From positions 31,286 to 95,285 of the forward strand of contig JADKHW010000006.1 of NCBI GenBank assembly GCA_016721565.1: a stretch of 64,000 nucleotides of DNA. Direction: 5' to 3'. The position numbers and the translations under genes are program-made. The notes under the pieces were generated by a model that was not told the origin of the DNA, did not search any database, and saw only the letters and a list, made by a program, of their open reading frames with translations. The DNA comes from a bacterium. GTDB taxonomy: Bacteria > Electryoneota > RPQS01. Shown here piece by piece: positions 1 to 64,000 of the stretch (position 1 is its first letter; every line of letters starts with the position of its first letter).

Positions 1-1
1 G

Positions 2-793
2 TACCTGTCAGGTACACTGCGCACGCTAGTGGATATCAATCTGCTGTCTATCGATCAAGCAGCTTATTCCGAGTACATGCTGTCGCTCTCTGTGCCGTCC
101 TGTCTCTACATCGTTTCATCCAATCAGCTTAAGGGCTCGGTAATTCTCGAAGTGTCACCGCAATTCTCGCTTTTGGTTGTGGATCGGTTGTTAGGCGGAC
201 TTGGCACCCGACAAGAGATCATGCGCGAAATGACGATCATTGAACAGACGATTCTTCGCCGCGTCATTGAGTCCGGCTTATCCTCGCTCTCGGATGCGTG
301 GCGCACGGTGCATCCAATGTCATTGTATGTCGAATCATACGAAGCAAATCCGCAGTTCGTGCAGATTGCGCCAGCGTCTGAATCTGCGGTCGTAATTTCG
401 TGTGAAATTGTCATTCGGGATTTCACATATCCGATGAATCTGTGTTTTCCCTACTTTGTGCTCGAACCGTTGTTGGGCAATCTGTCCACTGGCTGGGCAA
501 ACATGACGACGAAACAGATTCATCCCGCAGAGAAAAATGAACTAATTGAACGTGTTCGTTTGAGCAAGTTGCCTGTGCGCGCTCAACTAGGTTCAACTAC
601 GATAACCATGCACGATTACCTATCGCTAAAGTTAGGGGACGTCGTGTTGCTCGATCAAAGAGTGGAAGACCCCGTTAAAGTGTGGGTAGATAGAAAAGTG
701 AAGTTCTGGGCAGAGCCTGGCAACTCAAAGTACCAACAAGCTATTCGCATAACGCGAGTTATTTCTGATCAAGAGGAGATAGTCCATGAGTGA
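2..793 (+). CDS. fliM: Flagellar motor switch protein FliM (5' partial; the frame is open to the window edge and the annotated GTG at 29 is not the true start)
   Basis: Frame open from position 2. CheC-like middle domain (VSPQFSLLVVDRLLGG) and C-terminal SpoA-like region. Followed by fliN with an 8-nt overlap. Confidence 0.85.
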   Translation, partial: YLSGTLRTLVDINLLSIDQAAYSEYMLSLSVPSCLYIVSSNQLKGSVILEVSPQFSLLVVDRLLGGLGTRQEIMREMTIIEQTILRRVIESGLSSLSDAWRTVHPMSLYVESYEANPQFVQIAPASESAVVISCEIVIRDFTYPMNLCFPYFVLEPLLGNLSTGWANMTTKQIHPAEKNELIERVRLSKLPVRAQLGSTTITMHDYLSLKLGDVVLLDQRVEDPVKVWVDRKVKFWAEPGNSKYQQAIRITRVISDQEEIVHE

Positions 794-1661
794 GACTTTT
801 CGTATTCCCGTAACCGAAGACTCGCGAATTCGTGCGGAAAAGCAGTTCGCGCTGCAGCTCTCGAAGAATCTCGGATCATATATCGAGCGACAGCTTGAAG
901 TTTCCGTAGACGGGCCGTATGCTTTTGATTTCAAGGAAGTCAAAGCTCTATTGCCCGGCGAAGTTGTTGCCTGCAGCGTTAGTACTGTGGATTTGTCAAT
1001 AGGACGAACGCAGTTCTTGATGAGCAAGCAAGTTGCAGCCGTTATCGCAGATCTTCTCAATATGGGCGATGGCTCGGCGCAATTTGTTGCTGAAGAGCAT
1101 CTTGAAACAGTGCGTGACTTGTTCAAAGAAACAGTTGGAGCATACTTCAGCGAAATTGGCAAGGGCGGCGGACCTCATCACATCGCAGAAGAAGCTCGCG
1201 CAGTTGTCATGGACATCTCACCGTCGGACTTTGTCGGCTCGTGGACTGTCAGTGTCTTGAACGCTGGACCCGATCCGGCACTCACGATTGTAAAGATAAC
1301 CAGTAACGAGCTGATAGATGCACTCTTCCCGCCAAAGAACTTGCCGAAGAAAAGCGCGAGCGGGAACGAGGGTGTTGAGCTTATTGATCCGATGCTCAAA
1401 AAAGAGATGAGCCTCGTGATGGATATTGAGCTACCTATCTCGATTGAGCTTGGCCGCACGCACATGTTGATTCGAGATATTGTCAAGCTATCCCCCGGTT
1501 CTGTGGTAGAATTGGACAAGCTCTCCGGTGAACCGGTTGACTTGTATGTGAACAGTAAGCGCTTTGCACGCGGCGAGGTCGTTGTTATTGAAGAGAACTT
1601 CGCGGTGCGCATTACTGAGTTGATTAACCCTGAAGAACGTTTCGCGAGCAGCAAGAACTAA
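786..1661 (+). CDS. fliN: Flagellar motor switch protein FliN/FliY (SpoA domain with N-terminal extension)
   Basis: C-terminal SpoA motif ELGRTHMLIRDIVKLSPGSVVELDKLSGEPVDLYVNSKRFARGEVVVIEENFAVRITE. Position after fliM. Confidence 0.85.
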   Translation: MSETFRIPVTEDSRIRAEKQFALQLSKNLGSYIERQLEVSVDGPYAFDFKEVKALLPGEVVACSVSTVDLSIGRTQFLMSKQVAAVIADLLNMGDGSAQFVAEEHLETVRDLFKETVGAYFSEIGKGGGPHHIAEEARAVVMDISPSDFVGSWTVSVLNAGPDPALTIVKITSNELIDALFPPKNLPKKSASGNEGVELIDPMLKKEMSLVMDIELPISIELGRTHMLIRDIVKLSPGSVVELDKLSGEPVDLYVNSKRFARGEVVVIEENFAVRITELINPEERFASSKN

Positions 1662-1663
1662 TA

Positions 1664-2005
1664 ATGGGTGTTGACGTTTTCAAAACCTTCGCGGCGCTGG
1701 CTTTTGTTCTCGGACTCATCTTTGTCCTGGCATGGGCCTATCGTAAATACCTTCCGACCGGTTCGCCGGTTGGCAAGGAGCAAGAGGGTTGGCGCGTGTT
1801 AGGCTCGCGCATGCTAGGCCCGGGCCGTCAGATTATTGTGATAGAAGTTGGGCATAAGCTGCTTTTGGTCGGCTTGACAAAAGAAAACATGAATAGTCTA
1901 ATGGAAATAGATTCTGATGAGGATCGCAAATTGGTGATTGATGCTCTTTCGAGCAAGCCATCCACTTCTTTTGCGGATATCCTGAAAAGGACCAAATCCG
2001 AGTGA
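1664..2005 (+). CDS. fliO: Flagellar biosynthesis protein FliO
   Basis: 113 aa with a single TM (FAALAFVLGLIFVLAWAY). Sits in the conserved position upstream of fliP, with a 4-nt overlap. Confidence 0.7.
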   Translation: MGVDVFKTFAALAFVLGLIFVLAWAYRKYLPTGSPVGKEQEGWRVLGSRMLGPGRQIIVIEVGHKLLLVGLTKENMNSLMEIDSDEDRKLVIDALSSKPSTSFADILKRTKSE

Positions 2006-2646
2006 AGCGTTCATTGATTTTCCTCGGGCTTCTCTTGTTTGCGTCGCAGGTATTTGCACAAGCGCTGCCGACAATCTCATTGCAAGTGGACAGCAGTCCG
2101 GATCCCGCGAAGACTGTGACGACGCTACAAATCGTCGGTTTGATGACGATGTTGGCCCTCGCACCGGCGTTGGTCTTGATGATGACAAGCTTTACGCGCA
2201 TCATCATCGTATTTCACTTCCTGCGGCAGGCGATGGGTGCTGCGCAGGTCCCGCCCGCGCAATTGATGGTGGGATTGGCCCTCATTCTCACGTTTTACAT
2301 TATGTCTCCCGCGATTAATGAGGCCAACACGAAGGGTTTGCAACCTTATATGCGTGGCGAAATTGAACAGAAACAGGCATGGGAATCTGCCTCGAAGCCA
2401 TTTAAAGAATTTATGCTTCGGCAAGTTCGTGAAAAAGACCTTGCACTATTTGCCCAAATGGCGAACGACACCGCGCCTGCAAATCTTTCTGAAATTGGTA
2501 TGTCAGTGCTTCTGCCTGCTTACGTTGTGAGTGAATTGCGGATCGCTTTCCAAATTGGCTTTGTAATTTATCTTCCGTTCCTAATTATAGATATGGTGGT
2601 TTCATCTGTACTGCTCGCAATGGGAATGATGATGCTCCGCCCGTAA
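2002..2646 (+). CDS. fliP: Flagellar export apparatus protein FliP
   Basis: Signal peptide plus the conserved FliP core ([29 protein letters not shown]...[19 protein letters not shown]). Confidence 0.9.
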
Positions 2647-2743
2647 CGGTAAGTTTGCCGTTCAAAATCCTCTTATTTGTGATGGTCGACGGCTGGTATC
2701 TATTGGTTCAATCGCTTGTAAAGAGTTTTCACTAAGGAATGTC

Positions 2744-3013
2744 ATGACACAAGAACTTGCCGCATATCTCACTAGTCAAGCGCTAACTACTGCGTTGATC
2801 GTCAGTGCGCCAATGCTGTTGGCAGGAATGATCGTCGGTATTGCCGTGTCGATTTTTCAAGCGGTGACGCAAATTAATGAAATGACACTGGCCTTTGTGC
2901 CGAAGATTGTCGTTACAGCCCTTGCATTGCTGATCTTTATGCAATGGATGGCGGCTAAACTTGTAGATTTCATGCAGTACATTTTTGCACTTATTCCCAG
3001 TATCGCAAAATGA
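2744..3013 (+). CDS. fliQ: Flagellar export apparatus protein FliQ
   Basis: 89 aa, two TM helices, typical FliQ sequence (AVTQINEMTLAFVPKIVV). Confidence 0.9.
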   Translation: MTQELAAYLTSQALTTALIVSAPMLLAGMIVGIAVSIFQAVTQINEMTLAFVPKIVVTALALLIFMQWMAAKLVDFMQYIFALIPSIAK

Positions 3014-3864
3014 AGTCACGTGAAGAAATTGCTGAAACTCTGCGCGGCATCAAAAACCTGCCAACGTTACCCGACGTTGCCACGAAGGTCTTACAACTAT
3101 CGGAAGATCCCGATGTGTCACAAAAGGACATTGCTGACGCAGTCGAGTGTGATCCGGCGATTGCAACGCGCTTGTTGAAGCTGGTAAACTCGCCGTATTT
3201 TGGCATTCGCGGCACTGTGACGAGCATTCAGCAGTCCTTGGTGTTCTTGGGGGTCTCTAATTTGCGCAATTTGGTGCTCTCTACGAGTGTGATGGATCTC
3301 TTCAGTCAAGATGGTGAAGTAGGTTCATACGCGCGCCGAGGTTTGTGGGTGCACTCGATGGCAACCGCACTCACCGCACGTGAGTTGTCGAGAAAGATGC
3401 GCGTGTCTGACTCTGAAGTTGCGTTTACCGCCGGTCTCATCCATGATGTCGGCAAGGTTGTTCTTGACAAGTATTTTCACGAGGAATTTAAACGCATCGT
3501 TGAATTAATGGATGCGCATAATGCGTCCATGATGGATGCGGAAACGGCCGTGCTCGGAATGAACCATGCTGAAGTTGGCTTATACATGGCTCACATGTGG
3601 TCGCTTCCCGAGGTTTTGGTGGACGCGGTTGGTTGTCATCATGCACCGCGCTCCGCTCGGAAAGATCCACAACTTGCCGCACTGATCGGGTATGCTGATC
3701 ACGTTGTGCGTATGCTCCAACTTGGAAATGGCGGAGGCGAGGCACCAGAGCTTGATGATCAGTTCCAAGCAGCACTGCCATTACCAGATGGAGCTCTTGA
3801 ACAATTCTGCGAAGAAGCGGGCGAGTCGCTTGAAGAGCAGGTCAATTCGCTCGTCGGACTGTAA
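3010..3864 (+). CDS. HDOD-domain protein (HD-related output domain) embedded in the flagellar export operon
   Basis: N-terminal HDOD signature (LPTLPDVATKVLQLSEDPDVSQKDIADAVECDPAIATRLLKLVNSPYFG...) and HD-like motif (GLIHDVGK). ATGA overlap with the fliQ stop. The stop lies 6 nt before fliR. Confidence 0.75.
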   Translation: MKSREEIAETLRGIKNLPTLPDVATKVLQLSEDPDVSQKDIADAVECDPAIATRLLKLVNSPYFGIRGTVTSIQQSLVFLGVSNLRNLVLSTSVMDLFSQDGEVGSYARRGLWVHSMATALTARELSRKMRVSDSEVAFTAGLIHDVGKVVLDKYFHEEFKRIVELMDAHNASMMDAETAVLGMNHAEVGLYMAHMWSLPEVLVDAVGCHHAPRSARKDPQLAALIGYADHVVRMLQLGNGGGEAPELDDQFQAALPLPDGALEQFCEEAGESLEEQVNSLVGL

Positions 3865-3870
3865 GCTTTT

Positions 3871-4653
3871 ATGGAATTGCCGTTCAGTCTCTCCTCGATT
3901 GAGCACTTCGTTCTAATCTTTATTCGCATTGCATCTGCTCTGGCAGTATTGCCGATCTTTCGGCATCGCTCAGTGCCTGCCTCGCTTAAAGCAGGACTTG
4001 CTCTTTCGTTGACATTTCTGATTGCACCGACCATTGCGCCAGCGTCGACGCACCCGAGTGGAACGATTGCCGACTATTTGGTGATGGGGCTCAGCGAGAC
4101 AGTATGCGGGTTGTTGATGGGGTTTGCTGGACAGTTTGTGTTCTATGCTATCGAAATTTGCGGTAGGATTCTAGGTTTGCAATCGGGGCTTTCGATTGTT
4201 GCGACAATTGATCCAAATAGCGAACAGCAGAGCGACGTATTAACGCAAATCTATGAATTGCTTGCAATGCTCGTCTTTCTGTCTCTTGACGGACATTTGA
4301 TGATGCTGCAAGCTCTTCGCTCGAGCTTTGACACAATCGGGATCGGATCTGTTGCAATCGACGGCAAACTTGCGGAGTGGTCGGTAGCGCAAGCCGGAAT
4401 CGTTCTATCGCGAGGTATTCAGTTGGCCGCACCGATGATGGTGACTCTATTCTTGAGCGATGTGGCACTCGGAATTCTTACGCGAGTTGCGCCGACCATG
4501 AACGTCTTTGTTCTTGGGTTTCCGCTTAAAATCGGAATCACACTTCTATTTGCGTCACTAACAGCCAGCACGGTTGCAGCAATCTTCGCATCACAGTACA
4601 GTCAGTTCATGCAAGAGATGCCGACTTTCTTACGGATTCTATCCGGACACTAG
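3871..4653 (+). CDS. fliR: Flagellar export apparatus protein FliR
   Basis: 260-aa polytopic membrane protein in the conserved position. N-terminus FVLIFIRIASALAVLPIF is typical of FliR. Confidence 0.85.
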   Translation: MELPFSLSSIEHFVLIFIRIASALAVLPIFRHRSVPASLKAGLALSLTFLIAPTIAPASTHPSGTIADYLVMGLSETVCGLLMGFAGQFVFYAIEICGRILGLQSGLSIVATIDPNSEQQSDVLTQIYELLAMLVFLSLDGHLMMLQALRSSFDTIGIGSVAIDGKLAEWSVAQAGIVLSRGIQLAAPMMVTLFLSDVALGILTRVAPTMNVFVLGFPLKIGITLLFASLTASTVAAIFASQYSQFMQEMPTFLRILSGH

Positions 4654-4656
4654 CTC

Positions 4657-5727
4657 ATGTTTGATCGCGATTCAAGAACAGAAGCACCATCCCCTCGGCG
4701 GCGCCAACAGGCGCGCGAGAAAGGTTCGGTTGCTCGGTCGCAGGATTTGAACTCGGCGGTTCTCCTACTGGGTGCGGCAATGACGCTATCGTTCATTGGG
4801 GCCGGGATGATTGATGGACTGGGCGAGATTTTGAAATCGCTGATTCGTCAGGCCGGGACGGTGAAATTCGATGACGCGAGTACTGCAATTCTTATTCGCC
4901 GGCAGGTGTTTGCGGTTGCCAAAATCCTCCTGCCATTCCTCCTGACGATCATGATCATCGGAGTGCTGGTCAATGTGACTCAGGTCGGGTTTCACATCTC
5001 TTGGAAGGCTGCCGCGCCAAAGTGGGAACGGCTGAATCCGATTACCGGTTTTCAACGATTCTTTTCTGTTCGCTCTTTGGTTGAGTTAGGTAAGAGTATA
5101 CTCAAACTGCTATTTGTCGGTTTGGCGCTCTATTTCACGCTACAAACTGCTTCATTGCAAACGCCGTGGATGTTCTTCATGCCGACCAATCAGATTATCG
5201 GCGAGATGGGTCGTTTACTTAATGATCTGTTCTTTGCTGCGGCGATGGCGTTGCTTGCGATTGGTTTAGCAGACCTCTTTTATCAGCGATGGGACCACGA
5301 ACAGTCGCTCAAGATGACCAAAGAAGAGGTTAAAGAAGAGGCCAAACAGCAGGAAGGCGATCCCAAGGTCAAAGGCAAGATACGCGAATTGATGATCCGC
5401 TCGTCGCTCAAGCGCATGATGAAGAGTGTGCCCGAGGCGGACGTTGTTATTACTAACCCTGTTCACCTTGCAGTAGCCATTAAATATGACCGCGCACAGA
5501 ATTCGGCTCCAATTGTTGTTGCGAAGGGCGCGCGAAAGGTTGCTGAGCGCATCAAAGAGATTGCCGCCGAGAACGGCGTACCGATAGTTGAGAACAAACC
5601 TCTGGCTCGCGCATTGTTTAAGTCAGTAGACATTGGAATGGAAAGACCAGTTGATTTGTATAAAGCGGTTGCAGAAGTGTTAGCGTACGTGTATCGAATT
5701 AAGAACAAATTCTTCGGAGTGGCATAG
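4657..5727 (+). CDS. flhB: Flagellar export switch protein FlhB
   Basis: N-terminal charged region, 4 TM helices, autocleavage motif NPVH (ITNPVHLAVAIKYD), C-terminal domain. Confidence 0.9.
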   Translation: MFDRDSRTEAPSPRRRQQAREKGSVARSQDLNSAVLLLGAAMTLSFIGAGMIDGLGEILKSLIRQAGTVKFDDASTAILIRRQVFAVAKILLPFLLTIMIIGVLVNVTQVGFHISWKAAAPKWERLNPITGFQRFFSVRSLVELGKSILKLLFVGLALYFTLQTASLQTPWMFFMPTNQIIGEMGRLLNDLFFAAAMALLAIGLADLFYQRWDHEQSLKMTKEEVKEEAKQQEGDPKVKGKIRELMIRSSLKRMMKSVPEADVVITNPVHLAVAIKYDRAQNSAPIVVAKGARKVAERIKEIAAENGVPIVENKPLARALFKSVDIGMERPVDLYKAVAEVLAYVYRIKNKFFGVA

Positions 5728-5733
5728 TCCTAA

Positions 5734-7827
5734 ATGAGCACCGCCGCCGCAACCAATACTGTGAAGAAAGAGGGCAGCAGTACTCTCAGCACTCTGCTCA
5801 AGCAGAGCGACGTTATCATGGCGTTGGCCCTGGTGGCTATTGTCGTTGTGATGATTATTCCGATTCCGCCGTTCTTGCTGGATATCGCGCTGGCTTGTTC
5901 GATTACAATTTCGCTGGCGATCTTATTAACGGCTTTGTATGTCGAAGAGCCGCTTAAGTTTTCCGTATTCCCCGGTTTGTTGCTTGTCGTCACGCTATTC
6001 CGCCTGGCCCTGAACGTTGCCAGTACGCGACTTATTCTTGGCGAAGGTAACGCAGGTTCAATTATTACCGCATTCGGAAACTTCGTTGTCGGGGGAAACT
6101 ACTTTGTCGGTTTGGTGATCTTCATTGTGTTGGTAGTCATCAACTTGATCGTCATCACAAAAGGTTCCGGCCGTATTGCCGAAGTTGCCGCAAGATTTAC
6201 GTTGGACGCTATGCCCGGTAAACAGATGGCCATCGACGCCGATCTCAATCAGGGCATGATAGATGAAGCCGAGGCTCGCAAGCGCCGCGAGAAAATCGCC
6301 CGCGAGGCGGACTTCTACGGAGCGATGGATGGTGCCTCAAAATTTGTGCGCGGAGACGCGGTTGCCGGGTTGCTCATTACTGCAATCAATATCGTCGGCG
6401 GATTTGCGGTCGGTATGATTCAGATGGGCATGTCTTGGCAAGATTCTGCCTCGACGTTCACGATTCTAACTGTTGGTGATGGCTTGGTGGCTCAGATCCC
6501 TGCACTCTTGATTTCGGTTGCGAGTGGTATCATTGTCACGCGCGCCGCGACTCAAGGTAATCTTGGCTCGGATATCGTAGGACAGTTACTTGGTTATCCG
6601 CGTGCATTATTTATCTCGGCAGGCGTGTTAGCGCTGTTCGCATTTACTCCCGGCCTTCCGACCGTACCGTTTCTCGTTTTGGCTGCAGCAACATTTGCCC
6701 TGGCGCGCGTTAGCGAATCAAAGCGAATTGAAGCCGAAAAAGAGCCCGAGAGCAATAAGCCTGCACAACAAAAGCCGCAAGACCGATTGGAAGATTATGT
6801 GCTAGTCGATCCGCTCGAAGTTCAAATTGGGTATGGCTTGATTCCGCTTGTGGAAGGCGGGCCCGGCGGAGATTTGTTGGATCGCATCACTGTTTTGCGT
6901 AAGCAGATGGCCGCCGATACTGGTTTCGTCATTCCACCTGTTCGTATTCGGGACAACACGCAGCTTGCCCCGAACGTTTACATCATTCGCGTTCGTGGCA
7001 GTGAAGCCGCTCGCGGTGAAGTTCGACCGGGTATGATGATGGCCTTGTCTAGCGGGGACGGAAATATGAAGATTGAAGGCATTCCCACACGCGATCCAAG
7101 CTTTGGTTTGCCTGCAATCTGGATTAACCGCGAGCAGAAAGAGCTTGCGCAATCGCGCGGCTACACGGTTGTCGAACCTGCGGCAGTTGTCTCGACGCAT
7201 CTGTCAGAATTGTTGAAAGTCGAAGGTTATCGCTTGATGTCGCGTGAACTTGTGCAAGAGCTGCTGGATGCCGTGAAGCGTACGCATAAGGCAGTCATTG
7301 ATGAGATCATTCCCGGCCAGCTTGGTATTGGACAGGTGCAGAAGGTCTTGCAGAATCTGTTGCGCGAAGGTTTGCCGATTCGTGATATGGGTACCATTCT
7401 CGAAACGCTGGCCGACTATGCACCGATGACTAAAGATCCTGAGTACTTGACGGAAGCCGTGCGTGCTGCCTTGTCTAAAGCCATTGCTGAGAAGTATGAA
7501 GACGAGCCGGGCAGTCTGTCCGCTTTGACAATGGAACCAAAGCTTGAGCAGATGATTTCGGACGGCTTACGAACCGCTGCGAAAGAGGGTTCTGATTTCG
7601 CGTTGCCGACTGCCGTGACTCATAAACTATTGGGCACGCTTAAGCAAATGGGGCAGGGCATGTTGAATCGCGGATTCCAGCCGATTGTCGTGACCGCTCC
7701 CGGTACGCGTACGTTTCTGAAGAAACTGCTTGAAGTAGATCAGCCGAATCTGATAGTGCTCTCGACAGCGGAGCTTCCGCCTTCGACGAGAATTCAGCCG
7801 ATGGGTATTGTGAAGATTGAAGGATAA
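5734..7827 (+). CDS. flhA: Flagellar export gate protein FlhA
   Basis: 697 aa. TM N-domain with FHIPG-like loop region and a large cytoplasmic C-domain. Strong FlhA family resemblance throughout. Confidence 0.95.
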   Translation: MSTAAATNTVKKEGSSTLSTLLKQSDVIMALALVAIVVVMIIPIPPFLLDIALACSITISLAILLTALYVEEPLKFSVFPGLLLVVTLFRLALNVASTRLILGEGNAGSIITAFGNFVVGGNYFVGLVIFIVLVVINLIVITKGSGRIAEVAARFTLDAMPGKQMAIDADLNQGMIDEAEARKRREKIAREADFYGAMDGASKFVRGDAVAGLLITAINIVGGFAVGMIQMGMSWQDSASTFTILTVGDGLVAQIPALLISVASGIIVTRAATQGNLGSDIVGQLLGYPRALFISAGVLALFAFTPGLPTVPFLVLAAATFALARVSESKRIEAEKEPESNKPAQQKPQDRLEDYVLVDPLEVQIGYGLIPLVEGGPGGDLLDRITVLRKQMAADTGFVIPPVRIRDNTQLAPNVYIIRVRGSEAARGEVRPGMMMALSSGDGNMKIEGIPTRDPSFGLPAIWINREQKELAQSRGYTVVEPAAVVSTHLSELLKVEGYRLMSRELVQELLDAVKRTHKAVIDEIIPGQLGIGQVQKVLQNLLREGLPIRDMGTILETLADYAPMTKDPEYLTEAVRAALSKAIAEKYEDEPGSLSALTMEPKLEQMISDGLRTAAKEGSDFALPTAVTHKLLGTLKQMGQGMLNRGFQPIVVTAPGTRTFLKKLLEVDQPNLIVLSTAELPPSTRIQPMGIVKIEG

Positions 7828-7833
7828 CCGACC

Positions 7834-9033
7834 ATGACGACTCGTACATTTACAGGCCGCAATTTCGCCGAAGCCATTTCCAAAGTGAAAAAAGAGCTGG
7901 GCGAAGATGCTGTCATCCTGAAATCTGAGAAGAAAACCAGCGCGAACTCGTTCGGTTTGGGCGGGCGGGCGATCTTCGAAGTGACGGCCGCGGACTCGCG
8001 CGAACTTAAAGCAGACCTTGAAAATGGCACCGAATTTGCCAATGAACTGTCTGTGCAACTTAAAGATGAGACACCGGGGCGTGTACCGCCCAGCCAGAAT
8101 TACGAGATGGCCCTCCTGAGGTCGGAGGTCACCGCACTGCGCGATCAACTGTCAGATATCGTTAAGCACTTTAGGTATAGTAATTTACCTTCCATGCCGG
8201 AGTCCCTATCTCGGTCCCTCACGCAGATGACTGAGGCCGGAATTGAGAAGGAACTGGCAACTGACTTAACCGCTGAGGCACTGGTCCAACTGGGTCCGGA
8301 TGCACTAATGTCGGCGGAAGAGATTTCCACATTTGTTATAGCAAAGATGAGTCGGATTGCCCCTCCGGCGGTCAATCGAGTCGCACCTCGCAACGGCAAG
8401 CCGTTCAAGGTAGCCTTAGTTGGAGCGCCGGGAGCCGGGAAGACCTCGACCTTACAGAAGCTTGCAACAGATCCCGAAGGCTACGGTAAACTGAAGATTG
8501 GTCTTATCTCGCTTGATACGCACCGCATGGCTGCGATTGAGCAGCTCAGGACATTCGCTCGAGTCTCTGGTTTGCCGCTCGAAATTGCATACACTCCCAA
8601 AGATATTCCTGCGGCGATGAACAAGATGGCCGGCGTGCAGATCATTTTGATTGACACTCCGGGATGTTCGCCGGGTGAAGATCAGAGAATGCAGGATCTG
8701 TCTGCACTGCTTGAAGCTTTGGAGCCGGATGAAACTCATTTGCTGCTCAATGCCACCACTCGAGTGCAAGAGCAAGCCGCCGTTGCCCGCCGTTTCCAGC
8801 AGATTGGAATTACGCACTTAAGTTTGACACGTCTTGATGAGAGCCAACAGCCCGGTGCCCTTGTGACCATATCACAAATGGCTAAGAAGCCAATTGCATG
8901 GCTGACCACCGGACAGAAATTCGTAAGCCAAATCGAGCGCTACCGTCCAGACTGGCTCCGTAGCAAGGTATTTGAATCAAGTTATTCTTCACGCGCGTTC
9001 ACGCCGCTGAAATCCACTGCTTCACACGCTTAA
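7834..9033 (+). CDS. flhF: Flagellar SRP-type GTPase FlhF
   Basis: P-loop LVGAPGAGKTSTLQKLA, DTPG (ILIDTPGCSP), SRP54-type GTPase layout. Confidence 0.9.
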   Translation: MTTRTFTGRNFAEAISKVKKELGEDAVILKSEKKTSANSFGLGGRAIFEVTAADSRELKADLENGTEFANELSVQLKDETPGRVPPSQNYEMALLRSEVTALRDQLSDIVKHFRYSNLPSMPESLSRSLTQMTEAGIEKELATDLTAEALVQLGPDALMSAEEISTFVIAKMSRIAPPAVNRVAPRNGKPFKVALVGAPGAGKTSTLQKLATDPEGYGKLKIGLISLDTHRMAAIEQLRTFARVSGLPLEIAYTPKDIPAAMNKMAGVQIILIDTPGCSPGEDQRMQDLSALLEALEPDETHLLLNATTRVQEQAAVARRFQQIGITHLSLTRLDESQQPGALVTISQMAKKPIAWLTTGQKFVSQIERYRPDWLRSKVFESSYSSRAFTPLKSTASHA

Positions 9034-9040
9034 TCCGAAA

Positions 9041-9301
9041 ATGGGTAAGAAGACTACGTCCGCATTGCATGATTTGTTTGTCGCGCTCCGGCGAGTCATT
9101 GTGCTTGTAATAGCGGCGTTCGGACTGGCGATGGGTTGGCGGCTGCCAGTCGTGGGCGCGCGAGTGCTTGTTCTTTGGGGGATGCTTGTCATACTATCGA
9201 ACGCGGCGGAAATTCTCTTTCAGTACCTCAGCCATCGTGCACTGATCCAACAGAGCATGCAAGGCGGAACCGACACCAGCGGAGGAGCGGCGCGCTCCTA
9301 A
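9041..9301 (+). CDS. Small two-TM hypothetical membrane protein (sits where flhG/fleN would normally be)
   Basis: 86-aa ORF with two hydrophobic helices between flhF and fliA. No recognisable domain. Confidence 0.35.
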   Translation: MGKKTTSALHDLFVALRRVIVLVIAAFGLAMGWRLPVVGARVLVLWGMLVILSNAAEILFQYLSHRALIQQSMQGGTDTSGGAARS

Positions 9302-9310
9302 TTTCTCGCG

Positions 9311-10078
9311 ATGAAAGCCATCAATACGGCCGCAAAAAGTTGGGAAGCATACGTTCGCACTCAGAGTCCTGAGTTGCGCGAACAGCTCCTGATGGAGTAT
9401 TTGCCGATGGTGCGCAGATTGGCCACGCGTTTTCTGGGTACGCTGCCCAAAAGCGTTAGGTTGGATGATTTGGTATCTGCCGGAGTGATGGGCCTGCTGG
9501 CCTCGATTGACAATTTTGATCCGACGCTGGGAATCAAGTTTGAGACTTATGCCATGACGCGCATTCGCGGGGCAATGGTAGATAGCCTAAGAGAGTTGGA
9601 TTGGGTTCCGCGTTCAATTCGCCAAAAGGCCCGCAAGCTCGAGCAGGCGGTTGATCAAATCACCCGCAAAGTTGGTCGTTCGCCGGAAGACGCCGAACTG
9701 GCCGAACACTTGGGTTTGAATGTCGAAGAATATCGCGAACTGCTTGACGAAGTGAACGTTGCCGTGCTACTTTCGCTTGACGACACGCTCAAAGGCCAAG
9801 ACGGCAGTGAATCCTACCTTTCTGATTCCACTCCGGATCATACGACTAACGGACAAGACGAACAGCTTGAAGAGCAGGAGGTTCGCGACCTGTTGGTTGA
9901 CGGTCTGCGTGATATGCCCGAGCAAGAACGGCTCGTTGTCGCACTCTATTATTACGAAGAATTAACTCTTAAAGAAATTGGCGAGATTTTAGGACTTACT
10001 GAGTCACGCGTCTCGCAGATACATTCGAAGGCTTTGTTGGTATTGCGTGCGCGGGTCAGAGCGCGCCTGTTAAAGTAG
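9311..10078 (+). CDS. fliA: Flagellar sigma factor sigma-28 (FliA/WhiG)
   Basis: Sigma70 regions 2, 3 and 4 (YAMTRIRGAMVDSLRELDWVPRSIRQ...LTLKEIGEILGLTESRVSQIHSKALLVLR). Confidence 0.9.
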   Translation: MKAINTAAKSWEAYVRTQSPELREQLLMEYLPMVRRLATRFLGTLPKSVRLDDLVSAGVMGLLASIDNFDPTLGIKFETYAMTRIRGAMVDSLRELDWVPRSIRQKARKLEQAVDQITRKVGRSPEDAELAEHLGLNVEEYRELLDEVNVAVLLSLDDTLKGQDGSESYLSDSTPDHTTNGQDEQLEEQEVRDLLVDGLRDMPEQERLVVALYYYEELTLKEIGEILGLTESRVSQIHSKALLVLRARVRARLLK

Positions 10079-10108
10079 AATTTAATCACTGACAGACGGA
10101 GGAAAAGG

Positions 10109-10396
10109 ATGTTCCGACCGATCAACAGTGACGATCATACGCGTTTTCGGCCACCAGCTGAACACGTAAAGCAGACCGAAGCGATCTACCGCGGGCAAAA
10201 GCGCGATTTTTCCTACGAAGTCGAGCAAGTCAAAGAAGAATACAAGGAACACCGCGAGCAGCGCGATGAACCGTTCGGCGAGGATACGTTTGAATCGACC
10301 GCTGAACAGGAACAAAACCTGAAGGACGGCGCAGAAGAGCGCGCCAAGAAGGATCGCACACCGCCCGAATCCGGCCATGTTGACGTTCAAATCTAA
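10109..10396 (+). CDS. Hypothetical small acidic protein
   Basis: 95-aa ORF preceded by a strong RBS (GGAGGAAAAGG). Lys/Glu-rich, no known motif. Confidence 0.4.
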   Translation: MFRPINSDDHTRFRPPAEHVKQTEAIYRGQKRDFSYEVEQVKEEYKEHREQRDEPFGEDTFESTAEQEQNLKDGAEERAKKDRTPPESGHVDVQI

Positions 10397-11660
10397 TTTC
10401 AAATTGTGCTTGCTGATGTTGGCCGTTGGAGTTACTTCGGCTAATGCGGCGTCGCTCCTGTCCGTGCGATTTGGATCGCATCAAGGGTTTGACCGTATGG
10501 TTTGTGAATTGTCAAATGCCACCAAGTATGAAGTGAAACAGGCCGAGAATGGCGTCGTTGAACTTCATCTCGACAACGTTGCTGTGAGTGAAAAATTCTT
10601 TCTGCCCAAACTGCCTCCGCAGATCAAACTGCTGACCAGTGTTGAAGCGTTTCTCGAAGGTGATCACAGCATCGTCATAGAAATTCGCGGAACCGAAGCA
10701 CTGTTTGCCAAGACAACTGAGCTGAAAGGTGCCTCGTGGCGCCTCGCGCTTGATTTGTCCAAACAAAGTGAACAGCCTACCGAGCCTGCGCACGTTGAAC
10801 CGACGACGGCGAAACCTGAAACAACTTCGACGACGAAGCCGCAATTGAAGCATCGCCCCGCGAAGGACGAGCCTGCTCCTTACGTGCCGGGGGACAAACC
10901 GATTGAAACGATTCTTGCCGATAAGCAAGAATCTAAGGAAGAGCCGAAGCTTCTGCACGAAGAGAAGCCTGCCGATGAGCCTGCTGCCCCGAAACACAAG
11001 AAGCCTGCAAAAACGGTGGCAGGGCCACTGCTTACTGCCGATTCGCTGAAAGCGCTTGAGGTACTGGCCGAGTTCTATGATGTGATGGGCGATCAAGATG
11101 CCGCGCGCGAGTATGCTCGTCTCTATCTTGATAAAGTTGACAGCGGCGGATCATTCCCGAAGAAGGAAGCCGAGCAAACGGCGACATGGCCGATTTGGAT
11201 TTTGGTAGCAATCGCGTTTGCCGCAGGTATTGCAGGTGGTATTATTGGGAATCGTTTGCGCATGCCTAAAGGATCCCCGAGCATGCCGAAGTTTAGGTTG
11301 TCGTCGTTAAAGCTTCCCAAGTTTGGAAAGCGTAAAGATAAGGCAGAAGAGCTTTCCGAAGACCTCAACAAACTGGATCGCGCTGTCGCTTCTGAAAAGC
11401 ACAAGACTAATTTGAAACCTCAGCCGAAACAGGCCGCATTCAAAGCTGAAGTCCCTGCCGAAATTGTGAAAGATGCAGAAGAAGATTTCCCGGAAGACAC
11501 AAAAGAAAATCTTGAAACGGATATGAAAGAGTCTCTGATGGACCGCCGCGTGAAGCGCGTTATGGAACTCAACAGTCAAAACCGTTCACTTGCTGATATC
11601 GCCAAAGAGCTTGACATGGGCCAAGATGAAGTTAAGCTAATCATTGATCTGAATTCGTAA
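10377..11660 (+). CDS. Exported/membrane protein with AMIN-like N-terminal domain, Pro/Lys-rich linker and one TM helix
   Basis: Signal peptide, AMIN-like segment (LLSVRFGSHQGFDRMVCELSNATKYEVKQAENGVVELHLDNV), low-complexity KP-rich region, TM helix WPIWILVAIAFAAGIAGGIIG. Confidence 0.5.
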   Translation: MLTFKSNFKLCLLMLAVGVTSANAASLLSVRFGSHQGFDRMVCELSNATKYEVKQAENGVVELHLDNVAVSEKFFLPKLPPQIKLLTSVEAFLEGDHSIVIEIRGTEALFAKTTELKGASWRLALDLSKQSEQPTEPAHVEPTTAKPETTSTTKPQLKHRPAKDEPAPYVPGDKPIETILADKQESKEEPKLLHEEKPADEPAAPKHKKPAKTVAGPLLTADSLKALEVLAEFYDVMGDQDAAREYARLYLDKVDSGGSFPKKEAEQTATWPIWILVAIAFAAGIAGGIIGNRLRMPKGSPSMPKFRLSSLKLPKFGKRKDKAEELSEDLNKLDRAVASEKHKTNLKPQPKQAAFKAEVPAEIVKDAEEDFPEDTKENLETDMKESLMDRRVKRVMELNSQNRSLADIAKELDMGQDEVKLIIDLNS

Positions 11661-11668
11661 GGTTAATC

Positions 11669-11920
11669 GTGCTACATACTCAAGTCCCGTTGCGCGTCGG
11701 CGAAATCGTCACTGCGCGTGTCCGTCGAAAACTGTCTGAAACTCGTGTGATGATTGACCTCAAAGGCCGGATGCTTGTGGCTGATCCTGAGCAAACCGTA
11801 TCAGTTGGAGACCCCATTACTGTCCAAGTTCTTGCAATTTCTCCGCGCATTCGTCTGCGTCTCTTGACCACGCCCCAAACCGCTCCGGCTGGTAGCTTCC
11901 CGCTCGATCTCCGCACCTAA
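11669..11920 (+). CDS. Hypothetical 83-aa protein
   Basis: ORF only. In a flagellar context but with no recognisable motif. Confidence 0.3.
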   Translation: MLHTQVPLRVGEIVTARVRRKLSETRVMIDLKGRMLVADPEQTVSVGDPITVQVLAISPRIRLRLLTTPQTAPAGSFPLDLRT

Positions 11921-12070
11921 ACCTCGTTCTGCCCGCCTTTTTTGCCTACGGCAGTTTGTGCCTGAGTACCCCGCTTCCTCTGTCAATTTTCTCCAACATC
12001 TTTCTTTGTAAGTTGTTATATAATAGCATCTTTGAAATGTTCGCATTTTGCATGAACATGCTATAGCGTC

Positions 12071-12086
12071 TGGCACCATCCTTGCA
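12071..12086 (+). promoter_or_regulatory. sigma54 (RpoN) -24/-12 promoter upstream of flgF
   Basis: TGGCAC-CATCC-TTGCA is an exact match to the TGGCAC-N5-TTGCW consensus. It lies 30 nt upstream of the flgF ATG in a 195-bp intergenic region. Confidence 0.65.
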
Positions 12087-12115
12087 GAGATATTGCTCCG
12101 GATACTATAACCTCT

Positions 12116-12838
12116 ATGATCAAAGGCATCTACAACTCCGGAGCGGCCATGCGTGCAGGTACCCTGCGCCAGGACGTGACCGCCAACAATCTGGCCAACG
12201 CTTCGACTGTCGGCTTTAAGCAAGAACGCTTCGTTCTCGAGCAAAAAGTCGATGGCAAGAACGTCGGAGATTCGCGCAATCTGCTTGAGGCTGTAAAAGC
12301 ATCGAGCTACGTGAATTTCAGCTCTGGGCCGCTCGAATCCACAGAGGCACCGCTCGACTTTGCATTGCAGGGTCCGGGCTTTTTCACGCTCGCGGACGAT
12401 GAAGGCACCTATTACACACGCAATGGCAGATTTGATCGCAACTCTGACGGCATGCTGGTCGATGCGCAGGGTCGTCGTCTGCAAGGCGTTGGCGGCGACA
12501 TCACACTTCCGCCCGGAATTGTAACCCTTACCGATGACGGCAACATTAGCGTCGACGGCATGACCATCGACAAACTGCGCGTAGTTGAATTCACCGACAC
12601 GGGTGCGTTGGTCAAAAAAGGAGACAGCCTGTTCACCGATCCCAACAGCGCAGCAGGAGAGCAGCAAGTTCTGCGCACTAGCGTCGCGCAAGGATTTCTT
12701 GAACAATCCAACGTCGATGCCGTGCGCGAGATGATTGAAATGATTACCAACTCCCGCACCTACGAAGCAAGTTCCCGACTCATGTCGGCGCAAGACCAAA
12801 CCCTGAACCACGTTGTTAACGACATTGGCCGAGTCTAA
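12116..12838 (+). CDS. flgF: Flagellar basal-body rod protein FlgF
   Basis: N-terminal rod motif (TANNLANASTVGFK) and C-terminal flg_bbr_C-like region. 240 aa. Confidence 0.8.
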   Translation: MIKGIYNSGAAMRAGTLRQDVTANNLANASTVGFKQERFVLEQKVDGKNVGDSRNLLEAVKASSYVNFSSGPLESTEAPLDFALQGPGFFTLADDEGTYYTRNGRFDRNSDGMLVDAQGRRLQGVGGDITLPPGIVTLTDDGNISVDGMTIDKLRVVEFTDTGALVKKGDSLFTDPNSAAGEQQVLRTSVAQGFLEQSNVDAVREMIEMITNSRTYEASSRLMSAQDQTLNHVVNDIGRV

Positions 12839-12850
12839 AGGTAACACTCC

Positions 12851-13636
12851 ATGATCAAAGCACTCTACACGTCCGCTTCCGGTATGCAGGCACAGCAACG
12901 AAATCTCGACAACACGGCGAGCAACATTGCCAATGCCAACACGACCGGTTATAAGCGCAGCCGCATCGAGTTTCAGGATCTCATTTACGAAAATATCCGC
13001 ATTCCGTCCGCGACGGATCAAGGCACAACGCTGCCTGTTCCATTGCAAATTGGTGGCGGTACGCGCGTGGTTGCCAGTGTCAAGAATTTTGAAACCGGTG
13101 CTCCACAAGAGACCGGCAACCCACTCGACCTGATGATCCGCGGCGACGGTTTCTTTCAGGTACTGATGCCGAATGGCGTTGTTGGTTTCACGCGCGACGG
13201 TGCATGGAAGATGACAGCTGAAGGTCAATTTGTGAATGCACAAGGTCTGCCGATGGAGCCGCCGATCAATATCCCGACCGATGCGTCGTCTGTCATGATT
13301 TCGCCCGAAGGCAAAGTTTCCGTCATGACGCAGGGCAACAGCACGCCGTCGGAAATTGGGCAGATTGAACTCGTGCGCTTCGTGAATCCCGCAGGCCTAT
13401 TGAATGACGGTGGTAATGTGTACACGCAAACGGTATCTTCCGGTGATCCGCTGTCGGCAACGCCGGGTTCCAACGGCACCGGCACAGTTGAGCAAGGATA
13501 TCTTGAAGCCTCGAACGTGAAGATCGTCAATGAAATGATCAATCTTATTACGGCACAGCGCGGTTATGAATTGAACTCACGCGCCATTCGCACCGCCGAT
13601 GATATGATCAGCATTGCAACACAATTGAAGCGGTAA
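12851..13636 (+). CDS. flgG: Flagellar basal-body distal rod protein FlgG
   Basis: MIKALYTSASGMQAQQRNLDNTASNIANANTTGYKR...GYLEASNVKIVNEMINLITAQRGYELNSRAI. Canonical FlgG. Confidence 0.9.
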   Translation: MIKALYTSASGMQAQQRNLDNTASNIANANTTGYKRSRIEFQDLIYENIRIPSATDQGTTLPVPLQIGGGTRVVASVKNFETGAPQETGNPLDLMIRGDGFFQVLMPNGVVGFTRDGAWKMTAEGQFVNAQGLPMEPPINIPTDASSVMISPEGKVSVMTQGNSTPSEIGQIELVRFVNPAGLLNDGGNVYTQTVSSGDPLSATPGSNGTGTVEQGYLEASNVKIVNEMINLITAQRGYELNSRAIRTADDMISIATQLKR

Positions 13637-14307
13637 TGAGACTCGGGCTGTTACTTTCGTTTAGCCTGTTAACCACGATGAGCAACGCGCAGAATTATCC
13701 CACGCTTGAAAAGATAATAGCCGCTACGTGGGTGCCGCATCACGTCACTTGCAAATGGGAACCAATGTTCGGTGACCCGGCCGCTCTTGACAAACTGAAA
13801 GACGTCGAAGTTGTCGGCGAGCTTGATGATTTTGCCAGCGGTCTCTTGACCTTGACTCTCAAAGGCTTAGACGAAAAGGGTGGAGCGCATTGCTTGACGC
13901 TTAAGGGCCGAGCGCGCATATTCAGGCAGGCTTACAGCGTGGCTTCACGAGTGAAAATCGGTAAAGAAATCAAATTAGCAATGTTGACGTCGCTCACTTG
14001 TGAGTGGAGCAACTTACGCGCAATGGCCCTGCTTGATGCTGGCGCAATCGTAGGCAAATACGCTGTGAGGCCGCTTGTGCCGGGCCGTGTAATACTGGCT
14101 AGTGACGTTCGCCCTAAGACTCTCGTGCGCAGCGGTGAACCCGTGACCATCTACTATGAGCAGGGTGGAGTGACTGTGAAAGTTGAAGGCGTGGCCATGA
14201 AAGACGGCGGAATCGGAGAGACGATTCCCGTGCGCGTGCCTGAAGTGGAGAAGAACAGACTTGAAGGAGTCATACAAAATGATGCGACGCTGCGTTGGAT
14301 TCCTTAG
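13636..14307 (+). CDS. flgA: Flagellar P-ring assembly chaperone FlgA
   Basis: Signal peptide and C-terminal SAF domain (GETIPVRV). TAATG overlap with flgG. Confidence 0.75.
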   Translation: MRLGLLLSFSLLTTMSNAQNYPTLEKIIAATWVPHHVTCKWEPMFGDPAALDKLKDVEVVGELDDFASGLLTLTLKGLDEKGGAHCLTLKGRARIFRQAYSVASRVKIGKEIKLAMLTSLTCEWSNLRAMALLDAGAIVGKYAVRPLVPGRVILASDVRPKTLVRSGEPVTIYYEQGGVTVKVEGVAMKDGGIGETIPVRVPEVEKNRLEGVIQNDATLRWIP

Positions 14308-14860
14308 CTTAATCGCGCTGCCGCTGATTCTGCAAGCCTCGGGCGTAACCAAGCGGGGCATTGCGCCATCGTTGTACAGCGATTGCATCGCGCGCAATGT
14401 CGGCGATCAGCTCACAGTTTTGATTATCGAAAATTCGCTCGCCTCTGCGTCGGCTCGCACGAATACCAAAGGCGAATATGATGCCGAAGTCACCGCAGGC
14501 GGTACGGGTGCGCTTGATTTTATTCCGCTGTTGTCCGGATCAGGATCAACCAAGAGCGAACACAAGGGCACCGGCACCACGACACGCCAAGGTACACTGC
14601 GTGCGAGCGTTGTCAGCCGCGTTATTGAAGTTCTGCCGAATGGTGACTTGCGCATTGAAGGCGAGAAGTCGATCATCATCAACGGCGAAAAACAGTTGAC
14701 CATTCTGTCGGGAACGGTTCGACAAAAGGATATCACTCCGCAGAACACAATTACCTCCGACTTGATTGGTGACGCCGAAATCTCATACAAGGGTAAAGGC
14801 GTGCTAGCCAATACAGAGCGCCCGGGAATTATTGCGCGCATATTCGATTGGATCTTCTAA
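14261..14860 (+). CDS. flgH: Flagellar L-ring protein FlgH (alternative start 14279)
   Basis: FlgH family core (GDQLTVLIIENSLASASARTNTKG...LRIEGEKSIIINGEKQLTILSGTVRQKDI). Confidence 0.85.
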   Translation: MKESYKMMRRCVGFLSLIALPLILQASGVTKRGIAPSLYSDCIARNVGDQLTVLIIENSLASASARTNTKGEYDAEVTAGGTGALDFIPLLSGSGSTKSEHKGTGTTTRQGTLRASVVSRVIEVLPNGDLRIEGEKSIIINGEKQLTILSGTVRQKDITPQNTITSDLIGDAEISYKGKGVLANTERPGIIARIFDWIF

Positions 14861-15948
14861 TGAGATACAGCGCCCTCACGATACTCCTATCAGCTTGCAC
14901 TGTATTCGCTGGTGTTCGAGTTGGTGATTTGACCAACTATCCAAACAGTACCCCCGTGACGCTTACCGGATACGGTTTGATTGTCGGGCTTGCCGGAACA
15001 GGCGACGGCAGCAAATCCACATTCACTCCGCAGACGTTTGCGAGCATGCTCAAGCAGTTTGGCATTGAAGTCGCTCCCGGCGACCTCAAGTTGAAGAATG
15101 TCGCTGCTGTGATGGTTTCCTGTGAAATGCCTGCAGGCGCAAGACGTGGCTCGCGGATTGACGCGCTTGTTTCGTCGCTTGGTGACGCGACGAGTCTGCA
15201 AGGAGGAACACTTCTGCGAACGGTGTTGAATGATCCGTGGAACAACCCGATTGCTGAAGTGCAAGGCCCTATTTCAATCGGCGGCTTTAATTTTGAAACG
15301 GGCGGATCGCGCGTCTCGCGTAACCATTCAGTTGCAGGTCGTATCCCCGGAGGTACTGTGTTATTCGAAGACGGGCCAGAGCTTCCCGCACCTGCCGATA
15401 GCTTCATGCTTGTTTTGGAACAACCGGATTTGCGGATGGCGGTTAACGTGACAAAAGCGATCAACGCGCTTTACGTAGGTTCGGCTCGCACCGAAGATCC
15501 GTCATCGGTTATCGTGAGCGTTCCCGCGATGTTTGAGTCACAAAGTGATCGCCTCGAGTTTCAATCGATCATCGAAGACGTCGAAGTGGAGCCTGCGGGG
15601 ACGGACAAAATTGTCATCAACGAGCGCACAGGCACGATTGTCGTCGGAACCGCTGTCTCACTCTTGCCAACTGCCATCGCGCACGGAAATTTGACCGTCG
15701 AAATCACCGAGCGCCCCGTGATTAGTCAACCGAATGCGTTCGGGCAGGGCCAGACAATTGTTGAAAAGCAAAGTACGATCACCGTCGAAAATGCGGGCGA
15801 AGGACTAAAAGAAGTTGCCGGAGCCGCATCAGCTGGTGATGTCGCGCGCATGCTCAATTCGCTCGGAGTTACTCCTCGCGATATGATCGCCATTTTTCAA
15901 GGACTCAAAGCCGCAGGCGCCCTGCGCGCAGAATTGGTCATAATCTAA
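14848..15948 (+). CDS. flgI: Flagellar P-ring protein FlgI
   Basis: Signal peptide and conserved LTGYGLIVGLAGTGDG motif. 366 aa. Confidence 0.9.
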   Translation: MDLLMRYSALTILLSACTVFAGVRVGDLTNYPNSTPVTLTGYGLIVGLAGTGDGSKSTFTPQTFASMLKQFGIEVAPGDLKLKNVAAVMVSCEMPAGARRGSRIDALVSSLGDATSLQGGTLLRTVLNDPWNNPIAEVQGPISIGGFNFETGGSRVSRNHSVAGRIPGGTVLFEDGPELPAPADSFMLVLEQPDLRMAVNVTKAINALYVGSARTEDPSSVIVSVPAMFESQSDRLEFQSIIEDVEVEPAGTDKIVINERTGTIVVGTAVSLLPTAIAHGNLTVEITERPVISQPNAFGQGQTIVEKQSTITVENAGEGLKEVAGAASAGDVARMLNSLGVTPRDMIAIFQGLKAAGALRAELVII

Positions 15949-16244
15949 TGAAGATCACTCCGCACAACAACTTTCTTCCCATTGTTAAGATGAAAGACAA
16001 GTCAAACACTCCCGAAGCGCTCAAAGATGCTGCGGAAGGATTTGAAACATTGTTAACGCACCAAATGGTAGAGGAACTGCAAAAGGGCCTCGAAGGCGAA
16101 TCTATGTTTGGCGGCGGAGTTGAAGGAAACACAATCGGAGCAATGGCGGAATGGGAACTTGCGTCCCAGTTGTCAAAATCGCTCGACTTTGGAATTTTGC
16201 AGCAATTGCAGGCGTCCATCGACGCTGAGAAGGGAGACAAATGA
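15948..16244 (+). CDS. flgJ: FlgJ-like rod-binding protein (N-terminal domain only, no muramidase)
   Basis: 98-aa Rod-binding domain pattern (AAEGFETLLTHQMVEELQKG). ATGA overlap with flgI. Confidence 0.6.
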   Translation: MKITPHNNFLPIVKMKDKSNTPEALKDAAEGFETLLTHQMVEELQKGLEGESMFGGGVEGNTIGAMAEWELASQLSKSLDFGILQQLQASIDAEKGDK

Positions 16245-16603
16245 GTCCTGAAGCTCATGACTTTGTGCGCGAACTTGGCGTACTGAAAATTCACATTCAG
16301 CACCTTGAACAAATGTTGCGCAAGAATGAACTGTCCGGCATCGAGGGCGAATCCGCCGAGGTTGAGACGACGCTTGTACGTTTGCTTCGTGCACAACGCG
16401 CTCTGCCGCGCAACGAGCAACAGCAAATGCGCCGCCGATTCGTCGCGCTGCGCCAAGATGCCCTTCGCACCCTCGAAATCTCGCGCCGAATTCTTGATGA
16501 GAGTCTGCGCGCAACCGTTGAGCTAATCGAGACGATTGAAGCCAGCAGCAACTACGACGGACGGCGAGGCGGCCGCTCCATAATGATAGACCGAAAGGCC
16601 TAA
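16241..16603 (+). CDS. Putative FlgN-like export chaperone (or other small helical flagellar protein)
   Basis: 120-aa helical protein immediately upstream of flgK. Assignment is by position and composition only. Confidence 0.35.
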   Translation: MSPEAHDFVRELGVLKIHIQHLEQMLRKNELSGIEGESAEVETTLVRLLRAQRALPRNEQQQMRRRFVALRQDALRTLEISRRILDESLRATVELIETIEASSNYDGRRGGRSIMIDRKA

Positions 16604-16606
16604 TGC

Positions 16607-17986
16607 ATGAGCACACTGTCAAATATCCTTGAACAAGGACGCCGCGCGATCCAAGTGCAGCAGCTTGCCATGCAGGTAATTGGACACAACACGTCCAATG
16701 CTGGCACGGTAGGCTATTCGCGCCGTCGCATTGATTTGGGAACCGCGCCTCCGGGAGCTACCGGAGAGTGGGGCGTAGGCGCCGGCGTGGACATCAACGA
16801 TCTCTCTCGCGTCCGTGATCGCTTGCTCGATCAGCAGATTCGCAGTGGTACGACCGTTTCCTCGTACTGGAGTTCGCGCGAAGACCAGCTTGGTCGTATT
16901 GAAGAGTCATTCAATGCGCTCGGTGACAATAATCTTGGGTCCCTTATGGATAAGTTTTGGCAGGGGTGGCAAGATCTTGCTAATGATCCTGAAAGCATGG
17001 CGCCGCGCTATCAAATGCGTGATCGAGCGAGTGCGTTGGTCGGCGGACTTAAGCGTGTCTATGGCGATCTTCAAGGCCAAATTCAGGAGGTCAATCAGCG
17101 TATCGCAGCTGGCGCAGAGCAAGTCAACGAACTTACTTCCGGGATCGCTGAATTAAATGTGCAAATCGTTGCGGGCGAATTAGGGGGTATGGAGGCCTCT
17201 GACCTTAGAGACTCACGCGACCTGATGGTTGAGCAACTTGCTGGTCTCATGGACATTTCCGTGCAAGAGCAGACGGACGGCACTATCCATGTCTACAGCG
17301 GCGGCAACATAATTGTGCAGCGCGACGTCGCAGTTCCGTTGCGCATCGATCAAGTGGAGACCGATCCGAAGAGCCACGTTGTTTTGACTCTGGGAAGTAC
17401 TTCTTCATCATGGAAACCAGCCGGCGGTGAACTTGGTGCGCTCTTTGAACAACGCGATGTTGAATTGCCGAAGGTCATGGCAGAAATGGATCGCTTCGCT
17501 AGTGAATTCAGTGAAGCAGTCAACGCAATTCATGTGCAAGGCTGGGGCTTAAATGGTTCGCAAGCCCAAGAGTTTTTTGCATCGAACGTTCAAGGCGTAA
17601 ATGACCTTGCAATCTCAAATATGATTATCGAGGACGCAGGACGTATCGCCGCATCGGCGAGTGAAAATGCGCCCGGAGATAACTCGCTCGCGTTGGCAAT
17701 AGCAGGCATCCAGAACCAAACAACGAATTCTGGATACTCAGTTGATGAAATGCTTCGTAACATTCAACTTGAGGCTGGAAGTCGCAGATCGTCAGCAATT
17801 CAACAACGTGATGTCGAAGCGGCAGTGCTGGACAATGCAACCAACCGCCGATTTGCAATCAGCGGTGTAAGCTTGGACGAAGAAATGGCGCGCCTCCTTG
17901 AAACACAAAAGGCCTACGAAGCGGCCGCCAAGATCGTACAGACCGTGGACGAAATGATGCAAACTGTACTCAACATGAAGCAGTAA
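16607..17986 (+). CDS. flgK: Flagellar hook-associated protein 1 FlgK
   Basis: N-terminal flg_bb_rod motif (QQLAMQVIGHNTSNAGTVGYSRR) and C-terminal helical region. 459 aa. Confidence 0.85.
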   Translation: MSTLSNILEQGRRAIQVQQLAMQVIGHNTSNAGTVGYSRRRIDLGTAPPGATGEWGVGAGVDINDLSRVRDRLLDQQIRSGTTVSSYWSSREDQLGRIEESFNALGDNNLGSLMDKFWQGWQDLANDPESMAPRYQMRDRASALVGGLKRVYGDLQGQIQEVNQRIAAGAEQVNELTSGIAELNVQIVAGELGGMEASDLRDSRDLMVEQLAGLMDISVQEQTDGTIHVYSGGNIIVQRDVAVPLRIDQVETDPKSHVVLTLGSTSSSWKPAGGELGALFEQRDVELPKVMAEMDRFASEFSEAVNAIHVQGWGLNGSQAQEFFASNVQGVNDLAISNMIIEDAGRIAASASENAPGDNSLALAIAGIQNQTTNSGYSVDEMLRNIQLEAGSRRSSAIQQRDVEAAVLDNATNRRFAISGVSLDEEMARLLETQKAYEAAAKIVQTVDEMMQTVLNMKQ

Positions 17987-17987
17987 T

Positions 17988-18938
17988 ATGCGAGTATCTC
18001 ATCTTCAACAGCATCAGAGTTTTGTGCGCGACGTGGAACAACGTCTGTACAACATGACGCGCATCCAGCAAGAATTGGGCACTGGCAAGCGCATCGAGCA
18101 GCCGTCGGAAGACGTCAATTCGGCAGCGCAAGCTCTCAGTGCTCGATCTCAGCTCGAATCTATTGCGCAGTATCAACGAAACATCGAAAACGGCCAAGGA
18201 TTTGTTTCCGCAGCCGATTCAAAACTGACCTCAATCATTGACTTAGTCAATGAAATCGATGCGCTCGCGCTTTCTGCGGACAACGACCATGTTACTCCAG
18301 AAGATAGGAACTTTGCCGCGCAAGAGATGAATCAGAAGCTTGAATCACTGATGGAATACGCTAACGCTCAATTTGGTGACCGTTATCTATTCGGTGGGCA
18401 TGGAACGACTTCCGCCCCGTTTAACGAAACTCGCGACGCAAACGGGCAAATTACTGATGTTGGCGCAGCGTCCCAGTCAATTGAAGGTCGCATCTATCGC
18501 ATGATCGATGATAAAGAGAACGTCGCTATCAATGTCACCGGCGACCGATTGTTCCAGCCCATCGGTGAAGACAATACCTCAAGTGATCTGTTCTACGTTG
18601 TAAAGAGTTTACGGGACACGATTGCAAACAATAACACACCACCCGAAGGTCAGGAAGATACACTCAGCACGGATGTCTTGCGCGAGAACCTCGACGCAAT
18701 TCGCAACAGAATTGTTGAACAGCAAACTTATGTTGGGTCACTGGGTCAAAGGCTTACAAACAAGCTAAGTGAACTTAAGGCAACCGAAATTGATTGGACG
18801 GATCGTTTGGAAGAGGCGCAAGGTTCGGAGATGACGGATCTCGTCAGCAGATTATCGGTGGAAGAGGGAGTCTACAACGCCCTCGTTGCAATTCAATCAC
18901 GTGTACTTAACCGTTCACTCATAGACTATTTGGGTTAA
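17988..18938 (+). CDS. flgL: Flagellar hook-associated protein 3 FlgL
   Basis: Flagellin-like N- and C-termini ([19 protein letters not shown]). 316 aa. Position after flgK. Confidence 0.8.
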
Positions 18939-18939
18939 G

Positions 18940-19986
18940 ATGTCTAAGCGCGCACTAATCACCGGAATTACCGGACAAGATGGCAGCTACCTTGCCGAAC
19001 TCTTGCTTGACAAAGGCTACGCCGTCTTCGGAATGGTGCGCCGTTCGAGTACCGAAAATTTTGCACGCATTGAGCATCTGCGCGAGCAATTGCAGCTTGT
19101 GCAAGGAGACTTACTCGATGCAAATTCGCTGGAAAAGGCCCTCAAGGCTTCACAGCCGGATGAAATTTACAACTTGGCTGCGCAGAGCTTCGTGCCCGCT
19201 TCGTGGACACAGCCGATTCTGACGGGCGAGTTCACCGCCTTAGGCGTTGCACGCTTATTGGAGGCGATGCGCACTGTTTGCCCCGAAGCGCGATTCTATC
19301 AGGCTTCGTCATCAGAGATGTTCGGAAAAGTGCTCGAAGTTCCGCAAAGCGAAACAACACCGTTCTATCCTCGTAGCCCTTACGGTGTCGCAAAAGTTTA
19401 TGGACACTATATTACTGTGAACATGCGCGAGTCGTACAATCTTTTTGCCGTAAACGGCATCCTGTTCAATCATGAGTCGCCGCGCCGCGGCCTTGAATTT
19501 GTAACGCGCAAAGTCACGAGATCCGTTGCTGCGATCAAGCTTGGGTTGCAGAAGCATCTGGAGCTGGGCAATCTCGATGCGCGTCGTGATTGGGGTTTTG
19601 CGGGTGACTATGTCGATGCGATGTGGCGCATGCTTCAGCAAAGCATGCCCGATGATTTCGTGGTTGCGACCGGCGTGACACACAGTGTTCGAGAATTCGT
19701 CGATGCGGCGTTCGCAACTGTTGATCTTGATCCTGAAGCGCACATCCGGATTCGTGCAGATCTAATTCGCCCGGCCGAAGTTGATCTTTTAGTTGGTGAC
19801 CCAAGCAAGGCGAAGCGAGATTTGAACTGGGCTCCCAAGATTGATTTTCACGGCTTGGTTGAGATGATGGTCCGTGCTGACTTTGACGACCTTTCGGCAC
19901 AAGATCGCAATGCGCTTCCGGCCCAAGTTTCAGTGGCGCGCCGTCAAGTTGCTCGTAATCTAAAATTTAGAAAAGCAAAAGTGTAA
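18940..19986 (+). CDS. gmd: GDP-mannose 4,6-dehydratase
   Basis: [35 protein letters not shown]...NFARIEHL plus [10 protein letters not shown] catalytic YxxxK. Canonical Gmd. Confidence 0.9.
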
Positions 19987-19993
19987 CCGAGAC

Positions 19994-22663
19994 TTGGAAT
20001 CGTTCGCACACACTTTGAACCAACTGGCCGACGAAGTTCAGGCTAATCCTGATCGCTTTGAGAATTCACAGCGACTTTGGGCGCGCTTTTATAACGAGGC
20101 AGCGTTTTCACCCAGCATTCAAGCCGAGTTTGAATTGATTCGTCTTAGTGTGCCTGCGCAATTCATCTTAGCAGGATGGTACGGCTACTTTGATCAACGC
20201 GCTAAAGAACTTCTAGACCGATCTGATCTTTGCGACCTCGATTCTTCGAGTCTGCTTGAACTTCACAATATCAAGCGGCGATGTGCGGCCTTCGACGGGA
20301 CTTTCCGGGCACCTGCAACGCAAACCCGCAGGGCAATTCGACTGAACACATCTGCACTGACTATTGGTGTTGATCTTCGCCCGCTTTCAATTCCATCAAG
20401 CCGTAATCGAGGCATTGGGCGTTACCTTATCAACACGCTCCCGCGTCTTATCGCAAGAGCAGGGCGACACAAATTCGTGTTGTTGACCGAACCGGGCGAA
20501 AAGCGAGATGAGGAGCTACTCAGTCTCTTCAGCCGTAATGATCTCATATTTCGCGACTTTTCGCTTGGTTGCGATCACGATCTCGATTTATTCCTGCTTT
20601 CTGATCCCACTCCTATGCTGACAGGGAAGCGGCTTGCCGACCTGCCGGTTACACAATGCGCGTGGATGTCTATTGTGTACGATTTTATTCCGCTCGAGTA
20701 TCCCGAGCTTTACCTGCGTGGAAGCGACCAACTTATTGATGAATATCTTGGCAACTTTGAACTCATTGCTGAGAGGTGTCAGGCAGTATTCCCGATATCG
20801 CGTTACGTTGCAAATCAATGCGAGGTTTTGTTGAACTTTGCGTCGGAACGTGTCATTCCTATCTTTGGCGGAGTTGATGAGAGTTTCTTTGAAGTATCTT
20901 CAGCTTCAACGCTGCGTGAGTATCCGGAACCTTACTTCCTATATGTTGGCGGCGCTGACGCGCGCAAGAACCTTGCCGGATTGGTCAAAGCATTTGCAGT
21001 GGCAAGCTCCGAAATGCCTGCGGAGTGGAAGCTTGTCTTGGTTGGAGAAATGAACTCTGACAAGACGGCCAAGATGCTGCGCGATATGCATCTCGAAAAC
21101 TACATCGGTCGAGTTGTTGGCCTTGGCGGAATCGATGATGCGCGGCTACGCGGTCTGTACGCTAATGCATTGGCAACGGTATTTGTTTCCCATAGTGAAG
21201 GATTGGGTCTTCCCGCGCTCGAAGCAATGGCAACAGGTTGCCCTGTCATTGCGTCGAAGACAACAGCTTTAGGCGAGACTGTTGGTTCAACCGGCATTCT
21301 TGTTGATCCGGCATCAACTACCGAAATTGCGCAAGGCATGCTTCGGATTGCGAAGGATTCGTCACTGCGCAACGATCTTGCAGTTCGCGGTCCCTTGCAT
21401 GCGCGCAAGTGGTGCTGGGATGATGTTTCTGCCTGCCTGCTAAACGGCATTGAGAAGTTTGCGTGCCGAGAAGTTCACTCTGTGTCGCGCAAACGTCGCA
21501 TGCGGGTTGCCATGATGAATCGCGAAAACGTGTGGAGTGCGCTGGGTGGCGACAGCCGCATCATGCTGCAAATGCAAGAGGCTGCCGCGCTTGCAGATGT
21601 CGAAGTGTATTTCCCATCTTCTCTCGATCAGGCATCGACAGCGGACTTAATTCACTTCGTGAACATGACGTTGCCCGCTCCGCTTAAGGATGCGACAAAC
21701 TTCTCGCAGCAGCGCAATATCCCGCTGTTGGTAACGACGCTCTATGAAGACTGGCCGCAATATCTGAATGCGTCCCATCAAGCGTTTAGTATTTACCGCG
21801 CGTTTATGGCTGGTCAGAGTTCACATTTGAGCATGGTAACCGCTCTTGATAATTTGCGGGCGTCACAGCCAGCACCTCAATTAGACGTGGCGGAGAGTTT
21901 GAAGCACGCAACTCTACTTTTAGCTTGTGCAGAGTCTGAAGCAATGCGACTACAGCAAGACTATCCTTATCTCGAAGACCGCATTCTTGTCGTTCCATTC
22001 GAAGTTAACATCCCATTGCCGACCGTGCAGCGAATGAACGATTCCCTTCGAAACGCATTGGGTTTTGACGAATTCGTGCTATGCATTGGCCGTCTCGAAA
22101 CTCGAAAGAACCAACTTGCCCTGCTGACCGCACTCCATGACGTTGATATCCCAATTGTGTTCGCCTCAGGTAGCTACACTCCGCAGCCCGTTTACTCGCA
22201 AGCTGTGAGAGCGTGGCGCCGCAAAGCGCCTGTGAAGTTTGTGGATCGCATGCCGTGGCACCTTATGTCAGCGCTGATTCGAAGCGCATCCGCGCATGTT
22301 TTACCAAGTTTCTACGAGCTGCCAGGGCTGGTGCACCTTGAATGTGCAGCTGCGGGAATTCCCATTGTTGCAGGCGAGTGGGGTGCAATCTCTGACTATT
22401 TGCCGAGATCAGTGTTCCATGCATGCGACCCACTCAATCTTGAGTCAATTCGTTTGGCGACGCTAAATGCACTCAACGCTCCGCTTGCTCCGTCGGCCGC
22501 TGACATTGCAATGAGTTATACACGGGAGCGTTTAGCAAGCTGTTTGATAAACAGTTATGAGCGCGCACTCATAGAATCAGCGCAAAATGTAAATCGCAGT
22601 AAGCAATACGTATATAGGCCACTTAGGCCGGAAGCCACCGGAGGAATCCATGCCGCTGTCTAG
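19994..22663 (+). CDS. Large glycosyltransferase with two GT4 (GT-B, family 1-like) modules
   Basis: First module: YVGGADARKNLAGLVKAF ... EGLGLPALEAMATGCPVIAS. Second module: CIGRLETRKNQLALLTAL ... ECAAAGIPIV. Confidence 0.75.
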   Translation: MESFAHTLNQLADEVQANPDRFENSQRLWARFYNEAAFSPSIQAEFELIRLSVPAQFILAGWYGYFDQRAKELLDRSDLCDLDSSSLLELHNIKRRCAAFDGTFRAPATQTRRAIRLNTSALTIGVDLRPLSIPSSRNRGIGRYLINTLPRLIARAGRHKFVLLTEPGEKRDEELLSLFSRNDLIFRDFSLGCDHDLDLFLLSDPTPMLTGKRLADLPVTQCAWMSIVYDFIPLEYPELYLRGSDQLIDEYLGNFELIAERCQAVFPISRYVANQCEVLLNFASERVIPIFGGVDESFFEVSSASTLREYPEPYFLYVGGADARKNLAGLVKAFAVASSEMPAEWKLVLVGEMNSDKTAKMLRDMHLENYIGRVVGLGGIDDARLRGLYANALATVFVSHSEGLGLPALEAMATGCPVIASKTTALGETVGSTGILVDPASTTEIAQGMLRIAKDSSLRNDLAVRGPLHARKWCWDDVSACLLNGIEKFACREVHSVSRKRRMRVAMMNRENVWSALGGDSRIMLQMQEAAALADVEVYFPSSLDQASTADLIHFVNMTLPAPLKDATNFSQQRNIPLLVTTLYEDWPQYLNASHQAFSIYRAFMAGQSSHLSMVTALDNLRASQPAPQLDVAESLKHATLLLACAESEAMRLQQDYPYLEDRILVVPFEVNIPLPTVQRMNDSLRNALGFDEFVLCIGRLETRKNQLALLTALHDVDIPIVFASGSYTPQPVYSQAVRAWRRKAPVKFVDRMPWHLMSALIRSASAHVLPSFYELPGLVHLECAAAGIPIVAGEWGAISDYLPRSVFHACDPLNLESIRLATLNALNAPLAPSAADIAMSYTRERLASCLINSYERALIESAQNVNRSKQYVYRPLRPEATGGIHAAV

Positions 22664-24200
22664 TACATCTTCACAAAAAGACGTCTCGATCATCATTCCT
22701 GTTTTTAACCGCTGCGACTTGACTGAGCGCTGCTTAGAGTCAATTGCGCGTAGTGCGAGCCACGCAAGCTACGAAGTCATTGTTGTGGATAATGCTTCCA
22801 CGGACAGGACCGCAGAATTGCTGGCCGACATTGATGGAGATATTACTGTAATCACGAATAAGACCAATGAAGGGTTTGCCTCCGCGTGCAATCGAGGTGC
22901 CCGTCTCGCTAACGGCGAGTATCTTTTGTTTCTAAACAACGATACCGAAGTCGCGGACGATTTCCTCGATAAGTTGATTCACGCCGCCGAGCAAACATCC
23001 AGTGCCGGTGCTGTGGGTTGCAAGCTGCTGTTCCCTGACGGCAAGACTCAACATGCAGGCATCGCATTCAACGAGGAAAACACTCCTTATCACATCTTTC
23101 ATGGATTTCCTGCGGATCATCCTGCGGTGAACACTTCGCGCGAAATGGCTGCGGTCACTGCGGCATGCATGTTGATAAAGCACGCGACATTTGAGTCCGC
23201 AGGTAGATTCGATACGTCATATCGCAATGGATTTGAGGATGTTGATTTATGCTTAAAGCTCAAGCAAAGGGGCTACAAGAACATCTATTGTGCTGACTGT
23301 GAAATCACACATCACGAAGAATCCAGCGAAGGTCGAAAGGTGCACGATGCCGAAAATATGCTACTCTTCGCGACGCGTTGGGGCGGCACTTCACTTCAAG
23401 ATGACGAGAAATACCTTGCTGCATATGGTCTGACCATTCGCTGGGGAAAGAATGGTGGCCGCTATGAAAACGTTGCGCCAACCACCACAACGGATACCTC
23501 TTTGGAGTCACTTGACGGTCAAACTCTGCTCGATCTCGCACAGAAGAAATACCTTGAAGGCAAGCATGACGAAGCAGCTCAAGTATTGAACCGAATTGTC
23601 GCCAAGCATTTGACAATTGGCAAAGACGACGAATTTGAAACGTGGCAACTTCTTGGCAATTGCATGGCGCGTCTGAACCGCGCAGAAGATGCTGAAAAAG
23701 CCTACTTGCAGGCGGCTGAAGCGAATATGGAATCCGAGCGTCCCTTCTTGGGTTTGGGTTCTGTCGCCATGCTGCAAGAAAACTGGACTGCCGCTCAATA
23801 CGGGTTCCTGGCAGCTTTGTCGCGCAACCCGAACACGATGCGCGCCGAGTTTGGTCTTGGGATCAGCCTTGCCGCGCGCAATCAGCATGAGAATGCGGTC
23901 AAGCATTTCAAGCGTGTGGTGTCACAAGACCCACGCAACAGCGAAGCTGTGTTCTATCTGTATCGTTCAGCGATGGAGACCTCGCAGCCGCAAGTGGCTA
24001 TTGCCGCGCTGTCACAATATCTCGAGAATTGCCCCGAAGATGTTGATTTCTGGTTCCACCTGTCCGGAGCATTATGGAAAGCTGAGTCGCTCGACGACGC
24101 GATCGACGTCTGCAAGAAAGTACTCGAAATGAACCCACAGCATGTCGACGCTCAGAGCACGTTGCGTTACATGGAACAACGTGTTGCCGCAACGGTCTAA
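22650..24200 (+). CDS. GT2-family glycosyltransferase with C-terminal TPR repeats
   Basis: VSIIIPVFNRCDLTERCLESI...EVIVVDNASTD, DxD-like FLNNDTEV, then TPR-like helical repeats. Confidence 0.8.
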   Translation: MPLSSTSSQKDVSIIIPVFNRCDLTERCLESIARSASHASYEVIVVDNASTDRTAELLADIDGDITVITNKTNEGFASACNRGARLANGEYLLFLNNDTEVADDFLDKLIHAAEQTSSAGAVGCKLLFPDGKTQHAGIAFNEENTPYHIFHGFPADHPAVNTSREMAAVTAACMLIKHATFESAGRFDTSYRNGFEDVDLCLKLKQRGYKNIYCADCEITHHEESSEGRKVHDAENMLLFATRWGGTSLQDDEKYLAAYGLTIRWGKNGGRYENVAPTTTTDTSLESLDGQTLLDLAQKKYLEGKHDEAAQVLNRIVAKHLTIGKDDEFETWQLLGNCMARLNRAEDAEKAYLQAAEANMESERPFLGLGSVAMLQENWTAAQYGFLAALSRNPNTMRAEFGLGISLAARNQHENAVKHFKRVVSQDPRNSEAVFYLYRSAMETSQPQVAIAALSQYLENCPEDVDFWFHLSGALWKAESLDDAIDVCKKVLEMNPQHVDAQSTLRYMEQRVAATV

Positions 24201-26958
24201 AATACTCGTTATTCAATGGGCACGATTGGGCGATTTGTTCCATTCGCGTCCACTTTGTGCATTCGCGTTGCGAGAGTATTGTCCCGCAGACGTGACTCTT
24301 TGCTGTGATGAACGCTATGAGTCTGTCGTTCGCGAGTTCCCAGAAGTCGATGACGTGCTGCCCGTGAACCTTGGCAACTTCACTGCTCAACTTAGAACAG
24401 ATGCATCGTTGCCAGAAGCCCTTGCGGATCTGGTCGATCTCCAGCACCTCTTGCAATCCTATGACGTCGTTATCAATCTGACAAATCACGCGTCAGCAAT
24501 TCAGTTTGCGCAAACGGTGGATGCATCGATAAAACTTGGTTACGGTTTTGACTCAACGGGTGCTCTCGGTGAATTTGAGAAAGCAGTCCAAAACAAGCAA
24601 TCTCGCAAACATGTCGCGACCATTTGGGCGTCCTTAATTACCGCAAACTCCGACCTTGTTCCGCTTATGACCGTTGGAACCGATGTCACAATGCAAGCGG
24701 AGCGGATGGTTGCAATTGTGTGTGACGCTGGAAGTAAAGAACGCAGTTTGTCGGCTGAGACAATCGAGCAAATAATCGAGACTGTGTGCAAGCGTGGTGT
24801 AACAAATGTTGTATTGTTAGGCTCGACCACGTTTCCTCCAATTACAAAACACTCATGTGTTACAGATATGCGAGGCTTGACTTCACTTTTCGAGCTGAGA
24901 ACATTGTTAGGCAATGCTGAATTCGTAATAGGCCCCGACACTGGCGCGCTTCACTTTGCAGCCGCACTCGGAAAGCAAGTTCTTGGAATCTACCTTGACG
25001 GTGCATCACCTGACGTTACCGGGCCGCTTACCTCAATGGCTCATTCAGTTGTTGCGGCCGTTCAAGACGAAGTATTTCAAAGCGATTTGCGTTCAACCAT
25101 GAGTGATTGGCTTGACAGTGCTTCAACTCGACTACAATTGGCGCCGGCTATTTCGCATGCGAGTCATTGCCCATTGTCAATAGTCATCGCCGAGTATGGC
25201 CAAACACATTACACGGACAAGCTGCTTAAATGCTTAGAGGCCTGTACGTTGCCTGTCGGCAGTGAGATTATCGTAATGAGCAGTCGTCTTGACAAATTCG
25301 ATTTGCAGATGGCTATGGCTCGACACAATATTATTAAAGATGCGACAGGTAAGAAACGAAGTTTTGCTGAAGTCTGCAACCGCGGGGCTCTGCTTGCACG
25401 CGGTGAGTGGCTGCTGTTTCTTAACGATGACTGTGAAATCGAGACTTCTTCATTCGCTACTCTTTGGAAATCTCGCGCAACCAACACCGTTGTCGGTCCC
25501 ATTCTAAGAAACTGGGATGGAACAATTCAATCCGCAGGGTTTTCCTATGATGGAAACGAAGTACGTGAAGTGTGTCCTACTGGCCTCAATTCAAAAGGCA
25601 CGATTCACGGTGTTAGTGCCGCAGCGATGCTCGTTAGTCGAAATGCGTTCTATTTTCTGGGTGGATTCGACACAGGTTTTCAAAATGGCTACGAAGATGT
25701 CGATCTATGCCTGCGTGCTCAGATGTGTGGACTTTCTATAAAGGTCGCTGGTTGTAATGTTACACATTTCAAGGGTTCATCTCCAGAGCGTTTTCAGTGT
25801 GACAATGAGAATCTCAATCGCCTGAATCAGAGGTGGCGCGCAAAGAAGTTGCGCAAGAATGAATCATCGCAGCTTTCACAATCTGCAACTCCATTGGTGA
25901 TTTTCTCGGATGAGTTGCAGGAAAGTGCTGGAGCGTTGTTGAGATGGGTTGATCCACTAAAGCGCTGCGGACTACGTTTGGGCAAGGATTTTAGCTGGCT
26001 GAATACCGCTAATACCGACGAAGGGTCGGCGCGAGTTGCACTCCAAAATGCGTTGGCAGTCATCGTGTTTCGCGCAGTGTCAAATGACTCATTACGCGCG
26101 CTGATCCTGAACTGGCAAGCGGAGCATAGCGGACCGCTTTGCTACGACTGTGACGATCTCCTGATCGGAAGATTCCCGAAAGGATCGCCCCGGGAGCAGG
26201 CGCGGCGAGCATATGAAAACGGAGTTTGCGAAATAGTGGCACATGCCGACATTGTGACGGTGCCTAACAAGTATCTGCTTGAACAGTTTGCCGGAACTCC
26301 GGCAATGCAAATTGTGATCAACACTGTGCCGTTGCAAATCCACCTTGCCACATGCGCCAAACGGCACGCTTTCAAAGAGTTTCGCATAGGTTATGCCGGT
26401 AGCAGAGTACACCAGACTGATTTTGCATTTGTCGCACCTGCACTTGAACAACTACTCGATGCCGATGAGTCAATTAAATTTTATTGGTGGGGCGCGCATC
26501 CCGCAGGATTGAGCAATCATCCACAAGTACGCAGAGGCGGCGATTGGCTATCGGACTATTCGTCGCACGTTCGCCGGATTCAAAATGCAAATATCGATTT
26601 GTGGATTGCACCACTTGGCGATGCTCCCCACAATTCAATGCGAAGCGCAATCAAGGCATTCGAGTACATCGGCTGTGGCGCTCCTTGCCTCTTCTCTAAC
26701 GTAGATCCGTTTCGACGTGAACTTGGCTCCGTTACTCCTCATTTACTTGTTGAAAACACAACGGATGCCTGGTCAGAAGCCATTGAGCATTGGCGTACCG
26801 CGGATGAGCTGTCGACATACCACTCCGAATTGGCAAGCGCGCGCGTGCTAATCGCGCAATTGTCGCAAGATAGAACATCTTATCGTCAGTTCATAAAAAT
26901 GTTGCGGCAACATTCACCTTCATACCTGAAGCGCACACGCGGCGAACTTGTTGTATGA
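24142..26958 (+). CDS. Multidomain glycosyltransferase (GT9 heptosyltransferase-like N-domain + GT2 + C-terminal GT-like domain)
   Basis: N-terminal ILVIQWARLGDLFHSRPL (GT9 signature). Middle EVCNRGALLARGEWLLFLNDDCEIE ... YEDVDLCLRA (GT2). 938 aa. Confidence 0.7.
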   Translation: MSTLRARCVTWNNVLPQRSKILVIQWARLGDLFHSRPLCAFALREYCPADVTLCCDERYESVVREFPEVDDVLPVNLGNFTAQLRTDASLPEALADLVDLQHLLQSYDVVINLTNHASAIQFAQTVDASIKLGYGFDSTGALGEFEKAVQNKQSRKHVATIWASLITANSDLVPLMTVGTDVTMQAERMVAIVCDAGSKERSLSAETIEQIIETVCKRGVTNVVLLGSTTFPPITKHSCVTDMRGLTSLFELRTLLGNAEFVIGPDTGALHFAAALGKQVLGIYLDGASPDVTGPLTSMAHSVVAAVQDEVFQSDLRSTMSDWLDSASTRLQLAPAISHASHCPLSIVIAEYGQTHYTDKLLKCLEACTLPVGSEIIVMSSRLDKFDLQMAMARHNIIKDATGKKRSFAEVCNRGALLARGEWLLFLNDDCEIETSSFATLWKSRATNTVVGPILRNWDGTIQSAGFSYDGNEVREVCPTGLNSKGTIHGVSAAAMLVSRNAFYFLGGFDTGFQNGYEDVDLCLRAQMCGLSIKVAGCNVTHFKGSSPERFQCDNENLNRLNQRWRAKKLRKNESSQLSQSATPLVIFSDELQESAGALLRWVDPLKRCGLRLGKDFSWLNTANTDEGSARVALQNALAVIVFRAVSNDSLRALILNWQAEHSGPLCYDCDDLLIGRFPKGSPREQARRAYENGVCEIVAHADIVTVPNKYLLEQFAGTPAMQIVINTVPLQIHLATCAKRHAFKEFRIGYAGSRVHQTDFAFVAPALEQLLDADESIKFYWWGAHPAGLSNHPQVRRGGDWLSDYSSHVRRIQNANIDLWIAPLGDAPHNSMRSAIKAFEYIGCGAPCLFSNVDPFRRELGSVTPHLLVENTTDAWSEAIEHWRTADELSTYHSELASARVLIAQLSQDRTSYRQFIKMLRQHSPSYLKRTRGELVV

Positions 26959-28124
26959 CAAATCGCTTTACGACACGCACAACGCCGTCTGGCCATGTAA
27001 CTGCTTTACACAACTGCGGAACATTGATTCATAGTGCACAAGACCCGCTTGCCGAAGCTGAGGCAATTGCATCGTTGCTTGCGCCTGAAGAGCATGAGTT
27101 GTTTGTAGTAATCGGTAATGGACTTGGATACCTGAGTAGAGCATTGAGCCGACGCAGCCTTAAGTGTGTAACTATTGAGCTATTCGCGGATCTTTTCGAA
27201 CTATCCTTGGAAACTAATTGCAATGCGGCAGACAAACTCTGTGGGAACAGCGAAGAGTTGATGACTATTTTAGGTCAATACGGTTACGGAGCCAACATTG
27301 TTATACTACCGTACATCATGTCGCTTCGTTCAGAACTTTCGAATGACTTGCGATCACTTGTCGAAGAGCTTCAAGTAACGCTACAATCCCAGCGCGTTTA
27401 CAAGTGTATGATTGACCGAAATATTGAGACAAATCGGGCGCAGTTCTCAATGCTGGAAAGGCTGTATATACAAGAGCAGCAATCCTGCAAACTCGCAATT
27501 GCAGTTGGCTCCGGCCCAACGCTTGATGCATGCATGCAGATTCTTGCAGAGAGGCGCGATGAATTGCTACTCGTTGCAGCTTCCGGTGCGGTTCCAGTTC
27601 TTAGCAAGAACGGAATTCGTCCGGACTGGATCGTGGCAATGGAGGCGCGCAACAGCATTGTAACCGATTTAGAAATGGCTGATCACGCAAGCAAGGTGCT
27701 GGTCTTTCCTTGGACGCACCCATCTGTGCTAAACGATGATTGCCTCACACTTGTCGCTGCAAACGAGTCCGACGGCATTTGTACAAGCGGAGGTTCAACA
27801 GGCCTGGCCGCGACAGACTTTGTCTCAATGCTAACGCCTGGCGCAATTTTCATGATAGGCATGGACATGTGTGATAGCCAAGGTGAGTACTCCGCAGGAG
27901 TTGCGCGCACAACTGCAAATGGCACAATCGGTGCATCGAAATTCAACATCATGCGCGCGGCCGCGAGTCGCTGGGCGTGTTTGCAGGACAAACGAGTATA
28001 TCACATGGTAATGCCGGGCGGTGCACAAATAAGTGGTGCGCATAAGTTGTATCCAATGGAACTTGCAACGGCTTTGCAACGCGAAAGTAATGAAATTCCT
28101 GAACACTTGGAAGCACACGTATGA
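26955..28124 (+). CDS. Hypothetical protein, possibly DUF115/Maf-like flagellin-glycan modification protein
   Basis: 389-aa ORF inside the glycosylation island. Rossmann-like VIGNGLGYL. No firm family call from sequence alone. Confidence 0.35.
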   Translation: MTNRFTTRTTPSGHVTALHNCGTLIHSAQDPLAEAEAIASLLAPEEHELFVVIGNGLGYLSRALSRRSLKCVTIELFADLFELSLETNCNAADKLCGNSEELMTILGQYGYGANIVILPYIMSLRSELSNDLRSLVEELQVTLQSQRVYKCMIDRNIETNRAQFSMLERLYIQEQQSCKLAIAVGSGPTLDACMQILAERRDELLLVAASGAVPVLSKNGIRPDWIVAMEARNSIVTDLEMADHASKVLVFPWTHPSVLNDDCLTLVAANESDGICTSGGSTGLAATDFVSMLTPGAIFMIGMDMCDSQGEYSAGVARTTANGTIGASKFNIMRAAASRWACLQDKRVYHMVMPGGAQISGAHKLYPMELATALQRESNEIPEHLEAHV

Positions 28125-29425
28125 TTTCATTACGCAAAAATTCTATTGATACGGCCACGCCGCAGCTCAAAATTGTTGTCCCAACACCGCTTTACGGCGG
28201 TAGTTTGCCCATCGCGTATCATGCGGCGGACGCATTTATCGAGCTTGGCCATACGTGCGACGTACTCCGATTAGACGAGCAGCACTCGCTTTTTGAATCA
28301 TTGGGTACGGATGTTGAGGATAATGCGGGCAAAAGGTTAAAGAGTCGTTTTGCGGAGCTGCTTGCGGATTATGTCGTTGAGCGTGCCATTCAAACTAAAG
28401 CTGACTTGGTCTGGTACACCGCGCAATCACCGGTGTCTATCGCTTCGCTGAGAAGATTACACGATGCCGGTATCAAGGCAACATTGTGGTTCGTAGAGGA
28501 CGTGCGAAGATTTGATTACTGGAAGCATATCGTACGCGAGTTTGATCTTGTGTTTTCAATTCAGGTTGGCCCGGCCGCTGATGCGATCCGCCAAGCTGGT
28601 GCTCGTCAAGTCGTCTATTTGCCCATGGCGGCAAACGTCGCCATTCACCGGCCCATGATGCTCTCGCACGAGCATCAGCAGCGCTACGGATCGCAAGTCT
28701 CGTTTGTCGGAGCAGGCTATCCTAACCGCGTAGCGCTCTTTACCGAGCTTGAATTGGCCAATCTTAAGTTGTGGGGAAATGATTGGCCAAGTGCCTGGAC
28801 GGAACGCTTGCAGGAGTCCGGTCGCAGAGTCTCAACGGAAGAGACTGCGGTGATCTACAACGCTTCTGCGATCAACCTAAACATTCACAGCGCTGTCAGC
28901 GGTAATGTTTTAGAGTGTGGTGATTTTGTAAATCCTCGAACGTTTGAGATTGCCGCATGCGGAGGCTTTCAGATTGTCAATCGCCAATCACCACTATGTG
29001 ACCTGTTTGGCGAATCGGAACTCTGCATTGTTGACGATGAAGCTGAGCTTAAGAGTGCATTAACACATTTCACCAGCAACCAGCGCGCTCGCAATAAGAT
29101 GGCAGAAGCCTCGAGGTTACGAGTCATGCGCGAGCACACCTATGTGCATCGAATGAAAACCGCGCTCAATTATGTGTTTCATTCGACTATCCAGGCACCG
29201 AGGATGGCTGCTGTTGCGACGATGGCAGATCTGAAGGTCGCCGCGCACGGCGATCAGGATATGCAGAAGTTCCTCGCGCAATTTACGGACACTGAGCCGG
29301 CGACTCTGCAAAAGCTTGTCGACAAAGTGTCCAAGGATCAGCATACCCTGTCGCGCGCGGAACTGATCGTCATGCTCATGCACGAGTTTCGCAATTGGGG
29401 AGTCGAAAAAGGTGTTATTCAATGA
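28121..29425 (+). CDS. CgeB-like glycosyltransferase (DUF3880 + GT1-like C-domain)
   Basis: YLPMAANVAIHRP ... YPNRVALFTELELANLKLWG ... FEIAACGGFQIVNRQSP. This resembles the spore-maturation CgeB family. Confidence 0.6.
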   Translation: MISLRKNSIDTATPQLKIVVPTPLYGGSLPIAYHAADAFIELGHTCDVLRLDEQHSLFESLGTDVEDNAGKRLKSRFAELLADYVVERAIQTKADLVWYTAQSPVSIASLRRLHDAGIKATLWFVEDVRRFDYWKHIVREFDLVFSIQVGPAADAIRQAGARQVVYLPMAANVAIHRPMMLSHEHQQRYGSQVSFVGAGYPNRVALFTELELANLKLWGNDWPSAWTERLQESGRRVSTEETAVIYNASAINLNIHSAVSGNVLECGDFVNPRTFEIAACGGFQIVNRQSPLCDLFGESELCIVDDEAELKSALTHFTSNQRARNKMAEASRLRVMREHTYVHRMKTALNYVFHSTIQAPRMAAVATMADLKVAAHGDQDMQKFLAQFTDTEPATLQKLVDKVSKDQHTLSRAELIVMLMHEFRNWGVEKGVIQ

Positions 29426-30981
29426 GTCGTCGGGCTTTGGTCATCGCCGTCACCAGACTTGGCGATATCATCCAAACCGAGCCGATGGTTCGTGCGTTGA
29501 AAGCTGAGGGGCGCTTTGATAAAGCAACGGTTCTTGTCGAACGATCTTTCGCCGACATCGCAGGTAGAATAACTAGCGCTGATGAACTGAAGTGCATTGA
29601 CTTTGAAGCCATTCTTGGTCGACTTGACCGATCCTGTGCCGCGCTTCCTATGCGAGAATATCTTGCGCTTGCTGATTGGCTTCTGCGCAACAGTTTCGAT
29701 ACTGTATATAACGTCACGCACTCGAGGCCGTCGATGATGCTGGCTGCATTGGCAAGTCATGAAACACAAGGTGTGACGCTCGACCAACAAGGGATGCAGG
29801 TTGTCAATAATCGCTGGCTTCAGTACTTCTTCGCGACAAATTTGGCGCGTCCGTGGTGTTCTTTCAATTTGGTTGACATTTATGTCAATGCCGTTGACCC
29901 ATTAGTCGCACAGTCAGAACGCAAACCCCAATTGGTTTCAGGCGGCGCGCGTGACAAGAGAACTTTGAAATTCAATGATGGAGAGGTGTTGCTTCATGTT
30001 GGAGCCTCTAAGTCTGACAAGCAGTGGCCTCTTGAGAAGTTTGTTGTGCTGAGTCAATATTTGCTTGACCGTGGTTTGAGTGTGACACTACTCGGCGGTG
30101 GAAAGTCCGAGGCGATCAGCCGTGCATTTCCTGCGCACAAGAACTTCCAGGACTTGCTCGGAATGACGTCCATTGGTGACTTGTTTGACCTTTGTCAAAA
30201 CGCAAGCCTTTTGGTGTCTGCTGACTCCGGTCCCGTTCACGTTGCTGCCGCGTGTGACCTGCCAATCATCGCCATTGAAGGCGGATCGGCGCACGGCTTT
30301 GAGACGGCGCCTTATAAGGTAGGTTCAATCGTCATTCAGCCCCACCTTGACAGAGTGATGTCCCGCAGACCGACCAAGCATGCAACCTCTGCTTCTTCTG
30401 ATTTGGTTAGCGTGGAAACAGTCATTTCGGCGATTGACTTCTTAGCGGGTGGATCGGATCAAATCACTTCATCGCCGCAGTGCACGGTTTATGAAACGAT
30501 AAACGGTGAAAATGTACCTGGATTAGATTTGCGTGCAATTAGCGGAAGCAATTCAGAGTACGAAGAGTGGCAGCAGAGGCTGAGACGATTCTGGTGGCGC
30601 GTTGGCGGAGGCCACTCGTCCTGCAATAGTCAACCAGCCAACGACTTGACATCCTGCGCTATGGCTTCGGCAAAGGCAGCAAGACTCATTTCGCAAGCCG
30701 GAAACAATTTCACGTCGCTTGAAGAAAGTGCTGCAAGTTTGAGCGCAACGGAGCACTCCCTAACTAAAATGATTGAAGCTTATCCACCGCTGCATCACTT
30801 GAACTTTTTTCTGCAAATTGCGCGCTCAAGTGTTCATGGAGAATTGCCGCATGAACAGGCTCAAGAACTTGAAAAGCTCTACGATGATGTCGCGGAGGCA
30901 GCAGCCGAGTTGGAGCTAACTCCGAGTCATCGATCAGTTAAGAAACAGTATAATTCAAATAGTGAGAAGGTACCAGCATGA
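29395..30981 (+). CDS. GT9-family (ADP-heptose heptosyltransferase-like) glycosyltransferase with C-terminal extension
   Basis: RRALVIAVTRLGDIIQTEPMVRALK ... LLHVGASKSDKQWPLEKFVVL ... DSGPVHVAAACDLPIIAIEG. Strong GT9 pattern. Confidence 0.75.
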   Translation: MGSRKRCYSMSRRALVIAVTRLGDIIQTEPMVRALKAEGRFDKATVLVERSFADIAGRITSADELKCIDFEAILGRLDRSCAALPMREYLALADWLLRNSFDTVYNVTHSRPSMMLAALASHETQGVTLDQQGMQVVNNRWLQYFFATNLARPWCSFNLVDIYVNAVDPLVAQSERKPQLVSGGARDKRTLKFNDGEVLLHVGASKSDKQWPLEKFVVLSQYLLDRGLSVTLLGGGKSEAISRAFPAHKNFQDLLGMTSIGDLFDLCQNASLLVSADSGPVHVAAACDLPIIAIEGGSAHGFETAPYKVGSIVIQPHLDRVMSRRPTKHATSASSDLVSVETVISAIDFLAGGSDQITSSPQCTVYETINGENVPGLDLRAISGSNSEYEEWQQRLRRFWWRVGGGHSSCNSQPANDLTSCAMASAKAARLISQAGNNFTSLEESAASLSATEHSLTKMIEAYPPLHHLNFFLQIARSSVHGELPHEQAQELEKLYDDVAEAAAELELTPSHRSVKKQYNSNSEKVPA

Positions 30982-31592
30982 AGATATTCATGAACGGTCT
31001 AGAACTTGGCCGGGAGGCAACCGGTGAAATGGAAGTGGGGCAGGTCTTGTCCGAGATCCAGAGTGAAATCCATGCCGGTGGGAAAATTCTGCTTGGCGCA
31101 AGCATTGACGGTGTCGCGATCGAAAAAGGCTTTCGTCGTCGCCGTCAACTCGCAACGCCGGTGACCCGAGTCAATAAACTTGAGTTGATGATTCAAGATC
31201 CCGAGGCAGTTTCGGAGCAAATCTTAAAGGACTCTCTGCAAATCTATCGGCAACTTCAACATGAGGTACCTGTTCTGGCGACTCGCTTTCGTATGGGCGA
31301 TGAGTTCACCGCAAATCAGCAACTCGCGGACGTGTTAGATCGTCTCACGCTGTCGCTAAAAGGTTCCTCAATGGCGCTAAAACAGCGGCCCTTAAATTCA
31401 AATTTACAAGGAAGATTGAACCAAGCAGGCGGCGAATTGATGCCTGTTCTGGATCGCGTATTGGCCGCTCAAACTGCCGGAGATTACACCGCTTTGGCCG
31501 ACCAGCTTGAATACAAACTTCCAACAGCGCTTAAGAATTGTTTCGACTGCATGTTGCAAGCAACTGAAACTCAAACTGTAGCCCCGAGATAA
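30978..31592 (+). CDS. Hypothetical protein (last gene of glycosylation block)
   Basis: 204-aa ORF, no recognisable motif. Confidence 0.4.
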   Translation: MKIFMNGLELGREATGEMEVGQVLSEIQSEIHAGGKILLGASIDGVAIEKGFRRRRQLATPVTRVNKLELMIQDPEAVSEQILKDSLQIYRQLQHEVPVLATRFRMGDEFTANQQLADVLDRLTLSLKGSSMALKQRPLNSNLQGRLNQAGGELMPVLDRVLAAQTAGDYTALADQLEYKLPTALKNCFDCMLQATETQTVAPR

Positions 31593-31609
31593 TGGACCCA
31601 TGTCGCAAA

Positions 31610-31637
31610 TTAAAGCTTTGCGGTGAGTATTCCGATA
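31610..31637 (+). promoter_or_regulatory. sigma28 (FliA) promoter upstream of MerR-like gene/flagellin 1
   Basis: TAAA-N16-TCCGATAA against the consensus TAAA-N15-GCCGATAA. It sits about 40 nt upstream of the 31678 ATG. Confidence 0.55.
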
Positions 31638-31677
31638 ACCAGAGTGTAAGGAATCTGAATCATCTGGAGTACTTGAC

Positions 31678-32052
31678 ATGAAGCATGAAGAAATCTTGAC
31701 CGTGCCCCGCGCACGGTCTCCAAAGGCACCAAAGCTATACTCAATCGGGCAGGTTCACGCCATCACCGGTATTCCCAAGCCGACAATCCGTTACTGGGAA
31801 AAAGAGTTTGAAAGCTATTTGGAACCGCTGCGCACAACTGGCAATCAACGTCGCTACGACGACAAGTCCATTGCAGATCTGGAAAAGATCAACTATCTGG
31901 TGAAGGTTCAGGGCTACACCCTGGACGGCGCGAAGCGCAAACTTGAACTGCTGCGCAAAGTTGACGTTGAACGTCAGCACAGCAACGACCCGATGGCGGA
32001 ACTGGCCCGCGCAATGTCAGACTATCTACTTAAGAAGTTGTCCCGCGATTAG
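31678..32052 (+). CDS. MerR-family HTH transcriptional regulator
   Basis: YSIGQVHAITGIPKPTIRYWEKEF is the typical MerR N-terminal HTH. 124 aa. Confidence 0.7.
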   Translation: MKHEEILTVPRARSPKAPKLYSIGQVHAITGIPKPTIRYWEKEFESYLEPLRTTGNQRRYDDKSIADLEKINYLVKVQGYTLDGAKRKLELLRKVDVERQHSNDPMAELARAMSDYLLKKLSRD

Positions 32053-32081
32053 CGGGTGAATCCTAATATCACGGGAGTAAC

Positions 32082-32981
32082 ATGAGTACACGCATAAATC
32101 ACAACCTGCTATCCCTCGGCGCTCAGCGCTCGGTGTGGACGGCACAGAACGACCTCGATTCGGCCGTTCAGCGATTGTCCAGCGGACTTCGCATCAACTA
32201 CGCGTGGGATGATCCCACCGGACTCGGAATCAGCGAGCGCCTTCGTTCCTCGATCTCAGGCATGGTCGAAGCCGAGAAGAACGCGAACTACAACATCAAT
32301 ATGATGCAGACTGCCGAAGGCGCACTGGCCGTCATTGATGAAAAGTTAATTCGCATGCGAGCCATCGCTATTCAAGCTGCTAACGGCGTCTTAACAACAT
32401 TGGATCGTCAAGTCGCGAACGTCGAATTCCAACAGCTCAAGAGCGAAATGGACCGTATCGCGCACACAGCGAACTATAATGGTTATCGCTTGCTGGATGG
32501 TTCGCGCTCAGCCGAAACGATGAGTACCGACCCAACTTTGGCGCTCGGCTATAATGCAGTCACAACTGCTGCTGATTCCGGATCAATTAAGTTTCACATT
32601 GGTGAAAACAACAATGTCGGCCAAGATTTCTACTACATCAATATCGCCGGGATGACGGCCTCCGATCTGGGTGTAGCAGGTCTCGATGTCTCGAATACAG
32701 CATCAGCGCAGGACTCAATTGAAACATTGATCGCAGCTATCAACTCGAAGGACACGACCCGTACGTTCTTGGGTTCAATGGTCAGCCGCCTTCAAAACAC
32801 AATCTTGAATCTTAAGATTCAGCGCGAAAACGCCACTGCCTCTGAATCGCAAATTCGTGATGCCGATTTTGCCGAAGAAATGTCAAACTTCACGCGTTCG
32901 CAAATCTTGATGCAAACCGGCGTCTCAATGCTTGGTCAGGCCAATCAGATTCCGAACATCGTTGCACAATTGGTTGGATAA
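32082..32981 (+). CDS. fliC: Flagellin (copy 1, 299 aa)
   Basis: Flagellin N-terminus (MSTRINHNLLSL...RLSSGLRINYAWDDPTGLGISERL) and C-terminus (FTRSQILMQTGVSMLGQANQIPNIVAQLV). Confidence 0.9.
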   Translation: MSTRINHNLLSLGAQRSVWTAQNDLDSAVQRLSSGLRINYAWDDPTGLGISERLRSSISGMVEAEKNANYNINMMQTAEGALAVIDEKLIRMRAIAIQAANGVLTTLDRQVANVEFQQLKSEMDRIAHTANYNGYRLLDGSRSAETMSTDPTLALGYNAVTTAADSGSIKFHIGENNNVGQDFYYINIAGMTASDLGVAGLDVSNTASAQDSIETLIAAINSKDTTRTFLGSMVSRLQNTILNLKIQRENATASESQIRDADFAEEMSNFTRSQILMQTGVSMLGQANQIPNIVAQLVG

Positions 32982-32987
32982 TCTTGA

Positions 32988-33356
32988 ATGAGTGATTTTT
33001 CGGAACAGCCTACTACCAATCTTAGACAGTCATCGGACGATCTGCCGGGGAAACTCCGGCAGATCTCCGATGCTCTCTGGGATGCAGCGCAACGCAAAGA
33101 CCTGAACGAGGTCAATGCGCTGCTCGACAACCGCCAGGAGATTCTGGAACTGTTAGCCGATGTCAAGCCGCTCGACGCTCGCCAGCGCCGGGAACTCATG
33201 GCGATTCAGGCCGCTGATAAATACTTAATGCGGCAGTTAGACAACGAACTTGCTTGGTTGGATCGCCGTCTAAAGGGTGTCAATCTGCGTCGTTCTGCTG
33301 CTACAGGATACCGAGCTAACGGCCCACGCAAAACTCACATGACGAGAACCGGTTAA
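32988..33356 (+). CDS. Hypothetical small helical protein (FlaG/FliT-like by position)
   Basis: 122-aa ORF between flagellin 1 and the amidotransferase. No diagnostic motif. Confidence 0.3.
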   Translation: MSDFSEQPTTNLRQSSDDLPGKLRQISDALWDAAQRKDLNEVNALLDNRQEILELLADVKPLDARQRRELMAIQAADKYLMRQLDNELAWLDRRLKGVNLRRSAATGYRANGPRKTHMTRTG

Positions 33357-33360
33357 TAGA

Positions 33361-35109
33361 ATGTGCGGCTCAGTTGCCCTTATTAAAGAGCGCACCGAGC
33401 TTGAAGCAACCGTTCGTTCCGCGTTAAGACTTCTTGAGTCTCGCGGACCGGACGGTTCCGGCGTTTCTGTTACTTCGGTTGGTGCGCTCGGGCATTGCAG
33501 ACTTTCCCTTCGTGATTTCGCCGGAGGATCACAGCCGCTCGCCCTTGCTGATGGCAGGACCCTGGCATATGTCGGCGAACTATACAACGATGTTAAGCTG
33601 CGGCAGATTCTCCAACTTAGCGGCTGGTCCCCGCAAAACGCCAGTGATACTGAAGTCCTTGCCAAAGCAATTGAGCAGTGGGGTGACGAGGTCTGGACTA
33701 AACTTGAGGCGATGTTCGCCGTTATGCTGTTGTCGGCAGACGGAACCACGCTGAAGCTTGTGCGCGATCGTTTCGGTGTCAAACCGATTTTCTACGGTAG
33801 AAATGAACAGAGTGTAGTTGCCGCAAGTCAACCTGCAGCATTGGTTGAACTTGGTTACGGCGCTGCGGCATCACGTGAGGCCATCGTTCATTTCTTGACA
33901 ACGTCTCAAGTTTGCTTCCACGGTCAAACTCTGTTTGCCGATATGAAAATTGCTCCGCAAGGAGCAACTACAACTTTAAGTTTAGAGTCTGCTAACCAGA
34001 CTCGTTGGGCAAAAGATTTCAATTTTGAAACGCCCGAAGCTTCCGAACTGAACCCGCCTAAGCTCACCTATCTACTGGGTGAAGCAGTTTACCGCCAAAG
34101 TCAGGCAGACTTCCCTGTCGGCGTGTTTTTGTCCGGCGGTGTCGATAGCTCGATACTCGCTGCATTGTTGGCACTTTCGAAGAAACAGCCGATTCGCACG
34201 TTTGCCGTAGCTTTTGACGGAGACACGGAAGATCTCGAATATGCGCGCCTCGTTGCCGCGCACGTTCGTTCTATTCATACGGAGAAGGTTGTTTCCCCAT
34301 CTGAGTTTTTCTCAGGCATGCGCGAATTGACCTTGCAGCGTGCCCTACCGGTTTCGTTGCCCAATGAAGTTCTGATCTACAAGCTGTCACAGACTGCAAA
34401 ATCAAGTGTCAAGGCTGTTCTGTCCGGCGAGGGAGCCGATGAACTATTCGGCGGCTATCAAAAGTTGCACGCGAGGTTGCAAAGTAGCAACACTCCGCAA
34501 ACGGACATGTTCAAACTGTATCGTGCCTCCACGTCATGGTTCACACATGCCGACCTCTTTGAGTCACTTGTCGACTGTTCGGCAGTCTCAACCGCGAAAG
34601 AGTTGGACCAGACAGAACTGCAAAAGCTCGTTTCCGGAATTCCGCGAGAACATGTCGTGCGCTCTCTTCTATTAAAGGACCATTTTGCGCACCTCCTGCT
34701 TCGGCTTGACGGCGCGGCGATGGCCGGCTCAATTGAGGGTCGTGTGCCGTTTACGGATAGTGACGTGGTGCAATATGCTTTGGGTTTGAGCAATGCACAG
34801 CTTGCTCCGACCTTCGGTTTAGAGAAACCCGTGCTCAGAAAAGCCTGTATGGGTCTGTTACCTGAAGAGGTTTTGCGTCGTCCAAAACGAGCCTTTCATG
34901 CCTCTTTCAACATCATCTTTGAATCTGAAGCGGGTCAACAAGAATTATTTTCTGCTCTTCGTCAACCATTGATTGCTAAACTCTTCAATCAAGAAAAGCT
35001 TGAGCGGATTTTAATCGATGATCGCGAAACCCAAGTGTTTCACAGAACTTGGCTCATTTGTTCTTTAGGTATGTGGAGTGAACTCTGCCGGGTCAGCGAG
35101 ATTAGCTGA
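33361..35109 (+). CDS. Asparagine synthase-family (glutamine-hydrolysing) amidotransferase, likely flagellin-glycan amidation
   Basis: N-terminal MCG (Cys2 nucleophile of class II GATase). PP-loop FLSGGVDSSILAALL. 582 aa. Confidence 0.8.
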   Translation: MCGSVALIKERTELEATVRSALRLLESRGPDGSGVSVTSVGALGHCRLSLRDFAGGSQPLALADGRTLAYVGELYNDVKLRQILQLSGWSPQNASDTEVLAKAIEQWGDEVWTKLEAMFAVMLLSADGTTLKLVRDRFGVKPIFYGRNEQSVVAASQPAALVELGYGAAASREAIVHFLTTSQVCFHGQTLFADMKIAPQGATTTLSLESANQTRWAKDFNFETPEASELNPPKLTYLLGEAVYRQSQADFPVGVFLSGGVDSSILAALLALSKKQPIRTFAVAFDGDTEDLEYARLVAAHVRSIHTEKVVSPSEFFSGMRELTLQRALPVSLPNEVLIYKLSQTAKSSVKAVLSGEGADELFGGYQKLHARLQSSNTPQTDMFKLYRASTSWFTHADLFESLVDCSAVSTAKELDQTELQKLVSGIPREHVVRSLLLKDHFAHLLLRLDGAAMAGSIEGRVPFTDSDVVQYALGLSNAQLAPTFGLEKPVLRKACMGLLPEEVLRRPKRAFHASFNIIFESEAGQQELFSALRQPLIAKLFNQEKLERILIDDRETQVFHRTWLICSLGMWSELCRVSEIS

Positions 35110-35134
35110 CCCTAACCTCATAGCCGAGGGGAAT

Positions 35135-35161
35135 TTAAGTTCGTTACTGGGTCGCCGATAA
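35135..35161 (+). promoter_or_regulatory. sigma28 (FliA) promoter upstream of flagellin 2
   Basis: TTAA-N15-GCCGATAA, with a perfect -10 element, about 90 nt upstream of the ATG at 35249. Confidence 0.6.
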
Positions 35162-35248
35162 TTCTGGTGAACCGCGCCAAAAGGGTGCGAATAATTCATT
35201 AGAGCTTAACGGTCACTTTCCAGTAAAGCTCCCTCGGAGGAGGAACGC

Positions 35249-36148
35249 ATGAGTACACGTATCAACCACAATCTGCTGTCCCTGACTTCACAACGGTCAG
35301 TATGGACAGCACAGAACGACCTGGACAAGGCGGTTCAACGACTTTCCAGCGGTCTGCGCATCAACTACGCGTGGGATGATCCCACGGGTCTTGGCATCAG
35401 CGAGCGCCTTCGCTCTTCGATCGTCGGTATGGTCGAAGCAGAGAAGAACGCATCGTACAATGTCAATATGCTGCAGACGGCGGAAGGCGCACTGGCTGTC
35501 ATTGACGAAAAACTGGTCCGTATGCGCGCTATCGCCGTACAGGCCTCGAACGGAATTTTAACGACTCTCGACCGTCAGGTTGCGAATGTTGAATTCCAAC
35601 AGTTGAAGTCTGAAGCGGACCGTATCGCAAAGACCGCCAATTACAACGGCTATAAGCTGTTAGACGGTTCGCACGCTGCGGCAACTGCCAACTCAGATCC
35701 GACCCTTGCACTCGGCAACAATGCCGTTATCACGGCAAGCGACGGTGCCGCGATCAAGTTCCACATCGGTGAGACCAACAACGCCGGTCAGGACTACTAT
35801 TATGTGAATCTGGGTGGCATGACGGCGTCGGATCTGAACATCGCTAGCCTGAATGTCTCAGATACGGCTTCTTCGCAGGCCGCAATCGACACACTGATCG
35901 CAGCAATCAATTCGAAAGACACGGAGCGTACGTTCATCGGTTCGATGGTCGAACGCCTGCAGAACACGATTCTGAATCTCAAGATTCAGCGTGAAAACGC
36001 GACGGCTTCGGAATCGCAAATCCGCGATGCCGACTTCGCTGAAGAAATGTCGAACTTCACTCGCTCGCAGATCCTTATGCAGACGGGTGTCTCGATGCTT
36101 TCAACGGCAAACGGACTGCCGAATATCGTCGCACAACTCGTCGGCTAA
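35249..36148 (+). CDS. fliC: Flagellin (copy 2, 299 aa; about 85% identical to copy 1)
   Basis: Same N- and C-terminal flagellin motifs as copy 1. Differences are scattered through the central region. Confidence 0.9.
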   Translation: MSTRINHNLLSLTSQRSVWTAQNDLDKAVQRLSSGLRINYAWDDPTGLGISERLRSSIVGMVEAEKNASYNVNMLQTAEGALAVIDEKLVRMRAIAVQASNGILTTLDRQVANVEFQQLKSEADRIAKTANYNGYKLLDGSHAAATANSDPTLALGNNAVITASDGAAIKFHIGETNNAGQDYYYVNLGGMTASDLNIASLNVSDTASSQAAIDTLIAAINSKDTERTFIGSMVERLQNTILNLKIQRENATASESQIRDADFAEEMSNFTRSQILMQTGVSMLSTANGLPNIVAQLVG

Positions 36149-36182
36149 TCGGAAGAAATTCTCCCCGATATCGTTCAGGTCG

Positions 36183-36233
36183 CTCCGCGCTATAAACCGC
36201 GCGGGCGACCGGGCGGAGAACCTTCTGAGAAGG
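36183..36233 (+). terminator. Possible stem-loops (attenuator/terminator) between flagellin 2 and fliD
   Basis: CTCCGCGC...GCGCGG...GGCGGAG nested hairpin followed by CCTTCTGAGAAGG hairpin. No strong T-tract. Confidence 0.3.
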
Positions 36234-36262
36234 CCTTAGCCCAAGAATGATAGGGAGGAGTT

Positions 36263-38173
36263 ATGTCGCAAGGTGCAACCACGGTTTCGGGACTTGTATC
36301 GGGAATCGATTGGGATTCTACGATCAAGCAGCTTATGCAAATCGAGAGGCGTAGAGTAACTCTCTACGAAGATCGAAAAAGCGAAAACGAAACCAAGCTC
36401 AATCTGTGGGCTCAGATCCAAGGCAAGATCGCCGGGCTGCAAGGCGCCGCGCAAAATCTTGACAGACGATCCGAATTTGTGGTCAAATCGGCTTCCTCCT
36501 CCGATTCGTCCGTTGTCACGGTCCAGGCGTCGTCAAGTGCTCCGCGGGGTTCGCATTCCGTAGAAGTTCTTGCCCTTGCCAAAGCCCACAGTATAGCGGC
36601 ACAAGGCTTTGACGACAAGAATAGTACCGGCGTCGGTGATAGTGGTGGTGATTTCGTCATCCAAATTGGTGATGAAACCATCACGATCGCCGACGCCGAT
36701 TTATCTTCCGCGACGACCCTTGATCAACTGAGGAACTTGATCAATAATTCTGCCGACAATGACGATCTCGTCACGGCGTCGATTTTGGATGACGGTTCTG
36801 ATTCCGGCCGCTTTCGCCTTGTGCTAACGGCGAATAATCCCGGACTTGACAACAGAATCTCATTCCTCACGAATCCCACCACGCTTAACTTCTCGATGAA
36901 AGTGGTTGATGACGCTGAAACAGGAGCAGGGTGGACAGGAACGTCTGCACTGACGTCGGGAGGAACGTACACAGGTACAGCAAACAAGAGTTTTGTGTTT
37001 ACTGTTGCAACAGGTGGAACAGTTGGTACGACCAACGGCATTCAGCTTGATTGGACAGATAGCGCAGGGAACAGCGGCTCTTTGACACTCAACGCCGCAG
37101 ATGTCGGCGTCGCGAAAACCATCGCCGAAGGTGTTACCATGACTTTCGGGGCGGGAACGCTGGTAGCCGGGGATAATTTTTCAACAGATGTCTTCGTCCC
37201 GACACTAACAGCGGCACAGGATGCCAACGCGCTTGTCGATGGTATCTACGTCACGCAATCGTCGAACACACTTGAGAATTTCATCGACGGCGTAACGCTC
37301 AATTTGCTGTCAGTTGACATAGGAAACCCGGTGGAGATAACCATCGGTGACGACAAAGAGGCCATGAAAGGCAAGATTCGCGGCTTCGTGGACGCTTATA
37401 ATTCGGTGATGCAAGACCTGTCAACGTTTTCCTCATACGATGAAGAGAACAAGACTGCGGCTCCACTTCTTGGTGACGGATTTTTGTCATCAATTCGTAG
37501 CGAACTTGCGGCAATTGTATCACAGCAAGTCAGCAAGCTGCCCTCGGGTAACGACCTGACTCACCTTGCCGACGTCGGCATCTTGTCTGCTTCGCGCGGT
37601 CTATTGACGATTAATGAAGAAGATCTTTCTAACGCCTTAGACGACCGCTTTGAAGAAGTTGTTAGTCTCTTCAGCCAATCGTTTGAAAGCGTCGATAACA
37701 AGATCAGTCTCGTTACGACAAACGAAAAAACTCAAGGTGGCGAGTATTCGCTCGTATTAAACTACGGAGCGACCGGAGTGCCGACTTCTGCGACGATTAA
37801 CGGCCAAGCCGCAACAGTTGATGGGTTGCTTATCCGTGGTGCTGAAGGAACATCCGTCGAAGGAATTGTGCTGAGCTTCACGTCACCAGGCACCGGCCCC
37901 GGAACTGTTAACACGACTTTCCGTCTTGGCAAAGGTATAACCGAAATGGTCGCAGCAGCCGCGGCGGACATTACAGACCTTGACTCAGGCTCGATTCACT
38001 ATGCCCAGCAGAATCTTGAGACGCAAAACGAAAATCTGGATCGTCAGATAGCATCTTGGGAAAAACGCTTGACCACGATTGAAGAGGGACTCCGCCGTCA
38101 GTATTCGACGCTCGAAACTACACTTTCAAAAATGAGAAACCAGAGCAATTATCTTGCTGGAGTATTAGGATAA
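36263..38173 (+). CDS. fliD: Flagellar filament cap protein FliD
   Basis: N-terminal FliD motif (ISGLVSGIDWDSTIKQLMQIERRRV) and C-terminal FliD_C helices. 636 aa. Confidence 0.85.
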   Translation: MSQGATTVSGLVSGIDWDSTIKQLMQIERRRVTLYEDRKSENETKLNLWAQIQGKIAGLQGAAQNLDRRSEFVVKSASSSDSSVVTVQASSSAPRGSHSVEVLALAKAHSIAAQGFDDKNSTGVGDSGGDFVIQIGDETITIADADLSSATTLDQLRNLINNSADNDDLVTASILDDGSDSGRFRLVLTANNPGLDNRISFLTNPTTLNFSMKVVDDAETGAGWTGTSALTSGGTYTGTANKSFVFTVATGGTVGTTNGIQLDWTDSAGNSGSLTLNAADVGVAKTIAEGVTMTFGAGTLVAGDNFSTDVFVPTLTAAQDANALVDGIYVTQSSNTLENFIDGVTLNLLSVDIGNPVEITIGDDKEAMKGKIRGFVDAYNSVMQDLSTFSSYDEENKTAAPLLGDGFLSSIRSELAAIVSQQVSKLPSGNDLTHLADVGILSASRGLLTINEEDLSNALDDRFEEVVSLFSQSFESVDNKISLVTTNEKTQGGEYSLVLNYGATGVPTSATINGQAATVDGLLIRGAEGTSVEGIVLSFTSPGTGPGTVNTTFRLGKGITEMVAAAAADITDLDSGSIHYAQQNLETQNENLDRQIASWEKRLTTIEEGLRRQYSTLETTLSKMRNQSNYLAGVLG

Positions 38174-38174
38174 T

Positions 38175-38594
38175 ATGAAAGTCGCTCCCAACTTTTCTAC
38201 TTACCGCGCGATGGACGCGGCTTGCAGCACGCCGCAATTGGTCTTGATGCTGTGCGACGGCGCAATTCGCTACACCCGCGAAGCCGCTGAACATATGCAC
38301 GCTAATCGTTGGTCCGAAAAAGGACAGGCTATTGAGTCTGCCATCGAGTGCATCGGCGAACTCCGCAAGACGCTTAATCTATCCGAGAGCACCGAAATTG
38401 TCCGCCAACTCGACAAGACCTACAGTTTTCTGTCAACCAAGTTGATGATCGGCAATACTCGCCGCGATATTTCCCAGCTCCACCAAGTTGCAGATTCGCT
38501 TGCCCAAATCCGCTCCGGTTGGGCAGAGTTGTTTGACAAGCTGAAAGCCCAAGGCGCACTGCCGACGGCTGAATTTACTGCCGCAAGCCTCTAA
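38175..38594 (+). CDS. fliS: Flagellin-specific chaperone FliS
   Basis: 139-aa four-helix pattern (LVLMLCDGAIRYTREAAEHM). Position after fliD. Confidence 0.8.
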   Translation: MKVAPNFSTYRAMDAACSTPQLVLMLCDGAIRYTREAAEHMHANRWSEKGQAIESAIECIGELRKTLNLSESTEIVRQLDKTYSFLSTKLMIGNTRRDISQLHQVADSLAQIRSGWAELFDKLKAQGALPTAEFTAASL

Positions 38595-38601
38595 GTCAGC
38601 G

Positions 38602-38617
38602 TGGCACAGCAGTTGCT
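38602..38617 (+). promoter_or_regulatory. sigma54 (RpoN) promoter upstream of flgM
   Basis: TGGCAC-AGCAG-TTGCT matches TGGCAC-N5-TTGCW. It lies about 40 nt upstream of the 38657 ATG. Confidence 0.6.
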
Positions 38618-38656
38618 TAACGATTTGACATAACATCTAAGAAGGATGAATTTGCC

Positions 38657-38962
38657 ATGCGCGTAGAATCGCAACGGCCATATGGCCTCCCAAATCTCCT
38701 GCAGGAAGCCAAAGAGGCAGGCGCTGAAAAGGTCTCAAAGGCCCCAGAAAAGGCTGTCAACTCGTCAGGTGATCAGTTTGAACTCTCTGCGGAACAAAAG
38801 GTTACACAGGACCTTCTCGCTGTTTCCCGTGAAACGACGGGATCTTTCAGCTTGACTCCCGAGCGCACAGCAGACATCCGTAGCCGAATTTCGAGTGGGT
38901 ATTACTTGACCCCCAAGGCGGCAGAAGAGACCGCTGAAGCCCTAACAAGCTTCCATAGTTAG
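38657..38962 (+). CDS. flgM: Anti-sigma-28 factor FlgM
   Basis: 101 aa. C-terminal FlgM signature (RTADIRSRISSGYYLTPKAAEETAEAL). Confidence 0.7.
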   Translation: MRVESQRPYGLPNLLQEAKEAGAEKVSKAPEKAVNSSGDQFELSAEQKVTQDLLAVSRETTGSFSLTPERTADIRSRISSGYYLTPKAAEETAEALTSFHS

Positions 38963-39053
38963 CGATTCATCCGAATCTCTAACAGTTACAGCTTTCCTTT
39001 AAGTTGTAAGTCTAATTTTTACAGTGGTACTAAGTTTGACCACGACATGTAAG

Positions 39054-39085
39054 TGCCTCTGGAGCAAGCTCCAAGAGGCATTTTT
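39054..39085 (+). terminator. Rho-independent terminator after flgM
   Basis: GCCTCTGGAG-CAAGC-TCCAAGAGGC stem with a single bulge, followed by TTTTT. Confidence 0.7.
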
Positions 39086-39155
39086 CATGGTACGGAAGTT
39101 GCCCTTATTTTCGATGCTTGATTCCCTTGATTACTAACCGTTTGGATTCCGCAAC

Positions 39156-40004
39156 TTGCTGATTAGTCCGCTGCCACCGCCGCGCGTCTTGATTATCGAC
39201 GACGACCCGGACATTTCCAGTGTCCTTGTCGCGGCACTCGAGGCCGTTGGCTGCACGGTAACATCTGAGACCAATTCAGCTAAGGCTGAAGCGGCCTGCG
39301 TTGCTGCACATCCGGAACTCGTGTTAGTGGACATGATGATGCCCGGACGATCTGGAATCGAACTGCTTGCCCCGTTGCATGAGATTGCGCCAGACGCGAT
39401 TATCTGCATCATGACAGGCATGGGCGATCCGGCTTTGCTGCAGCGCTCTTTGAGATCCGGCGCATGGAACGTACTCTGTAAGCCATACTCACTCTCAGAC
39501 CTTGCCGAACTGATTGACATGAGTTTGCGCCTTTCCGCTTCATTGCGTGAAGAAGCGGGAGCAGGGTATGTAACCAAAGAATCCGAGTGGGAGTTTTCCG
39601 GTGATCATAGACCCTCGTCTGCGGATCTTGCAAGGCTGATTGCCATTGCAGCGGAAACGGGTAATGATCCCGATGTATCATATCGCAAGCTACCATTGCT
39701 CGCGCAAGAACTCTTGGACAACGCGTTCGAGCACGGCACGCATGGCGATGCCGGTATTCACTACGGCTCAAAACTAAAAACAGCACCTGAGTCTCTGGAA
39801 CTTACTGTCTGGGATGACGGGCCGGGATTTGACGGCAAGACCAAGATTCGACAAATGCAGCACTCGACTCCCTGCGGGAAAATGTCCGGGCTGCAATTGG
39901 TGTCAGCGTTGGCGGATGAAATACGATTTAACAAGCAACCAAACTCGATTACCGTGATCTGGCACAGCAAGCTACTTGCAAAGCACGAGGGAGAAAACTC
40001 GTGA
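39156..40004 (+). CDS. Receiver domain fused to GHKL ATPase (HATPase_c_2/anti-sigma-kinase-like) domain
   Basis: REC: VLIIDDDPDISS...LVLVDMMMPGRSG. C-terminal QELLDNAFEHGTHGD...VWDDGPGFDG (N-box and G1 box). Confidence 0.7.
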   Translation: MLISPLPPPRVLIIDDDPDISSVLVAALEAVGCTVTSETNSAKAEAACVAAHPELVLVDMMMPGRSGIELLAPLHEIAPDAIICIMTGMGDPALLQRSLRSGAWNVLCKPYSLSDLAELIDMSLRLSASLREEAGAGYVTKESEWEFSGDHRPSSADLARLIAIAAETGNDPDVSYRKLPLLAQELLDNAFEHGTHGDAGIHYGSKLKTAPESLELTVWDDGPGFDGKTKIRQMQHSTPCGKMSGLQLVSALADEIRFNKQPNSITVIWHSKLLAKHEGENS

Positions 40005-41545
40005 ACCGTTCCATGTTACGAGTCCCTAATCCGAATCGCTCCGGCGGTCTTGCGCACATACTCGTAGTAGTTCCAGATGATGCCATTCGCGCGCACATCT
40101 CGTTGGCACTTTCGGATATTGACGGCATTGAAGTTCACTACGTTGCCAGTGCGCACGATGCGATTAGGCAGATTCAACAGAGTGTTCCGGCCGCCATCTT
40201 AGCCGATGTGTCGCTGCCGGATTTGGATGGATTCAAACTCTGCAAGCTACTTCGAGTTCCGTTAGTTTCGCGCTCTGAGCAGATTCCGGTTATCCTCATT
40301 TCAAGCGCTTATCGCGATGTACTGGCCGAGCATGTCGCGCGCAAAGCGCACGCGTTCGCATTTTTGAAATTGCCCGGTGAAGCCGATTTGATTGAACGAA
40401 CGATCGAACTCGCGTTACATCGCTTGTTACCCAACGCGCATGATCACCAAGTTCTTGGCCACAAGGGCAATGTGCAAATTATTTGCAGTGACGATGCCTT
40501 TGGGCATACGATATCGACTGCGCTCGAATTAGATGGCTGGCGTTGTGAACGACAGCGCAATGTTGAGGACATGGCCGCAGGTTGGAAAGCTAACGCCACT
40601 CAAGTTGCGTTTGTTGAAATACCCGCGCGCGGTTCAATTAAATGGCCCGAAGGCCTGAACACTGCGTCCTATGATCATCCCGTAATCGTCGCAATGATCC
40701 GCAGACCGGACGCGGAGCGTGTGATTGAATTGATGGAGTATGGTGTTGACGAGTATTTGGTTATCCCATGTGACCCTTCCAGCATTGTAGATGCTTGTCG
40801 AGAAGCCCGGGTCAAGTACAACTTCCGCAGTATGTACAATGAGTTTGATTCGCAGATGGTAAAACTGAAATCAATCTCGGCTTATCTCGAACTGGTCATC
40901 AATAATTCGCATGAAGCAATCTTTACGTGTGACCCTTCAGGCGTTGTAAAACTGTGGAACAAAGGCGCTGAGCGTGTCTATGGCTTTTCAGCAGAAGAGA
41001 TTATTGGGAAAAACGTGGATGATCATCTCGATCCGCCGGGCTTTACGCGCAAGTCGCCCAGCGTGATGCGACTTTTGCAGCAGCGAGGCTCGTTGATGGA
41101 TCCAGAAGTCCAGCGCCTACGAAAGTCAGGCGAGGAGTTCCCTGTTTCCGCTACATACACACTACTGAAAGATATCCACGGAGAAATGCTCGGCTTCTCG
41201 GTAATTGAGCGCGACGTGACGCCAATCAAGCAGCTTGAAAACGAGAAAATCAAGTCGGCAAGACTGCGGGCAATTACGCAGACCGCCGTGACGGCTAACG
41301 ATCACATTAATACACCGCTCGGCATTATTCTCGGCTACGCGCAATTTCTGGAACTCAAACTCGTCGGAGCGGATCAGCAGGATCGCGCCGCCTTGGAAGT
41401 CATCCAGCAGCAAGTCCACAAGATCAAGGGAATCATGAACAAGCTCAAACTTATCAGCGATCCAATCGTGAAGAACTACTCGATTGAAGGCGTTACGATG
41501 CTTGACTTGTCTAAGTCCCAACTTTCGAACGAAACAACAATCTAA
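40001..41545 (+). CDS. Multidomain signalling protein: REC + degenerate REC + PAS + C-terminal HisKA-like helix, no ATPase domain
   Basis: ILVVVPDD...ILADVSLPDLDG (REC). PAS IFTCDPSGVVKLWNKGAERVYGFSAEEIIG. HisKA-like NDHINTPLGIILGYAQFL. The ORF ends without a HATPase domain. Confidence 0.7.
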   Translation: MNRSMLRVPNPNRSGGLAHILVVVPDDAIRAHISLALSDIDGIEVHYVASAHDAIRQIQQSVPAAILADVSLPDLDGFKLCKLLRVPLVSRSEQIPVILISSAYRDVLAEHVARKAHAFAFLKLPGEADLIERTIELALHRLLPNAHDHQVLGHKGNVQIICSDDAFGHTISTALELDGWRCERQRNVEDMAAGWKANATQVAFVEIPARGSIKWPEGLNTASYDHPVIVAMIRRPDAERVIELMEYGVDEYLVIPCDPSSIVDACREARVKYNFRSMYNEFDSQMVKLKSISAYLELVINNSHEAIFTCDPSGVVKLWNKGAERVYGFSAEEIIGKNVDDHLDPPGFTRKSPSVMRLLQQRGSLMDPEVQRLRKSGEEFPVSATYTLLKDIHGEMLGFSVIERDVTPIKQLENEKIKSARLRAITQTAVTANDHINTPLGIILGYAQFLELKLVGADQQDRAALEVIQQQVHKIKGIMNKLKLISDPIVKNYSIEGVTMLDLSKSQLSNETTI

Positions 41546-41569
41546 TCATATCATCGCCGCGAGGCTCTA

Positions 41570-41935
41570 ATGGAAACACTGAAAAAGAAAGTTCTTGTCG
41601 TAGATGATGACGAAGTCATCCGTGATCTCCTGATCAACTTTTTGAAGTTCTCAGGGTATGAAGGAATCGGCGCACCCAATGGCCAAAAGGCCCTTGAACT
41701 CGTAATTGCCGATGCTCCTGACATGATCATCACGGACATTCATATGCCGCTCATGAACGGCTTCCAGCTATTGCGAGCCGTCAAGCGCGTGAACCCTGAC
41801 TTGCCCGTCGTCTTCATCACCGGTTTTGCCCATTTCCGCAGGTTCTTTGCGGATAAGACGGCAAGAGCCGACGGATTCCTTGAGAAACCGTTCTCACTCG
41901 AGTCTATCGACGGTTTGGTCAAAAAGTACCTCTAA
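41570..41935 (+). CDS. CheY-like single-domain response regulator
   Basis: KVLVVDDDEVIRDLL...MIITDIHMPLMNGFQLL...VVFITGFA. 121 aa. Confidence 0.85.
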   Translation: METLKKKVLVVDDDEVIRDLLINFLKFSGYEGIGAPNGQKALELVIADAPDMIITDIHMPLMNGFQLLRAVKRVNPDLPVVFITGFAHFRRFFADKTARADGFLEKPFSLESIDGLVKKYL

Positions 41936-41985
41936 ATTCTGAGGCGCTTGACTTTCATGGTCGGCTAAACTATCTTCGATAGAAT

Positions 41986-43932
41986 ATGTCTGACCGCGAA
42001 GTCCTGATTGTTGATGATGATGCGTCGGCCCGCGAGGCCCTGGCGGCCGTGCTCCATGAGCACGGCTTTGCCGTGCATCAGACCGCCGACGGGCAAGAGG
42101 CCCTGAAAACCCTCAATAAGCATCGCAATATTCGGGTGCTCTTGACGGATGTGCGGCTGCCGGGAATGAATGGAATTGAGCTGTTGGCCAAGGTTCGCGT
42201 CGCCGATCCCGGCGTGCACGTTATTCTGGTGACGGCCTTTGCACAACGGAATCTCGCCTTACGTGCCTTGAAGCACGGTGCCGCCGATTTCCTGCCAAAA
42301 CCCGTTGACGCGGCGACGCTCATGCGCGTTGTTGAACGCTCTTTCTATAGGTCGCGACTCGATAAGCTTGCGGCCATCGGTAAAGAAGCGCTGGGCAAAC
42401 TGAAAAGCCGGGCGATTCTATGTTCACGCGATGGAACAGTTCTGTCCGTAGCCACAGACGTGGCCATGCTCTTAGGTTCTGACAGGGCATTGCTTACGGG
42501 AAAGAAGCTGTGGCAGATAACAGGCTGGTCGGAACTCAAAGACTTATTTGAGCGCGACATCACGGGACCCGTCGTCATTCCAAGAGACGATTTTTCGGTA
42601 CAGATTCAACGGCTCGAACTCGATCCCGAGAGTGATCAAGTCGTGCTGGTCATTACGGATATTACAAGCCTCCGGCAAATTCAGCGCGACCTGCTGGCCG
42701 TTACACAAGACATTGAAGCTCGCGTTTCCGAGCGCACGCGGTTTCTAAGCGAAGAAATAGAATTCAGCGACCGCCTGCTGGACACGGCGGACGTGCTGAT
42801 TGCTTATGTAAATCCCGACGGTAGGCTGGAACGCTGGAATAAGTTCGCTGCCGATCTAACGGGTCTATCCTTTGAAGAAGCCAGCAACCAGATATCCGAT
42901 TTCTATAGAGATCGCAACTCAGCGCTCGCAGAGATATTCGATCCCTACTGGGAACAAGAGATCACGTCACGCGTCGCACCGTTCCCCGGACCAGATGGAA
43001 CACTGAGGTTGCTAACGTGGAGCGCCAGACGATTCCGCGAGGCGCCCGGTCGCTTTGGCCGCCTGATTATCGGGATGGATGTTACCGAGCAGAAACAGCT
43101 TGAATCCACTTTACAGCATTACAACGCCTATTTGGAAGACATGGTTCGCCAGAGGTCGCGTGAGTTGAAAACCAAGAATGCACAACTGATTCATACGGCA
43201 CGACTCGCCTCGCTCGGCGAAATGGTCGGCTCGATCGCGCATGAAATGAAGCAGCCGCTCAACGTCATTGCGATTACGTCAGACCTGATCAAGCTTCTGC
43301 GCAGGAACGGCAAGCTCAACGACGAGCTGCTCGAAAATAATCTTGAAAAGATCCGCGCAACCGTCGAGCGCATGGCCGATACGATTAACCATCTGCGCGG
43401 CTTCACGCATGTGGATTCGACCACGTTCACGCGCTTAACCATGCATGAAGTGGTTGTTGGCGCAATTACTTTGGTCGGGGAACAAATTCGCCAGGAAGAT
43501 ATCGAGATCAAAGTGAATCTGCCGCTTGAAACCGATACGTTTCGTGGCGACAGGAATCAGATTGAACAGGTACTCATCAATTTGCTGGTTAATGCGCGCG
43601 ATGCAATCCTTGATGCCGGAAACCAAATCTCAAATGAGCAGCGCGTAATTGAGATCCGTAGTCCCGAAATCGAAAGCCCGAATTGGCTAGGAATTGAAGT
43701 TGCCGACTCGGGAACGGGTATGGCGTCCGATGTCGTGCAGCATATCTTTGAGCCGTTTTACACGACCAAAGACTCCTCGCGCGGCACCGGGCTTGGCCTT
43801 TCGATATGTTTGAACATCGTCCGCGCGCATGGCGGCGACATTGAAGTTGAATCATCACCGGGGGAAGGCAGCATCTTCCGCTTGCTCTTACCGGTTGACT
43901 TGGAAGCGGAACTTTCTCAGGAACGGCGTTGA
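41986..43932 (+). CDS. Hybrid sensor histidine kinase (N-terminal REC + PAS + HisKA + HATPase_c)
   Basis: REC (VLIVDDDASAREAL...LLTDVRLPGMNG). H-box SIAHEMKQPLNVI. G-boxes VADSGTGM ... GTGLGLSI. Confidence 0.85.
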   Translation: MSDREVLIVDDDASAREALAAVLHEHGFAVHQTADGQEALKTLNKHRNIRVLLTDVRLPGMNGIELLAKVRVADPGVHVILVTAFAQRNLALRALKHGAADFLPKPVDAATLMRVVERSFYRSRLDKLAAIGKEALGKLKSRAILCSRDGTVLSVATDVAMLLGSDRALLTGKKLWQITGWSELKDLFERDITGPVVIPRDDFSVQIQRLELDPESDQVVLVITDITSLRQIQRDLLAVTQDIEARVSERTRFLSEEIEFSDRLLDTADVLIAYVNPDGRLERWNKFAADLTGLSFEEASNQISDFYRDRNSALAEIFDPYWEQEITSRVAPFPGPDGTLRLLTWSARRFREAPGRFGRLIIGMDVTEQKQLESTLQHYNAYLEDMVRQRSRELKTKNAQLIHTARLASLGEMVGSIAHEMKQPLNVIAITSDLIKLLRRNGKLNDELLENNLEKIRATVERMADTINHLRGFTHVDSTTFTRLTMHEVVVGAITLVGEQIRQEDIEIKVNLPLETDTFRGDRNQIEQVLINLLVNARDAILDAGNQISNEQRVIEIRSPEIESPNWLGIEVADSGTGMASDVVQHIFEPFYTTKDSSRGTGLGLSICLNIVRAHGGDIEVESSPGEGSIFRLLLPVDLEAELSQERR

Positions 43933-43970
43933 TAACGGATGAACAGTTGAGTCGTTGAACGGGAGGAAAC

Positions 43971-44570
43971 GTGACGTCAGAACTCGGTTGGTTAGATAGT
44001 TGGGATCGCGGAGTGTTCGGGATGGTGAATCAGGTGTTCACCAGCTCGTTTTTTGATGCGATTATGCCTGCCCTCTCAGATCCCAAAATGTGGATGATCC
44101 CGCTTGGTCTATTGTGGATTGTCTTCTTCTTTCGCACTTCGCGCAAAGGCCGCATCGTCGCACTTTGCTGCTTCGTCGTGGTTGCCGCAACCGATCAGCT
44201 CGCGGCAACGGTTATCAAACCCGCCGTCGCTCGTGTCAGGCCCTGCAATGTGATTCCCCAGACTCACTACTACGATGCCGACCAAGACAAGTGGATTTAC
44301 ACGGACAAGTTCGCAATGACGACCTACAAGTCGTCTTACAGCTTTCCGTCTAACCATGCGGCTAACATGGCTGGGCAAGCAGTGTACTGGAGCTACTTCT
44401 ATCCGCAAATCAGCCCGGTGTTAATTGCCAGTGCGCTTGTAGTTGGCTACAGCCGTATCTATCTTGGCTATCACTATCCGTCTGACGTTGCCGCAGGTTA
44501 TATGCTTGGAATCTTCATTGCGCTCATCGTTGCATGGCCGCTTAGAGTGTGGGTCCTGCCCGACGAATAG
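43971..44570 (+). CDS. PAP2-family phosphatase (PgpB/undecaprenyl-diphosphatase-like)
   Basis: PAP2 motifs KxxxxxxRP (KPAVARVRP), PSNH (YSFPSNHAAN), SRxxxxxHxxxD (SRIYLGYHYPSDV). Confidence 0.8.
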   Translation: MTSELGWLDSWDRGVFGMVNQVFTSSFFDAIMPALSDPKMWMIPLGLLWIVFFFRTSRKGRIVALCCFVVVAATDQLAATVIKPAVARVRPCNVIPQTHYYDADQDKWIYTDKFAMTTYKSSYSFPSNHAANMAGQAVYWSYFYPQISPVLIASALVVGYSRIYLGYHYPSDVAAGYMLGIFIALIVAWPLRVWVLPDE

Positions 44571-44590
44571 AGAGCGATTATTAGACAAAA

Positions 44591-44631
44591 CAAAAAAAAG
44601 CCCTGCTTCATTACGAAGCAGGGCTTTCAAT
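44591..44631. terminator. Bidirectional rho-independent terminator between convergent genes
   Basis: A-run, then GCCCTGCTTC-ATTAC-GAAGCAGGGC perfect 10-bp stem, then TTTC. Confidence 0.8.
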
Positions 44632-44646
44632 TTCAAATCTAATTGT

Positions 44647-45099
44647 CTATCGGAACATCGCCTTGATCGAACCCCATGTTTGCTGAACAGCGGAGAAGCT
44701 CAAAGAGACTTCAACCGGCGCCGTATAGCTTTGTGAGCCATCAAGATTCAGTAGTTTCAAACGATAGAAGAACGTCCGCTCGCGTTCAACGTCAAGCGGG
44801 CTTTCATCTGTAAAGGAATACTCCGAAAACGAACCGCGTGCGTCAATCTGTCCGACTGGGAAGTAGTAGCTTCCGTCCGCCGAACGCTCGACAACAAACT
44901 TCTCGAAGCTGATCTCTTGACCCGTGCGCCATTCCAGACGTGCGTGATCACCCAACGGGTAAACGGTTAGGCTCAAAATCTCCACTCCGGCCCAAACCGA
45001 AGAGGCTGCGGCTGCTGTCAGAACTAAGGTGGCGATCCAGCGCTTCAAGATGTGCGTCCTATTGGTTTTCAATTCAATGTAAAATAGCCAACCCCTCAT
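44647..45099 (-). CDS. Hypothetical exported protein
   Basis: 150-aa ORF with N-terminal signal-like segment (WIATLVLTAAAASSVWA). The upstream start codon is uncertain. Confidence 0.45.
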   Translation of the reverse strand: MRGWLFYIELKTNRTHILKRWIATLVLTAAAASSVWAGVEILSLTVYPLGDHARLEWRTGQEISFEKFVVERSADGSYYFPVGQIDARGSFSEYSFTDESPLDVERERTFFYRLKLLNLDGSQSYTAPVEVSLSFSAVQQTWGSIKAMFR

Positions 45100-45274
45100 T
45101 GAGAGTCAAGGACTCTGCAACCAAGTCACATTTCACATAACTCGCTGCAAACCTCTTAAAGTCTTTATACCAAATACTTTAGAGCTATTCCAAGGACAAG
45201 GGGGCAAGAATCCGAGGCATTCATCACAAGAAAGCAAATGGGGGGCCGTCCAACACAATCGACCCTTCCAGTAG

Positions 45275-45661
45275 CTAACCTATTAATTTACCAATAATAA
45301 AACCGATGATAATCCCAATAATCAGCACAGCCGTGAGGATCCGTGACTGCACAACAGACGAACCGTGCCCCCGTCCGGCCAGTACAATGGAAAGAAAGTA
45401 ACCGGCTCCGTTCACCAGCCACACCAAAGGGATGGCCAGAGCTTTTGCCAAAAGAGGCCCAAGCCACGGAATTAAAGCAAGCAAGCCCAGAAACCCGGCG
45501 AAAGCCTGTGTAAAAATTCCAACCAAAGTCGCGATAGCGGCCACAATCGAGGCATCAAAGCCTGCGACCAAACCAATGATGATAATCAACAACACAATCG
45601 CCAGACCAATCATTGTCCGGCGGTAAGTTGCCCAAAATACTGCAAAACTGGGGATGTACAT
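45275..45661 (-). CDS. Hypothetical integral membrane protein (4 TM)
   Basis: 128 aa and strongly hydrophobic (LAIVLLIIIIGLVAGF...). Confidence 0.5.
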   Translation of the reverse strand: MYIPSFAVFWATYRRTMIGLAIVLLIIIIGLVAGFDASIVAAIATLVGIFTQAFAGFLGLLALIPWLGPLLAKALAIPLVWLVNGAGYFLSIVLAGRGHGSSVVQSRILTAVLIIGIIIGFIIGKLIG

Positions 45662-45836
45662 CTACTCTTATTCGCAAAGGTTCAGCTCAAAATAAACCGT
45701 TCTCGCGCGCGAATGTCAAGTGAAATCGCAACATCCGCGTCGCGCACGCGAAACCGTACCGAAACAAGAGTTTGCATCAAATATTTTTGCTGAAGCGGTT
45801 GCCCAACCCTATAAGAGTTTGTATATTATCAGACCT

Positions 45837-46610
45837 ATGCACCTTGTGCCGTCCGAGCAAGTCACTCTCCAAGCACCTGTCTATTTCGTCTCCGACGCTC
45901 ATTTGGGTGCCGAGCCGGAACCTGTAGCTTCTACTCAATTGGAGCGGATGCTTGCGCTTATTCAGAAAGTTAGACGCGAGAACGGTTCGCTGATCATCAA
46001 CGGCGATTTGTTTGATTTCTGGTATGAATGGCAAACAGTCATTCCTAAGCGCTTCTTCAAAATCCTGCGCGCCCTTCAGGAAGCTACCGAAACGGGCACG
46101 CGAATTCATCTGCTTGCGGGCAATCACGATTTTCGTTTGCGCGGGTTTCTGGAATCCGAAATCGGATTGGTGACACATCAAGATGCACTCACCGTGCAGA
46201 TTGCGAATCACAAAGTGTTCGTTTTTCACGGTGACGGATTACTGGCAGGCGATCATGGCTACCGTTTATTGAAAAAAGTGCTGCGAAGTCCGATGGCACA
46301 GCGATTGTTCTTGTGGTTACATCCCGACCTCGGAATGTGGTTGGCTCGCGGGACGTCTCAGCAAAGCCGCAATGCCACCAAAGGCAATCCTACCGAAGAC
46401 GAAGACTATATTCGTTTTGCAACTGAAATTCTCAAAGGTGATTCGGATGGTGTTGTGTTAGGGCACGCGCACCGGCCGATGGAACTCGCACTCGAAGGCG
46501 GGACCTACATCAATCTTGGCGACTGGATTTATCATTACACCTATGCGGTTCACGACGGAGAGCGTTTGGCCTTGCTGAAGTGGGCAGAGTCTGAAGGAGT
46601 GGGCAAGTGA
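45837..46610 (+). CDS. LpxH-like calcineurin-type metallophosphoesterase (UDP-2,3-diacylglucosamine hydrolase family)
   Basis: VYFVSDAHLG ... INGDLFDFWYEW ... LLAGNHDF ... FVFHGDG motifs. The annotated ORF start at 45720 is probably spurious. The ATG at 45837 precedes the first conserved motif. Confidence 0.7.
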   Translation: MHLVPSEQVTLQAPVYFVSDAHLGAEPEPVASTQLERMLALIQKVRRENGSLIINGDLFDFWYEWQTVIPKRFFKILRALQEATETGTRIHLLAGNHDFRLRGFLESEIGLVTHQDALTVQIANHKVFVFHGDGLLAGDHGYRLLKKVLRSPMAQRLFLWLHPDLGMWLARGTSQQSRNATKGNPTEDEDYIRFATEILKGDSDGVVLGHAHRPMELALEGGTYINLGDWIYHYTYAVHDGERLALLKWAESEGVGK

Positions 46611-48760
46611 CACGACAGCGCGGCGGTGTGGGCAAACCTCTGCTGGTCATCCTTGCGGTGTTTGTGGCAATCCTCATTGCTTCTTGGTCGTTCGTGGCCT
46701 CCCTGAAGCAGGGACTGCCGTCCGTTGAAGAGCTTGAGAACATCAATCCAGCTCTGGCTACGAAGATTCTCGACCGCAACGGCGTCTTAATCAAGGAGCT
46801 TTACACTCAGCGCCGCTCGTACGTCCCACTGAACGAAATGCCGCCTGTGGTGATTCAGGCTTTTCTGGCAACGGAAGATCACAAGTTCTATGAGCATTGG
46901 GGCATGCGGCCCTTAGCGCTTGCTACGGCCGTTGCCAAAGCTGTTTTGACCTTTGACTTGCATCCGCGCGGTGCGTCAACGATCACACAGCAGCTCGCCA
47001 AAAATCTCTACTTCGATCCACAGCGCAAGGTTACTCGTAAATTACGAGAGCTGTTGACCGCTATTGAAATTGAGCGCTATTACTCCAAGGATGAAATCTT
47101 GGAGATGTATTTAACGCAAACTTACTTTGGCGCGGGAGCATACGGTGTTGGCGCAGCTGCGGCAACCTACTTCTCAAAATCGGTTTCCGAACTGACAGTC
47201 AATGAAGCGGCGACGCTTGCGGCGATTCCCAAATCTCCAACGCGCTACAACCCGCTTCAGAATCCGCAGAACACTCTTGTGCGTCGAAATCTTGTTTTTG
47301 GCCGCATGGAAGATGTCGGGTTCATCACGAAGGCCGAACGTGACAGTTTGATCGACACTCCGTTGCCCCTGCATCCGTCGTCGGATCGCACGCAAGAGGG
47401 AGTCGCTCCGTATTTCACAGAGAATGTTCGCCAAGAGCTGAATCTGCTCGGCAAACGGCACGACTTCGATCCCTATCAAGACGGCCTGACCGTTTACACC
47501 ACGCTCGATGCGCGGTTGCAAGAGTGTGCAGAGAACGCAGTTGCCAAGGTCTTGCCTGAGTTGCAGGACAAGGTCAACGAGATTCACAAGATCACAAATG
47601 TGAAGCTGCGGCTGAAGGAGATGTATCCGGATTCGAATACAGCTGCCATCCGCAGACTCGCAGGTAACAAGCACATTGCCGATTCCATTGCGACAGCGGA
47701 GCTTCCGGTCCAAATCGCGTTCATCGCTCTCGATCCGGCAACGGGTCACATCTTGGCAATGATCGGCGGGCGCAACTTTGAAATGAGTAAATTCAACCGC
47801 GCCACGCAGGCGGTTCGTCAGCCCGGTTCGTGCTTCAAGCCGTTTGTCTATGCATCGGCAATCGACAAGGGTATGCCGATATCTGAGAAGGTCGCGAATG
47901 AAGAGATCGTCGTCACGCTTGACAACGGTGATCTTTGGGCGCCGAAGAACTTCTCGGATGAATATGGCGGCGTTGTAGACTTACGCCAAGCTCTTTCGAA
48001 ATCGCTAAACGTGGTCAGCGTGCGCTTGATTCGTGAGCACACGACTCCGCGCGATGTGGCCACACTCGCCAAAGGGTGCGGTATCACGACTAAGCTTGAT
48101 CCCTATGACGCGCTGGCGTTGGGTGCTTCAGGTGTGATTCCGTTGGACATCGTGGGAGCCTATCAGGTCTTTCAAACGCTTGGGGTCTGGTCCAAGCCGA
48201 TTGCCGTTACGGGACTTGACGATCAATTCGGTCAAACGATTGAGCAGTTCCGCAATGAACGCAAAGTCGTAATGTCTGAAGAGACTGCTTTTCTCGTGCA
48301 GAGTTTGATGCGATCCGTCAGTGATCATGGTACGGCGGCATCGCTGCGCTCGAAGTACAATTTCCAAATTCCGACTGCCGGTAAAACCGGAACCACGAAT
48401 GATAACACCGACGCGTGGTTCGTTGGTTTTACACCGCACTTGCTGGCCGGAGTTTGGGTAGGATTGGATGATCCGTCAAAGTCGCTCGGTCGAGGTCAAG
48501 AAGGCGGCAAGGCCGCGTTGCCGATCTGGGCGGAGTTTATGCTTGCGGCGTATGAAGTCATGGACTATCCGACTTCCGAGTTTCGCATCCCCAAAGGCAT
48601 CACCACAGCGGACATTTGTATTGAGTCCGGTCAGCTTGCGACATCAGGCTGTAATGACATTCGCACCGAGTACTTTGCCGCCAAGTCGGAGTTGCCTGAG
48701 CCTTGCACGCTGCACGGAGCGTTTCGTACTCCGCGTGGCAGAAAACAAAGTTTGTTCTAA
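46607..48760 (+). CDS. mrcA: Class A penicillin-binding protein 1A (glycosyltransferase GT51 + transpeptidase)
   Basis: GT51 motifs EDHKFYEHWG, RGASTITQQLAKNL. Transpeptidase SCFKPF (SxxK), SLN (SxN), KTGT. Confidence 0.9.
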   Translation: MTRQRGGVGKPLLVILAVFVAILIASWSFVASLKQGLPSVEELENINPALATKILDRNGVLIKELYTQRRSYVPLNEMPPVVIQAFLATEDHKFYEHWGMRPLALATAVAKAVLTFDLHPRGASTITQQLAKNLYFDPQRKVTRKLRELLTAIEIERYYSKDEILEMYLTQTYFGAGAYGVGAAAATYFSKSVSELTVNEAATLAAIPKSPTRYNPLQNPQNTLVRRNLVFGRMEDVGFITKAERDSLIDTPLPLHPSSDRTQEGVAPYFTENVRQELNLLGKRHDFDPYQDGLTVYTTLDARLQECAENAVAKVLPELQDKVNEIHKITNVKLRLKEMYPDSNTAAIRRLAGNKHIADSIATAELPVQIAFIALDPATGHILAMIGGRNFEMSKFNRATQAVRQPGSCFKPFVYASAIDKGMPISEKVANEEIVVTLDNGDLWAPKNFSDEYGGVVDLRQALSKSLNVVSVRLIREHTTPRDVATLAKGCGITTKLDPYDALALGASGVIPLDIVGAYQVFQTLGVWSKPIAVTGLDDQFGQTIEQFRNERKVVMSEETAFLVQSLMRSVSDHGTAASLRSKYNFQIPTAGKTGTTNDNTDAWFVGFTPHLLAGVWVGLDDPSKSLGRGQEGGKAALPIWAEFMLAAYEVMDYPTSEFRIPKGITTADICIESGQLATSGCNDIRTEYFAAKSELPEPCTLHGAFRTPRGRKQSLF

Positions 48761-48766
48761 ATCAAT

Positions 48767-49972
48767 TTGTTCGATAAACTGTTTCGGGAGAACAGTTCCA
48801 TGCCAGCTTCACATTCCTATCAGCGCGGCGGGATTACGCTGTGGGCCACGGTCATCGTTGTCTTAGTCATCGTTGGCGCGTTAGCCTTCCATTTTATATC
48901 TCGAATGGAACCTGCCGAGGTGCGCTCGTTCCAAGAGTTGGTCAATCGTGTCGAGAAGATCAACACGCAGATCTCCGAGCGCGAACAGCAGATTTCCGGA
49001 TTGGTTTCGCGTTACAACACCTCACATCCCGGCAACGAGATTGACACGACGGGTATGTCGGCGATGGGCCTGACTGAAGAGCAGTCACAACTGCTTGCCA
49101 ACCGCGTGGCCCAGGAGAAGGACCTCTCGTATCGAGGTTTGCTGCAAGAGGTGATCGACGTCTCGGGTGAGATGGAGAAGCTGAAGCAAGAGCTTGGCGA
49201 AGTCAAATCGCGTCTCCGTCCTCCGATTGTGGCACAGAAGGGCGACTCGCATTTGGGTGTGTGCTTGAAGTTCTTGACCGAAGACATCGGGATGAACGAA
49301 GAGGACGCACTTAAGATGATCGAGAAGGAAGCGCTTGTTCCTGAGCTTCTGCCCGGCTTTGAGGTTTGGAACTACTTTGGTGAAGGTGTGTTTGGAACGT
49401 TCGTGACGCAAGGTCAGGCGAAGATTACGCCGAATGAACTCTCGCGCGCGACGAAGCGCAAGATTGACGCTGAGCGGAACACGCTAATTCAGGAGCGCAA
49501 TCAGAAGCAGTCGGAAGTCGAGGATCTTGAAGCGCGCAAGGCTGAATTGCAGCAGCAGATTCAATCGCTTGAAGAAGAGCGCGCGTCGATGATGACGCAG
49601 GTGACAATGATGGCGAGCACGAATGACAGCTTGTCGTCGGAACTCAATTCGCTTAAATATCATGTCGGCACATTCCGCGATCTGGAGAAGGCGGGTGCGA
49701 TTCGCAAGCCTGCGCTGGGCAAGTGGAACACGGGTGACATTGAAGCTGTTCAGCACACGGGTTCGCTGGATTTGCGCAAGGACACGCGGATTGTGATTAA
49801 CGCGTCGTCGCTTGGATTGGAAAAAGTTGACCGGATTTTGTTGTTCCCGCGCTACTACAGTGAAGAGGGGGATTACAAGGTTGAGCTGTCGGCTGATCGC
49901 AAGTCGGCTACGGTTATTTTTGTGAAGCCTGCCAAGTTCAATCTGGCGCGCTTAGTGATTGCAGTAGGCTAA
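48767..49972 (+). CDS. Hypothetical membrane-anchored coiled-coil protein (alternative start 48800)
   Basis: N-terminal TM (ITLWATVIVVLVIVGALAF) followed by long heptad-like segments. Confidence 0.5.
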   Translation: MFDKLFRENSSMPASHSYQRGGITLWATVIVVLVIVGALAFHFISRMEPAEVRSFQELVNRVEKINTQISEREQQISGLVSRYNTSHPGNEIDTTGMSAMGLTEEQSQLLANRVAQEKDLSYRGLLQEVIDVSGEMEKLKQELGEVKSRLRPPIVAQKGDSHLGVCLKFLTEDIGMNEEDALKMIEKEALVPELLPGFEVWNYFGEGVFGTFVTQGQAKITPNELSRATKRKIDAERNTLIQERNQKQSEVEDLEARKAELQQQIQSLEEERASMMTQVTMMASTNDSLSSELNSLKYHVGTFRDLEKAGAIRKPALGKWNTGDIEAVQHTGSLDLRKDTRIVINASSLGLEKVDRILLFPRYYSEEGDYKVELSADRKSATVIFVKPAKFNLARLVIAVG

Positions 49973-49975
49973 ACG

Positions 49976-50012
49976 CCAGCGTGGACGCTGGACCGCTTGT
50001 TAAGCGGGTTTT
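49976..50012 (+). terminator. Tandem hairpins / rho-independent terminator
   Basis: CCAGCG-TGGA-CGCTGG, then CCGCTT-GTT-AAGCGG followed by GTTTTG. Confidence 0.6.
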
Positions 50013-50326
50013 GCGCTGACGCGGCCTCAACGATTGTTTGGGGTCGCGTTTTTTTGTGGGGATTTTGGAGAGGCGAAGAGGGGTTGTAAGGGGTTGTTTC
50101 TGTGTAAAACGCTAATAATTGTCGGAACAGGAGTTGAGGATAAACAAGAGGTTAACTTTCGGGGGTGCACCTTTTTTCACGAAGTGTTATCTCGTTGATT
50201 TTGTTCATACCCTAATATACGATAATTTGAACGGATGGTCAAGTGATATTTTTGTTTTATTGAATTTAGTAAACTCTTGAGATGACTTGAGTTGTGTGAA
50301 AAATGAGGGTTGGGGAGGCATTTCTC

Positions 50327-50372
50327 GGATTTCGGCGGGGAACCGCTTCGCTAAATCCCCGCTCGGCGGAAA
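50327..50372. repeat. Hairpin-containing repeat element, copy A (GCGGGGA-N-TCCCCGC core)
   Basis: TTTCGGCGGGGAACCGCTTCGCTAAATCCCCGCTCGGCGG. Copy B at 52288-52342 carries a 13-nt hairpin insertion. Confidence 0.7.
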
Positions 50373-50479
50373 TGAGGCAAGGCCAAGGTCGATTTGTTAC
50401 CACCCCTTTATCCCCCCAGAGGACTGGGGGGAAATCAGAAAGCACTTGCGGAAGTGGTGGGGTGGGTGTAGATTGGGGT

Positions 50480-52282
50480 ATGAAGTGCGATTTTCTTCAG
50501 ACGCGAATTCTATCTGTATTCAATCTCTTGAAGCGGGTGGGGTTCGCGGTTTTGTTGTTGGGGGGAGCGGCGCAGTCCCAGCCACAGATTGACTGGAGGG
50601 AAGCTCGCATGATTGATGCTGACGTGTATTGGCACTTTCACAATATTGCAGTTTCCGGTGATACATTATTATTTGTTAAGTTCAATGAAGCTGGGCGGCC
50701 CGTTACCTGTTTTAGCTACGACAATGGATTAACTCATGGTGACTGGATCGAACATGGTGTAGATGAGGACAGAGCCTATAATACAGTTATAAGCACATCG
50801 GCGAATTGGTCCTATGTCTTCTGGGAAGACGATTTTCCATCAACGATGAGAGCAGAGGCAAGTTCAAATGCTGGATCGACGTGGCAGCCGCAAATTGAGC
50901 ATACAGGCGCGTGGCCACTAGCTGCATCAACTTCAGCCAGCACAACCGTCTTAGTGTACTCTGCGAGTTCGTCAGGTGCCGCTGTGGTAAAGGCACGTTG
51001 GGCGATTGACGGAACAAACTGGGGAACATCCCAAACGGTCGATACATTCAGGACTGAAATGGATGGCAATGATGTTACGCTGACGGCTACCCATACGTTG
51101 ATATCAGCTATTGAAGTGAATACAAACATGTATGACGACCGGATTCATGTTGCTCGTGGATCTAGGACTGGCATACCTTGGACACAATTTGAAGTGATGC
51201 CTAACCAGCCGTACGCTCAAGTCGTTCGAAGGGTTAGCCTAGCATCCGATACTACTTCGGAAAATGTTGTACTTGCGAGTGTTTGGGAAAGAGGTGTCTC
51301 AGGATTCGGAGATGCGGACGTATTTGTTACGCACAGCCCGGACGGGGGCGAGAGTTGGGAAACACCGCAACAGCTCACGGAAGGAGCTCCTATTTCTTGG
51401 GCTTCCTATGATGACATAAAAGCTTTCTGCAAAGGAAATCTGTATGGATTGGCTTGGAGCTATGATACTGCTGATGACATCGAGGATTGGAGTCTGAACT
51501 TCAGATATTCAGCTAATCACGGCAGATTTTGGTACCCTGCGCAGGAAATTAACTCGTTTGTGCGCGGAACCAGAATTACAACAGGACAATTTGTTGGGAG
51601 TGAAGTACGTGTCTATTGGGACGTGGCGCTTGACTCAAACTTCACAGAATTTTCTTTGCGAACAGTCTCGGGGCTTCTCACACCTGACACATTATCTCCA
51701 GAACTTGAGAACCTCTGGAATCTTCCTGAAATTGTATCCTCCGACACTACACTCGAGTTAAGTGTACTGGCAACGGACGACGACTCGCTGTGGAGCGTTG
51801 AGTTTGTGGCATATCTACAGGGCGCTCCAGAAGTGTCTTCAATAGTTGTGCTTGAGCACTTATCCTCTTCGCAGTTTGAAGGGTTTTGGACGGTTCCAGC
51901 TGACACGGCGATGTGGGTTTGCTTCTATCGTGCAGAAGATTTGTGGGAGAATGTGGCGACAACCTTGCCAGAGACGTTATTTGTTGGTACGATTCAAGCT
52001 GGTGGTAGTACTCCAACGATTGTGAATAAATTTTCACTTTCTGCATTTCCTAACCCATTCAACTCGACGCTTTCGATTTCGTTGGATGTGCCGTTGCATC
52101 GGGATGTGACGCTTGGGTTGTATGATTTGTTGGGGAGAGAGGTGGATGTGGTTTATCGGGGGAGACTCTCGTCTTCTACTGTTTCTTATGTTGCGCCTGC
52201 GGCGATGGCGAGTGGGGTTTATTTTTTGAGGGCGAGTGCGAATTCGCAATCTGTTTTGGGGAAAGTGGTTTTGTTGAAATAG
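50480..52282 (+). CDS. Secreted BNR/sialidase-like repeat protein with T9SS C-terminal sorting domain
   Basis: Signal peptide MKCDFLQTRILSVFNLLKRVGFAVLLLGGAAQSQ. BNR-like SxDxGxxW (HSPDGGESWETP, SNAGSTWQP). C-terminal Por_Secre_tail-like FPNPFNSTLSISL...GVYFLRA...KVVLLK. The true start is 50480, not 50303. Confidence 0.75.
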   Translation: MKCDFLQTRILSVFNLLKRVGFAVLLLGGAAQSQPQIDWREARMIDADVYWHFHNIAVSGDTLLFVKFNEAGRPVTCFSYDNGLTHGDWIEHGVDEDRAYNTVISTSANWSYVFWEDDFPSTMRAEASSNAGSTWQPQIEHTGAWPLAASTSASTTVLVYSASSSGAAVVKARWAIDGTNWGTSQTVDTFRTEMDGNDVTLTATHTLISAIEVNTNMYDDRIHVARGSRTGIPWTQFEVMPNQPYAQVVRRVSLASDTTSENVVLASVWERGVSGFGDADVFVTHSPDGGESWETPQQLTEGAPISWASYDDIKAFCKGNLYGLAWSYDTADDIEDWSLNFRYSANHGRFWYPAQEINSFVRGTRITTGQFVGSEVRVYWDVALDSNFTEFSLRTVSGLLTPDTLSPELENLWNLPEIVSSDTTLELSVLATDDDSLWSVEFVAYLQGAPEVSSIVVLEHLSSSQFEGFWTVPADTAMWVCFYRAEDLWENVATTLPETLFVGTIQAGGSTPTIVNKFSLSAFPNPFNSTLSISLDVPLHRDVTLGLYDLLGREVDVVYRGRLSSSTVSYVAPAAMASGVYFLRASANSQSVLGKVVLLK

Positions 52283-52287
52283 CGGAT

Positions 52288-52342
52288 TCCGGCGGGGAAC
52301 CGCTACGTGCTTTTCAAGCACTTCGCTTAATCCCCGCTCGGC
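52288..52342. repeat. Hairpin-containing repeat element, copy B
   Basis: TTCCGGCGGGGAACCGCTACG[TGCTTTTCAAGCA]CTTCGCTTAATCCCCGCTCGGCG, immediately after the T9SS gene stop. Confidence 0.7.
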
Positions 52343-52379
52343 GAGCATGCAGAAGCAGAGGGGTCCTTCACCCGCGGCG

Positions 52380-52660
52380 GGTTCAGGATGACAATGTGGC
52401 TTGGAATCTCGGTGGGCGGGGCAGGTGAAGACACCTGCCGCCGCGACGCTTAGCAGGGTAACCTCCTTTTACGAGATCCTTCCAGGATGACAATGCGATT
52501 TTACGTTGATGAATGCGCTGGACATTTTCGTGGTGTCTGGGTAGGTCCCTTCGCTTTGCTGCGGGATGACAATAGGGTTTGAAATCTCGATTTTGCTATA
52601 CGCGGGCGGCACGCCTGCCGCCCCTACAACGGGCATGCAGAATTAATGTTGGCGGGCCAA
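52380..52660. repeat. Degenerate tandem repeats (GGATGACAAT units at 52386, 52485, 52564) with multiple GC-rich hairpins
   Basis: Three roughly 80-100-bp units sharing GGATGACAAT...GAAATCTCG...GGGCGG..CCTGCCGCC. Hairpins GGCAGGTG/CACCTGCC and GGCGGG/CCCGCC. Confidence 0.6.
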
Positions 52661-52699
52661 GACCCGCCACTACAATTTTTTGTGATATGGGTGAATAAT

Positions 52700-52728
52700 A
52701 AAAGAGACCGCTTGCGCGGTCTCTTTTG
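52700..52728. terminator. Bidirectional rho-independent terminator downstream of the minus-strand permease gene
   Basis: AAA-AGAGACCGC-TTGC-GCGGTCTCT-TTTG. Confidence 0.75.
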
Positions 52729-52729
52729 T

Positions 52730-53866
52730 TTATCCGAATAGGCCTTGGCCGGATCTTCGTTGTCGCCACCATAGGTAGAGTGCGACTAAGGCGAAGAGGA
52801 CGTTGGGCGCCCACATTGCTGAGGCGGGAGTGACTGTGCCGCGATCGGCAAGGTCTTCACCGGCGATTAGGAAGACCCAATAGATTAAGAAGAAGGCCAT
52901 GCTGTAGCCTGCGGAGACGCCGATGCCTGATCTGCGCACCATTTGACCTAAGAGTCCGCCGAGTGCGGCGAAGATTAAGCAGGCTGCGGGGATGGAAAAC
53001 TTTTTATGAATTTCGACCCACAACCGCGAGATATTTTTGGCGTTCTTGTTAGCGTCGTTGCTCTTGTAGTTTTCGATGCGCTGCATCAATTGCGTGACAT
53101 CCATTTCACGGTCGCCGCGCCAATCGGTGCTTGTGCGTCTGAGCGACATGTCCGGTGCGTGAATGCGGAAGATGGCGCTCTGGAAAGCAATTCTATGATG
53201 CTCGCCCGGGCGGGCGCGGTCTGAGCGTAATATCTCGCCATCGTTCAAAGTGAACTCGAAACCTTCAAACCACTCTTCATATTTCAGTTTTCCGCGATCT
53301 GCAATCACCGTTCCGCCGAAACGCGGGTCGTCGTCTTCGTAAACCACGACGTTGTGAATTTCGGAAGTCTCGTTATCCACTTTTTGAGCGTAGAGCACAT
53401 GGCCCGGAATATCGGAGAGAAATACACCGGGTTCCAAAATCATGGCGGGTTTCAGGCGCTTGATGTCTGTTTGAAGTTGACGCGAGCGATAGTTGAGGTC
53501 GGGCAGAACGTTGTTATTGAAATAGGCCAAGCCAACTGCTGAAATCAAACCGAATAGAATTGCGGGCAAGAGCATCTGCCACGGGCCGACGCCTGAGGAG
53601 CGCAAGGCGGTGACTTCATTATCTGAGGACAATCTTCCGTAGGCCGACAAGACGGCGACCAACACGGCCATCGGTACGGCGAGCGCAATCATCCACGCCA
53701 AGTTCAGCGCGAAGAACTCGACTACCGTCATAACCGGAAGTCCCTTGCCCACAATCCGGCCCAGCATAGTGAAGACCAGATTCAGGACAAACAGGAAAAC
53801 GATCAGCGACAGGCTGAAGATGAAAGGGGGGATGAACTCCCGGGTCAGGTAGCGGAAGAGAGTCAT
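52730..53866 (-). CDS. LptF/LptG-family (YjgP/YjgQ) permease
   Basis: MTLFRYLTREFIPPFIFSLSLIVFLFVLNLV is the typical LptF/G N-terminus. 6-TM layout with periplasmic beta-jellyroll. 378 aa. Confidence 0.8.
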   Translation of the reverse strand: MTLFRYLTREFIPPFIFSLSLIVFLFVLNLVFTMLGRIVGKGLPVMTVVEFFALNLAWMIALAVPMAVLVAVLSAYGRLSSDNEVTALRSSGVGPWQMLLPAILFGLISAVGLAYFNNNVLPDLNYRSRQLQTDIKRLKPAMILEPGVFLSDIPGHVLYAQKVDNETSEIHNVVVYEDDDPRFGGTVIADRGKLKYEEWFEGFEFTLNDGEILRSDRARPGEHHRIAFQSAIFRIHAPDMSLRRTSTDWRGDREMDVTQLMQRIENYKSNDANKNAKNISRLWVEIHKKFSIPAACLIFAALGGLLGQMVRRSGIGVSAGYSMAFFLIYWVFLIAGEDLADRGTVTPASAMWAPNVLFALVALYLWWRQRRSGQGLFG

Positions 53867-53984
53867 TTGGGGGCGGAATTTGTTCGCAAGTTAATAAAAT
53901 TGAAGAACATTTCCCACAACCCCGCTTGCTTTTTCCCATAAATCGGATATACTTGCTGATTCGGGGACGGATTGCCCTCCGCCC

Positions 53985-54067
53985 GGAGGACTAGTCTAAT
54001 TGGTAAGGCAACGGTCTTGAAAACCGTCGGGCGAAAGCCTTTGGGAGTTCGAGTCTCCCGTCCTCCG
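53985..54067 (+). tRNA. tRNA-Ser (anticodon UGA), class II with long variable arm
   Basis: Acceptor GGAGGAC/GTCCTCC. Anticodon stem ACGGT-CTTGAAA-ACCGT is near-identical to the E. coli tRNA-Ser(UGA) arm. Variable arm GGGCGAAAGCC. T-arm GGGAG-TTCGAGT-CTCCC. Confidence 0.8.
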
Positions 54068-54101
54068 CAAGTATTATAGAAAACAGCATTTTGGGGTTCC
54101 T

Positions 54102-54614
54102 ATGCGGAAGGTTGTGCTGTTTGCGGCCTCCAGTCTGGACGGCTTTATTGCCAGACCTGACGGAGCTATTGACTGGCTCTTTCAGGATGGTGACTACGGT
54201 TTTTCAGAGTTCATGGAGACTGTCGATTCTGTCGTGCTGGGCCGCAAGACCTACGAGGTCGCCAAAGCGCTGGGAGACGATTCCCTGACGGCTGGGGAGC
54301 ATTGGATTGTCAGCCGCAATCCGGACAAGCACGCCGGAGGCAAGGCGCGCTTCGGGACTTTGGATCAGGTTGGCGATTGGCTGAGATCATCGGTGTCCGA
54401 AAAAGCGGTTTGGCTGATCGGCGGAGGTGAATTGACTGCGGCATTTTTGGATCGCGGTTGGCTGAACGAAATTGTGCTGGCGATTCATCCGCGTTTGTTG
54501 GGCATGGGGATTGGCATCAGTCCGAATCTGCTGAACGACGCTGTGCTGACTTATCGCAAGCATAAGGTCTTTGACAATGGATTGATACAAGTTTGGTACG
54601 ATGTGGCTCGCTGA
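54102..54614 (+). CDS. Dihydrofolate reductase-family protein (RibD C-terminal domain type)
   Basis: MRKVVLFAASSLDGFIARPDGAIDWL...VVLGRKTYE is the typical RibD_C/YwjB-like pattern. 170 aa. Confidence 0.75.
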   Translation: MRKVVLFAASSLDGFIARPDGAIDWLFQDGDYGFSEFMETVDSVVLGRKTYEVAKALGDDSLTAGEHWIVSRNPDKHAGGKARFGTLDQVGDWLRSSVSEKAVWLIGGGELTAAFLDRGWLNEIVLAIHPRLLGMGIGISPNLLNDAVLTYRKHKVFDNGLIQVWYDVAR

Positions 54615-54632
54615 GGCCACCAAAGAATTTCA

Positions 54633-54722
<90 letters not shown>

Positions 54723-54844
54723 ATTGCGCACAAGTACTTGATTATAGTGCTTGTGCGTTTGATATTTTGGAGTGAAGTGCCAAGTATGTGCCAAGTGTTC
54801 TAAGTGGCCGGCACGCCCAAAATAGACCTAAAGGCCAAATCAAA

Positions 54845-55970
54845 ATGAAAAGACCAGACACGCCGAATGTGCGTTCCCGAAAGAATCCAAGCGGTGAACG
54901 CGTGTACTTCGTCGACTACTTCGACTTTGAAAAGAACAAGCGAGTACGCGAAGTCGTTGGTCCGCGAAAGGCTGAAGCAGATCGTCGGGCAGCCGAAATC
55001 TATCAGCAACGAAAGGATGAGTACTTAGGCGTTGCCGTGCCGACGGCCAATGACATTACCCTGGGCGAGCTTATCGACGCATTCTTCCGTAGCAAAGTAG
55101 GTCGCGTTGCGCCTTCAACAATCAAGCGGTATAGAATTCATGCAGCGCACTTAGTTGCCTTTGTCAACAAGAATTTCCCCAAAGTCAAGAACATTCGAGC
55201 GATTCGCAAGGTCTACATCGAGGAACTTTTTGAAGCTTTGCGACGGCAAGCAATGGAGCCCAAGACCCTAAACGCACAACTTCAATTTGTGAAGGCAATC
55301 TTCATCTTCGCCGAACACGAAGGGTATCTTACTGAAAGCCCTGCGAAACGAATCAAACCGTTTCGCGAGACCAAGCAATCCCAAGCAGTGCCATACTGGT
55401 CGAAAATCGAAGTTGTTTCGATTCTTGCGGAAGTGAAACAGGGTGGAGGACGCCTATGAATTCTTGTATCACACGGGGCTGCGTAAGGGCGAACTTTCCA
55501 ATCTCACTTGGGATGATGTTGACCTTGATCACGACCCTCCTTCAATTGCCATTCAAGCAAAAGATGATTGGACAACGAAAACCTTGAAGCGGCGAATCGT
55601 TCCGCTGAATACAAGAGCAGCGGAGATAATCAAACGTCAGGCTCGAAGCAAAAAACACAACTACGTTTTCAAAGCTCCAGAAGGTGGGCAAATCCACCCA
55701 GATAAGATTTATCGCGAACTGAAACGCGCACTGGCTGTCTTGAATCTCGAAGGTGATGTTCACCAGTGGCGACACACATTTGCATCCCATCTTGTGATGA
55801 GTGGAGTTGATATCGCTACGGTCTCCAAACTATTAGGGCATCATTCCATCGAAAAAAGCCATGAAATACCCCCTCTTGCTCCTGGACCACTTGGCGGCGG
55901 GTGTGAGATCACTTGGCGCAAAGGGAAAGAGTGGGGGACGACGCAAACTTTACATCATTTTATGCCTTGA
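54845..55970 (+). pseudogene. Tyrosine recombinase/phage integrase, disrupted by a frameshift near 55443-55459 and a probable second one in an A6 run near 55853
   Basis: N-terminal SAM-like/core-binding domain ORF (54845..55459) and catalytic-domain ORF (55443..55970) are in different frames. The catalytic ORF has R..HxxR (HQWRHTFASHL) and LLGHHSIEK, but the terminal Tyr motif is out of frame. Deleting one A restores ...MKY...LDHL. Confidence 0.7.
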
Positions 55971-55986
55971 TTCTGGCATAAGAAAT

Positions 55987-56018
55987 TAAAGAAGCAAGAG
56001 CTCTGCATTGTGCAGGGC
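55987..56018 (+). terminator. Rho-independent terminator after integrase
   Basis: AAGAGCTCTGCA-TTG-TGCAGGGCTCTT followed by TTCGTTT. Confidence 0.65.
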
Positions 56019-56050
56019 TCTTTTCGTTTCCACCCCCCAAAGGAGTTCCC

Positions 56051-56263
56051 ATGAAAGTCAAAGTCCTCTGCCTTGGCCGCTCGGCCAAGGAAATCAACGT
56101 CAGTGACGGTACGACCGTCGAACAAGCCATCGCGGAATGCGGATTCCCGAAGGATTCGAGCTATACCCGGCACCTGAACGGCAGCCCGTGTTTTGACACG
56201 GATATTCTGGTCGACAACGCCGTGTTGACGTTGGTGCCACAAGTGAAAGGCGGGGGTTGTTAG
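56051..56263 (+). CDS. Ubiquitin-like beta-grasp protein (ThiS/MoaD-like) ending in GGG-C
   Basis: 70 aa. MKVKVL...HLNGSPCFDTDILVDNAVLTLVPQVKGGGC. RBS AAAGGAG 6 nt upstream. The C-terminal Gly-Gly is followed by a single Cys, as in precursor Ubls trimmed by JAB peptidases. Confidence 0.75.
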   Translation: MKVKVLCLGRSAKEINVSDGTTVEQAIAECGFPKDSSYTRHLNGSPCFDTDILVDNAVLTLVPQVKGGGC

Positions 56264-56346
56264 ACAGCGTTCCTGACTGTCTACCAATTAAGGGAGGGCT
56301 GCGGTTCAAGTAACCGTGGCCCTCTCTTTCCTCCGGAGGAACGCTT

Positions 56347-56415
56347 ATGATTGAACAACAAATCCGCACGTTGTGCCGATTCTATGAACAGAAATGGCAT
56401 GTGCCGATTACATAA
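56347..56415 (+). CDS. Leader mini-ORF (22 aa, MIEQQIRTLCRFYEQKWHVPIT) with strong RBS, overlapping the E2 start via TAATG
   Basis: GGAGGA sits 6 nt upstream of the ATG. Its stop TAA overlaps ATG 56415 of the downstream gene. No RBS precedes any candidate start of the E2 gene itself. Confidence 0.4.
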   Translation: MIEQQIRTLCRFYEQKWHVPIT

Positions 56416-57455
56416 TGACACAAGACATGGACCTGCTTTGTTGGCACGAAGTTGGGATTGCTGTCCGTACTCATACGGATCCTGATTCAGCATTCTCAAA
56501 GAATGTCTCAGGTGATCCGCTTGTGATGGAATCAGTGCTTGTCGGCAAGGTTTCACCGACTTGGATTGTGCTGTACGGTGCGCCTCGTGTCGATGTGACT
56601 TCGAACATCCTTGACGCACATCTTCCACGTATGTGCCGGACGTTTAGAGAACGTCAAAGGGAGACATTGATCGACACGATGCAAACTGTGGCTGCCGAAC
56701 GGAAGCATGAACTTGCAATCTCGCTTAGAGATGACCGATACGAACTCGAACGACTTTGCATGCAGGTGATGACTCTATCACGCAAAGTCGAAGGAGACCG
56801 TGAGATACTGAACATGTTCAGCAGGGCACCGGAATTCATCAAAGCGAAGGCGACGCGGACATTCGTGGAAATGATGCGACTGGTTCCCAGTTGTTATTCG
56901 CATATCAACGTCGTCGAGAAGTCTGTGCTTGCCGAGACGTATCCGATCACACTGGAACACGATGGTGGAAGTTACAACTTCGAACCTTATGTGGTTGAAG
57001 TGGACTTGGACAAGGGCAAAGTGTTGATCAGCGGCGGAACCGAATGCAACGGTTACATACATCCGCATGTCACGGATGATCCTAACAACATTTGTTGGGG
57101 TAACATCGGACATCTTGTATCTCGACTGACTGGTGAACTTGACTTGCATGGACTGCTCCAACTTGTTCATCAGTTTCTGCATAGCTACAATAGTTCAGAT
57201 CCGTTTCAAAAGATCGAGAAGTGGGATCCCGATTGGGTTGAAGACGAAGATGACAATGATTCATACTGTTCGTGGTGTGATGATTACGGCCACGATGTTT
57301 CAGAATGTGACTATTGCAGTTGGTGTGAACACTGTGATCAGTACGACGAACACAGTGAAGAGAACTGCCCAAACCGTCCCAAAGATGAAGATGAAGACGA
57401 AGGAGAGGAGGAAGCCGATGCAGAACTTGCAGAGGACACCGCGACAGCCGGTTGA
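56415..57455 (+). CDS. E2-like (UBC-fold) ubiquitin-conjugating enzyme homolog with N-terminal extension and C-terminal CxxC-rich acidic tail (alternative start 56394)
   Basis: UBC-like core: beta-strands (YPITLEHDGGSYNFEPYVVEVDLDKGKVLI), HPN-like motif with catalytic Cys (YIHPHVTDDPNNICWGNIGHL), following helix (LHGLLQLVHQFLHSY). Tail: CSWCDDYGHDVSECDYCSWCEHC...C then DEDEDEGEEE. Confidence 0.65.
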   Translation: MTQDMDLLCWHEVGIAVRTHTDPDSAFSKNVSGDPLVMESVLVGKVSPTWIVLYGAPRVDVTSNILDAHLPRMCRTFRERQRETLIDTMQTVAAERKHELAISLRDDRYELERLCMQVMTLSRKVEGDREILNMFSRAPEFIKAKATRTFVEMMRLVPSCYSHINVVEKSVLAETYPITLEHDGGSYNFEPYVVEVDLDKGKVLISGGTECNGYIHPHVTDDPNNICWGNIGHLVSRLTGELDLHGLLQLVHQFLHSYNSSDPFQKIEKWDPDWVEDEDDNDSYCSWCDDYGHDVSECDYCSWCEHCDQYDEHSEENCPNRPKDEDEDEGEEEADAELAEDTATAG

Positions 57456-58131
57456 TGCTGGTGTGAAGATTCAAGTCGAGGCCGAGGCTATGCAGAAGCT
57501 ATGGCTGTGGACTGATTTTGCGAGAGGTGAGGTTAGTTGCCTCGGACTCGTGGATGAAGTTGTTAGCACGGACACTGGTCGCACGACGGCGTTGATTGTC
57601 ACCGACTTCTTTCTGGTAAAGCAGGATTGCACTTCCGACGAAACCGATATGGATGTTGCGGATGTTGCCAGATTGATATCCGAACTGGAAGCGAAGGGAA
57701 TTGACTCGCGTAAGCTTCGTTGCTGGGCACACTCGCATGCGACGATGAGCGTATTCTGGTCAGGTCAGGATGAATCATGTATCAGTGGACTTGCCAATGC
57801 TGAGTGGCTACTCAGCTTGGTCGTGAATAAACGTCGTGACACACAGATGCGCCTTGACCAGTTCCATCCCAGTCATATGTACATTCCTGATGTCGTGTGG
57901 GAAGTGAAATATCCACTGGTGGACGGCCTCGCAGAAGCATGCTTTGATGAGTTCAAGGCCAAAGTCCACGAAGGTACTTTCATGCCAAGAACACGCGATG
58001 TTGTCAGTGGAAGAGATCGTCTTTGGAATGAGCTGGACCATGCGAGGGAACGAGGTGCTTTGACAATGGATGACCTTGATGACGAATTGAATTGGCTGGG
58101 GATTGAACGTGACGACTTTGAACCATATTAG
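57418..58131 (+). CDS. JAB/MPN (JAMM) metalloprotease, predicted Ubl-processing/deconjugating peptidase
   Basis: JAMM motif HSHATMSVFWSGQD (HxHx7Sx2D) with upstream Glu (GEVSCLGLV). RBS GAAGGAGAGGAGG precedes ATG 57418. Overlaps the E2 3' end by 38 nt. Confidence 0.8.
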   Translation: MQNLQRTPRQPVDAGVKIQVEAEAMQKLWLWTDFARGEVSCLGLVDEVVSTDTGRTTALIVTDFFLVKQDCTSDETDMDVADVARLISELEAKGIDSRKLRCWAHSHATMSVFWSGQDESCISGLANAEWLLSLVVNKRRDTQMRLDQFHPSHMYIPDVVWEVKYPLVDGLAEACFDEFKAKVHEGTFMPRTRDVVSGRDRLWNELDHARERGALTMDDLDDELNWLGIERDDFEPY

Positions 58132-58139
58132 GAGACCAC

Positions 58140-58788
58140 ATGAACGACATGCGATTCTTACGTCAAAAAGATGTTGTCGATACCGAGAAGCTTGCGAACC
58201 TGCAAGTAACGTTGATCGGTCTGGGGAGCATTGGGAGCGTCACTGGTCTGTATCTTGCCAAGATGGGCGTGGTCAAATTGACCACCTTCGATTCAGACAT
58301 CGTCGATGTCCACAATGTCAGCAATCAGGCTTATGGGATGTCTGATGTTGGATTGCTGAAGACTGATGCATTTGCAACGCTTGTCGAGAACCAAACTGGA
58401 GTGCTTCCAAACACCGTAGGTCTACAGTATGATGGTCGACAGCTTTCCGGTGTCGTGATTTCTGCGTTGATTCCATGAGTCTCGTAAAACGATCTGGAAA
58501 TCTATACGAGAACAGCCAAGCGTCAGGTTGTATGTTGACGCACGCATGGGTCTTGAAACACTGGTTGTCCACGCAGTGAGACCACAACTCCTAATCGACA
58601 GACTGAAGTATTCACAATCAATTGTACCTGACGACCAAGCTCTGCAAGAACCATGCACGGCACGAACGATTTGTTACACGCCTTTGATGGCCGCGGTTGT
58701 TTGCAATCTTGTGAAACGGTTTATCAATCAGGAAGTACTGCCAAGCCAAGTCACTCTTGATCTTGCAACATTCACTTTGATGGCCTGA
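58140..58788 (+). CDS. E1-like (ThiF/MoeB-type) adenylyltransferase, interrupted by a +1 frameshift around 58470-58478
   Basis: Frame 0 (58140..58478): Rossmann VTLIGLGSIGSVTGLYLAKMGVVKLTTFDSDIVDVHNVSNQ (GxGxxG plus D...N.Q). Frame +1 opens at 58471 and continues to 58788 with ThiF-like C-terminal segments (YVDARMG..., EPCTARTICYTPLMAAVVCNLVKRFI). Confidence 0.65.
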
Positions 58789-58901
58789 GCGGAATTATCA
58801 GTGGAATCCCCGAAAAACTCGTGAAGTCATAAGACCGGCAAGCCACTGACCGTGATATAAAGGGATTTGTGAATAAGCGGATCCGCTGAGGCAGGTTACA
58901 A

Positions 58902-59306
58902 ATGGAATTCACGCCCACCGAAGAGGTGTCTGCCAAACTGACGCCTGCTGAGATAATTGTGCAAGACCAGCCAGGCCGGTTGCTTCTTCCTGCACATGAG
59001 CTTGTTGTGCCGGCAGCGCCCGTCACCTTTTGTCACGCAGCAAGGGATAACATCATGCCCACTTTTCAATTCACGACACACGAACGTTGGGATCATGTTG
59101 TAGAGTATTCTGTTAATGCGCCAACTCTCGAAACCGCTGTTCGAATGGCAGTGACGGGAAAAGTGACATATACCAGTGCAGAATATCAAGAGGGTAATCC
59201 AGTTCAAGAAGTTTTGTCCATTCTTGAGGTGATTAATCACGACAACAAAGAGGTAATCAACAATGAAAAGAAGCTGAAGAAACTGCTTGACAACTCCGTT
59301 GGCTGA
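58902..59306 (+). CDS. Hypothetical 134-aa protein (last gene of the Ubl operon block)
   Basis: ORF followed by a strong terminator. No recognisable motif. Confidence 0.4.
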   Translation: MEFTPTEEVSAKLTPAEIIVQDQPGRLLLPAHELVVPAAPVTFCHAARDNIMPTFQFTTHERWDHVVEYSVNAPTLETAVRMAVTGKVTYTSAEYQEGNPVQEVLSILEVINHDNKEVINNEKKLKKLLDNSVG

Positions 59307-59312
59307 TAATAC

Positions 59313-59338
59313 AAAGATAGGGGGGAACCCCTATCTTT
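59313..59338 (+). terminator. Rho-independent terminator
   Basis: AAGATAGGGG-GGAA-CCCCTATCTT-TT perfect 10-bp stem. Confidence 0.8.
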
Positions 59339-59624
59339 TAGCCTTTTCTGGACATATTTGTCGACTTTATAAGCCTCTATTGGTGGTTGCTATTGATAAA
59401 CATGGAAGAACGATGTAAATTAAGTATGGGCAAGTTAACCGACCTCAACTGATTGAATTACTGGCATTTGTTCATGACGCGACCCGAACTGACTGTAGAA
59501 GAATTTACGCACTACACAAAATGAAATCCTAACCATGAATCTCTTGACTAAGTCAAGTCGAAATCCTTTCTTGTTCTCAGGTCTTGTGAATCTGACGCGC
59601 ACACTTAGCTTGGAGACCACGAAT

Positions 59625-60887
59625 ATGACGCGAATTCTATCTGTATTCAATCTTTTGAAGCGGGTGGGGTTCGCGGTTTTGGTACTGGGGGTGACAAATG
59701 GGCACTCGCAATCATGGGAGCTCATGGATGAATTACCTGAACGTTCGGAAGTTGAGTGCATTACAATTGATGCCCAGACGGGAAGCATATTTGCAGGCAC
59801 GGCTCGAATTTTTGGTTTTCCGGAATGTGGAGGAATTTACAAGTATAATCAAATAGATGGAATTTGGGAATATAAGCAGTTTAGAGAAACAACAATAAGT
59901 AATATCCTCAGACTCCAGAATGACCATACATATATTTATGCATGCACAGAAGAGGGATTAGCACGGTCCAATGACGACGGTGAATCATGGCAGCTTTTTG
60001 ACGATCATCCGGGAAATTCTTCAAACATAGCTATGTCTCCCAACGATAGTACCCTATGGGCAGTTGGTCTTTCTCCTGTGGAGTCGACACGGCTCTATTT
60101 AGTTAGAGACGGCATTGAGTGGGAGCTTATTGATTCATCGCTTCCATGGACTGGTGGTCTCGGTTTTTCAAGTACGGATTCGACAATTCTCTACATGGCC
60201 ACAAACAACTTTTGCTATCGCCTCAATCTACAAACGAGAGTAAGGGAGCAGATTTTCCCATGGAATTTTTATGGCTACAGAACATTATACTTGTCACACG
60301 AAGAGCCTAATGTCTTTTTCTTAGAGCTTCATTCGATCTTCCGTTATGACGAAGAGACTTCCTTGTATGATTCGGTCTTCTTTCCAGCGGGCAGTGGACG
60401 TGCCAACAGATGGGCGATCTCTTCATCGGAAGAAATAACCGTCGCAGCCGATAGCATGCTACTTGAAATCAACAGCGATTTGACTTCTGTTGACATTCTT
60501 ACGCCGCCTGAACTCGGATTAGGCGGAAGTGCAATTGGGATCGATACTGTCACAGGCATACGGTATGTAGCAGTTGAAAACAGAATTTATGTCGAATTGC
60601 CAACGGCTGTCGACAATATAGGTCGGCCTGAAGAATTCCCTCTTTCTGTCTTCCCCAATCCCTTCAATTCGAGTATATCTATTTCCCTCCGCATTGCTCC
60701 ATATCAAAGAACGACTTTGTCATTATATGACATACTAGGCCGTGAAGTGGACGTCTTTCATCTCGGACGAATTAATCGCGAGACAATTCATTACACAGCT
60801 CCTTCATCATTAGCAAATGGCATCTATTTCATTCGAGTAGAGATTGGGGAGTGGCACGCGCTACAAAAGGTCATCTTGTTGAAGTGA
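59625..60887 (+). CDS. Secreted beta-propeller-like protein with T9SS C-terminal sorting domain (paralog family of 50480..52282)
   Basis: Signal peptide MTRILSVFNLLKRVGFAVLVLGV is nearly identical to that of the first T9SS protein. C-terminal FPNPFNSSISISL...GIYFIRV...KVILLK. The true start is 59625, not 59535. Confidence 0.75.
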   Translation: MTRILSVFNLLKRVGFAVLVLGVTNGHSQSWELMDELPERSEVECITIDAQTGSIFAGTARIFGFPECGGIYKYNQIDGIWEYKQFRETTISNILRLQNDHTYIYACTEEGLARSNDDGESWQLFDDHPGNSSNIAMSPNDSTLWAVGLSPVESTRLYLVRDGIEWELIDSSLPWTGGLGFSSTDSTILYMATNNFCYRLNLQTRVREQIFPWNFYGYRTLYLSHEEPNVFFLELHSIFRYDEETSLYDSVFFPAGSGRANRWAISSSEEITVAADSMLLEINSDLTSVDILTPPELGLGGSAIGIDTVTGIRYVAVENRIYVELPTAVDNIGRPEEFPLSVFPNPFNSSISISLRIAPYQRTTLSLYDILGREVDVFHLGRINRETIHYTAPSSLANGIYFIRVEIGEWHALQKVILLK

Positions 60888-60994
60888 CTTGCGGTGGGCT
60901 TGCCAATTGGTTGATTGATTTCTTAGGTTAACGATACTCTCTGTCAAGACGCGCAATTCAAATATCTGCACACCATTCGAACAGGAGGCTGCAA

Positions 60995-62437
60995 ATGCTA
61001 CCGCGCAAGTTCTGCACCATTTCTATTACCGCCGTTGTCTTTCTCTGTCTATTATGGTCTTTTGGATTCGTGATTGCAAGTACGAATGTCCAAAGTGGTG
61101 TTTGGAAGGGCATACCAGTTGAATTTAGGAAAGGGGAAGCGTTACTCGTCACAGAGGATGAAGAAATTTGGACTGATCTTACGACACTGCGCACCACATT
61201 GTCAGTCACGACGCCTGATTCGACAACAGGAGGTGGTTATTTTATGATTCAATTTCCTGAAACGTCTAATGTGCTAAACATTTGCACTCAGTTTGAATCT
61301 GCAAATGGCGTAATCGCATGCATTCCGAGTCTTCGTATGCGCAAAGCATCGAATGATGCACACTTTGAGTATCAATGGAACATGTACAATGATGGAAGTC
61401 TTTATGCGGAAACTGAAGGTCATGACATCATGTTGGATGAAGCGCATGCAATATCTCGAGGTAACAGTGATGTCAAACTTGTTATTATTGATTCGGGCGT
61501 GCCTTGGGATTTTGATCTTGATCAACCGACTCATCTTGACCTAAACAACGATAATTTCCCCGAACATATTACTCGGGCAACGGAATTCCCAGAGGGTTTC
61601 ATTAACCCCTCTGACGTAGAGGGGCATGGAACTCAGGTGGCCGGCATTGCACTTGGGGAGGCTGACAACAATTATGGAATTGCTGGGGTATGTCCAGAGT
61701 GCAATGGGGTAGTTTATAAAGTGTGGAATAGTGATGAATCAGACAATTTTCTTGCACCTACTATGATGGGGATGTGGCGAGCTGCAAATTTAGAAGGCGA
61801 AGGGGACGATTATGACGATCCAACGGTAATATTGGTACCTTCGACACTCTTTACTCAAGGAATTGAAGGTGATCTTGATGCCTTGCGAGCCCTTGAAAAC
61901 TTGCTCAAGGACCTCGTTTATAGAAATCATAACAATCAGTGGCCTGATTATTCGACAAGAAATCTCTTCATATTCCCAACAGGCAACGAGAATCTTCATT
62001 ATGTTCCATATCCGGCAAGATTTGCGAGTTATGATAGAATTGAGAGTGGGGTCATTTCCGTAGGCGCGACAAACATATTTGATAATCGGTGGTGGGTTAA
62101 TGACGGCATTGGTTCAAATTATTGGGGAAGTAACGTTACGTTGTCAGCTCCAGGCGGAGGTGCAACGGAACCAGGGTGCGAGCCCGGAATTCTATCCAGT
62201 GATATCGTTAGTAGTAGGCAACATTCATGCTATTGGGGACTGCTGCAAGGTCCACATTCCGATTTTCTTTCGAACAAAGGTACTTCTATTGCGGCTGCCC
62301 ATGTTGCGGGGTTGGCTGGCCTAGTGTGGTCACTGAGTCCTAACCTAACAAACTGGCAGGTCAAGAACTACATGGTTGCCGGAGTAGATGCCATTGCGGA
62401 TGAAATGGGCGAAGGACGCGAGGTTGGTGCAGGGTGA
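60995..62437 (+). CDS. Subtilisin-like serine protease (peptidase S8) with signal peptide; ends at an in-frame TGA inside a conserved motif
   Basis: Catalytic triad motifs D (IIDSGV), H (GHGTQVAGIA), S (GTSIAAAHVAGLAGLV). The stop interrupts the G-x-G-(x)-I-N-A subtilase motif (EVGAG*INAFK). Confidence 0.8.
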   Translation: MLPRKFCTISITAVVFLCLLWSFGFVIASTNVQSGVWKGIPVEFRKGEALLVTEDEEIWTDLTTLRTTLSVTTPDSTTGGGYFMIQFPETSNVLNICTQFESANGVIACIPSLRMRKASNDAHFEYQWNMYNDGSLYAETEGHDIMLDEAHAISRGNSDVKLVIIDSGVPWDFDLDQPTHLDLNNDNFPEHITRATEFPEGFINPSDVEGHGTQVAGIALGEADNNYGIAGVCPECNGVVYKVWNSDESDNFLAPTMMGMWRAANLEGEGDDYDDPTVILVPSTLFTQGIEGDLDALRALENLLKDLVYRNHNNQWPDYSTRNLFIFPTGNENLHYVPYPARFASYDRIESGVISVGATNIFDNRWWVNDGIGSNYWGSNVTLSAPGGGATEPGCEPGILSSDIVSSRQHSCYWGLLQGPHSDFLSNKGTSIAAAHVAGLAGLVWSLSPNLTNWQVKNYMVAGVDAIADEMGEGREVGAG

Positions 62438-64000
62438 ATCAATGCGTTCAAAACATTGCTGCGGGTCCCCGTAGAGAAAAGGCTCCAAAGGGATCTCACG
62501 ATCAGGAAGAGTCCCTATCAAGGCGATTCTCCATATCAGTTGGACCGCGGAGACCTTGTGGTCCCTCCATTAGTCACCTTAACGATTGAGGCTGGTGTCT
62601 CCATCAATTTGCATCTTTCAGCGATTAGAGTTGAGCCAGGCGGTCGACTAGTTATCCTTGGTGAAGAAGGAAACGAAGTTGTGCTTCGTGGTTATTACCA
62701 AGATCAAATTCACGAGGGTGAGAGTGGTTGGACTGGCATAATTGCAGACGATGCGTCGTTAAGCATAAGTCACTGTGTGATCGAACGCGCAGAAAATGGA
62801 ATCGTACTTGGTGGTTCAAGCAATTTGCGGATGGATAACTCTCGCATAGTTAGTTCATACACGAATGGCTTGCGAGTATTGTCTGGAAGCCGCGCCACAT
62901 TGACGGATTGTGACGTACTTTTCAGTGCTGGAAGTGGTATTGATGCCCGCAATGCAGCTTTGGTTTCTTTGGAGCGCTGTGAAATTTCACATAACAATAC
63001 CCAAGGACAGTTGTTCAGTGGCGGCATCTTTGCGTTTTTTACTAACCAGTTAATGATCGAATGCTGTGAAATCACTGATAATGTCGGCGCAGGTATATAC
63101 GGATGGTGGTCGAACATTAGACTCACCCCAACTTCTGGAAATCCTACAATTGGTGGCCCAGGATATAGCGATTTCTCGGGCAACTCGTATATAAACGGAC
63201 AGTGCTTATTCAGGAGCTGTAGCGTACAAATGGAAGGCGGAAGAAACCGCTTTGGTGCTCCTCCTGCAGCACCGGAAGGTTGGTATTACCTCGAATTTGC
63301 TGATCATCCCGCTGTCATTGAACCTGTTAACTTGAATGGCAATCACTGGAGTATTACAGAGCCTGGGGAGGAGAACTGGATACTTGACCACATCCTTGCA
63401 ACCTCCCTTGACATTGTTCAAGATGGATTTGACTATGAGACCTCCTGGGATCTCTGCGACAACTCGACAATGCCGACCCTTTCTGTTTGCGATTCAGTTT
63501 GGGATACGGCAATTTTCAAGTTAGCACAAGACAGTTTCGAAACTGCATCAGTTCAGTTCAAAAACGTTTTGACTTCGGGTGATCAATGCGTCTTAAAGCC
63601 ACTTTCGCCACGTGTGATTGTGTCAAGTGAAAAATCTGCAGGTACTACGTACGGCGATATTGTGGATTACCTAACAGCGCGTGAAGACACAACAACCGAT
63701 TACGCCCTCAAATTCTCCCTAGCGCAAGCATCGGCAGAAGCAAAAGGCTATGATGGCGAGTTCACAGAGGCGATTTCAGAACTTGACTCGCTTGCGACAG
63801 ATTCTTACACTTCAATTTCTGATTCTGTCTCTTGTCTTACTTCCATAGCTAGCCTCGAGTTCTTACAGGCCATGAGAACTTTAACAAGTGCGGAAAGTGT
63901 TATGATGGCTGTGGATACTTTACAGTCTGCTCTCGATAACCTAACGTCATTCTTGGTCGGCGACGAAGTTTTCGCGCCGACACTGGAGCTTACGCCGCCT
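62438..64000 (+). CDS. Right-handed parallel beta-helix repeat region (3' partial), in frame with and probably originally contiguous with the S8 protease
   Basis: Same frame as 60995..62437, with no stop through to the window end. Repeats such as NGIVLGGSSNLRMDNSRIVSSYTNGLRVLSGSRATLTDCDVLFSAGSGIDARNAALVSLERCEISHNNTQGQ. The opposite-strand ORFs here are low-complexity antisense artefacts. Confidence 0.6.
   Translation, partial: MNAFKTLLRVPVEKRLQRDLTIRKSPYQGDSPYQLDRGDLVVPPLVTLTIEAGVSINLHLSAIRVEPGGRLVILGEEGNEVVLRGYYQDQIHEGESGWTGIIADDASLSISHCVIERAENGIVLGGSSNLRMDNSRIVSSYTNGLRVLSGSRATLTDCDVLFSAGSGIDARNAALVSLERCEISHNNTQGQLFSGGIFAFFTNQLMIECCEITDNVGAGIYGWWSNIRLTPTSGNPTIGGPGYSDFSGNSYINGQCLFRSCSVQMEGGRNRFGAPPAAPEGWYYLEFADHPAVIEPVNLNGNHWSITEPGEENWILDHILATSLDIVQDGFDYETSWDLCDNSTMPTLSVCDSVWDTAIFKLAQDSFETASVQFKNVLTSGDQCVLKPLSPRVIVSSEKSAGTTYGDIVDYLTAREDTTTDYALKFSLAQASAEAKGYDGEFTEAISELDSLATDSYTSISDSVSCLTSIASLEFLQAMRTLTSAESVMMAVDTLQSALDNLTSFLVGDEVFAPTLELTPP

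Follow-up and report, generated by a model that had tools for sequence, protein, structure and literature searches.

Flagellin glycosylation islands between flgL and the flagellin gene, the classical site for such islands, are known from Pseudomonas aeruginosa, P. syringae, Aeromonas and Burkholderia. Flagellin-binding modules have been demonstrated experimentally in the form of the TPR domains of FlmG and Maf-1 and the four-helix-bundle adaptor of the Maf-2/GlfM system; Maf-1 and FlmG carry their docking module as a fused part, but Maf-2 has it as the separate protein GlfM. Glycosyltransferases of family GT9 are otherwise known mainly from lipopolysaccharide (LPS) core synthesis, where Kdo and heptose are the canonical acceptors for WaaC and WaaF, respectively. 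Within the bacterial autotransporter heptosyltransferases (Aah/TibC), TibC has an N-terminal beta-barrel preceding an atypical four-stranded N-lobe, and an iron-finger Cys4 insertion in the C-lobe (PMC4358343). In flagellar loci, GT9 genes have been catalogued in silico in variable region 1 of the enterobacterial flag-2 loci (De Maayer et al. 2020, PMC6993521).

We analysed a stretch of 64 kb (hereafter the window) in which a block of glycosyltransferase genes with two GT9 modules is located between flgL and a flagellin gene. Probably, the block forms one half, responsible for glycosylation, of a flagellar filament module that bacteria of the Calditrichota/KSB1 type inherit vertically; it would build an O-linked oligosaccharide on flagellin by means of LPS-type GT9 enzymes. 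The locus is ordinary in kind, its unusual point being the use of the GT9 family, and we know of no experimental study of a repertoire combining two to three GT9 modules, a CgeB-like enzyme and a short Maf protein.

Organization of the gene block

The region 18940-31592 comprises eight closely packed genes on the + strand (ORF scan; Pfam and NCBIfam scans). An earlier note had described here a flagellar-locus glycosylation gene set with two GT9 modules. Its gene list was reproduced for seven genes, and both GT9 modules exceed the Pfam threshold, but the last ORF of the block (204 aa) had been omitted. The boundaries given there also hold: according to the ORF scan, gmd starts at 18940, 1 nt past the end of flgL (18938), and the block stops just ahead of a sigma28-driven flagellin region, whose promoter-like sequence (31611-31638) lies about 20 nt further on. 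In order, the genes of the block and those framing it are:

16607-17986, + strand: flgK, hook-filament junction gene heading the operon (Pfam FlgK_D1 8.7e-59, Flg_bbr_C)
17988-18938, + strand: flgL, hook-filament junction gene heading the operon (Flagellin_N 1.8e-19)
18940-19986, + strand: gmd, GDP-mannose 4,6-dehydratase (TIGR01472 435 bits, cut-off 415; PF16363 1.8e-131)
19994-22663, + strand: 889-aa protein with two GT4-type modules (Glycos_transf_1; PF00534 and PF13692 each match twice)
22650-24200, + strand: 516-aa GT2+TPR protein (PF00535 3.9e-31; multiple TPR families)
24142-26958, + strand: 938-aa GT9+GT2+GT-B-like protein (PF01075 50.4 bits, cut-off 22; weak PF10111 and PF13524, Glyco_trans_1_2)
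26955-28124, + strand: 389-aa Maf-like protein (MptE-like/DUF115 PF01973 63.3 bits, cut-off 34.6)
28121-29425, + strand: 434-aa CgeB-like GT-B glycosyltransferase (PF13524, Glyco_trans_1_2, 1.4e-29; PF12996, DUF3880, 2.5e-11)
29422-30981, + strand: 519-aa GT9 enzyme (PF01075, Glyco_transf_9, 81.0 bits, gathering threshold 22)
30978-31592, + strand: 204-aa accessory protein, last gene of the operon (orthologs carry PF27299 TP0873_N)
32082-32981, + strand: flagellin 1, 299 aa, presumed acceptor (Flagellin_N, Flagellin_C)
35249-36148, + strand: flagellin 2, 299 aa, presumed acceptor (Flagellin_N, Flagellin_C)
36263-38173, + strand: fliD, 3' end of the filament module (FliD_N, FliD_C)
38175-38594, + strand: fliS (ORF; Pfam FliS recorded on orthologs)

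The surrounding flagellar cluster includes fliM, fliN, fliP, fliR, flhB, flhA, flhF and fliA on the 5' side, and the flagellins, fliD and fliS on the 3' side; flagellin 1 begins 490 nt 3' of the block. From gmd on, the junctions measure +7, -14, -59 (or -20), -4, -4, -4 and -4 nt. The 938-aa ORF probably begins at GTG 24181 instead, which makes the protein 925 aa long, like P0044. The second GT9 gene can be read as a longer ORF (29395-30981), the real start being ATG 29422, which yields a 519-aa protein 100% identical to P0001. The GC content of the block (0.48-0.52) compares with 0.50-0.54 in the flanks. Since GC is flat and the block is syntenic over a whole lineage, it was not acquired recently; the previously used term "island" is misleading, and wrong if taken to mean an insertion.

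The block encodes one nucleotide-sugar enzyme (Gmd, the only one present), nine glycosyltransferase-type modules in six proteins, and one accessory protein. A Kyte-Doolittle 19-residue maximum below 1.6 was obtained for all eight proteins, i.e. no transmembrane segment is predicted, and the Pfam content of the block includes no flippase, oligosaccharyltransferase or polyprenyl-phosphate glycosyltransferase, and no waaA, lpx, ligase or polymerase gene. A partner reductase of Gmd is missing from the block, and the 64-kb window contains neither ADP-heptose biosynthesis genes nor genes of pseudaminic, legionaminic or other CMP-ulosonic acid pathways; these absences are points against a flagellin-directed O-glycosylation system. 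LptF/G is encoded within the window, implying that LPS is made.

In the 889-aa protein, the Glycos_transf_1 stretches cover approximately residues 310-463 and 635-801; the counterparts of this and the following GT2+TPR protein are fused in the KSB1 loci to proteins of 1281-1311 aa. The 516-aa protein itself consists of a GT2 domain (residues 13-230) and a C-terminal TPR array (~290-510), and is by analogy a candidate for a flagellin-docking glycosyltransferase. The 389-aa protein combines an N-terminal GxGLGY module with MAF_flag10/DUF115 and has no C-terminal domain, as in Maf-2-type architectures. Its top PDB match is Maf 5MU5, a weak one (E=0.0096 over 50 residues), and its match to PseD, with an E-value of 1.5e-6, reaches 27 bits where the cut-off is 670. 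The closest relatives outside the clade are DUF115 proteins of about 629 aa with 23-26% identity, and the identical protein at NCBI is named DUF115 domain-containing protein. The 204-aa protein of the window has no Pfam or NCBIfam match of its own.

The GT9 modules

The catalytic Asp is conserved in both GT9 modules, as is the donor motif D(S/T)GxxH, but KxWP is found in the 519-aa enzyme only. In the 938-aa protein, which is composed of GT9 (~residues 19-320), GT2 (~345-570) and GT-B-like (~585-920) modules, GD and DTGALH are retained in the GT9 part; alignment A2 of the three-module protein revealed WARLGD, GPDTGALH, NDD, YEDVD and FYWWG as invariant. For the 519-aa family, D15, K200, D268 and H273 are invariant in alignment A1 and align with WaaC D13, K192, D261 and H266, representing the catalytic Asp, KxWP and D-S-G-P-x-H. 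Its GT-B catalytic domain (residues 1-345) is followed by a beta-hairpin and a four-helix bundle (~350-500), and the N-lobe acceptor segment W-x2-YFFATNLARPW-x3-NLVD-x-Y-x-N is invariant in 20 sequences that share 30-80% identity.

The HMM profile of the 519-aa family matches the Veillonella GT9 structure 3TOV (1e-26), WaaF (5e-19) and WaaC (3e-13). A Foldseek search with an AlphaFold model, available for the 519-aa protein only, returned 3TOV, 1PSW, 2H1H, 2GT1 and 6DFE at E-values of 1e-12 to 1e-9, the nearest folds being 3TOV, WaaF and WaaC with target-normalised TM-scores of 0.61-0.74. As to whether the GT9 domains fall within the LPS-core clades, as would have spoken against the earlier note, the answer is divided: these enzymes are the closest ones, but the 519-aa protein scores far below the LPS equivalog cut-offs (TIGR02193, 65.8 bits against 185.3; TIGR02195, 58.7 against 134.6; TIGR02201, 41.6 against 170.2). 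The family shares with WaaC, WaaF and 3TOV the GT-B fold, the catalytic Asp and the donor-binding motifs, whereas it differs from them by its C-terminal hairpin and bundle, by the invariant N-lobe segment and by occurring exclusively in flagellar context, where LPS genes are not its neighbours. The catalytic domain resembles enzymes whose acceptor is lipid-linked Kdo or heptose and not a protein, an observation that speaks against flagellin as the acceptor.

A kinship to Aah/TibC, as had been implied before, was not borne out. TibC was not matched by the 519-aa family profile even at E<=10, and TibC (4RB4) ranked only 50th in the fold search with a target-normalised TM-score of 0.41. The model opens with the Rossmann strand beta1 at residue 4, has the catalytic Asp at 15 and lacks an N-terminal beta-barrel; a C-lobe Cys cluster (Fe-Cys4 finger) is absent from the 519-aa window protein. 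The KSB1 orthologs do have CxxC-x5-C-x4-C, but so do the generic LPS-type GT9 proteins P0041-P0043. What might be common to Aah/TibC and the 519-aa enzyme is the transfer of heptose from ADP-heptose to Ser/Thr and the cytoplasmic, pre-export timing; sequence similarity is not detectable, and no autotransporter substrate is encoded nearby. In type, both GT9 modules correspond to the LPS heptosyltransferases and not to Aah/TibC, and we take them to be catalytically intact GT-B enzymes.

Among 1.84e9 representative clusters, 31 contain the four-helix bundle of the 519-aa family, in each case behind a GT9 domain. Local alignments of FliS, the FliT-like ORF (see below) and the 204-aa protein gave no indication of homology to it (hhalign probability 0.4-1.2%). 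By analogy with GlfM, we propose that the bundle docks flagellin. The window would thereby resemble Maf-2/GlfM, Maf-1 and FlmG in joining a catalytic domain to a helical docking module, either TPR or four-helix bundle. Its gene set includes a GT2 enzyme carrying TPR and a short, Maf-2-like DUF115 protein. In contrast to these systems, the bundle partners a GT9 domain and not Maf, and pseudaminic or legionaminic acid genes are not present in cis.

Conservation across related loci

Collinear copies of the cassette occur in nearly all related loci whose contigs are long enough. These loci belong to Calditrichota, KSB1 and unclassified metagenome-assembled genomes (MAGs), and their cassette proteins are 30-89% identical; all sequence sources are uncultured MAGs. 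More than 20 loci have the cassette in an unchanged place between flgL and flagellin. In every locus, the GT9 genes are surrounded by flagellar genes and other glycosyltransferases, never by an LPS core gene neighbourhood. The window cassette occupies the same slot as the Pseudomonas-type islands and likewise encodes multi-domain soluble glycosyltransferases together with a nucleotide-sugar gene, cytoplasmic sequential O-glycosylation being the expected mode in both; in contrast to those strain-variable islands, it is a lineage-wide syntenic core feature. The flag-2 GT9 genes, too, lie inside a flagellar locus and are predicted in silico to glycosylate flagellin, but they are strain-variable, belong to another phylum, and their description includes no four-helix bundle fused to GT9 and no fusion of three modules (PMC6993521).

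Two variants deviate from this scheme. In the reduced, Caldithrix-like locus L023, the only recognisable glycosyltransferase genes between flgL and flagellin are three GT9 and two CgeB-like ones. In the more distant locus L026, whose contig stops just downstream, two GT9 genes are the sole recognisable glycosyltransferase genes beside fliD and fliS. Maf/MptE-like, GT2-TPR and GT4 partners are absent from both loci, so that a GT9 or a CgeB-like enzyme would have to start the glycan there. We therefore argue from these gene sets that one of the two families may act directly on flagellin, and a flagellin-directed role of GT9 appears plausible. The 204-aa gene is present in all loci that extend far enough, L023 included.

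Function of the block and alternative explanations

In the favoured scheme, the eight genes, translationally coupled to flgK-flgL, would be expressed alongside the hook-associated proteins, shortly ahead of the sigma28-dependent onset of flagellin synthesis. An O-linked oligosaccharide would then be assembled stepwise on Ser/Thr residues of both 299-aa flagellins in the cytoplasm, prior to export. By analogy, targeting to flagellin may be mediated by helical docking modules, namely the TPR array of the GT2 enzyme and the four-helix bundle of the 519-aa GT9 enzyme. The GT9 modules would most likely transfer heptose from ADP-heptose either onto flagellin or onto a sugar already attached, and the GDP-6-deoxyhexose made via Gmd would serve some modules of the GT4 or GT2 kind as donor. 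Observed are the genes with their domain families, the folds, the conserved motifs, the synteny and the lack of membrane segments; we infer that flagellin is the acceptor, in which order the steps proceed, which sugars are donated and that the bundle serves in docking.

Possible, although doubtful, is that the 519-aa GT9 enzyme itself initiates the glycan by placing heptose straight onto flagellin Ser/Thr, with the other glycosyltransferases extending it or acting in parallel; the enzyme would then be functionally analogous to Aah/TibC, with an origin of its own in an LPS-type GT9. This is a more pointed version of the idea in the earlier note. This would agree with the fused bundle being unique to the family, with the extreme conservation of the N-lobe acceptor region, and with the gene sets of L023 and L026. 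On the other hand, all features of the autotransporter heptosyltransferase family are lacking, the Maf-like and GT2-TPR proteins of the window are better-precedented initiators, and in L023 the CgeB-like enzyme could initiate. Rather unlikely, in our view, is that the GT9 enzymes are chain extenders copying LPS inner-core chemistry: the Maf-like protein would attach Kdo or another 2-keto-3-deoxy ulosonic acid to Ser/Thr and GT9 would add heptose, drawing on the housekeeping CMP-Kdo and ADP-heptose pools. The Maf-type DUF115 gene is indeed located between both GT9 genes, the canonical acceptors of WaaC and WaaF would fit, and the lack of dedicated ulosonic acid or heptose genes at the locus is compatible with the use of LPS precursors, as is LPS production implied by LptF/G. 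Maf enzymes are able to transfer Kdo to flagellin Ser/Thr, but the observation comes from heterologous hosts, and its authors describe it as promiscuity towards the donor (bioRxiv 2020.06.03.131540), and L023 and L026 retain their GT9 genes without any MptE-like domain.

That the cassette is not directed at flagellin at all appears highly improbable. It would then merely share the operon, and its enzymes would build or modify a glycan linked to lipid (of the LPS core or O-chain, the capsule or the sheath) or glycosylate another flagellar component, for instance FliD or the hook. The LPS-type fold and motifs of GT9 and the GT4 and GT2 modules, which are generic polysaccharide enzymes, could be taken in this sense, and so could the composition of FliD: Ser and Thr make up 21% of its residues, compared to 16.7% in the flagellins (rising to about 20% over their 78 central residues) and 10-15% in neighbouring proteins. 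The previously described Ser/Thr richness of the flagellins is thus a mild enrichment, exceeded by FliD, and in its mildness counts against flagellin as the target. Yet the slot between flgL and flagellin is conserved in the related loci and is the classical one for flagellin glycosylation, neither a membrane segment nor a gene of the waaA, lpx, ligase, flippase or polymerase kind was detected in the block, proteins of the Maf and TPR-GT types are characteristic of flagellin modification, and the GT9 scores remain far under the LPS equivalog cut-offs.

Returning to the O-linked flagellin oligosaccharide, it is conceivable, though less likely than not, that the bundle-fused GT9 represents a third, so far unrecognised class of flagellin glycosyltransferases beside Maf and FlmG, derived from LPS heptosyltransferases independently of Aah/TibC, which together with the Maf-like enzyme would produce an LPS-inner-core-like heptose (or Kdo-heptose) glycan. 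If true, such a glycan would be carried on the filaments throughout a phylum-level lineage.

Promoters and the flagellin region

The promoter-like sequences, the sigma factor gene and the remaining genes of the flagellin region are:

9311-10078: fliA-type sigma-factor gene (Sigma70 regions 2, 3 and 4)
31611-31638, + strand: sigma28-like promoter TAAA-N16-TCCGATAA (sequence reading)
31678-32052, + strand: 124-aa MerR-family gene directly 5' of flagellin 1 (PF13411 3e-19)
32988-33356, + strand: 122-aa FliT-like helical ORF (PF05400 E=0.0012, below cut-off)
33361-35109, + strand: AsnB-type glutamine amidotransferase between the flagellin genes (PF00733 3.9e-67; TIGR01536 326 bits)
35136-35161, + strand: sigma28-like promoter TAAG-N14-GCCGATAA 5' of flagellin 2 (sequence reading)

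The window has only three copies of the motif CCGATAA on its + strand, two of them upstream of flagellin genes. The first promoter is followed by the genes for MerR, flagellin 1, the FliT-like ORF and AsnB, and is predicted to drive the MerR gene as well as flagellin 1. The MerR-family gene shows 66-100% identity among related loci, and the two flagellins are 84% identical to each other. The FliT-like ORF, conserved in the closer loci, is a candidate for a chaperone or a GlfM-like adaptor. AsnB keeps its place in every related locus spanning the site, with the exception of the reduced L023, and may amidate a carboxyl group of the glycan.

Gene content and operon layout

An ORF scan, with genes assigned by Pfam and NCBIfam, identified positions 16607-38594 of the plus strand as a single uninterrupted flagellar filament module. 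Between flgL and the flagellin region lies a cassette of eight genes (18940-31592), listed here with its flanking genes, two promoters and a sigma-factor gene.

9311-10078: fliA-type sigma-factor gene, inside the window
16607-17986, plus strand: flgK (FlgK_D1, 8.7e-59)
17988-18938, plus strand: flgL (Flagellin_N, 1.8e-19)
18940-19986, plus strand: gmd (TIGR01472, 435 bits, cut-off 415)
19994-22663, plus strand: 889-aa protein with two GT4-type modules (two Glycos_transf_1 stretches)
22650-24200, plus strand: 516-aa protein, GT2 domain with C-terminal TPR array (PF00535, 3.9e-31)
24142-26958, plus strand: 938-aa fusion of GT9, GT2 and GT-B-like modules (PF01075, 50 bits)
26955-28124, plus strand: 389-aa MptE-like/DUF115 protein, Maf-type (PF01973, 63 bits)
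28121-29425, plus strand: 434-aa CgeB-like protein, DUF3880 and Glyco_trans_1_2 (PF13524, 1.4e-29)
29422-30981, plus strand: 519-aa GT9 enzyme, GT9-519 (PF01075, 81 bits)
30978-31592, plus strand: 204-aa ORF, p204 (no match in local Pfam)
31611-31638: sigma28-like promoter TAAA-N16-TCCGATAA, upstream of a MerR-family gene, flagellin 1, a FliT-like ORF and an AsnB-type amidotransferase gene
35136-35161: second sigma28-like promoter TAAG-N14-GCCGATAA, upstream of flagellin 2

The gap between flgL and gmd is 1 nt, and the following junctions measure +7, -14, -59 (or -20), -4, -4, -4 and -4 nt, the spacing pattern of a putative translationally coupled operon. Sigma70-type promoters and terminators were found inside the block no more often than expected by chance, so there is no evidence for internal transcription units. 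For the 938-aa ORF, GTG 24181 is the more probable start, which yields 925 aa as in the 74%-identical homolog P0044; for GT9-519, the start at ATG 29422 is confirmed by a 100%-identical NCBI protein of 519 aa (P0001). The gene list, the junctions and the downstream flagellin layout thus confirm what an earlier note had read from the sequence, namely a set of glycosyltransferase genes continuing the flgKL operon, with small corrections to start codons and the addition of the 204-aa ORF. A partner reductase for Gmd was not found in the block. Further upstream, within the flagellar export operon, an HDOD/HD-domain protein is encoded between fliP and fliR (3010-3864).

The flagellin region

Flagellin 2 is followed by fliD and then fliS. 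The flagellins had been described as Ser/Thr-rich; there is some enrichment, but it is mild (16.7% over the whole protein, rising to about 20% within the 78 central residues). The MerR-family gene (31678-32052, 124 aa) lies between the first sigma28-like promoter and flagellin 1, ending 29 nt 5' of the flagellin start, and is among the best-conserved genes of the locus (66-100% identity over related loci, comparable to the flagellins). Its product could be a regulator of the flagellin operon. Two further genes are located between the flagellin genes, a 122-aa FliT-like ORF (32988-33356) and the AsnB-type glutamine amidotransferase gene (33361-35109). The latter was present in all related loci spanning its position, save one reduced locus (L023, see below), and may serve to amidate a carboxyl group on a sugar. 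Detection of the FliT-like ORF was limited to the closer related loci; it could be a GlfM-type adaptor for the block's short Maf-like enzyme.

Conservation of the cassette

The block had been taken for an island. Composition and synteny reject horizontal acquisition: its GC content (0.48-0.52) is flat relative to the flanks (0.50-0.54), flagellar genes adjoin it on both sides, and the cassette is collinear through the lineage. We found 39 close homologs of GT9-519, all of them from metagenomes or from MAGs that bear the label Calditrichaeota, KSB1 or just "bacterium", and scanning GTDB with one genome for each species yielded 19 loci of the same kind. According to gene-by-gene tblastn, nearly every locus with enough contig has the same order, (flgL)-gmd-2xGT4-GT2/TPR-GT9/GT2/GT-B-Maf-like-CgeB-like-GT9-p204, continuing with MerR-flagellin-(FliT-like)-AsnB-flagellin-fliD. 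Across these loci identity of the glycosyltransferases drops to about 30%, while the flagellins keep 73-96%. Judged by gene order and composition, the cassette is an old, vertically inherited portion of this lineage's flagellar regulon.

The KSB1 loci have the 2xGT4 and GT2-TPR proteins fused into proteins of 1281-1311 aa. In two KSB1-type loci (L004, 8383-11668; L005, 8407-11665) we observed two tandem GT9 genes encoding proteins of 536-544 and 554-555 aa. Two proteins encoded elsewhere in the window (50303-52282 and 59535-60887) carry Por_Secre_tail, the C-terminal sorting domain of type IX secretion, which would fit a window that derives from the FCB superphylum (Calditrichota-like).

Family and fold of the GT9 modules

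An alignment of 20 members of the GT9-519 family (A1) revealed the invariant motifs T-R-x-G-D15, H-x-x-A-S-x-x-x-K200-x-W-P and D268-S-G-P-x-H273. By HMM alignment, D15, K200, D268 and H273 correspond to D13, K192, D261 and H266 of E. coli WaaC, of which we take D13 to be the catalytic base and the other three to contact ADP-heptose. The family profile matched 3TOV (1e-26), WaaF (5e-19) and WaaC (3e-13), and the AlphaFold model of GT9-519 (pLDDT 87.5, pTM 0.89) superimposed on these three with target-normalised TM-scores of 0.61-0.74. Scores against the NCBIfam equivalogs WaaC, WaaF and WaaQ were 66, 59 and 42 bits, with cut-offs of 185, 135 and 170, and by this measure the flagellar-locus GT9 proteins are not orthologs of any of the three. 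An invariant, family-specific segment of the N-lobe, W-x2-YFFATNLARPW-x3-NLVD-x-Y-x-N, points to a conserved acceptor other than that of LPS.

The earlier note had pointed to the autotransporter heptosyltransferases Aah/TibC as the protein-directed GT9 relatives known so far; single-sequence search, profile HMM and fold all reject a kinship with them. TibC did not match the family profile even at E<=10 and ranked 50th by fold (target-normalised TM-score 0.41), below UDP-GlcNAc 2-epimerases. GT9-519 has none of the three features that define TibC (PMC4358343): the beta-barrel at the N-terminus, the iron-finger Cys4 motif and the thumb, a beta-hairpin that serves dodecamer assembly. KSB1 orthologs do carry a CxxC-x5-C-x4-C motif; since generic LPS-type GT9 proteins have it at the same place, it is no link to the TibC iron finger.

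In the 938-aa fusion, the GT9 module retains GD and DTGALH and lacks KxWP. A neighbour-joining tree of GT9 domains placed this module beside a free-standing 388-aa GT9 protein of L023, which weakly suggests two paralogous flagellar GT9 lineages, a 519-aa type and a fusion/388-aa type; we give the tree little weight because it has no support values and includes no WaaC or TibC references. Neither the GT2-GT9 fusion of a Stellaceae MAG (P0067) nor a DUF115 protein of 629 aa (P0127) proved to have a flagellar gene context, and their neighbourhoods gave no further information.

According to the AlphaFold model, residues ~350-500 of GT9-519 fold into a beta-hairpin and, after it, a bundle of long helices. 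Searched with a profile of this domain, a set of 1.84 billion representative proteins yielded just 31 clusters. Short fragments aside, the domain always sits after a GT9 domain, in proteins of ~515-560 aa with one exception of 1029 aa. Its fold class is thereby established; no homology to flagellar chaperones was detected, profile-profile comparisons with the FliS, FliT-like and 204-aa proteins of the locus being negative.

Proposed function

The best support for protein-directed GT9 enzymes comes from two variant loci. A Caldithrix-like MAG (L023) encodes between flgL and flagellin only a 388-aa GT9, a 615-aa CgeB-like, a 566-aa GT9, a 632-aa GT9 and a 410-aa CgeB-like protein and a p204 homolog. 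P0040, the next-nearest relative outside the GT9-519 family (25% identity), is encoded in a flagellar locus of another lineage (L026) with the order flagellin, fliD, fliS, TPR protein, 207-aa protein and two GT9 genes, the contig ending just 3'. Judging from gene content, a GT9 or CgeB-like enzyme must presumably touch the protein in loci of these types. Protein-directed GT9 enzymes, the idea raised in the earlier note, would be an independent invention, unrelated to Aah/TibC. (In the 632-aa GT9 of L023, 9998-11896, the stretch that separates the catalytic domain from the C-terminal helical region contains unusual tandem peptide repeats, TDRNVYPPGSM and TDTEIRPP.)

In known systems, flagellins are modified by stepwise O-glycosylation in the cytoplasm, before export. 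This mode fits the block, for none of its eight proteins has a predicted membrane segment and its Pfam content includes no flippase, oligosaccharyltransferase or polyprenyl-phosphate transferase; that the cassette instead acts in lipid-linked glycan synthesis, or modifies FliD or hook proteins, is unlikely. A more speculative reading is that the cassette might draw on LPS precursors and build an inner-core-like glycan on flagellin. GT9 enzymes normally transfer heptose onto Kdo or heptose, and the window carries LptF/G and no dedicated ulosonic-acid or heptose genes. Moreover, Maf enzymes are able to place Kdo on flagellin Ser/Thr (bioRxiv 2020.06.03.131540). L023 and L026 are devoid of any MptE-like domain, so this route cannot be the general mechanism.

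Experiments in other systems have shown flagellin glycosyltransferases to depend on a helical docking module: the N-terminal TPR domain of FlmG (PMC7591256), Maf-1's C-terminal TPR domain and, for the short Maf-2, the separate four-helix-bundle protein GlfM, FliS/FliT-like by HHpred (both bioRxiv 2023.12.03.569772). The window has like building blocks, combined anew: a GT2 with TPR, a GT9 fused to a helical bundle, a short DUF115 protein resembling Maf-2 and a free FliT-like ORF beside flagellin 1. Because these match known docking systems, we propose that the GT2-TPR and GT9-bundle proteins would dock on flagellin. The other glycosyltransferase modules would lengthen the glycan, with Gmd providing a GDP-6-deoxyhexose precursor, and co-transcription with flgKL would place the enzymes just ahead of sigma28-dependent flagellin synthesis. 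The putative donor sugars are assigned solely by family precedent. GT9 domains of LPS type seem to have been redirected to protein through fusion with a helical docking domain; that the GT9-bundle enzymes constitute a new flagellin glycosyltransferase class whose product is heptosylated flagellin is a tentative proposal, and we rate it as rather improbable.

Glycosylation of flagellin is common, and gene sets for it between flgL and a flagellin gene are classical (Pseudomonas and others). To our knowledge, action on flagellin has been demonstrated for only a few families of transferases (Maf, FlmG and enzymes of GT2 type, among them GmaR and FgtA), and how such transferases recognize flagellin is only recently being worked out. 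An in silico catalogue already records GT9 genes in enterobacterial flag-2 loci (PMC6993521); in the literature searched, with its incomplete coverage, we found no experimental GT9 flagellin glycosyltransferase and no flagellin heptosylated by one. Novel features are a cassette of nine GT-type modules that is fixed throughout the lineage, a GT9 family with its own helical-bundle domain confined to flagellar loci, and the tri-modular GT9-GT2-GT-B fusion. The locus offers a compact, evolutionarily fixed case of the apparent redirection of GT9 domains to a protein. Heptosylation by the GT9-bundle enzymes, if true, would establish a new enzyme class for protein O-heptosylation with a second independent origin after Aah/TibC, a natural case of LPS-core chemistry reused on protein, and would account for unannotated GT9 genes in other flagellar loci. 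If the flagellin is unmodified, this would be just another unusual glycan cluster of an uncultured lineage.

The 204-aa protein and a GxGLGY module

Orthologs of p204 carry PF27299 (TP0873_N) and, weakly, DUF8042, and the reduced L023 locus, too, retains the gene. A PDB search with p204 gave spurious azoreductase matches only, and the literature search found no description of TP0873. The N-terminus (MKIxxNG...) looks beta-grasp-like from its sequence.

A Rossmann-like N-terminal module with a GxGLGY motif, weakly resembling motif I of SAM methyltransferases, is joined to the MptE-like domain in the window (26955-27400) and to a CgeB-like glycosyltransferase in L023 (6458-7000), and is free-standing (207 aa) in L026 (5475-6098). 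From these arrangements, the module seems to behave as a mobile unit.

What the first reader, a model, noticed from the sequence alone, without database searches (positions are those of the whole stretch)
56051..58788. Compact Ubl-E2-JAB-E1 operon: candidate Bil-type bacterial ubiquitin-like conjugation (antiphage) system
Four consecutive, partly overlapping genes encode a Ubl, an E2-like enzyme, a JAMM peptidase and an E1-like enzyme.
(i) The Ubl is a 70-aa ThiS/MoaD-like beta-grasp protein ending ...VKGGG-C.
(ii) The E2 has a UBC-type core with an HPN-like motif and candidate catalytic Cys (IHPHVTDDPNNICWGNIG).
(iii) The peptidase carries a canonical HxHx7Sx2D JAMM motif.
(iv) The E1 is a ThiF/MoeB-type Rossmann enzyme (GLGSIGS...D.D.V.NQ).
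The gene order Ubl-E2-JAB(DUB)-E1 is the arrangement reported for BilABCD systems, which conjugate a Ubl to phage tail proteins. A Ubl precursor with one residue after Gly-Gly, next to a JAB peptidase, fits processing-dependent activation. None of these four genes has a housekeeping sulfur-carrier context (no MoaE, ThiG, ThiF-rhodanese or cysteine synthase nearby). The block sits on an integrase-bearing island.
Basis: partly seen in the sequence, partly recalled or inferred. Interest (0 to 1): 0.9.

Follow-up and report, generated by a model that had tools for sequence, protein, structure and literature searches.

The report
Phage-linked ubiquitin-like tagging cassette, decayed copy
The four genes are a real ubiquitin-like protein-tagging kit (tag, E2, trimming peptidase, E1), but it is not a Bil system: it belongs to a large undescribed family found mostly in uncultured phage genomes and small integrase islands, and this copy appears broken by frameshifts.

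Summary
All four components were confirmed.
- Ubl: a SAMP2/ThiS-like beta-grasp. The family conserves ...VKGG followed by 1-2 variable residues.
- E2: a UBC-fold enzyme with an invariant HPH...C motif, inside a 365-aa multidomain protein.
- Peptidase: Rpn11-like JAMM.
- E1: a minimal 217-aa ThiF-type enzyme.

The order Ubl-E2-JAB-E1 holds in 19 related bacterial loci (partly redundant, some cut by contig ends). The E2-JAB-E1 core holds in about 27 uncultured viral contig stretches.

The E2 gene starts at 56347 and is frameshifted near 56413. E1 has two 1-nt deletions (after 58465 and 58477). The adjacent integrase has at least 3-4 indels. Ten other genes tested in the window give good Pfam domain matches.

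It fails the Bil membership tests. The E1 is a single small domain rather than IAD-AAD-CYS. The Ubl is a single domain. No Pfam, PADLOC, NCBIfam or PHROG model matches the E2 or JAB.

The E2 belongs to an unmodelled superfamily of about 1,800 clusters at 50% identity. Members sit beside phage DNA polymerase, primase and terminase genes.

Most likely this is a mobile-element or phage-borne Ubl-conjugation conflict cassette. Whether it defends the host or serves the phage is open.

The parts
54632..54721 (+). tRNA-Ser(GCU), probable integration site of the islet
   Evidence: ARAGORN. The integrase starts about 120 nt downstream. The same tRNA-end/integrase junction is seen in the related locus L001. 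No second copy of the tRNA 3' end was found in the window.
54845..55970 (+). Tyrosine integrase, pseudogene (at least 3-4 single-base indels; the catalytic-Tyr motif MKYAHLAP is out of frame)
   Evidence: Pfam Phage_integrase 4e-26 on the second fragment. tblastn against intact 361-366-aa homologues splits into two frames. Three-frame translation shows further shifts at the C-terminus.
55996..56022 (+). Terminator-like 12-bp hairpin between the integrase and the Ubl gene
   Evidence: Consensus scan; the number of such sites is not above shuffled expectation.
56051..56263 (+). Ubl precursor, 70 aa, SAMP2/ThiS-like beta-grasp; conserved ...PQVKGG followed by a variable 2-residue tail (GC). Intact.
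56347..57455 (+). E2-like protein (about 365 aa when intact). Domains: N-terminal alpha/beta domain, long helix, UBC core with HPH...C (IHPHVTDDPNNICWGN), Cys/His-rich two-knuckle region, acidic tail. Frameshifted near 56413.
57418..58131 (+). JAMM/MPN+ metallopeptidase, 237 aa (E38, HSHx7SxxD). Intact; overlaps the E2 3' end by 38 nt.
58140..58788 (+). Minimal ThiF/MoeB/UBA5-type E1 (about 217 aa when intact). Motifs: RxxRQ, GLGSIGS, DxD, VVISAVDSM, PCTAR with the only invariant Cys. Disrupted by 1-nt deletions after 58465 and 58477, giving a stop at 58476-58478.
59055..59306 (+). Accessory 83-aa gene of unknown function. Follows E1 in 4 of 20 related loci. 95% nt identical to L025, although the cassette itself is only 75-81% identical.
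   Evidence: no family match.
59320..59345 (+). Terminator-like hairpin plus T-run closing the block
   Evidence: the sequence is conserved with L025.

Best explanation
This is a complete ubiquitination-like protein-conjugation cassette of a distinct, previously unmodelled family. The family is carried by phages and small integrative elements.

Inferred mechanism:
1. The JAMM peptidase removes the 1-2 residue tail of the 70-aa SAMP2-like Ubl, or separates tandem Ubl repeats in the viral versions, exposing ...VKGG.
2. The minimal E1, presumably a homodimer, adenylates the Gly and probably forms a thioester on the invariant Cys of its PC(T/S)xR loop.
3. The Ubl passes to the invariant Cys of the HPH...C UBC core of the E2.
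4. No E3 gene is in the cassette. The E2 is proposed to choose the target itself through its variable N-terminal domain and Cys/His-rich zinc region, and to ligate the Ubl to a target amine.
5. The JAMM peptidase can reverse the mark.

Biological role (inferred): phage-host or phage-phage conflict. For chromosomal islet copies such as this one, the most likely role is exclusion of incoming phages by tagging a phage or host protein, analogous to Bil but not homologous at family level.

The copy in this window is probably non-functional, because the E2, E1 and integrase are frameshifted.

Shown here: component identities, catalytic motifs, conserved gene order, phage and mobile-element carriage, and the disruptions. 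Inferred: every enzymatic step, the target, and the direction of the conflict.
For: Components:
- Ubl resembles SAMP2, E=5e-8.
- The GG+tail pattern holds in 18 loci and in viral Ubls, including tandem di-Ubls.
- E1 is ThiF-type, with an invariant PC(T/S)xR.

Cassette order:
- Conserved in all 19 bacterial loci as far as the contigs reach and in a distant member, L028.
- The E2-JAB-E1 core is seen in most of the 27 viral stretches, wherever the fetched stretch is long enough.

Mobile-element and phage carriage:
- An integrase lies within 7 kb in 10 of 20 loci.
- AEP-TOTE/DUF5906 primases are nearby in three distinct loci.
- Two to four copies occur per MAG.
- Viral neighbours include DNA polymerase, primase/helicase, terminase and methyltransferases.
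- Cassette turnover is suggested by an E1 remnant and a mosaic identity pattern.
- A CBASS operon is adjacent in L004.

Disruptions are confined to the island. FlgG, FlgA, FlgH, FlgI and several glycosyltransferases elsewhere in the window give good to full-length domain matches with no sign of being split.
Against: - No experiment of any kind supports any step.
- The target is unknown.
- No recognised defence-system model matches, and only one locus sits beside a known defence system.
- Carriage by large, apparently lytic-type phage genomes next to replication genes fits a phage-offensive role at least as well as a defensive one.
- The Cys/His region is only weakly similar to known zinc knuckles (E=0.3) and was modelled at moderate confidence.
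- The E1 lacks the usual Arg of the N..RQ motif (NVSNQ; read from the sequence against my recollection of the ThiF/MoeB motif), so its chemistry could differ.
- The frameshifts could be local consensus errors, since the record is a MAG.
Confidence: 0.55

Rival explanations
1. It is a bona fide Bil (BilABCD) antiphage system. [quoted passage not shown]
Against: - The E1 is a single 217-aa domain, not IAD-AAD-CYS (PMC11601596).
- The Ubl is a single SAMP2-like domain.
- The E2 is a 365-aa multidomain protein with a classical HPx...C motif. The CEHH/6d-type E2s have other catalytic signatures (PMC1779556).
- No PADLOC or NCBIfam hit for the Ubl, E2 or JAB.
- A Bil E1-E2-Ubl complex chain (8tz0_C) ranks only 48th in Foldseek, E=2.5.
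- Relatives are encoded by phages.
Confidence: 0.1
2. It is primarily a phage weapon or phage life-cycle module. Phages would use their own Ubl cascade to tag host proteins (takeover, anti-defence) or their own proteins. The chromosomal islet copies would then be prophage or satellite remnants with no host-protective role.
For: - All 27 IMG/VR stretches carrying the E2 signature encode a true family member (contigs 12-232 kb). They sit amid DNA polymerase, primase/helicase, methyltransferase, endonuclease VII and terminase genes.
- L026 places the cassette between a UvsX-like recombinase/DNA polymerase region and a 1526-aa protein.
- E2 N-terminal regions are hypervariable, with proteins of 350-800 aa.
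- The window copy is decaying next to a dead integrase.
Against: - Phages and satellites also carry defence systems against competitors, so phage carriage does not settle the direction.
- The close bacterial clade shows no recognisable phage structural genes nearby.
- That clade is retained intact in many MAGs at 2-4 copies per genome.
- No hit in 50,697 GenBank phage records, so no cultured example exists to test.
Confidence: 0.3
3. It is a sulfur-carrier/cofactor pathway of the MoaD-MoeB, ThiS-ThiF or TtuB type. The Ubl would be thiocarboxylated, and the E2-like and JAB genes would be incidental.
For: The Ubl hits ThiS models weakly. The E1's best named matches are ThiF and MoeB, all far below the curated cut-offs.
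Against: - The E2 and JAMM genes are linked to the Ubl and E1 in nearly all of about 47 loci.
- The Ubl carries a tail after GG that needs proteolysis.
- No MoaE, ThiG, ThiH, rhodanese or cysteine-synthase neighbour appears in any annotated context.
- The cassette is located on integrase islets and in phages.
Confidence: 0.02
4. It is a CBASS-type-II-like regulatory module (a Cap2/Cap3 analogue) that primes a neighbouring signalling enzyme rather than tagging with a free Ubl.
Against: - A dedicated Ubl gene was found in every bacterial locus analysed and in many viral ones.
- E1 and E2 are separate proteins.
- A CD-NTase is present in only one distinct locus and is absent from the window's neighbourhood and the other contexts examined.
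- The E2 has the HPx motif, which Cap2 lacks (10.1101/2022.03.31.486616, supplemental discussion).
Confidence: 0.03

Closest known systems
BilABCD (Bacterial ISG15-like) systems, types I and II
   Same: Four separate genes in the order Ubl-E2-JAB(DUB)-E1. No E3. A JAB peptidase that can pre-process the Ubl. Carriage in islands. Presumed E1 to E2 to target cascade.
   Different: - The Bil E1 is multidomain (IAD-AAD-CYS, catalytic Cys on an inserted domain); here it is a single ~217-aa domain with the Cys on a PC(T/S)xR loop.
- BilA often has 2-3 beta-grasp domains; here there is one SAMP2-like domain, or tandem cleavable repeats in the phage versions.
- The E2 here is 350-800 aa with extra domains, a zinc-rich C-terminus and a classical HPH...C motif.
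- No HMM-level match.
- This family is found in phage genomes.
Archaeal SAMP system (SAMP2, UbaA E1, JAMM1), e.g. P. furiosus SAMP2-JAMM1 (PDB 5LDA/5LD9)
   Different: To my knowledge sampylation uses no E2. Here a UBC-fold E2 is an obligatory, conserved partner. The context is phage or mobile element rather than housekeeping. The Ubl has a cleavable tail.
Canonical eukaryotic UBC E2 enzymes (e.g. UBE2D2, UBE2S)
   Different: The Asn of HPN is replaced by an invariant His. The core is embedded in a larger protein with an N-terminal domain, a long helix and Cys/His knuckles. Sequence identity is only about 10-20%.
Type II CBASS Cap2/Cap3, 6A-MBL and Bub (6E) operons
   Same: Bacterial E1/E2/JAB-type machinery in conflict contexts. 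A homodimer-type minimal adenylation domain with the Cys on the crossover loop (Cap2-like). A JAB peptidase.
   Different: Cap2 is an E2-E1 fusion that conjugates a CD-NTase and has no Ubl. Bub uses fusions, oxyester chemistry and a DUF6527 serine protease (PMC11601596). None of these features is present here.

Membership tests
BilABCD type I/II | [quoted passage not shown] | tested here: not met
   The E1 is 216-219 aa in all intact homologues, a single ThiF-type domain. Its best PDB relatives are UBA5, MoeB, Uba4, Cap2 and ThiF; no Bil chain is listed at E<=1.
BilABCD type I/II | Gene order Ubl-E2-DUB(JAB)-E1 as separate genes | tested here: met
   In viral relatives the Ubl may instead follow E1.
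BilABCD type I/II | Sequence-level homology of the Ubl, E2 and DUB to the Bil families | tested here: not met
BilABCD type I/II | [quoted passage not shown] | not testable with these tools
   Needs plaque assays and mass spectrometry.
UBC-fold E2 superfamily | UBC fold with the catalytic Cys after an HPN-type loop | tested here: met
JAMM/MPN+ metallopeptidases | MPN fold with E...HxHx7Sx2D zinc site | tested here: met
ThiF/MoeB/E1 adenylating enzymes | Rossmann GxGxxG, DxD, Mg-site Asp and N-terminal RxxRQ | tested here: met
   Pfam ThiF 4e-13; motifs invariant across the family. In the window the Mg-site region is frameshifted.
MoaD/MoeB or ThiS/ThiF cofactor pathways | Equivalog-level match and partner genes (MoaE, ThiG, etc.) | tested here: not met
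   NCBIfam scores are far below the cut-offs, for example ThiF 53 bits against 159 and MoeB 32 against 377. No partner genes in any context.
Pfam Prok-E2 / Prok-JAB / Prok_Ub families (named from memory) | Match to the Pfam models | tested here: not met
   No Pfam family at E<=0.1 for the window's E2 or JAB. At E<=0.01, 10 distant E2 superfamily members gave only one sub-threshold coiled-coil match.

The most novel reading that the evidence does not exclude
Uncultured bacteriophages, including jumbo-sized ones, widely encode their own complete ubiquitination-like system. It comprises polyubiquitin-like cleavable Ubl precursors, a minimal E1, an HPN-type UBC E2 with a built-in substrate-recognition and zinc module, and an Rpn11-like peptidase. 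They would use it during infection to tag host or rival-phage proteins. The islet in this window would be a decaying, integrase-linked offshoot of that viral system. This would be a prokaryotic-virus counterpart of ubiquitin manipulation by eukaryotic viruses, and a new lineage relevant to the origin of canonical E2s.
Probability: 0.35. Interest if true: 0.85.

Novelty: new variant of a known kind. Interest (0 to 1): 0.62.

Why it matters
Bacterial ubiquitination-like systems (CBASS Cap2/3, Bil, Bub) have only recently been shown to be real conjugation pathways, and those characterised so far are host-encoded immune systems.

This cassette defines a further large family: about 1,800 E2 clusters at 50% identity, none covered by Pfam, PHROGs, PADLOC or NCBIfam models. 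Several features make it notable.
- The E2 is unusually eukaryote-like (HPx...C, NxxDP).
- The Ubl resembles archaeal SAMP2, and some precursors look like polyubiquitin.
- The E1 is the smallest I know of among these systems.
- The family is carried by phages themselves.

It offers a minimal, E3-free system for studying how an E2 picks its targets. It also raises the testable question of whether phages ubiquitinate host or competitor proteins.

For the window itself the message is sobering: the local copy is probably a pseudogenised relic.

Tried and rejected
- Direct Pfam, PADLOC, PHROG and NCBIfam scans of the E2 and JAB gave no usable match. Structure prediction and profile methods were needed instead.
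- The JAB profile against PDB sequences gave nothing significant.
- I searched for an attR copy of the tRNA-Ser 3' end and for direct repeats. None was found, so the islet's right border is undefined.
- The search for related loci on metagenome contigs with superfamily alignments failed twice because there was no sufficiently conserved stretch. A back-translated DNA pattern on viral contigs worked instead.
- tblastn of three E2s against GenBank phages and one against PLSDB plasmids gave no match.
- PHROG annotation of unknown neighbours of the MAG loci was uninformative.
- An integrase HMM found no integrase in the short viral stretches.
- One literature search was wasted on the term 'zinc'.
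- I considered that the frameshifts reflect a generally error-prone assembly. This was rejected as a global explanation because ten other ORFs in the window give good Pfam domain matches and none looks split. A local consensus error cannot be excluded.
Full report
**Observation**

The region 56051-58788 holds four co-directional, tightly packed genes downstream of tRNA-Ser(GCU) (54632-54721) and a tyrosine integrase.

Ubl:
- The 70-aa protein gives only sub-threshold ThiS and SLBB hits on its own.
- A profile of 16 homologues matches Pyrococcus SAMP2 (5lda_B) at E=5e-8 over the full length, ending exactly at Gly-Gly.
- All 16 members scanned hit Pfam ThiS, best E=1.5e-6.
- Across 18 loci the sequence is strongly conserved (67-95% identity) up to ...PQVKGG. 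It is then followed by one or two variable residues: I, A, C, GC, GW, DR, LV or GQ. This is the signature of a precursor that must be trimmed.
- In this window the tail is G-C, two residues rather than one.

E2:
- The protein has no Pfam, PADLOC, PHROG or NCBIfam match.
- An AlphaFold2 model of the 84%-identical intact homologue P0001 is confident, with mean pLDDT 83.6.
- The model shows an N-terminal alpha/beta domain (1-80), a roughly 75-residue helix, an alpha-beta-meander-alpha-alpha core (162-295), and a Cys/His-rich tail.
- Foldseek alone was weak: its top two hits were E2s, at E=0.05 and 0.28.
HPH aligns on HPN, the conserved Cys on Cys85, and SYNxxDPY on DPNPDDPL.
- In the close family H241, C250 and G252 are invariant.
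- The C-terminal region has 8-9 conserved Cys/His, laid out as C-x2-C-x4-H-x4-C and then C-x2-C-x2-C...H...C. Its best, non-significant, match is the CLIP-170 CCHC knuckle.

JAB:
- The JAB (57418-58131) carries E38 and HSHATMSVFWSGQD.

E1:
- It matches Pfam ThiF at 4e-13.
- Its closest solved relatives by sequence are UBA5, MoeB, Uba4, Cap2 and ThiF.
- Invariant family motifs are RxxRQ, GxGxxG, DxD, K, VVISxVDSxxxRxxIW, DxRM and PC(T/S)xR. The last contains the only invariant Cys.

- E2. All homologues begin MIEQ(Q)IRTL.... In the window these 22 codons (56347-56412) lie in a different frame from the rest of the gene.
- E1. It is split into 58140-58478 and 58528-58788. Alignment to L025 shows two 1-nt deletions, after 58465 and after 58477. 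They turn VVISAVDSMESRK into VVISALIP-stop.
- Integrase. It is split at about 55440, and its C-terminus switches frame several times, so the catalytic-Tyr motif MKYAHLAP is out of frame.
- In the 19 related loci the same genes appear as single, full-length matches wherever the contig allows.
- Elsewhere in the window, FlgG, FlgA, FlgH, FlgI, four glycosyltransferase-domain proteins, a RibD_C protein and an S8 peptidase give good Pfam domain matches. Several are full-length (FlgI 1-343 of 343) and none looks split.
- The indels are therefore concentrated in the 4-kb islet.
- The window's JAB is identical to MBL0061248.1 from a MAG labelled 'bacterium'. The E2 fragment has no identical entry in the protein collection, which is consistent with its having been treated as a pseudogene.
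- A local consensus error in a metagenome assembly cannot be excluded.
- The Ubl, the JAB and a downstream 83-aa gene are intact.

**Family and context**

- The E2 has 76 close homologues and the JAB 136. All are unnamed and come from uncultured bacteria labelled 'bacterium', Calditrichaeota or KSB1.
- The order Ubl-E2-JAB-E1 is seen in every one of 19 loci, as far as each contig extends. Some loci are the same region fetched from two sources, and several are cut by a contig end.
- Two to four diverged copies occur per MAG.
- An integrase lies within about 7 kb in 10 of 20 loci. In four it is directly upstream, as here.
- AEP-TOTE/DUF5906 primases are nearby in three distinct loci.
- One locus has a CD-NTase plus patatin CBASS operon next door.
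- No MoaE, ThiG, rhodanese or cysteine-synthase partner occurs in any annotated context.
- An 83-aa gene (59055-59306) follows E1 in 4 of 20 loci. It is 95% nt identical between the window and L025, although the cassettes there are only 75-81% identical. L025 also carries a stray E1 C-terminal remnant. Together these suggest cassette replacement by recombination.

**The wider family is large and phage-borne**

- An exhaustive HMMER search with the E2 alignment found 1,797 cluster representatives at E<=1e-3 and 353 at E<=1e-10.
- They share the core (G)(Y/H)xHPH[VI]xxxGxxC[WL]GN...FLxSYNxxxPYxxIxxW.
- N-terminal regions are hypervariable (proteins of 350-800 aa) and the Cys-rich C-termini vary.
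- Ten distant members have no meaningful Pfam or PHROG match; one shows only weak coiled-coil-type hits.
- One distant member, P0213, sits in the same ThiS-like / E2 / 235-aa / ThiF cassette.
- In IMG/VR, an alignment scan found L026, from a 77-kb viral contig. It carries a Ubl ending ...IQGGC, a 662-aa E2, a JAB-motif protein and a 255-aa E1, between a DNA polymerase/UvsX-like recombinase region and a 1526-aa protein. E2 similarity is 7e-13 and E1 similarity 2e-25.
- A back-translated pattern for HPH[VIL]xxxGxPCxGN hit 27 viral stretches, against my rough estimate of about one by chance. The contigs are 12-232 kb.
- All 27 encode true family E2s. Wherever the fetched stretch is long enough, nearly all show the order E2-JAB-E1. 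The Ubl lies upstream of the E2 or downstream of the E1.
- Several viral Ubls are tandem di-Ubls in which each repeat ends (V/I)KGG, like polyubiquitin.
- Some loci have two E2 paralogues.
- Viral neighbours hit PHROGs for DNA polymerase, primase/helicase, DnaB-like helicase, DNA methyltransferases, endonuclease VII, an HNH endonuclease and the terminase large subunit.
- No relative exists in 50,697 GenBank phage records or in PLSDB plasmids.
- Literature searches of the held library found no description of such a phage-borne cassette.

**Comparison with known systems**

- Bil types I and II share the gene order. They are defined by a multidomain IAD-AAD-CYS E1 (PMC11601596 sec. 5; PMC10557695). 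Collimonas BilA is a di-Ubl ending in Gly, and its E1 catalytic residue is C385 (10.1101/2023.09.04.556158).
- The E2s of Iyer's 6c and 6d operons have non-classical catalytic signatures (PMC1779556).
- Here the E1 is a 217-aa single domain, the E2 has the classical His-Pro-x...Cys arrangement, and no model-level similarity to Bil components was found.
- Bub systems use fusions, oxyester chemistry and a DUF6527 protease. Cap2 is an E2-E1 fusion without a Ubl.
- The components resemble archaeal and eukaryotic prototypes (SAMP2, PfJAMM1/Rpn11, UBA5/MoeB, canonical UBC) at least as much as the characterised bacterial systems.
- I therefore file it as a new variant of the known kind 'prokaryotic Ubl-conjugation operon', not as a Bil member.

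**Mechanism and role**

The enzymatic cascade is inferred from conserved catalytic residues and from precedent. None of it is shown.
1. JAMM trimming of the Ubl.
2. E1 adenylation and thioester formation.
3. Transfer to the E2 as a thioester.
4. E3-independent ligation, directed by the E2's extra domains.
5. JAMM reversal.

The biological direction is open. Several features fit defence or superinfection-exclusion cargo: the position at the integrase or att edge of small integrative elements, multiple copies per genome, cassette turnover and an occasional CBASS neighbour. Carriage by large phage genomes next to replication genes fits a phage-offensive or takeover function equally well. I give the defence-like conflict reading about 0.45-0.55, the phage-offence reading about 0.3, true Bil membership about 0.1, and the sulfur-carrier and CBASS-regulator readings a few percent each.

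**Verdict**

The Bil label is a functional analogy, not a family assignment. The local copy is probably a relic. The family it reveals is widespread, unmodelled in the four HMM libraries searched, and phage-associated. That family is the interesting result.

Noticed in passing
window 12851-15948 and 22650-30981: An apparently intact flagellar basal-body gene run (FlgG, FlgA, FlgH, FlgI) and a cluster of glycosyltransferases (GT2, GT9, GT1-like, with TPR). Together with the Por_Secre_tail-type C-terminal sorting signals of neighbouring secreted proteins, this points to a flagellated FCB-group host.
   Followed up: partly
window 53985-54068 and 54632-54721: Two tRNA-Ser genes (UGA and GCU anticodons) flank a RibD_C/DHFR-like gene (54102-54614). 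The islet abuts the second tRNA. No attR repeat of the tRNA 3' end was found.
   Followed up: partly
window 60995-62926: The S8 peptidase ORF ends at 62437. However, similarity to the 1125-aa homologue of L001 continues in the same frame to 62926, so this gene may also be truncated by a stop or further damage.
   Followed up: no
window 50495-50584 and 59577-59690: Two secreted Por_Secre_tail-type proteins (50303-52282 and 59535-60887) share a nearly identical N-terminal signal segment (RILSVFNLLKRVGFAVL). The segment is also conserved (82% nt) in the L001 neighbour.
   Followed up: no
window 58789-59054: About 267 nt lie between E1 and the 83-aa gene. They are absent from L025, where the 83-aa gene follows E1 directly. 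They create a spurious 134-aa ORF (58902-59306). Their origin is unknown.
   Followed up: partly
L025 2207-2536: A stray 109-aa ORF homologous to the C-terminal half of the E1 sits after the 83-aa gene. It looks like the remnant of an earlier or second cassette, and suggests cassette replacement at these sites.
   Followed up: partly
L038 4207-4614; L050 2100-2513; L044 985-1443; L048 5421-5879; L055 11128-11586; L032 8680-9123: Viral Ubl genes encode two head-to-tail Ubl repeats. Each repeat ends (V/I)(K/E)GG, and the last is followed by one residue. This is a polyubiquitin-like precursor organisation.
   Followed up: partly
L032, L039, L045, L049: Two E2-superfamily paralogues per viral locus. 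They are adjacent in L039, L045 and L049, and flank the JAB-E1 pair in L032.
   Followed up: no
L004/L005 5827-7992: A CD-NTase (SMODS) plus patatin CBASS operon lies divergently next to the cassette. An AEP-TOTE primase and a beta-helix protein lie downstream.
   Followed up: no
L052 482-2077; L038 1741-3144; L047 11528-12934: A recurrent ATPase-like family of unknown function (phrog_8638/10401/3757/10440) lies near the viral cassettes. A sigma-54-activator-type AAA protein is near the cassette in L020.
   Followed up: no
E1 family (window 58290-58330): As I recall the ThiF/MoeB motif, the usual Arg of N-x-x-R-Q is replaced (HNVSNQ; HNLAAQ in the L026 viral homologue). The N-terminal RxxRQ is kept. 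The ATP-handling chemistry may therefore differ slightly from MoeB and ThiF.
   Followed up: no

What the first reader, a model, noticed from the sequence alone, without database searches (positions are those of the whole stretch)
56415..57455. Unusual E2 architecture: about 170-aa N-terminal extension plus C-terminal CxxC-rich zinc-ribbon/RING-like and poly-acidic tail
The recognisable UBC-like core occupies only about residues 175-270. It is preceded by a helical region of unknown function. It is followed by C-x2-C-x9-C-x2-C-x2-C-x2-C-x10-C with interspersed His (CSWCDDYGHDVSECDYCSWCEHC...C), then DEDEDEGEEEADAE. The Cys/His spacing partly resembles a cross-brace RING or treble-clef zinc binder. 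If so, E2 and an E3-like or substrate-recruiting module would be fused in one protein, which would be unusual for bacterial systems. The acidic tail could mimic nucleic acid or bind basic phage proteins.
Basis: inference. Interest (0 to 1): 0.6.

Follow-up and report, generated by a model that had tools for sequence, protein, structure and literature searches.

The report
E2 enzyme with zinc-knuckle tail
This gene encodes a ubiquitin-conjugating-type (E2) enzyme whose very acidic tail carries two conserved zinc-knuckle motifs; it belongs to a large, unannotated family of ubiquitin-like tagging cassettes on mobile islands and phages, and the copy in this window is broken by frameshifts.

Summary
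ORF 56394-57455 has a UBC (E2) core at about residues 153-277, with HPH223-225 and an invariant Cys234. About 150 residues precede the core: a small alpha/beta domain and a roughly 95-residue helical hairpin.

The RING/E3 reading is not supported. Ligand conservation, conserved H-x4-C spacing, the AlphaFold secondary structure and profile matches (Air2, CLIP-170) point to two tandem CCHC zinc knuckles: C292/C295/H300/C305 and C311/C314/H320/C325. They lie in a tail with net charge about -30.

The gene is the E2 of a conserved cassette: Ubl, E2, JAB peptidase and a minimal ThiF-type E1. This is the Bil gene order, but none of the cassette's E2, Ubl or JAB matched any curated family at threshold. 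Close relatives sit in integrase islands next to tRNA or tmRNA genes, often several per genome. Distant relatives (about 1,800 clusters) include phage-encoded ones. They keep the cassette but have very different C-terminal tails.

I infer an E3-independent E2 whose tail recruits a partner or target. The window copy has a 1-nt deletion at codon 23, and its E1 and integrase are also frameshifted, so it is either decayed or mis-assembled.

The parts
54632..54721 (+). tRNA-Ser(GCT), the probable integration site of the island
   Evidence: ARAGORN. In 11 of 13 close-family loci a tRNA or tmRNA gene lies 0.3-6 kb upstream of the cassette.
54788..55970 (+). Tyrosine integrase, disrupted. It is split into ORFs 54788-55459 and 55443-55970, and the region around the catalytic Tyr is garbled.
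   Evidence: Pfam Phage_integrase 4e-26. tblastn with the intact 370-aa L021 integrase hits two frames.
56051..56263 (+). Ubiquitin-like protein (70 aa, single beta-grasp, ThiS-like). It ends ...VKGGGC.
   Evidence: Weak ThiS hits. Conserved directly upstream of the E2 in every close-family locus (L001-L004, L011-L024). The C-terminus there is always VKGG plus 1-2 variable residues.
56347..56412 (+). Native first 22 codons of the E2 gene (MIEQQIRTLCRFYEQKWHVPIT). They are out of frame with the rest because of a 1-nt deletion at about 56412.
   Evidence: tblastn and DNA alignment against L001. One homolog has a near-identical N-terminus...HVPITVMTQDMDL....
56394..57455 (+). The E2-like ORF as it stands in the window (353 aa). 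This is the finding.
56412..56576 (+). N-terminal alpha/beta domain (ORF residues 7-61; the native domain also includes the 22 frameshifted residues). Function unknown.
   Evidence: AF2 strands and helices, pLDDT 79-92. No PDB match for the profile. The N-terminal motif is conserved across the superfamily.
56589..56876 (+). Long helical hairpin: helix 66-143 and helix 146-161. The second helix corresponds to E2 helix alpha-1. Many charged residues are conserved (R103, E106, R112, E117, R120, R130, K131, D135).
   Evidence: AF2; conservation; only coiled-coil-type noise in Pfam and PDB.
56850..57224 (+). UBC (E2) catalytic core, ORF residues 153-277
57060..57068 (+). HPH motif (H223-P224-H225), the counterpart of the E2 HPN motif
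   Evidence: Read directly from the sequence. Conserved 64/66/67 of 67. P224 and H225 are invariant in the superfamily sample.
57093..57095 (+). Predicted catalytic Cys234 (NICWGN)
   Evidence: 67 of 67 conserved. Aligned to UBE2D2 Cys85.
57225..57266 (+). Acidic linker (DPDWVEDEDDNDSY)
   Evidence: Sequence. Acidic in all homologs.
57267..57308 (+). Zinc knuckle 1: C292-x2-C295-x4-H300-x4-C305 (CSWCDDYGHDVSEC), the canonical CCHC spacing with Gly-His
   Evidence: Ligands conserved 66-67 of 67. AF2 gives a hairpin at 291-292/297-298 and a 3-10 turn at 302-304. CLIP1_ZNF and zf-CCHC sub-threshold hits; Air2 and CLIP-170 matches.
57315..57317 (+). C308, an extra conserved Cys between the knuckles. 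It is not assigned to a site in the preferred model.
   Evidence: 65 of 67 conserved; Ser or Ala in two homologs whose other ligands are intact.
57324..57368 (+). Zinc knuckle 2: C311-x2-C314-x5-H320-x4-C325(-Pro), the same spacing as Air2 knuckle 2
   Evidence: AF2 gives a hairpin at 309-311/316-318 and a turn at 322-324. H-x4-C is kept in 60 of 64 tails even when the loop lengthens. The Air2 alignment covers both units.
57369..57452 (+). Poly-acidic C-terminal tail, predicted disordered. The last 35 nt of this part lie in the 38-nt E2/JAB overlap (57418-57455, which also takes in the stop codon 57453-57455).
   Evidence: pLDDT below 50. Variable in sequence but always acidic. The same overlap occurs in L001.
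57418..58131 (+). JAB/JAMM metallopeptidase (237 aa), intact, with the motifs E...G and HSHx7Sx2D (WAHSHATMSVFWSGQD)
   Evidence: Motif read from the translation. Orthologs in distant loci carry weak or faint Prok-JAB hits. Conserved position in the cassette. The window protein itself has no Pfam or PDB sequence hit.
58140..58788 (+). Minimal ThiF-type E1 (intact homologs are 217-224 aa). Here it is disrupted by two 1-nt deletions at about 58466 and about 58479.
   Evidence: Pfam ThiF 1.8e-13 on the N-terminal fragment. tblastn hits two frames, and the DNA alignment shows the deletions. The L001 homolog matches UBA5, MoeB, Cap2 and ThiF in the PDB.
58902..59306 (+). Small ORF downstream of the E1, possibly an accessory gene
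   Evidence: phmmer 3e-19 to the ORF right after the E1 in L003/L004. Not detected in the other loci. No family hit.

Best explanation
**What it is.** The ORF encodes the E2 of a four-gene ubiquitin-like conjugation cassette: Ubl, E2, JAB and E1. The cassette is carried as cargo of a small integrase island inserted at tRNA-Ser.

**Inferred pathway.**
1. The JAB peptidase trims the 1-2 residues after the Ubl's VKGG.
2. The minimal ThiF-type E1, probably a homodimer like UBA5 or MoeB, adenylates the exposed Gly.
3. The Ubl is passed to Cys234 of the E2.
4. The E2 transfers it to a target amine without a separate E3, as in Bil systems.

**E2 architecture (shown by prediction and homology).**
- A family-specific alpha/beta N-domain.
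- A roughly 95-residue helical hairpin rich in conserved charged residues. I infer that it serves oligomerisation or docking to the domain-poor E1.
- A canonical-type UBC core (HPH...Cys) that lacks the last E2 helices.
- A C-terminal module of two tandem CCHC zinc knuckles, one Zn each: C292/C295/H300/C305 and C311/C314/H320/C325. It is embedded in a strongly acidic sequence that is disordered at its end.

**Role of the tail (inferred).** The knuckle and acidic tail is not a RING E3. I take it to be a protein-protein interaction module that selects or senses a partner, most likely a basic target or trigger protein of a phage or mobile element. The reasons are its charge and the fact that this is the part of the protein that is swapped between subfamilies.

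**This copy.** The copy in the window is frameshifted in the E2, the E1 and the integrase. In this assembly it is either a decaying remnant or a locally mis-assembled repeat.
For: **E2 identity.**
- hhalign against UBE2D2: 90.8% probability, E 1.2e-6, with HPH on HPN and C234 on C85.
- C234 and H225 are conserved 67 of 67.
- UQ_con is the commonest, though sub-threshold, Pfam match in the superfamily.

**Cassette.**
- Ubl, E2, JAB and ThiF in the same order in all 14 distinct close-family loci (12 complete, 2 cut by a contig end). The genes also co-occur in distant members (same order in L005, L007 and L009; ThiF first in L025) whatever the tail type.
- The Ubl ends VKGG plus 1-2 residues in every close-family locus.
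- The JAMM motif is intact.
- The E1 is closest to UBA5, MoeB, Cap2 and ThiF.
- The E2 and JAB genes overlap by 38 nt.

**Knuckles.**
- Ligand conservation.
- H-x4-C is retained in both units when loop lengths change, and C308 is dispensable in two homologs.
- The same secondary-structure pattern (hairpin, short helix, Cys) occurs twice in two independent AF2 runs.
- Air2 tandem knuckles E 0.0049, and CLIP-170 knuckle E 0.023-0.036.
- CLIP1_ZNF hits 26 of 40 tails; RING hits 1 of 40.

**Variable-module argument.**
- Of 116 superfamily representatives, 67 have other Cys-rich acidic tails, 18 acidic only, 13 none and 3 basic, around a conserved core.
- E1 and JAB sizes do not change with tail type.

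**Mobile and defence context.**
- tRNA-Ser and an integrase in the window.
- tRNA or tmRNA adjacency in 11 of 13 loci, and several copies per MAG.
- A CBASS system next to the cassette in L003.
- Phage-borne relatives.
Against: - No biochemical evidence of any kind. Zn binding, thioester formation and E3-independence are all inferred.
- The window's own tail does not reach any Pfam threshold (best CLIP1_ZNF 8 bits against a cutoff of 25). The Air2 and CLIP-170 matches are marginal (E 0.005-0.04).
- C308 is conserved in 65 of 67 sequences but has no role in the two-knuckle model.
- I could not inspect model coordinates, so the ligand geometry was not verified.
- Unlike classic CCHC knuckles, the module is acidic. 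The family's usual nucleic-acid-binding function does not transfer.
- Nothing identifies the target. Phage-encoded relatives mean the cassette need not be an anti-phage defence.
- The window copy is frameshifted in three genes, so it may do nothing in this organism.
Confidence: 0.55

Rival explanations
1. The tail is a miniature cross-brace (RING-like, binuclear) domain. C292/C295 with C311/C314 bind one Zn, and C305/C308 with H320/C325 bind the other. It acts as a built-in E3 that activates the E2~Ubl thioester in cis.
For: - The seven Cys fit the first seven RING positions (C-x2-C-x9-C-x2-C-x2-C-x2-C-x10-C).
- C308 is conserved in 65 of 67 sequences and would be a ligand.
- One distant superfamily member (P0131) has a different tail that matches zf-RING_4 over the full model, sub-threshold (E 0.0013, 18.9 bits against 27).
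- E2/E3 hybrids such as UBE2O and BIRC6 exist in eukaryotes (established knowledge).
Against: - The invariant G299-H300 has no role in this arrangement.
- The last ligand pair would be spaced x4, not x2.
- Only 5 residues separate C314 from H320, which leaves no room for the RING central helix. AF2 predicts two separate hairpin units.
- C308 is Ser or Ala in two homologs with otherwise intact tails.
- RING profiles match 1 of 40 tails at E 0.55, and the BRE1 RING scores 0.47, against 26 of 40 for a knuckle model.
- No RING appears in the Foldseek search.
Confidence: 0.1
2. The zinc-knuckle and acidic tail works inside the system rather than on targets. It could dock the E2 to the minimal E1 or the JAB, bind the Ubl non-covalently as many small zinc fingers bind ubiquitin, or fold back on the E2 as an autoinhibitory element released by a trigger.
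For: - The E1 has no UFD or other E2-docking domain (217-224 aa).
- The CLIP-170 knuckle with its acidic end, the closest profile match, is a protein-binding and autoinhibitory module (plus established knowledge of CLIP-170/CAP-Gly complexes 2hqh and 3e2u).
- Air2 knuckles also bind a protein partner, Trf4 (3nyb).
- The tail is strongly conserved within the close family, alongside conserved partner proteins.
Against: - Subfamilies with no tail, an acidic-only tail or a basic tail keep the same Ubl, JAB and E1 partners of the same sizes. The tail is therefore not needed for the core relay.
- A hypervariable tail around a conserved core looks more like adaptation to something outside the cassette.
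Confidence: 0.2
3. The Cys cluster binds an Fe-S cluster or acts as a redox or disulfide switch. C308-x2-C311-x2-C314...C325-Pro resembles a ferredoxin-type CxxCxxC...CP motif. The tail would then make the E2 responsive to oxidative or metal stress.
For: - The CxxCxxC...CP arrangement is present, and all four Cys are conserved in at least 65 of 67 sequences.
- This model gives C308 a role.
Against: - It leaves the conserved His, with its fixed H-x4-C spacing, unexplained.
- The fourth Cys lies 10 residues away rather than 3.
- No Fe-S family appears among the profile matches.
Confidence: 0.07
4. (Independent of the rivals above.) In this genome the locus is a dead remnant: a decayed integrative island whose E2, E1 and integrase are pseudogenes. 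Nothing here functions.
For: - At least four frame-disrupting indels lie within about 4.6 kb. One is in the E2 at about 56412. Two are in the E1 at about 58466 and 58479. The integrase has one at about 55440, and its catalytic-Tyr region is garbled.
- The other roughly 55 kb of the window consists of long uninterrupted ORFs. These include flagellar genes with natural overlaps.
- All 14 homologous genome loci have an intact E2, and an intact E1 wherever the contig reaches it.
Against: - The cassette family is multi-copy within genomes. The nearest relatives come from long-read MAGs (tig-named contig L012; the truncated P0016 on a 3.4-Mb contig). Uncorrected indel errors in a repeated region are therefore equally plausible.
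- Other database entries of this family also show frame errors (P0057, P0108, P0121).
- The Ubl and JAB genes are intact, and the E2 has no in-frame stop after codon 23.
Confidence: 0.45

Closest known systems
BilABCD (bacterial ISG15-like) anti-phage systems, Types I and II (Hor et al. 2023 bioRxiv 10.1101/2023.09.04.556158; Chambers et al. 2023 bioRxiv 10.1101/2023.09.26.559546)
   Same: - Four genes in the same order: Ubl, E2, JAB DUB and E1.
- The Ubl carries extra residues after its C-terminal Gly, which the JAB would remove.
- There is no E3 gene.
- The E2 lacks the C-terminal helices of eukaryotic E2s.
- The cassettes are found in mobile or defence contexts.
   Different: - The E1 here is a single ThiF domain of about 220 aa, not the multidomain IAD+AAD+CYS E1.
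- The E2 is about 370 aa, with an N-terminal domain, a long helical hairpin and a zinc-knuckle acidic tail. E. aridi BilB is about 200 aa.
- No profile similarity to E. aridi BilB.
- No PADLOC, Pfam Prok-E2 or NCBIfam model matches the E2, and no model at all matches the window JAB.
- The active-site motif is the canonical type, HP(H) upstream of the Cys, rather than the downstream His of BilB/CEHH.
Canonical eukaryotic UBC E2 enzymes (e.g. UBE2D2, UBE2F, Ubc13)
   Same: - Significant profile alignment across helix alpha-1, the beta-meander, HPN/HPH, the catalytic Cys and the crossover helix.
   Different: - HPH instead of HPN.
- The last two helices are absent.
- There is a roughly 150-residue N-terminal extension (about 170 in the intact protein) and a zinc-knuckle tail.
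- It is encoded in a prokaryotic operon with a minimal E1.
CCHC zinc knuckles: Air2 tandem knuckles (PDB 2lli), CLIP-170 C-terminal knuckle (2hqh, 3e2u), retroviral nucleocapsid (1a1t)
   Same: - Unit 1 has the exact C-x2-C-x4-H-x4-C spacing with Gly-His.
- Unit 2 has the C-x2-C-x5-H-x4-C-P spacing of Air2 knuckle 2.
- The tandem arrangement aligns with Air2.
- Like CLIP-170, the knuckle lies next to an acidic C-terminal end, an arrangement known to bind proteins.
   Different: - The module is strongly acidic rather than basic, so nucleic-acid binding is unlikely.
- Scores are below Pfam thresholds.
- There is an extra conserved Cys (C308) between the units.
- It is fused to an E2, an arrangement I found nowhere in the papers searched.
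E2s with built-in extra modules or E2/E3 hybrids (UBE2O, BIRC6, UBE2K with a UBA domain); archaeal and bacterial operons with a separate small RING (Caldiarchaeum, PMC5654768; prokaryotic RINGs of Burroughs et al. 2011)
   Same: The general idea: an E2 core joined to, or encoded next to, a small Zn-binding or substrate-binding module that provides specificity.
   Different: - Here the module is a CCHC knuckle pair, not a RING.
- It is fused C-terminally to the E2.
- No homology to those modules was detected.
Other bacterial E2 contexts: CBASS Cap2 (E2-E1 fusion), Bub operons (BubB), operon types 6a-6e of Iyer et al. 2006 (PMC1779556)
   Same: - A UBC-fold protein genetically linked to an E1-like and a JAB-like protein (Ubl too, except in CBASS, where the conjugated moiety is the CD-NTase and there is no Ubl gene).
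- Sporadic, mobile distribution.
   Different: - Bub uses oxyester chemistry, without a catalytic Cys, and a DUF6527 protease (PMC11601596).
- Type 6d E2s lack the upstream His and have a separate alpha-helical protein.
- None of those descriptions mentions a zinc-knuckle tail.

Membership tests
UBC / E2 superfamily (catalytic) | UBC fold: helix alpha-1, four-stranded antiparallel meander, active-site loop, crossover helix | tested here: met
   [not shown]
UBC / E2 superfamily (catalytic) | HPN-type motif 7-10 residues upstream of an invariant catalytic Cys | tested here: met
   H223-P224-H225, then C234 (HPH variant). Conserved 64/66/67 and 67 of 67. Aligned to HPN75-77 and C85 of UBE2D2.
UBC / E2 superfamily (catalytic) | Match to the curated family model (Pfam UQ_con) above threshold | tested here: not met
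   No hit for the window protein. Only sub-threshold hits in 4 of 43 superfamily members, best E 0.0054. This is a divergent family without a model of its own.
UBC / E2 superfamily (catalytic) | E1-dependent thioester with a Ubl on the catalytic Cys | not testable with these tools
   Needs biochemistry.
RING / cross-brace binuclear treble clef (E3-like) | Eight ligands with spacing C-x2-C-x9-39-C-x1-3-H/C-x2-3-C-x2-C-x4-48-C-x2-C | tested here: not met
   Seven positions fit. There is no eighth ligand at x2, because C325 is followed by PNRPK. Using H320/C325 as the last pair requires x4 spacing.
RING / cross-brace binuclear treble clef (E3-like) | Profile or fold similarity to RING, U-box or related domains | tested here: not met
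   zf-C3HC4_3 hits 1 of 40 tails at E 0.55. BRE1 RING E 0.47. No RING in the Foldseek PDB search of the tail model.
RING / cross-brace binuclear treble clef (E3-like) | Interleaved (cross-brace) metal ligation | not testable with these tools
Indirect evidence argues against it: C308 is dispensable, H300 is invariant, and AF2 predicts two separate hairpin units.
CCHC zinc knuckle (Gag-knuckle type; Pfam zf-CCHC, CLIP1_ZNF) | C-x2-C-x4-H-x4-C ligand spacing, usually with Gly-His | tested here: met
   Unit 1 fits exactly (C292, C295, G299-H300, C305). Unit 2 is C-x2-C-x5-H-x4-C, as in Air2 knuckle 2. H-x4-C is kept in all unit 1 copies and in 60 of 64 unit 2 copies.
CCHC zinc knuckle (Gag-knuckle type; Pfam zf-CCHC, CLIP1_ZNF) | Match to curated knuckle models above threshold | tested here: inconclusive
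   For the window tail, CLIP1_ZNF scores 8 bits against a cutoff of 25, and zf-CCHC gives nothing. Among 40 homolog tails, CLIP1_ZNF hits 26 (best E 7.2e-5) and zf-CCHC hits 2 (best 0.038). PDB profile search: Air2 E 0.0049, CLIP-170 E 0.023.
CCHC zinc knuckle (Gag-knuckle type; Pfam zf-CCHC, CLIP1_ZNF) | Short beta-hairpin carrying the CxxC, followed by a loop with His and a 3-10 turn before the last Cys | tested here: met
   This pattern is predicted twice: 291-292/297-298 with 302-304, and 309-311/316-318 with 322-324. It appears in both the full-length and the tail-only AF2 models.
CCHC zinc knuckle (Gag-knuckle type; Pfam zf-CCHC, CLIP1_ZNF) | Zn(II) binding, one ion per knuckle | not testable with these tools
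   Needs metal analysis.
CCHC zinc knuckle (Gag-knuckle type; Pfam zf-CCHC, CLIP1_ZNF) | Basic surface and single-stranded nucleic-acid binding (typical of the family, not universal) | tested here: not met
   The tail's net charge is -30 in the window and averages -24 over 66 homologs. It resembles the protein-binding CLIP-170 type instead.
BilABCD (Type I/II) systems | Operon Ubl, E2, JAB, E1 in this order, with no E3 | tested here: met
BilABCD (Type I/II) systems | The Ubl precursor has residues after the conjugating Gly that the JAB removes | tested here: met
   VKGG plus 1-2 variable residues (GC, A, I, C, GW, DR, LV, GQ) in all close-family loci. The cleavage itself was not tested.
BilABCD (Type I/II) systems | Multidomain E1 (inactive and active adenylation domains plus a CYS domain) | tested here: not met
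   E1 homologs are 217-224 aa with a single ThiF domain. Their best PDB relatives are UBA5, MoeB, Cap2 and ThiF.
BilABCD (Type I/II) systems | Sequence homology of the E2 to BilB, or detection by defence-system models | tested here: not met
   hhalign of the family profile against E. aridi BilB: probability 0.1%. No PADLOC hit for the E2, Ubl or JAB. Type I BilB was not tested because I had no sequence.
BilABCD (Type I/II) systems | Anti-phage activity through Ubl conjugation to a phage protein | not testable with these tools
   Context only: an integrase/tRNA island, CBASS next to the cassette in L003, and phage-encoded relatives.

The most novel reading that the evidence does not exclude
The cassette represents an undescribed and very large superfamily of minimal ubiquitin-like conjugation systems, with about 1,800 clusters at 50% identity. 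The systems are carried by tRNA-targeting islands and by phages. Their E2 is the closest prokaryotic relative of the canonical eukaryotic UBC (HPN-type) enzymes. The E2 carries its own interchangeable specificity module as a hypervariable C-terminal tail: CCHC knuckles here, other Cys-rich modules elsewhere, possibly RING-like in some members, or purely acidic or basic tails. Target choice would then be built into the E2 instead of an E3. That would be a possible evolutionary precursor of the E2-to-E3 division of labour, and a new class of phage-host conflict system.
Probability: 0.3. Interest if true: 0.75.

Novelty: new variant of a known kind. Interest (0 to 1): 0.55.

Why it matters
Bacterial ubiquitin-like conjugation systems (CBASS Cap2/Cap3, Bil, Bub) have only recently been shown to be real enzymatic cascades used in phage conflicts. 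How they choose targets without an E3 is still open.

This family adds a fourth architecture, with three notable features:
- The smallest E1 seen in such an operon.
- An E2 with a canonical-type active site.
- A modular, rapidly exchanged C-terminal tail. In this subfamily the tail is a pair of acidic zinc knuckles.

If the tail is the specificity element, the family offers a natural panel of E2s with swappable receptors. That panel could be used to test how E3-independent targeting works and how E2/E3 specialisation may have begun.

The family is also invisible to current annotation. It has no Pfam, NCBIfam, PADLOC or PHROG model, and all members are named 'hypothetical'. A family model would annotate thousands of genes in metagenomes and phage genomes.

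Tried and rejected
**Searches that found nothing**
- Pfam, PADLOC, NCBIfam and PHROGs on the E2: no hit.
- phmmer of the E2 and of the JAB against PDB sequences: nothing.
- HMM profile of the superfamily against PDB sequences: only coiled-coil noise, plus UBE2L3 at E 0.3-0.8.
- Profile of the N-terminal domain against PDB: nothing. That domain remains unidentified.
- tblastn of three family members against GenBank phages, and of the window protein against plasmids: no match.
- Search for an att direct repeat of the tRNA-Ser 3' end downstream of the island: none of 11 nt or more. The far island boundary is undefined.

**Searches that did not help**
- A second homologous-protein search, with the diverse alignment, mostly returned the close family again.
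- hhalign against UBE2W (sequence from memory, chosen because it also has HPH): only 51.7% probability. No special relationship.
- Foldseek of the tail-only model against PDB: a single, non-significant hit to HIV-1 nucleocapsid. It is suggestive only.

- The afdb50 fold library was not available.

**Interpretations rejected**
- Zinc ribbon or ClpX-type treble clef. The ClpX ZBD matched at E 0.036-0.087, but only over the first CxxC, and its inter-pair spacing of 18 does not fit.
- Membership of the PRTRC system. Only the E1 hits it, below cutoff.
- Programmed frameshifting into the JAB frame. That frame is open across the tail. This is expected from GA-rich acidic and TG-rich Cys codons, and its length varies among loci.

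Full report

Yes. The window has an ORF at 56394..57455 (+) of 353 aa. I use ORF numbering throughout.

The Cys pattern is exactly as reported: C292-x2-C295-x9-C305-x2-C308-x2-C311-x2-C314-x10-C325, with H300, H313 and H320 interspersed. The sequence DEDEDEGEEEADAE follows. The last 77 residues have net charge -30.

This is not a chance cluster. A database search found 76 homologs, all unnamed. In an alignment of 67 of them (36-84% identity to the window protein):
- C292, H300 and C305 are invariant.
- C295, C311, C314 and C325 are each present in 66 sequences.
- C308 is present in 65 of 67.
- Every tail matched by the spacing pattern (64 of 66) has a His between C314 and C325.

There is one correction to the coordinates. 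Intact homologs begin MIEQQIRTL...HVPI. The window encodes this at 56347-56412 in a different frame. A single missing base at about 56412 separates it from the rest of the gene. The native protein would be about 369 aa. As assembled, the window gene is frameshifted at codon 23.

**2. The core is a genuine UBC-type E2.**

No curated library recognises the protein: Pfam, PADLOC, NCBIfam, PHROGs and PDB sequences all give nothing. The structural and profile evidence is nevertheless clear.
- An AlphaFold2 model built on the homolog alignment is confident (mean pLDDT 84).
- A profile of 43 diverse family members aligns to human UBE2D2 with 90.8% probability (E 1.2e-6). ORF residues 153-272 align to UBE2D2 residues 6-120. 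H223-P224-H225 falls on the HPN motif and C234 on the catalytic Cys85.
- The same profile shows no similarity to the type II BilB of Ensifer aridi.
- The only recurrent Pfam match among family members is UQ_con, sub-threshold. None of the Prok-E2 families matches.

The core spans about residues 153-277. It ends after the crossover helix and the SYNxxDP motif, so the last two helices of eukaryotic E2s are missing.

**3. What surrounds the core in the protein.**

On the N-terminal side the model shows a small alpha/beta domain (residues 1-61, plus the 22 lost residues). A single helix of about 78 residues (66-143) then folds back into helix 146-161, which corresponds to E2 helix alpha-1. The long helix carries many nearly invariant charged residues: R103, E106, R112, E117, R120, R130, K131 and D135. 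It behaves as coiled-coil-like sequence in library searches. The N-domain has no detectable relative.

On the C-terminal side an acidic linker (278-291) leads into the Cys/His module (292-325). A poly-acidic end follows and is predicted disordered (pLDDT below 50).

**4. The Cys/His module: two CCHC zinc knuckles, not a RING.**

Four lines of evidence agree.

(a) Spacing. Unit 1 is C292-x2-C295-x4-H300-x4-C305, with the typical Gly-His. This is the canonical retroviral-type knuckle. Unit 2 is C311-x2-C314-x5-H320-x4-C325-Pro.

(b) Constraint.
- Some homologs carry an insertion between the CxxC and the His: 4 to 5 residues in unit 1, and 5 to 7 in unit 2. The H-x4-C distance is preserved in all unit 1 copies and in 60 of 64 unit 2 copies. 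This is expected if the His and the last Cys bind the same metal.
- C308 is the residue a RING reading needs as ligand 4. It is Ser or Ala in two homologs with otherwise intact tails. The invariant G299-H300 has no role in a RING reading.

(c) Predicted structure. Both the full-length and the tail-only AlphaFold runs give the same motif twice. A two-stranded hairpin carries the CxxC at its turn, and a one-turn helix precedes the last Cys: 291-292/297-298 with 302-304, and 309-311/316-318 with 322-324. pLDDT is 75-83.

(d) Profile matches.
- A profile of 40 tails finds yeast Air2 (PDB 2lli) at E 0.0049. The alignment spans both units, and Air2 knuckle 2 has the same x5 spacing. It also finds the CLIP-170 knuckle at E 0.023-0.036.
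- The Pfam CLIP1_ZNF model hits 26 of 40 tails (best E 7.2e-5). A RING model hits 1 of 40 at E 0.55, and the BRE1 RING scores 0.47.
- The only Foldseek PDB match of the tail model is HIV-1 nucleocapsid, the archetypal two-knuckle protein. At E 1.6 this is suggestive only.

Caveats:
- The window's own tail is below every Pfam threshold.
- I could not inspect coordinates to check metal geometry.
- The conserved C308 is unexplained.

Two alternatives therefore remain open at low probability: a cross-brace arrangement and a CxxCxxC...CP Fe-S site.

Unlike classical knuckles, this module is strongly acidic. The mean net charge of the tail over 66 homologs is -24. Nucleic-acid binding is therefore unlikely. 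The closest functional analogue is the CLIP-170 knuckle with its acidic end, which binds proteins (established knowledge of PDB 2hqh and 3e2u).

**5. The gene's context.**

The E2 is the second gene of a four-gene cassette.
- Upstream is a 70-aa ThiS-like beta-grasp protein ending VKGGGC (56051-56263).
- Downstream, overlapping the E2 by 38 nt, is a 237-aa JAB/JAMM peptidase with an intact HSHx7Sx2D motif (57418-58131).
- Last is a ThiF-type E1 (58140-58788; Pfam ThiF 1.8e-13).

The same four genes in the same order occur in all 14 distinct close-family loci retrieved (12 complete, 2 cut by a contig end). The Ubl always ends VKGG plus 1-2 variable residues, as expected for a precursor trimmed by the JAB. 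The E1 homologs are only 217-224 aa. Their nearest solved relatives are UBA5, MoeB, Cap2 and ThiF.

The gene order is that of BilABCD. The differences are a minimal E1, an E2 unrelated in sequence to type II BilB, and no match of any defence-system model to the E2, Ubl or JAB.

In the window the cassette lies directly after tRNA-Ser(GCT) and a tyrosine integrase. Among close relatives:
- 11 of 13 loci have a tRNA or tmRNA gene 0.3-6 kb upstream (Glu, Ser, Met, Val/Asp, tmRNA).
- 7 of the 14 distinct loci have an integrase within about 6 kb.
- Single MAGs carry two to four diverged copies at different sites.
- In one genome the cassette sits next to a CBASS system.

The cassette is therefore cargo of small integrative islands.

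**6. The wider family.**

An exhaustive profile search finds about 1,800 cluster representatives at E up to 1e-3, and 356 at E up to 1e-10. They share three elements:
- the helical hairpin;
- the UBC core, with the consensus Y-x-HPHV-x3-G-x2-C-[WL]-G-N ... FL-x-SYN-x3-PY-x2-IE-x-W;
- in many members, the N-terminal motif.

Their C-terminal tails differ completely. Of 116 representatives with a recognisable core:
- 67 have other Cys-rich tails (median 120 aa, 16 Cys, net charge -21);
- 18 have acidic tails without a Cys cluster;
- 13 have no tail;
- 3 have basic tails;
- 15 fall in none of these classes.

One tail (P0131) matches a RING model over its full length but below threshold.

Whatever the tail, the Ubl, JAB and ThiF partners are present and similar in size.

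Several members are phage-encoded:
- An IMG/VR contig carries DNA polymerase and UvsX genes. There the cassette (Ubl ending QGGC, E2 of 662 aa) sits just upstream of a 1,526-aa fibre-like protein.
- Another contig is phage-like.
- A 130-kb replication-module contig carries a member.
- BFVD phage proteins match the model.

None occurs in GenBank phages, and the window protein has no match in the plasmid records. All sampled members are 'hypothetical'.

**7. How it most likely works.**

Shown by homology and prediction:
- a UBC-type E2 with a catalytic Cys;
- genetically and probably translationally coupled to a Ubl precursor, a JAMM peptidase and a minimal adenylating E1;
- with a conserved Cys/His module of knuckle type.

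Inferred pathway:
1. The JAB exposes the Ubl's GG.
2. The E1 adenylates the Ubl, and probably thioesterifies it through the Cys in its crossover loop.
3. The Ubl is transferred to C234 of the E2.
4. The E2 conjugates it to targets without an E3.

Inferred roles of the extra parts:
- The E1 has no E2-docking domain, so the conserved charged hairpin or the N-domain of the E2 probably supplies docking or oligomerisation.
- The tail is dispensable for the core relay across the superfamily, is exchanged between subfamilies, and here is an ordered Zn module in a polyanionic context. It is therefore most likely the element that recognises something outside the cassette: a basic target or a trigger protein of a phage or mobile element.

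Alternatives are intra-system docking, Ubl binding or autoinhibition; a built-in RING-like E3; and an Fe-S or redox sensor.

**8. The state of this particular copy.**

Besides the E2 frameshift, the damage is as follows:
- The E1 has two single-base deletions 13 nt apart (about 58466 and 58479).
- The integrase is split at about 55440 and has lost the region around its catalytic Tyr.

The remaining roughly 55 kb of the window is made of long uninterrupted ORFs, including flagellar genes with natural overlaps. All retrieved homologous loci have an intact E2, and an intact E1 wherever the contig reaches it.

Either the island is decaying in this genome, or this multi-copy repeat was poorly polished in a long-read assembly. 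The nearest relatives come from such assemblies, and other database entries of the family also show frame errors. I cannot decide between the two and rate them about even.

**9. Comparison, novelty and verdict.**

The system works like a Bil-type Ubl-conjugation operon and shares its gene order. It fails two membership features: the multidomain E1 and homology to BilB. I therefore treat it as a distinct family rather than a Bil member.

The E2 is a member of the UBC superfamily by fold and active-site motif. The tail is best filed as CCHC-knuckle-like. Spacing and predicted topology are met, curated thresholds are not, and the charge is atypical.

I found no paper describing this architecture. 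Earlier surveys (Iyer et al. 2006 and the Bil and Bub papers) describe other operon types.

Verdict:
- The RING/E3 interpretation is replaced by tandem acidic zinc knuckles.
- The finding is a new variant of a known kind, of moderate to good interest (0.55) at the family level.
- It is tempered by the lack of any functional evidence and by the broken state of the copy in this window.

Noticed in passing
window 53985-54068, 54102-54614, 54632-54721, 54788-55970: Two tRNA-Ser genes (TGA and GCT anticodons) flank a 170-aa RibD_C-like reductase ORF. The second tRNA is followed at once by a tyrosine integrase. This is the classical layout of an integrative island, but I found no att direct repeat of 11 nt or more downstream.
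   Followed up: partly
window about 55440, about 56412, about 58466, about 58479: Frame-disrupting single-base deletions are concentrated in the 4.6-kb island (integrase, E2, E1). The other roughly 55 kb of the window has only long intact ORFs. This points to a decaying island or to local assembly error in a multi-copy repeat.
   Followed up: partly
L013, L014, L017, L018 (one MAG, CAZHAK01); L015, L016 (JACJWA01); L012-L023: The cassette occurs two to four times per genome at 70-78% identity. The copies sit next to different tRNA or tmRNA genes (Glu, Ser, Met, Val/Asp, tmRNA). This suggests a family of site-specific islands that all carry this cargo.
   Followed up: partly
L003/L004 3827-5992 versus 7689-10484: In one genome the cassette lies about 1.7 kb from a CBASS operon (SMODS/DncV-like cyclase plus patatin). 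A DDE transposase and an AEP-type primase are nearby. This is a defence-island-like setting.
   Followed up: no
L010 6662-15614 (IMG/VR UViG_3300035204_001594): A phage contig with DNA polymerase and a UvsX-like recombinase carries a distant version of the cassette. Its Ubl ends QGGC, its E2 is 662 aa, its JAB is 400 aa and its E1 is 255 aa. The cassette sits immediately upstream of a 1,526-aa repeat-rich fibre-like protein. This recalls the link between Bil and phage tail fibres, and the lambda tail-assembly Ubl/JAB pair.
   Followed up: partly
P0131 residues 339-385 (distant superfamily member): A different Cys-rich tail, made of many CxxC pairs, matches Pfam zf-RING_4 over the whole model but below threshold (E 0.0013, 18.9 bits against 27). 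Some members of the superfamily may therefore really be E2-RING fusions.
   Followed up: partly
window 57133-58131 (JAB frame) over 57133-57455: The JAB reading frame stays open for about 95 codons upstream of its ATG, across the whole E2 tail. It encodes a Lys-rich peptide there. Three database proteins (P0057, P0108, P0121) are called in that frame. This is probably a by-product of GA-rich and TG-rich codons plus frame errors, since the upstream open length varies among loci.
   Followed up: partly
window 58902-59306; L003 10346-10738: A small ORF right after the E1 is shared with one distant locus (phmmer 3e-19) but not detected elsewhere. It may be an accessory gene.
   Followed up: no
window 50303-52282 and 59535-60887: Two large secreted-protein genes share an almost identical signal-peptide region (ILSVFNLLKRVGFAVL) and a C-terminal FPNPFNS...LYD(L/I)LGREVDV sorting-type tail. 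One lies 2.4 kb before the tRNA pair and the other directly after the island.
   Followed up: no
L007 1698-4922, 9899-12882: A phage-like contig carries a tail-less E2 relative. It also encodes a MoxR-like AAA protein, DUF3150, a DUF2201 protein (phrog 'HNH endonuclease'), a kinase-like protein and an adenylosuccinate-synthetase homolog. The last might be PurZ-like, but I did not examine it.
   Followed up: no
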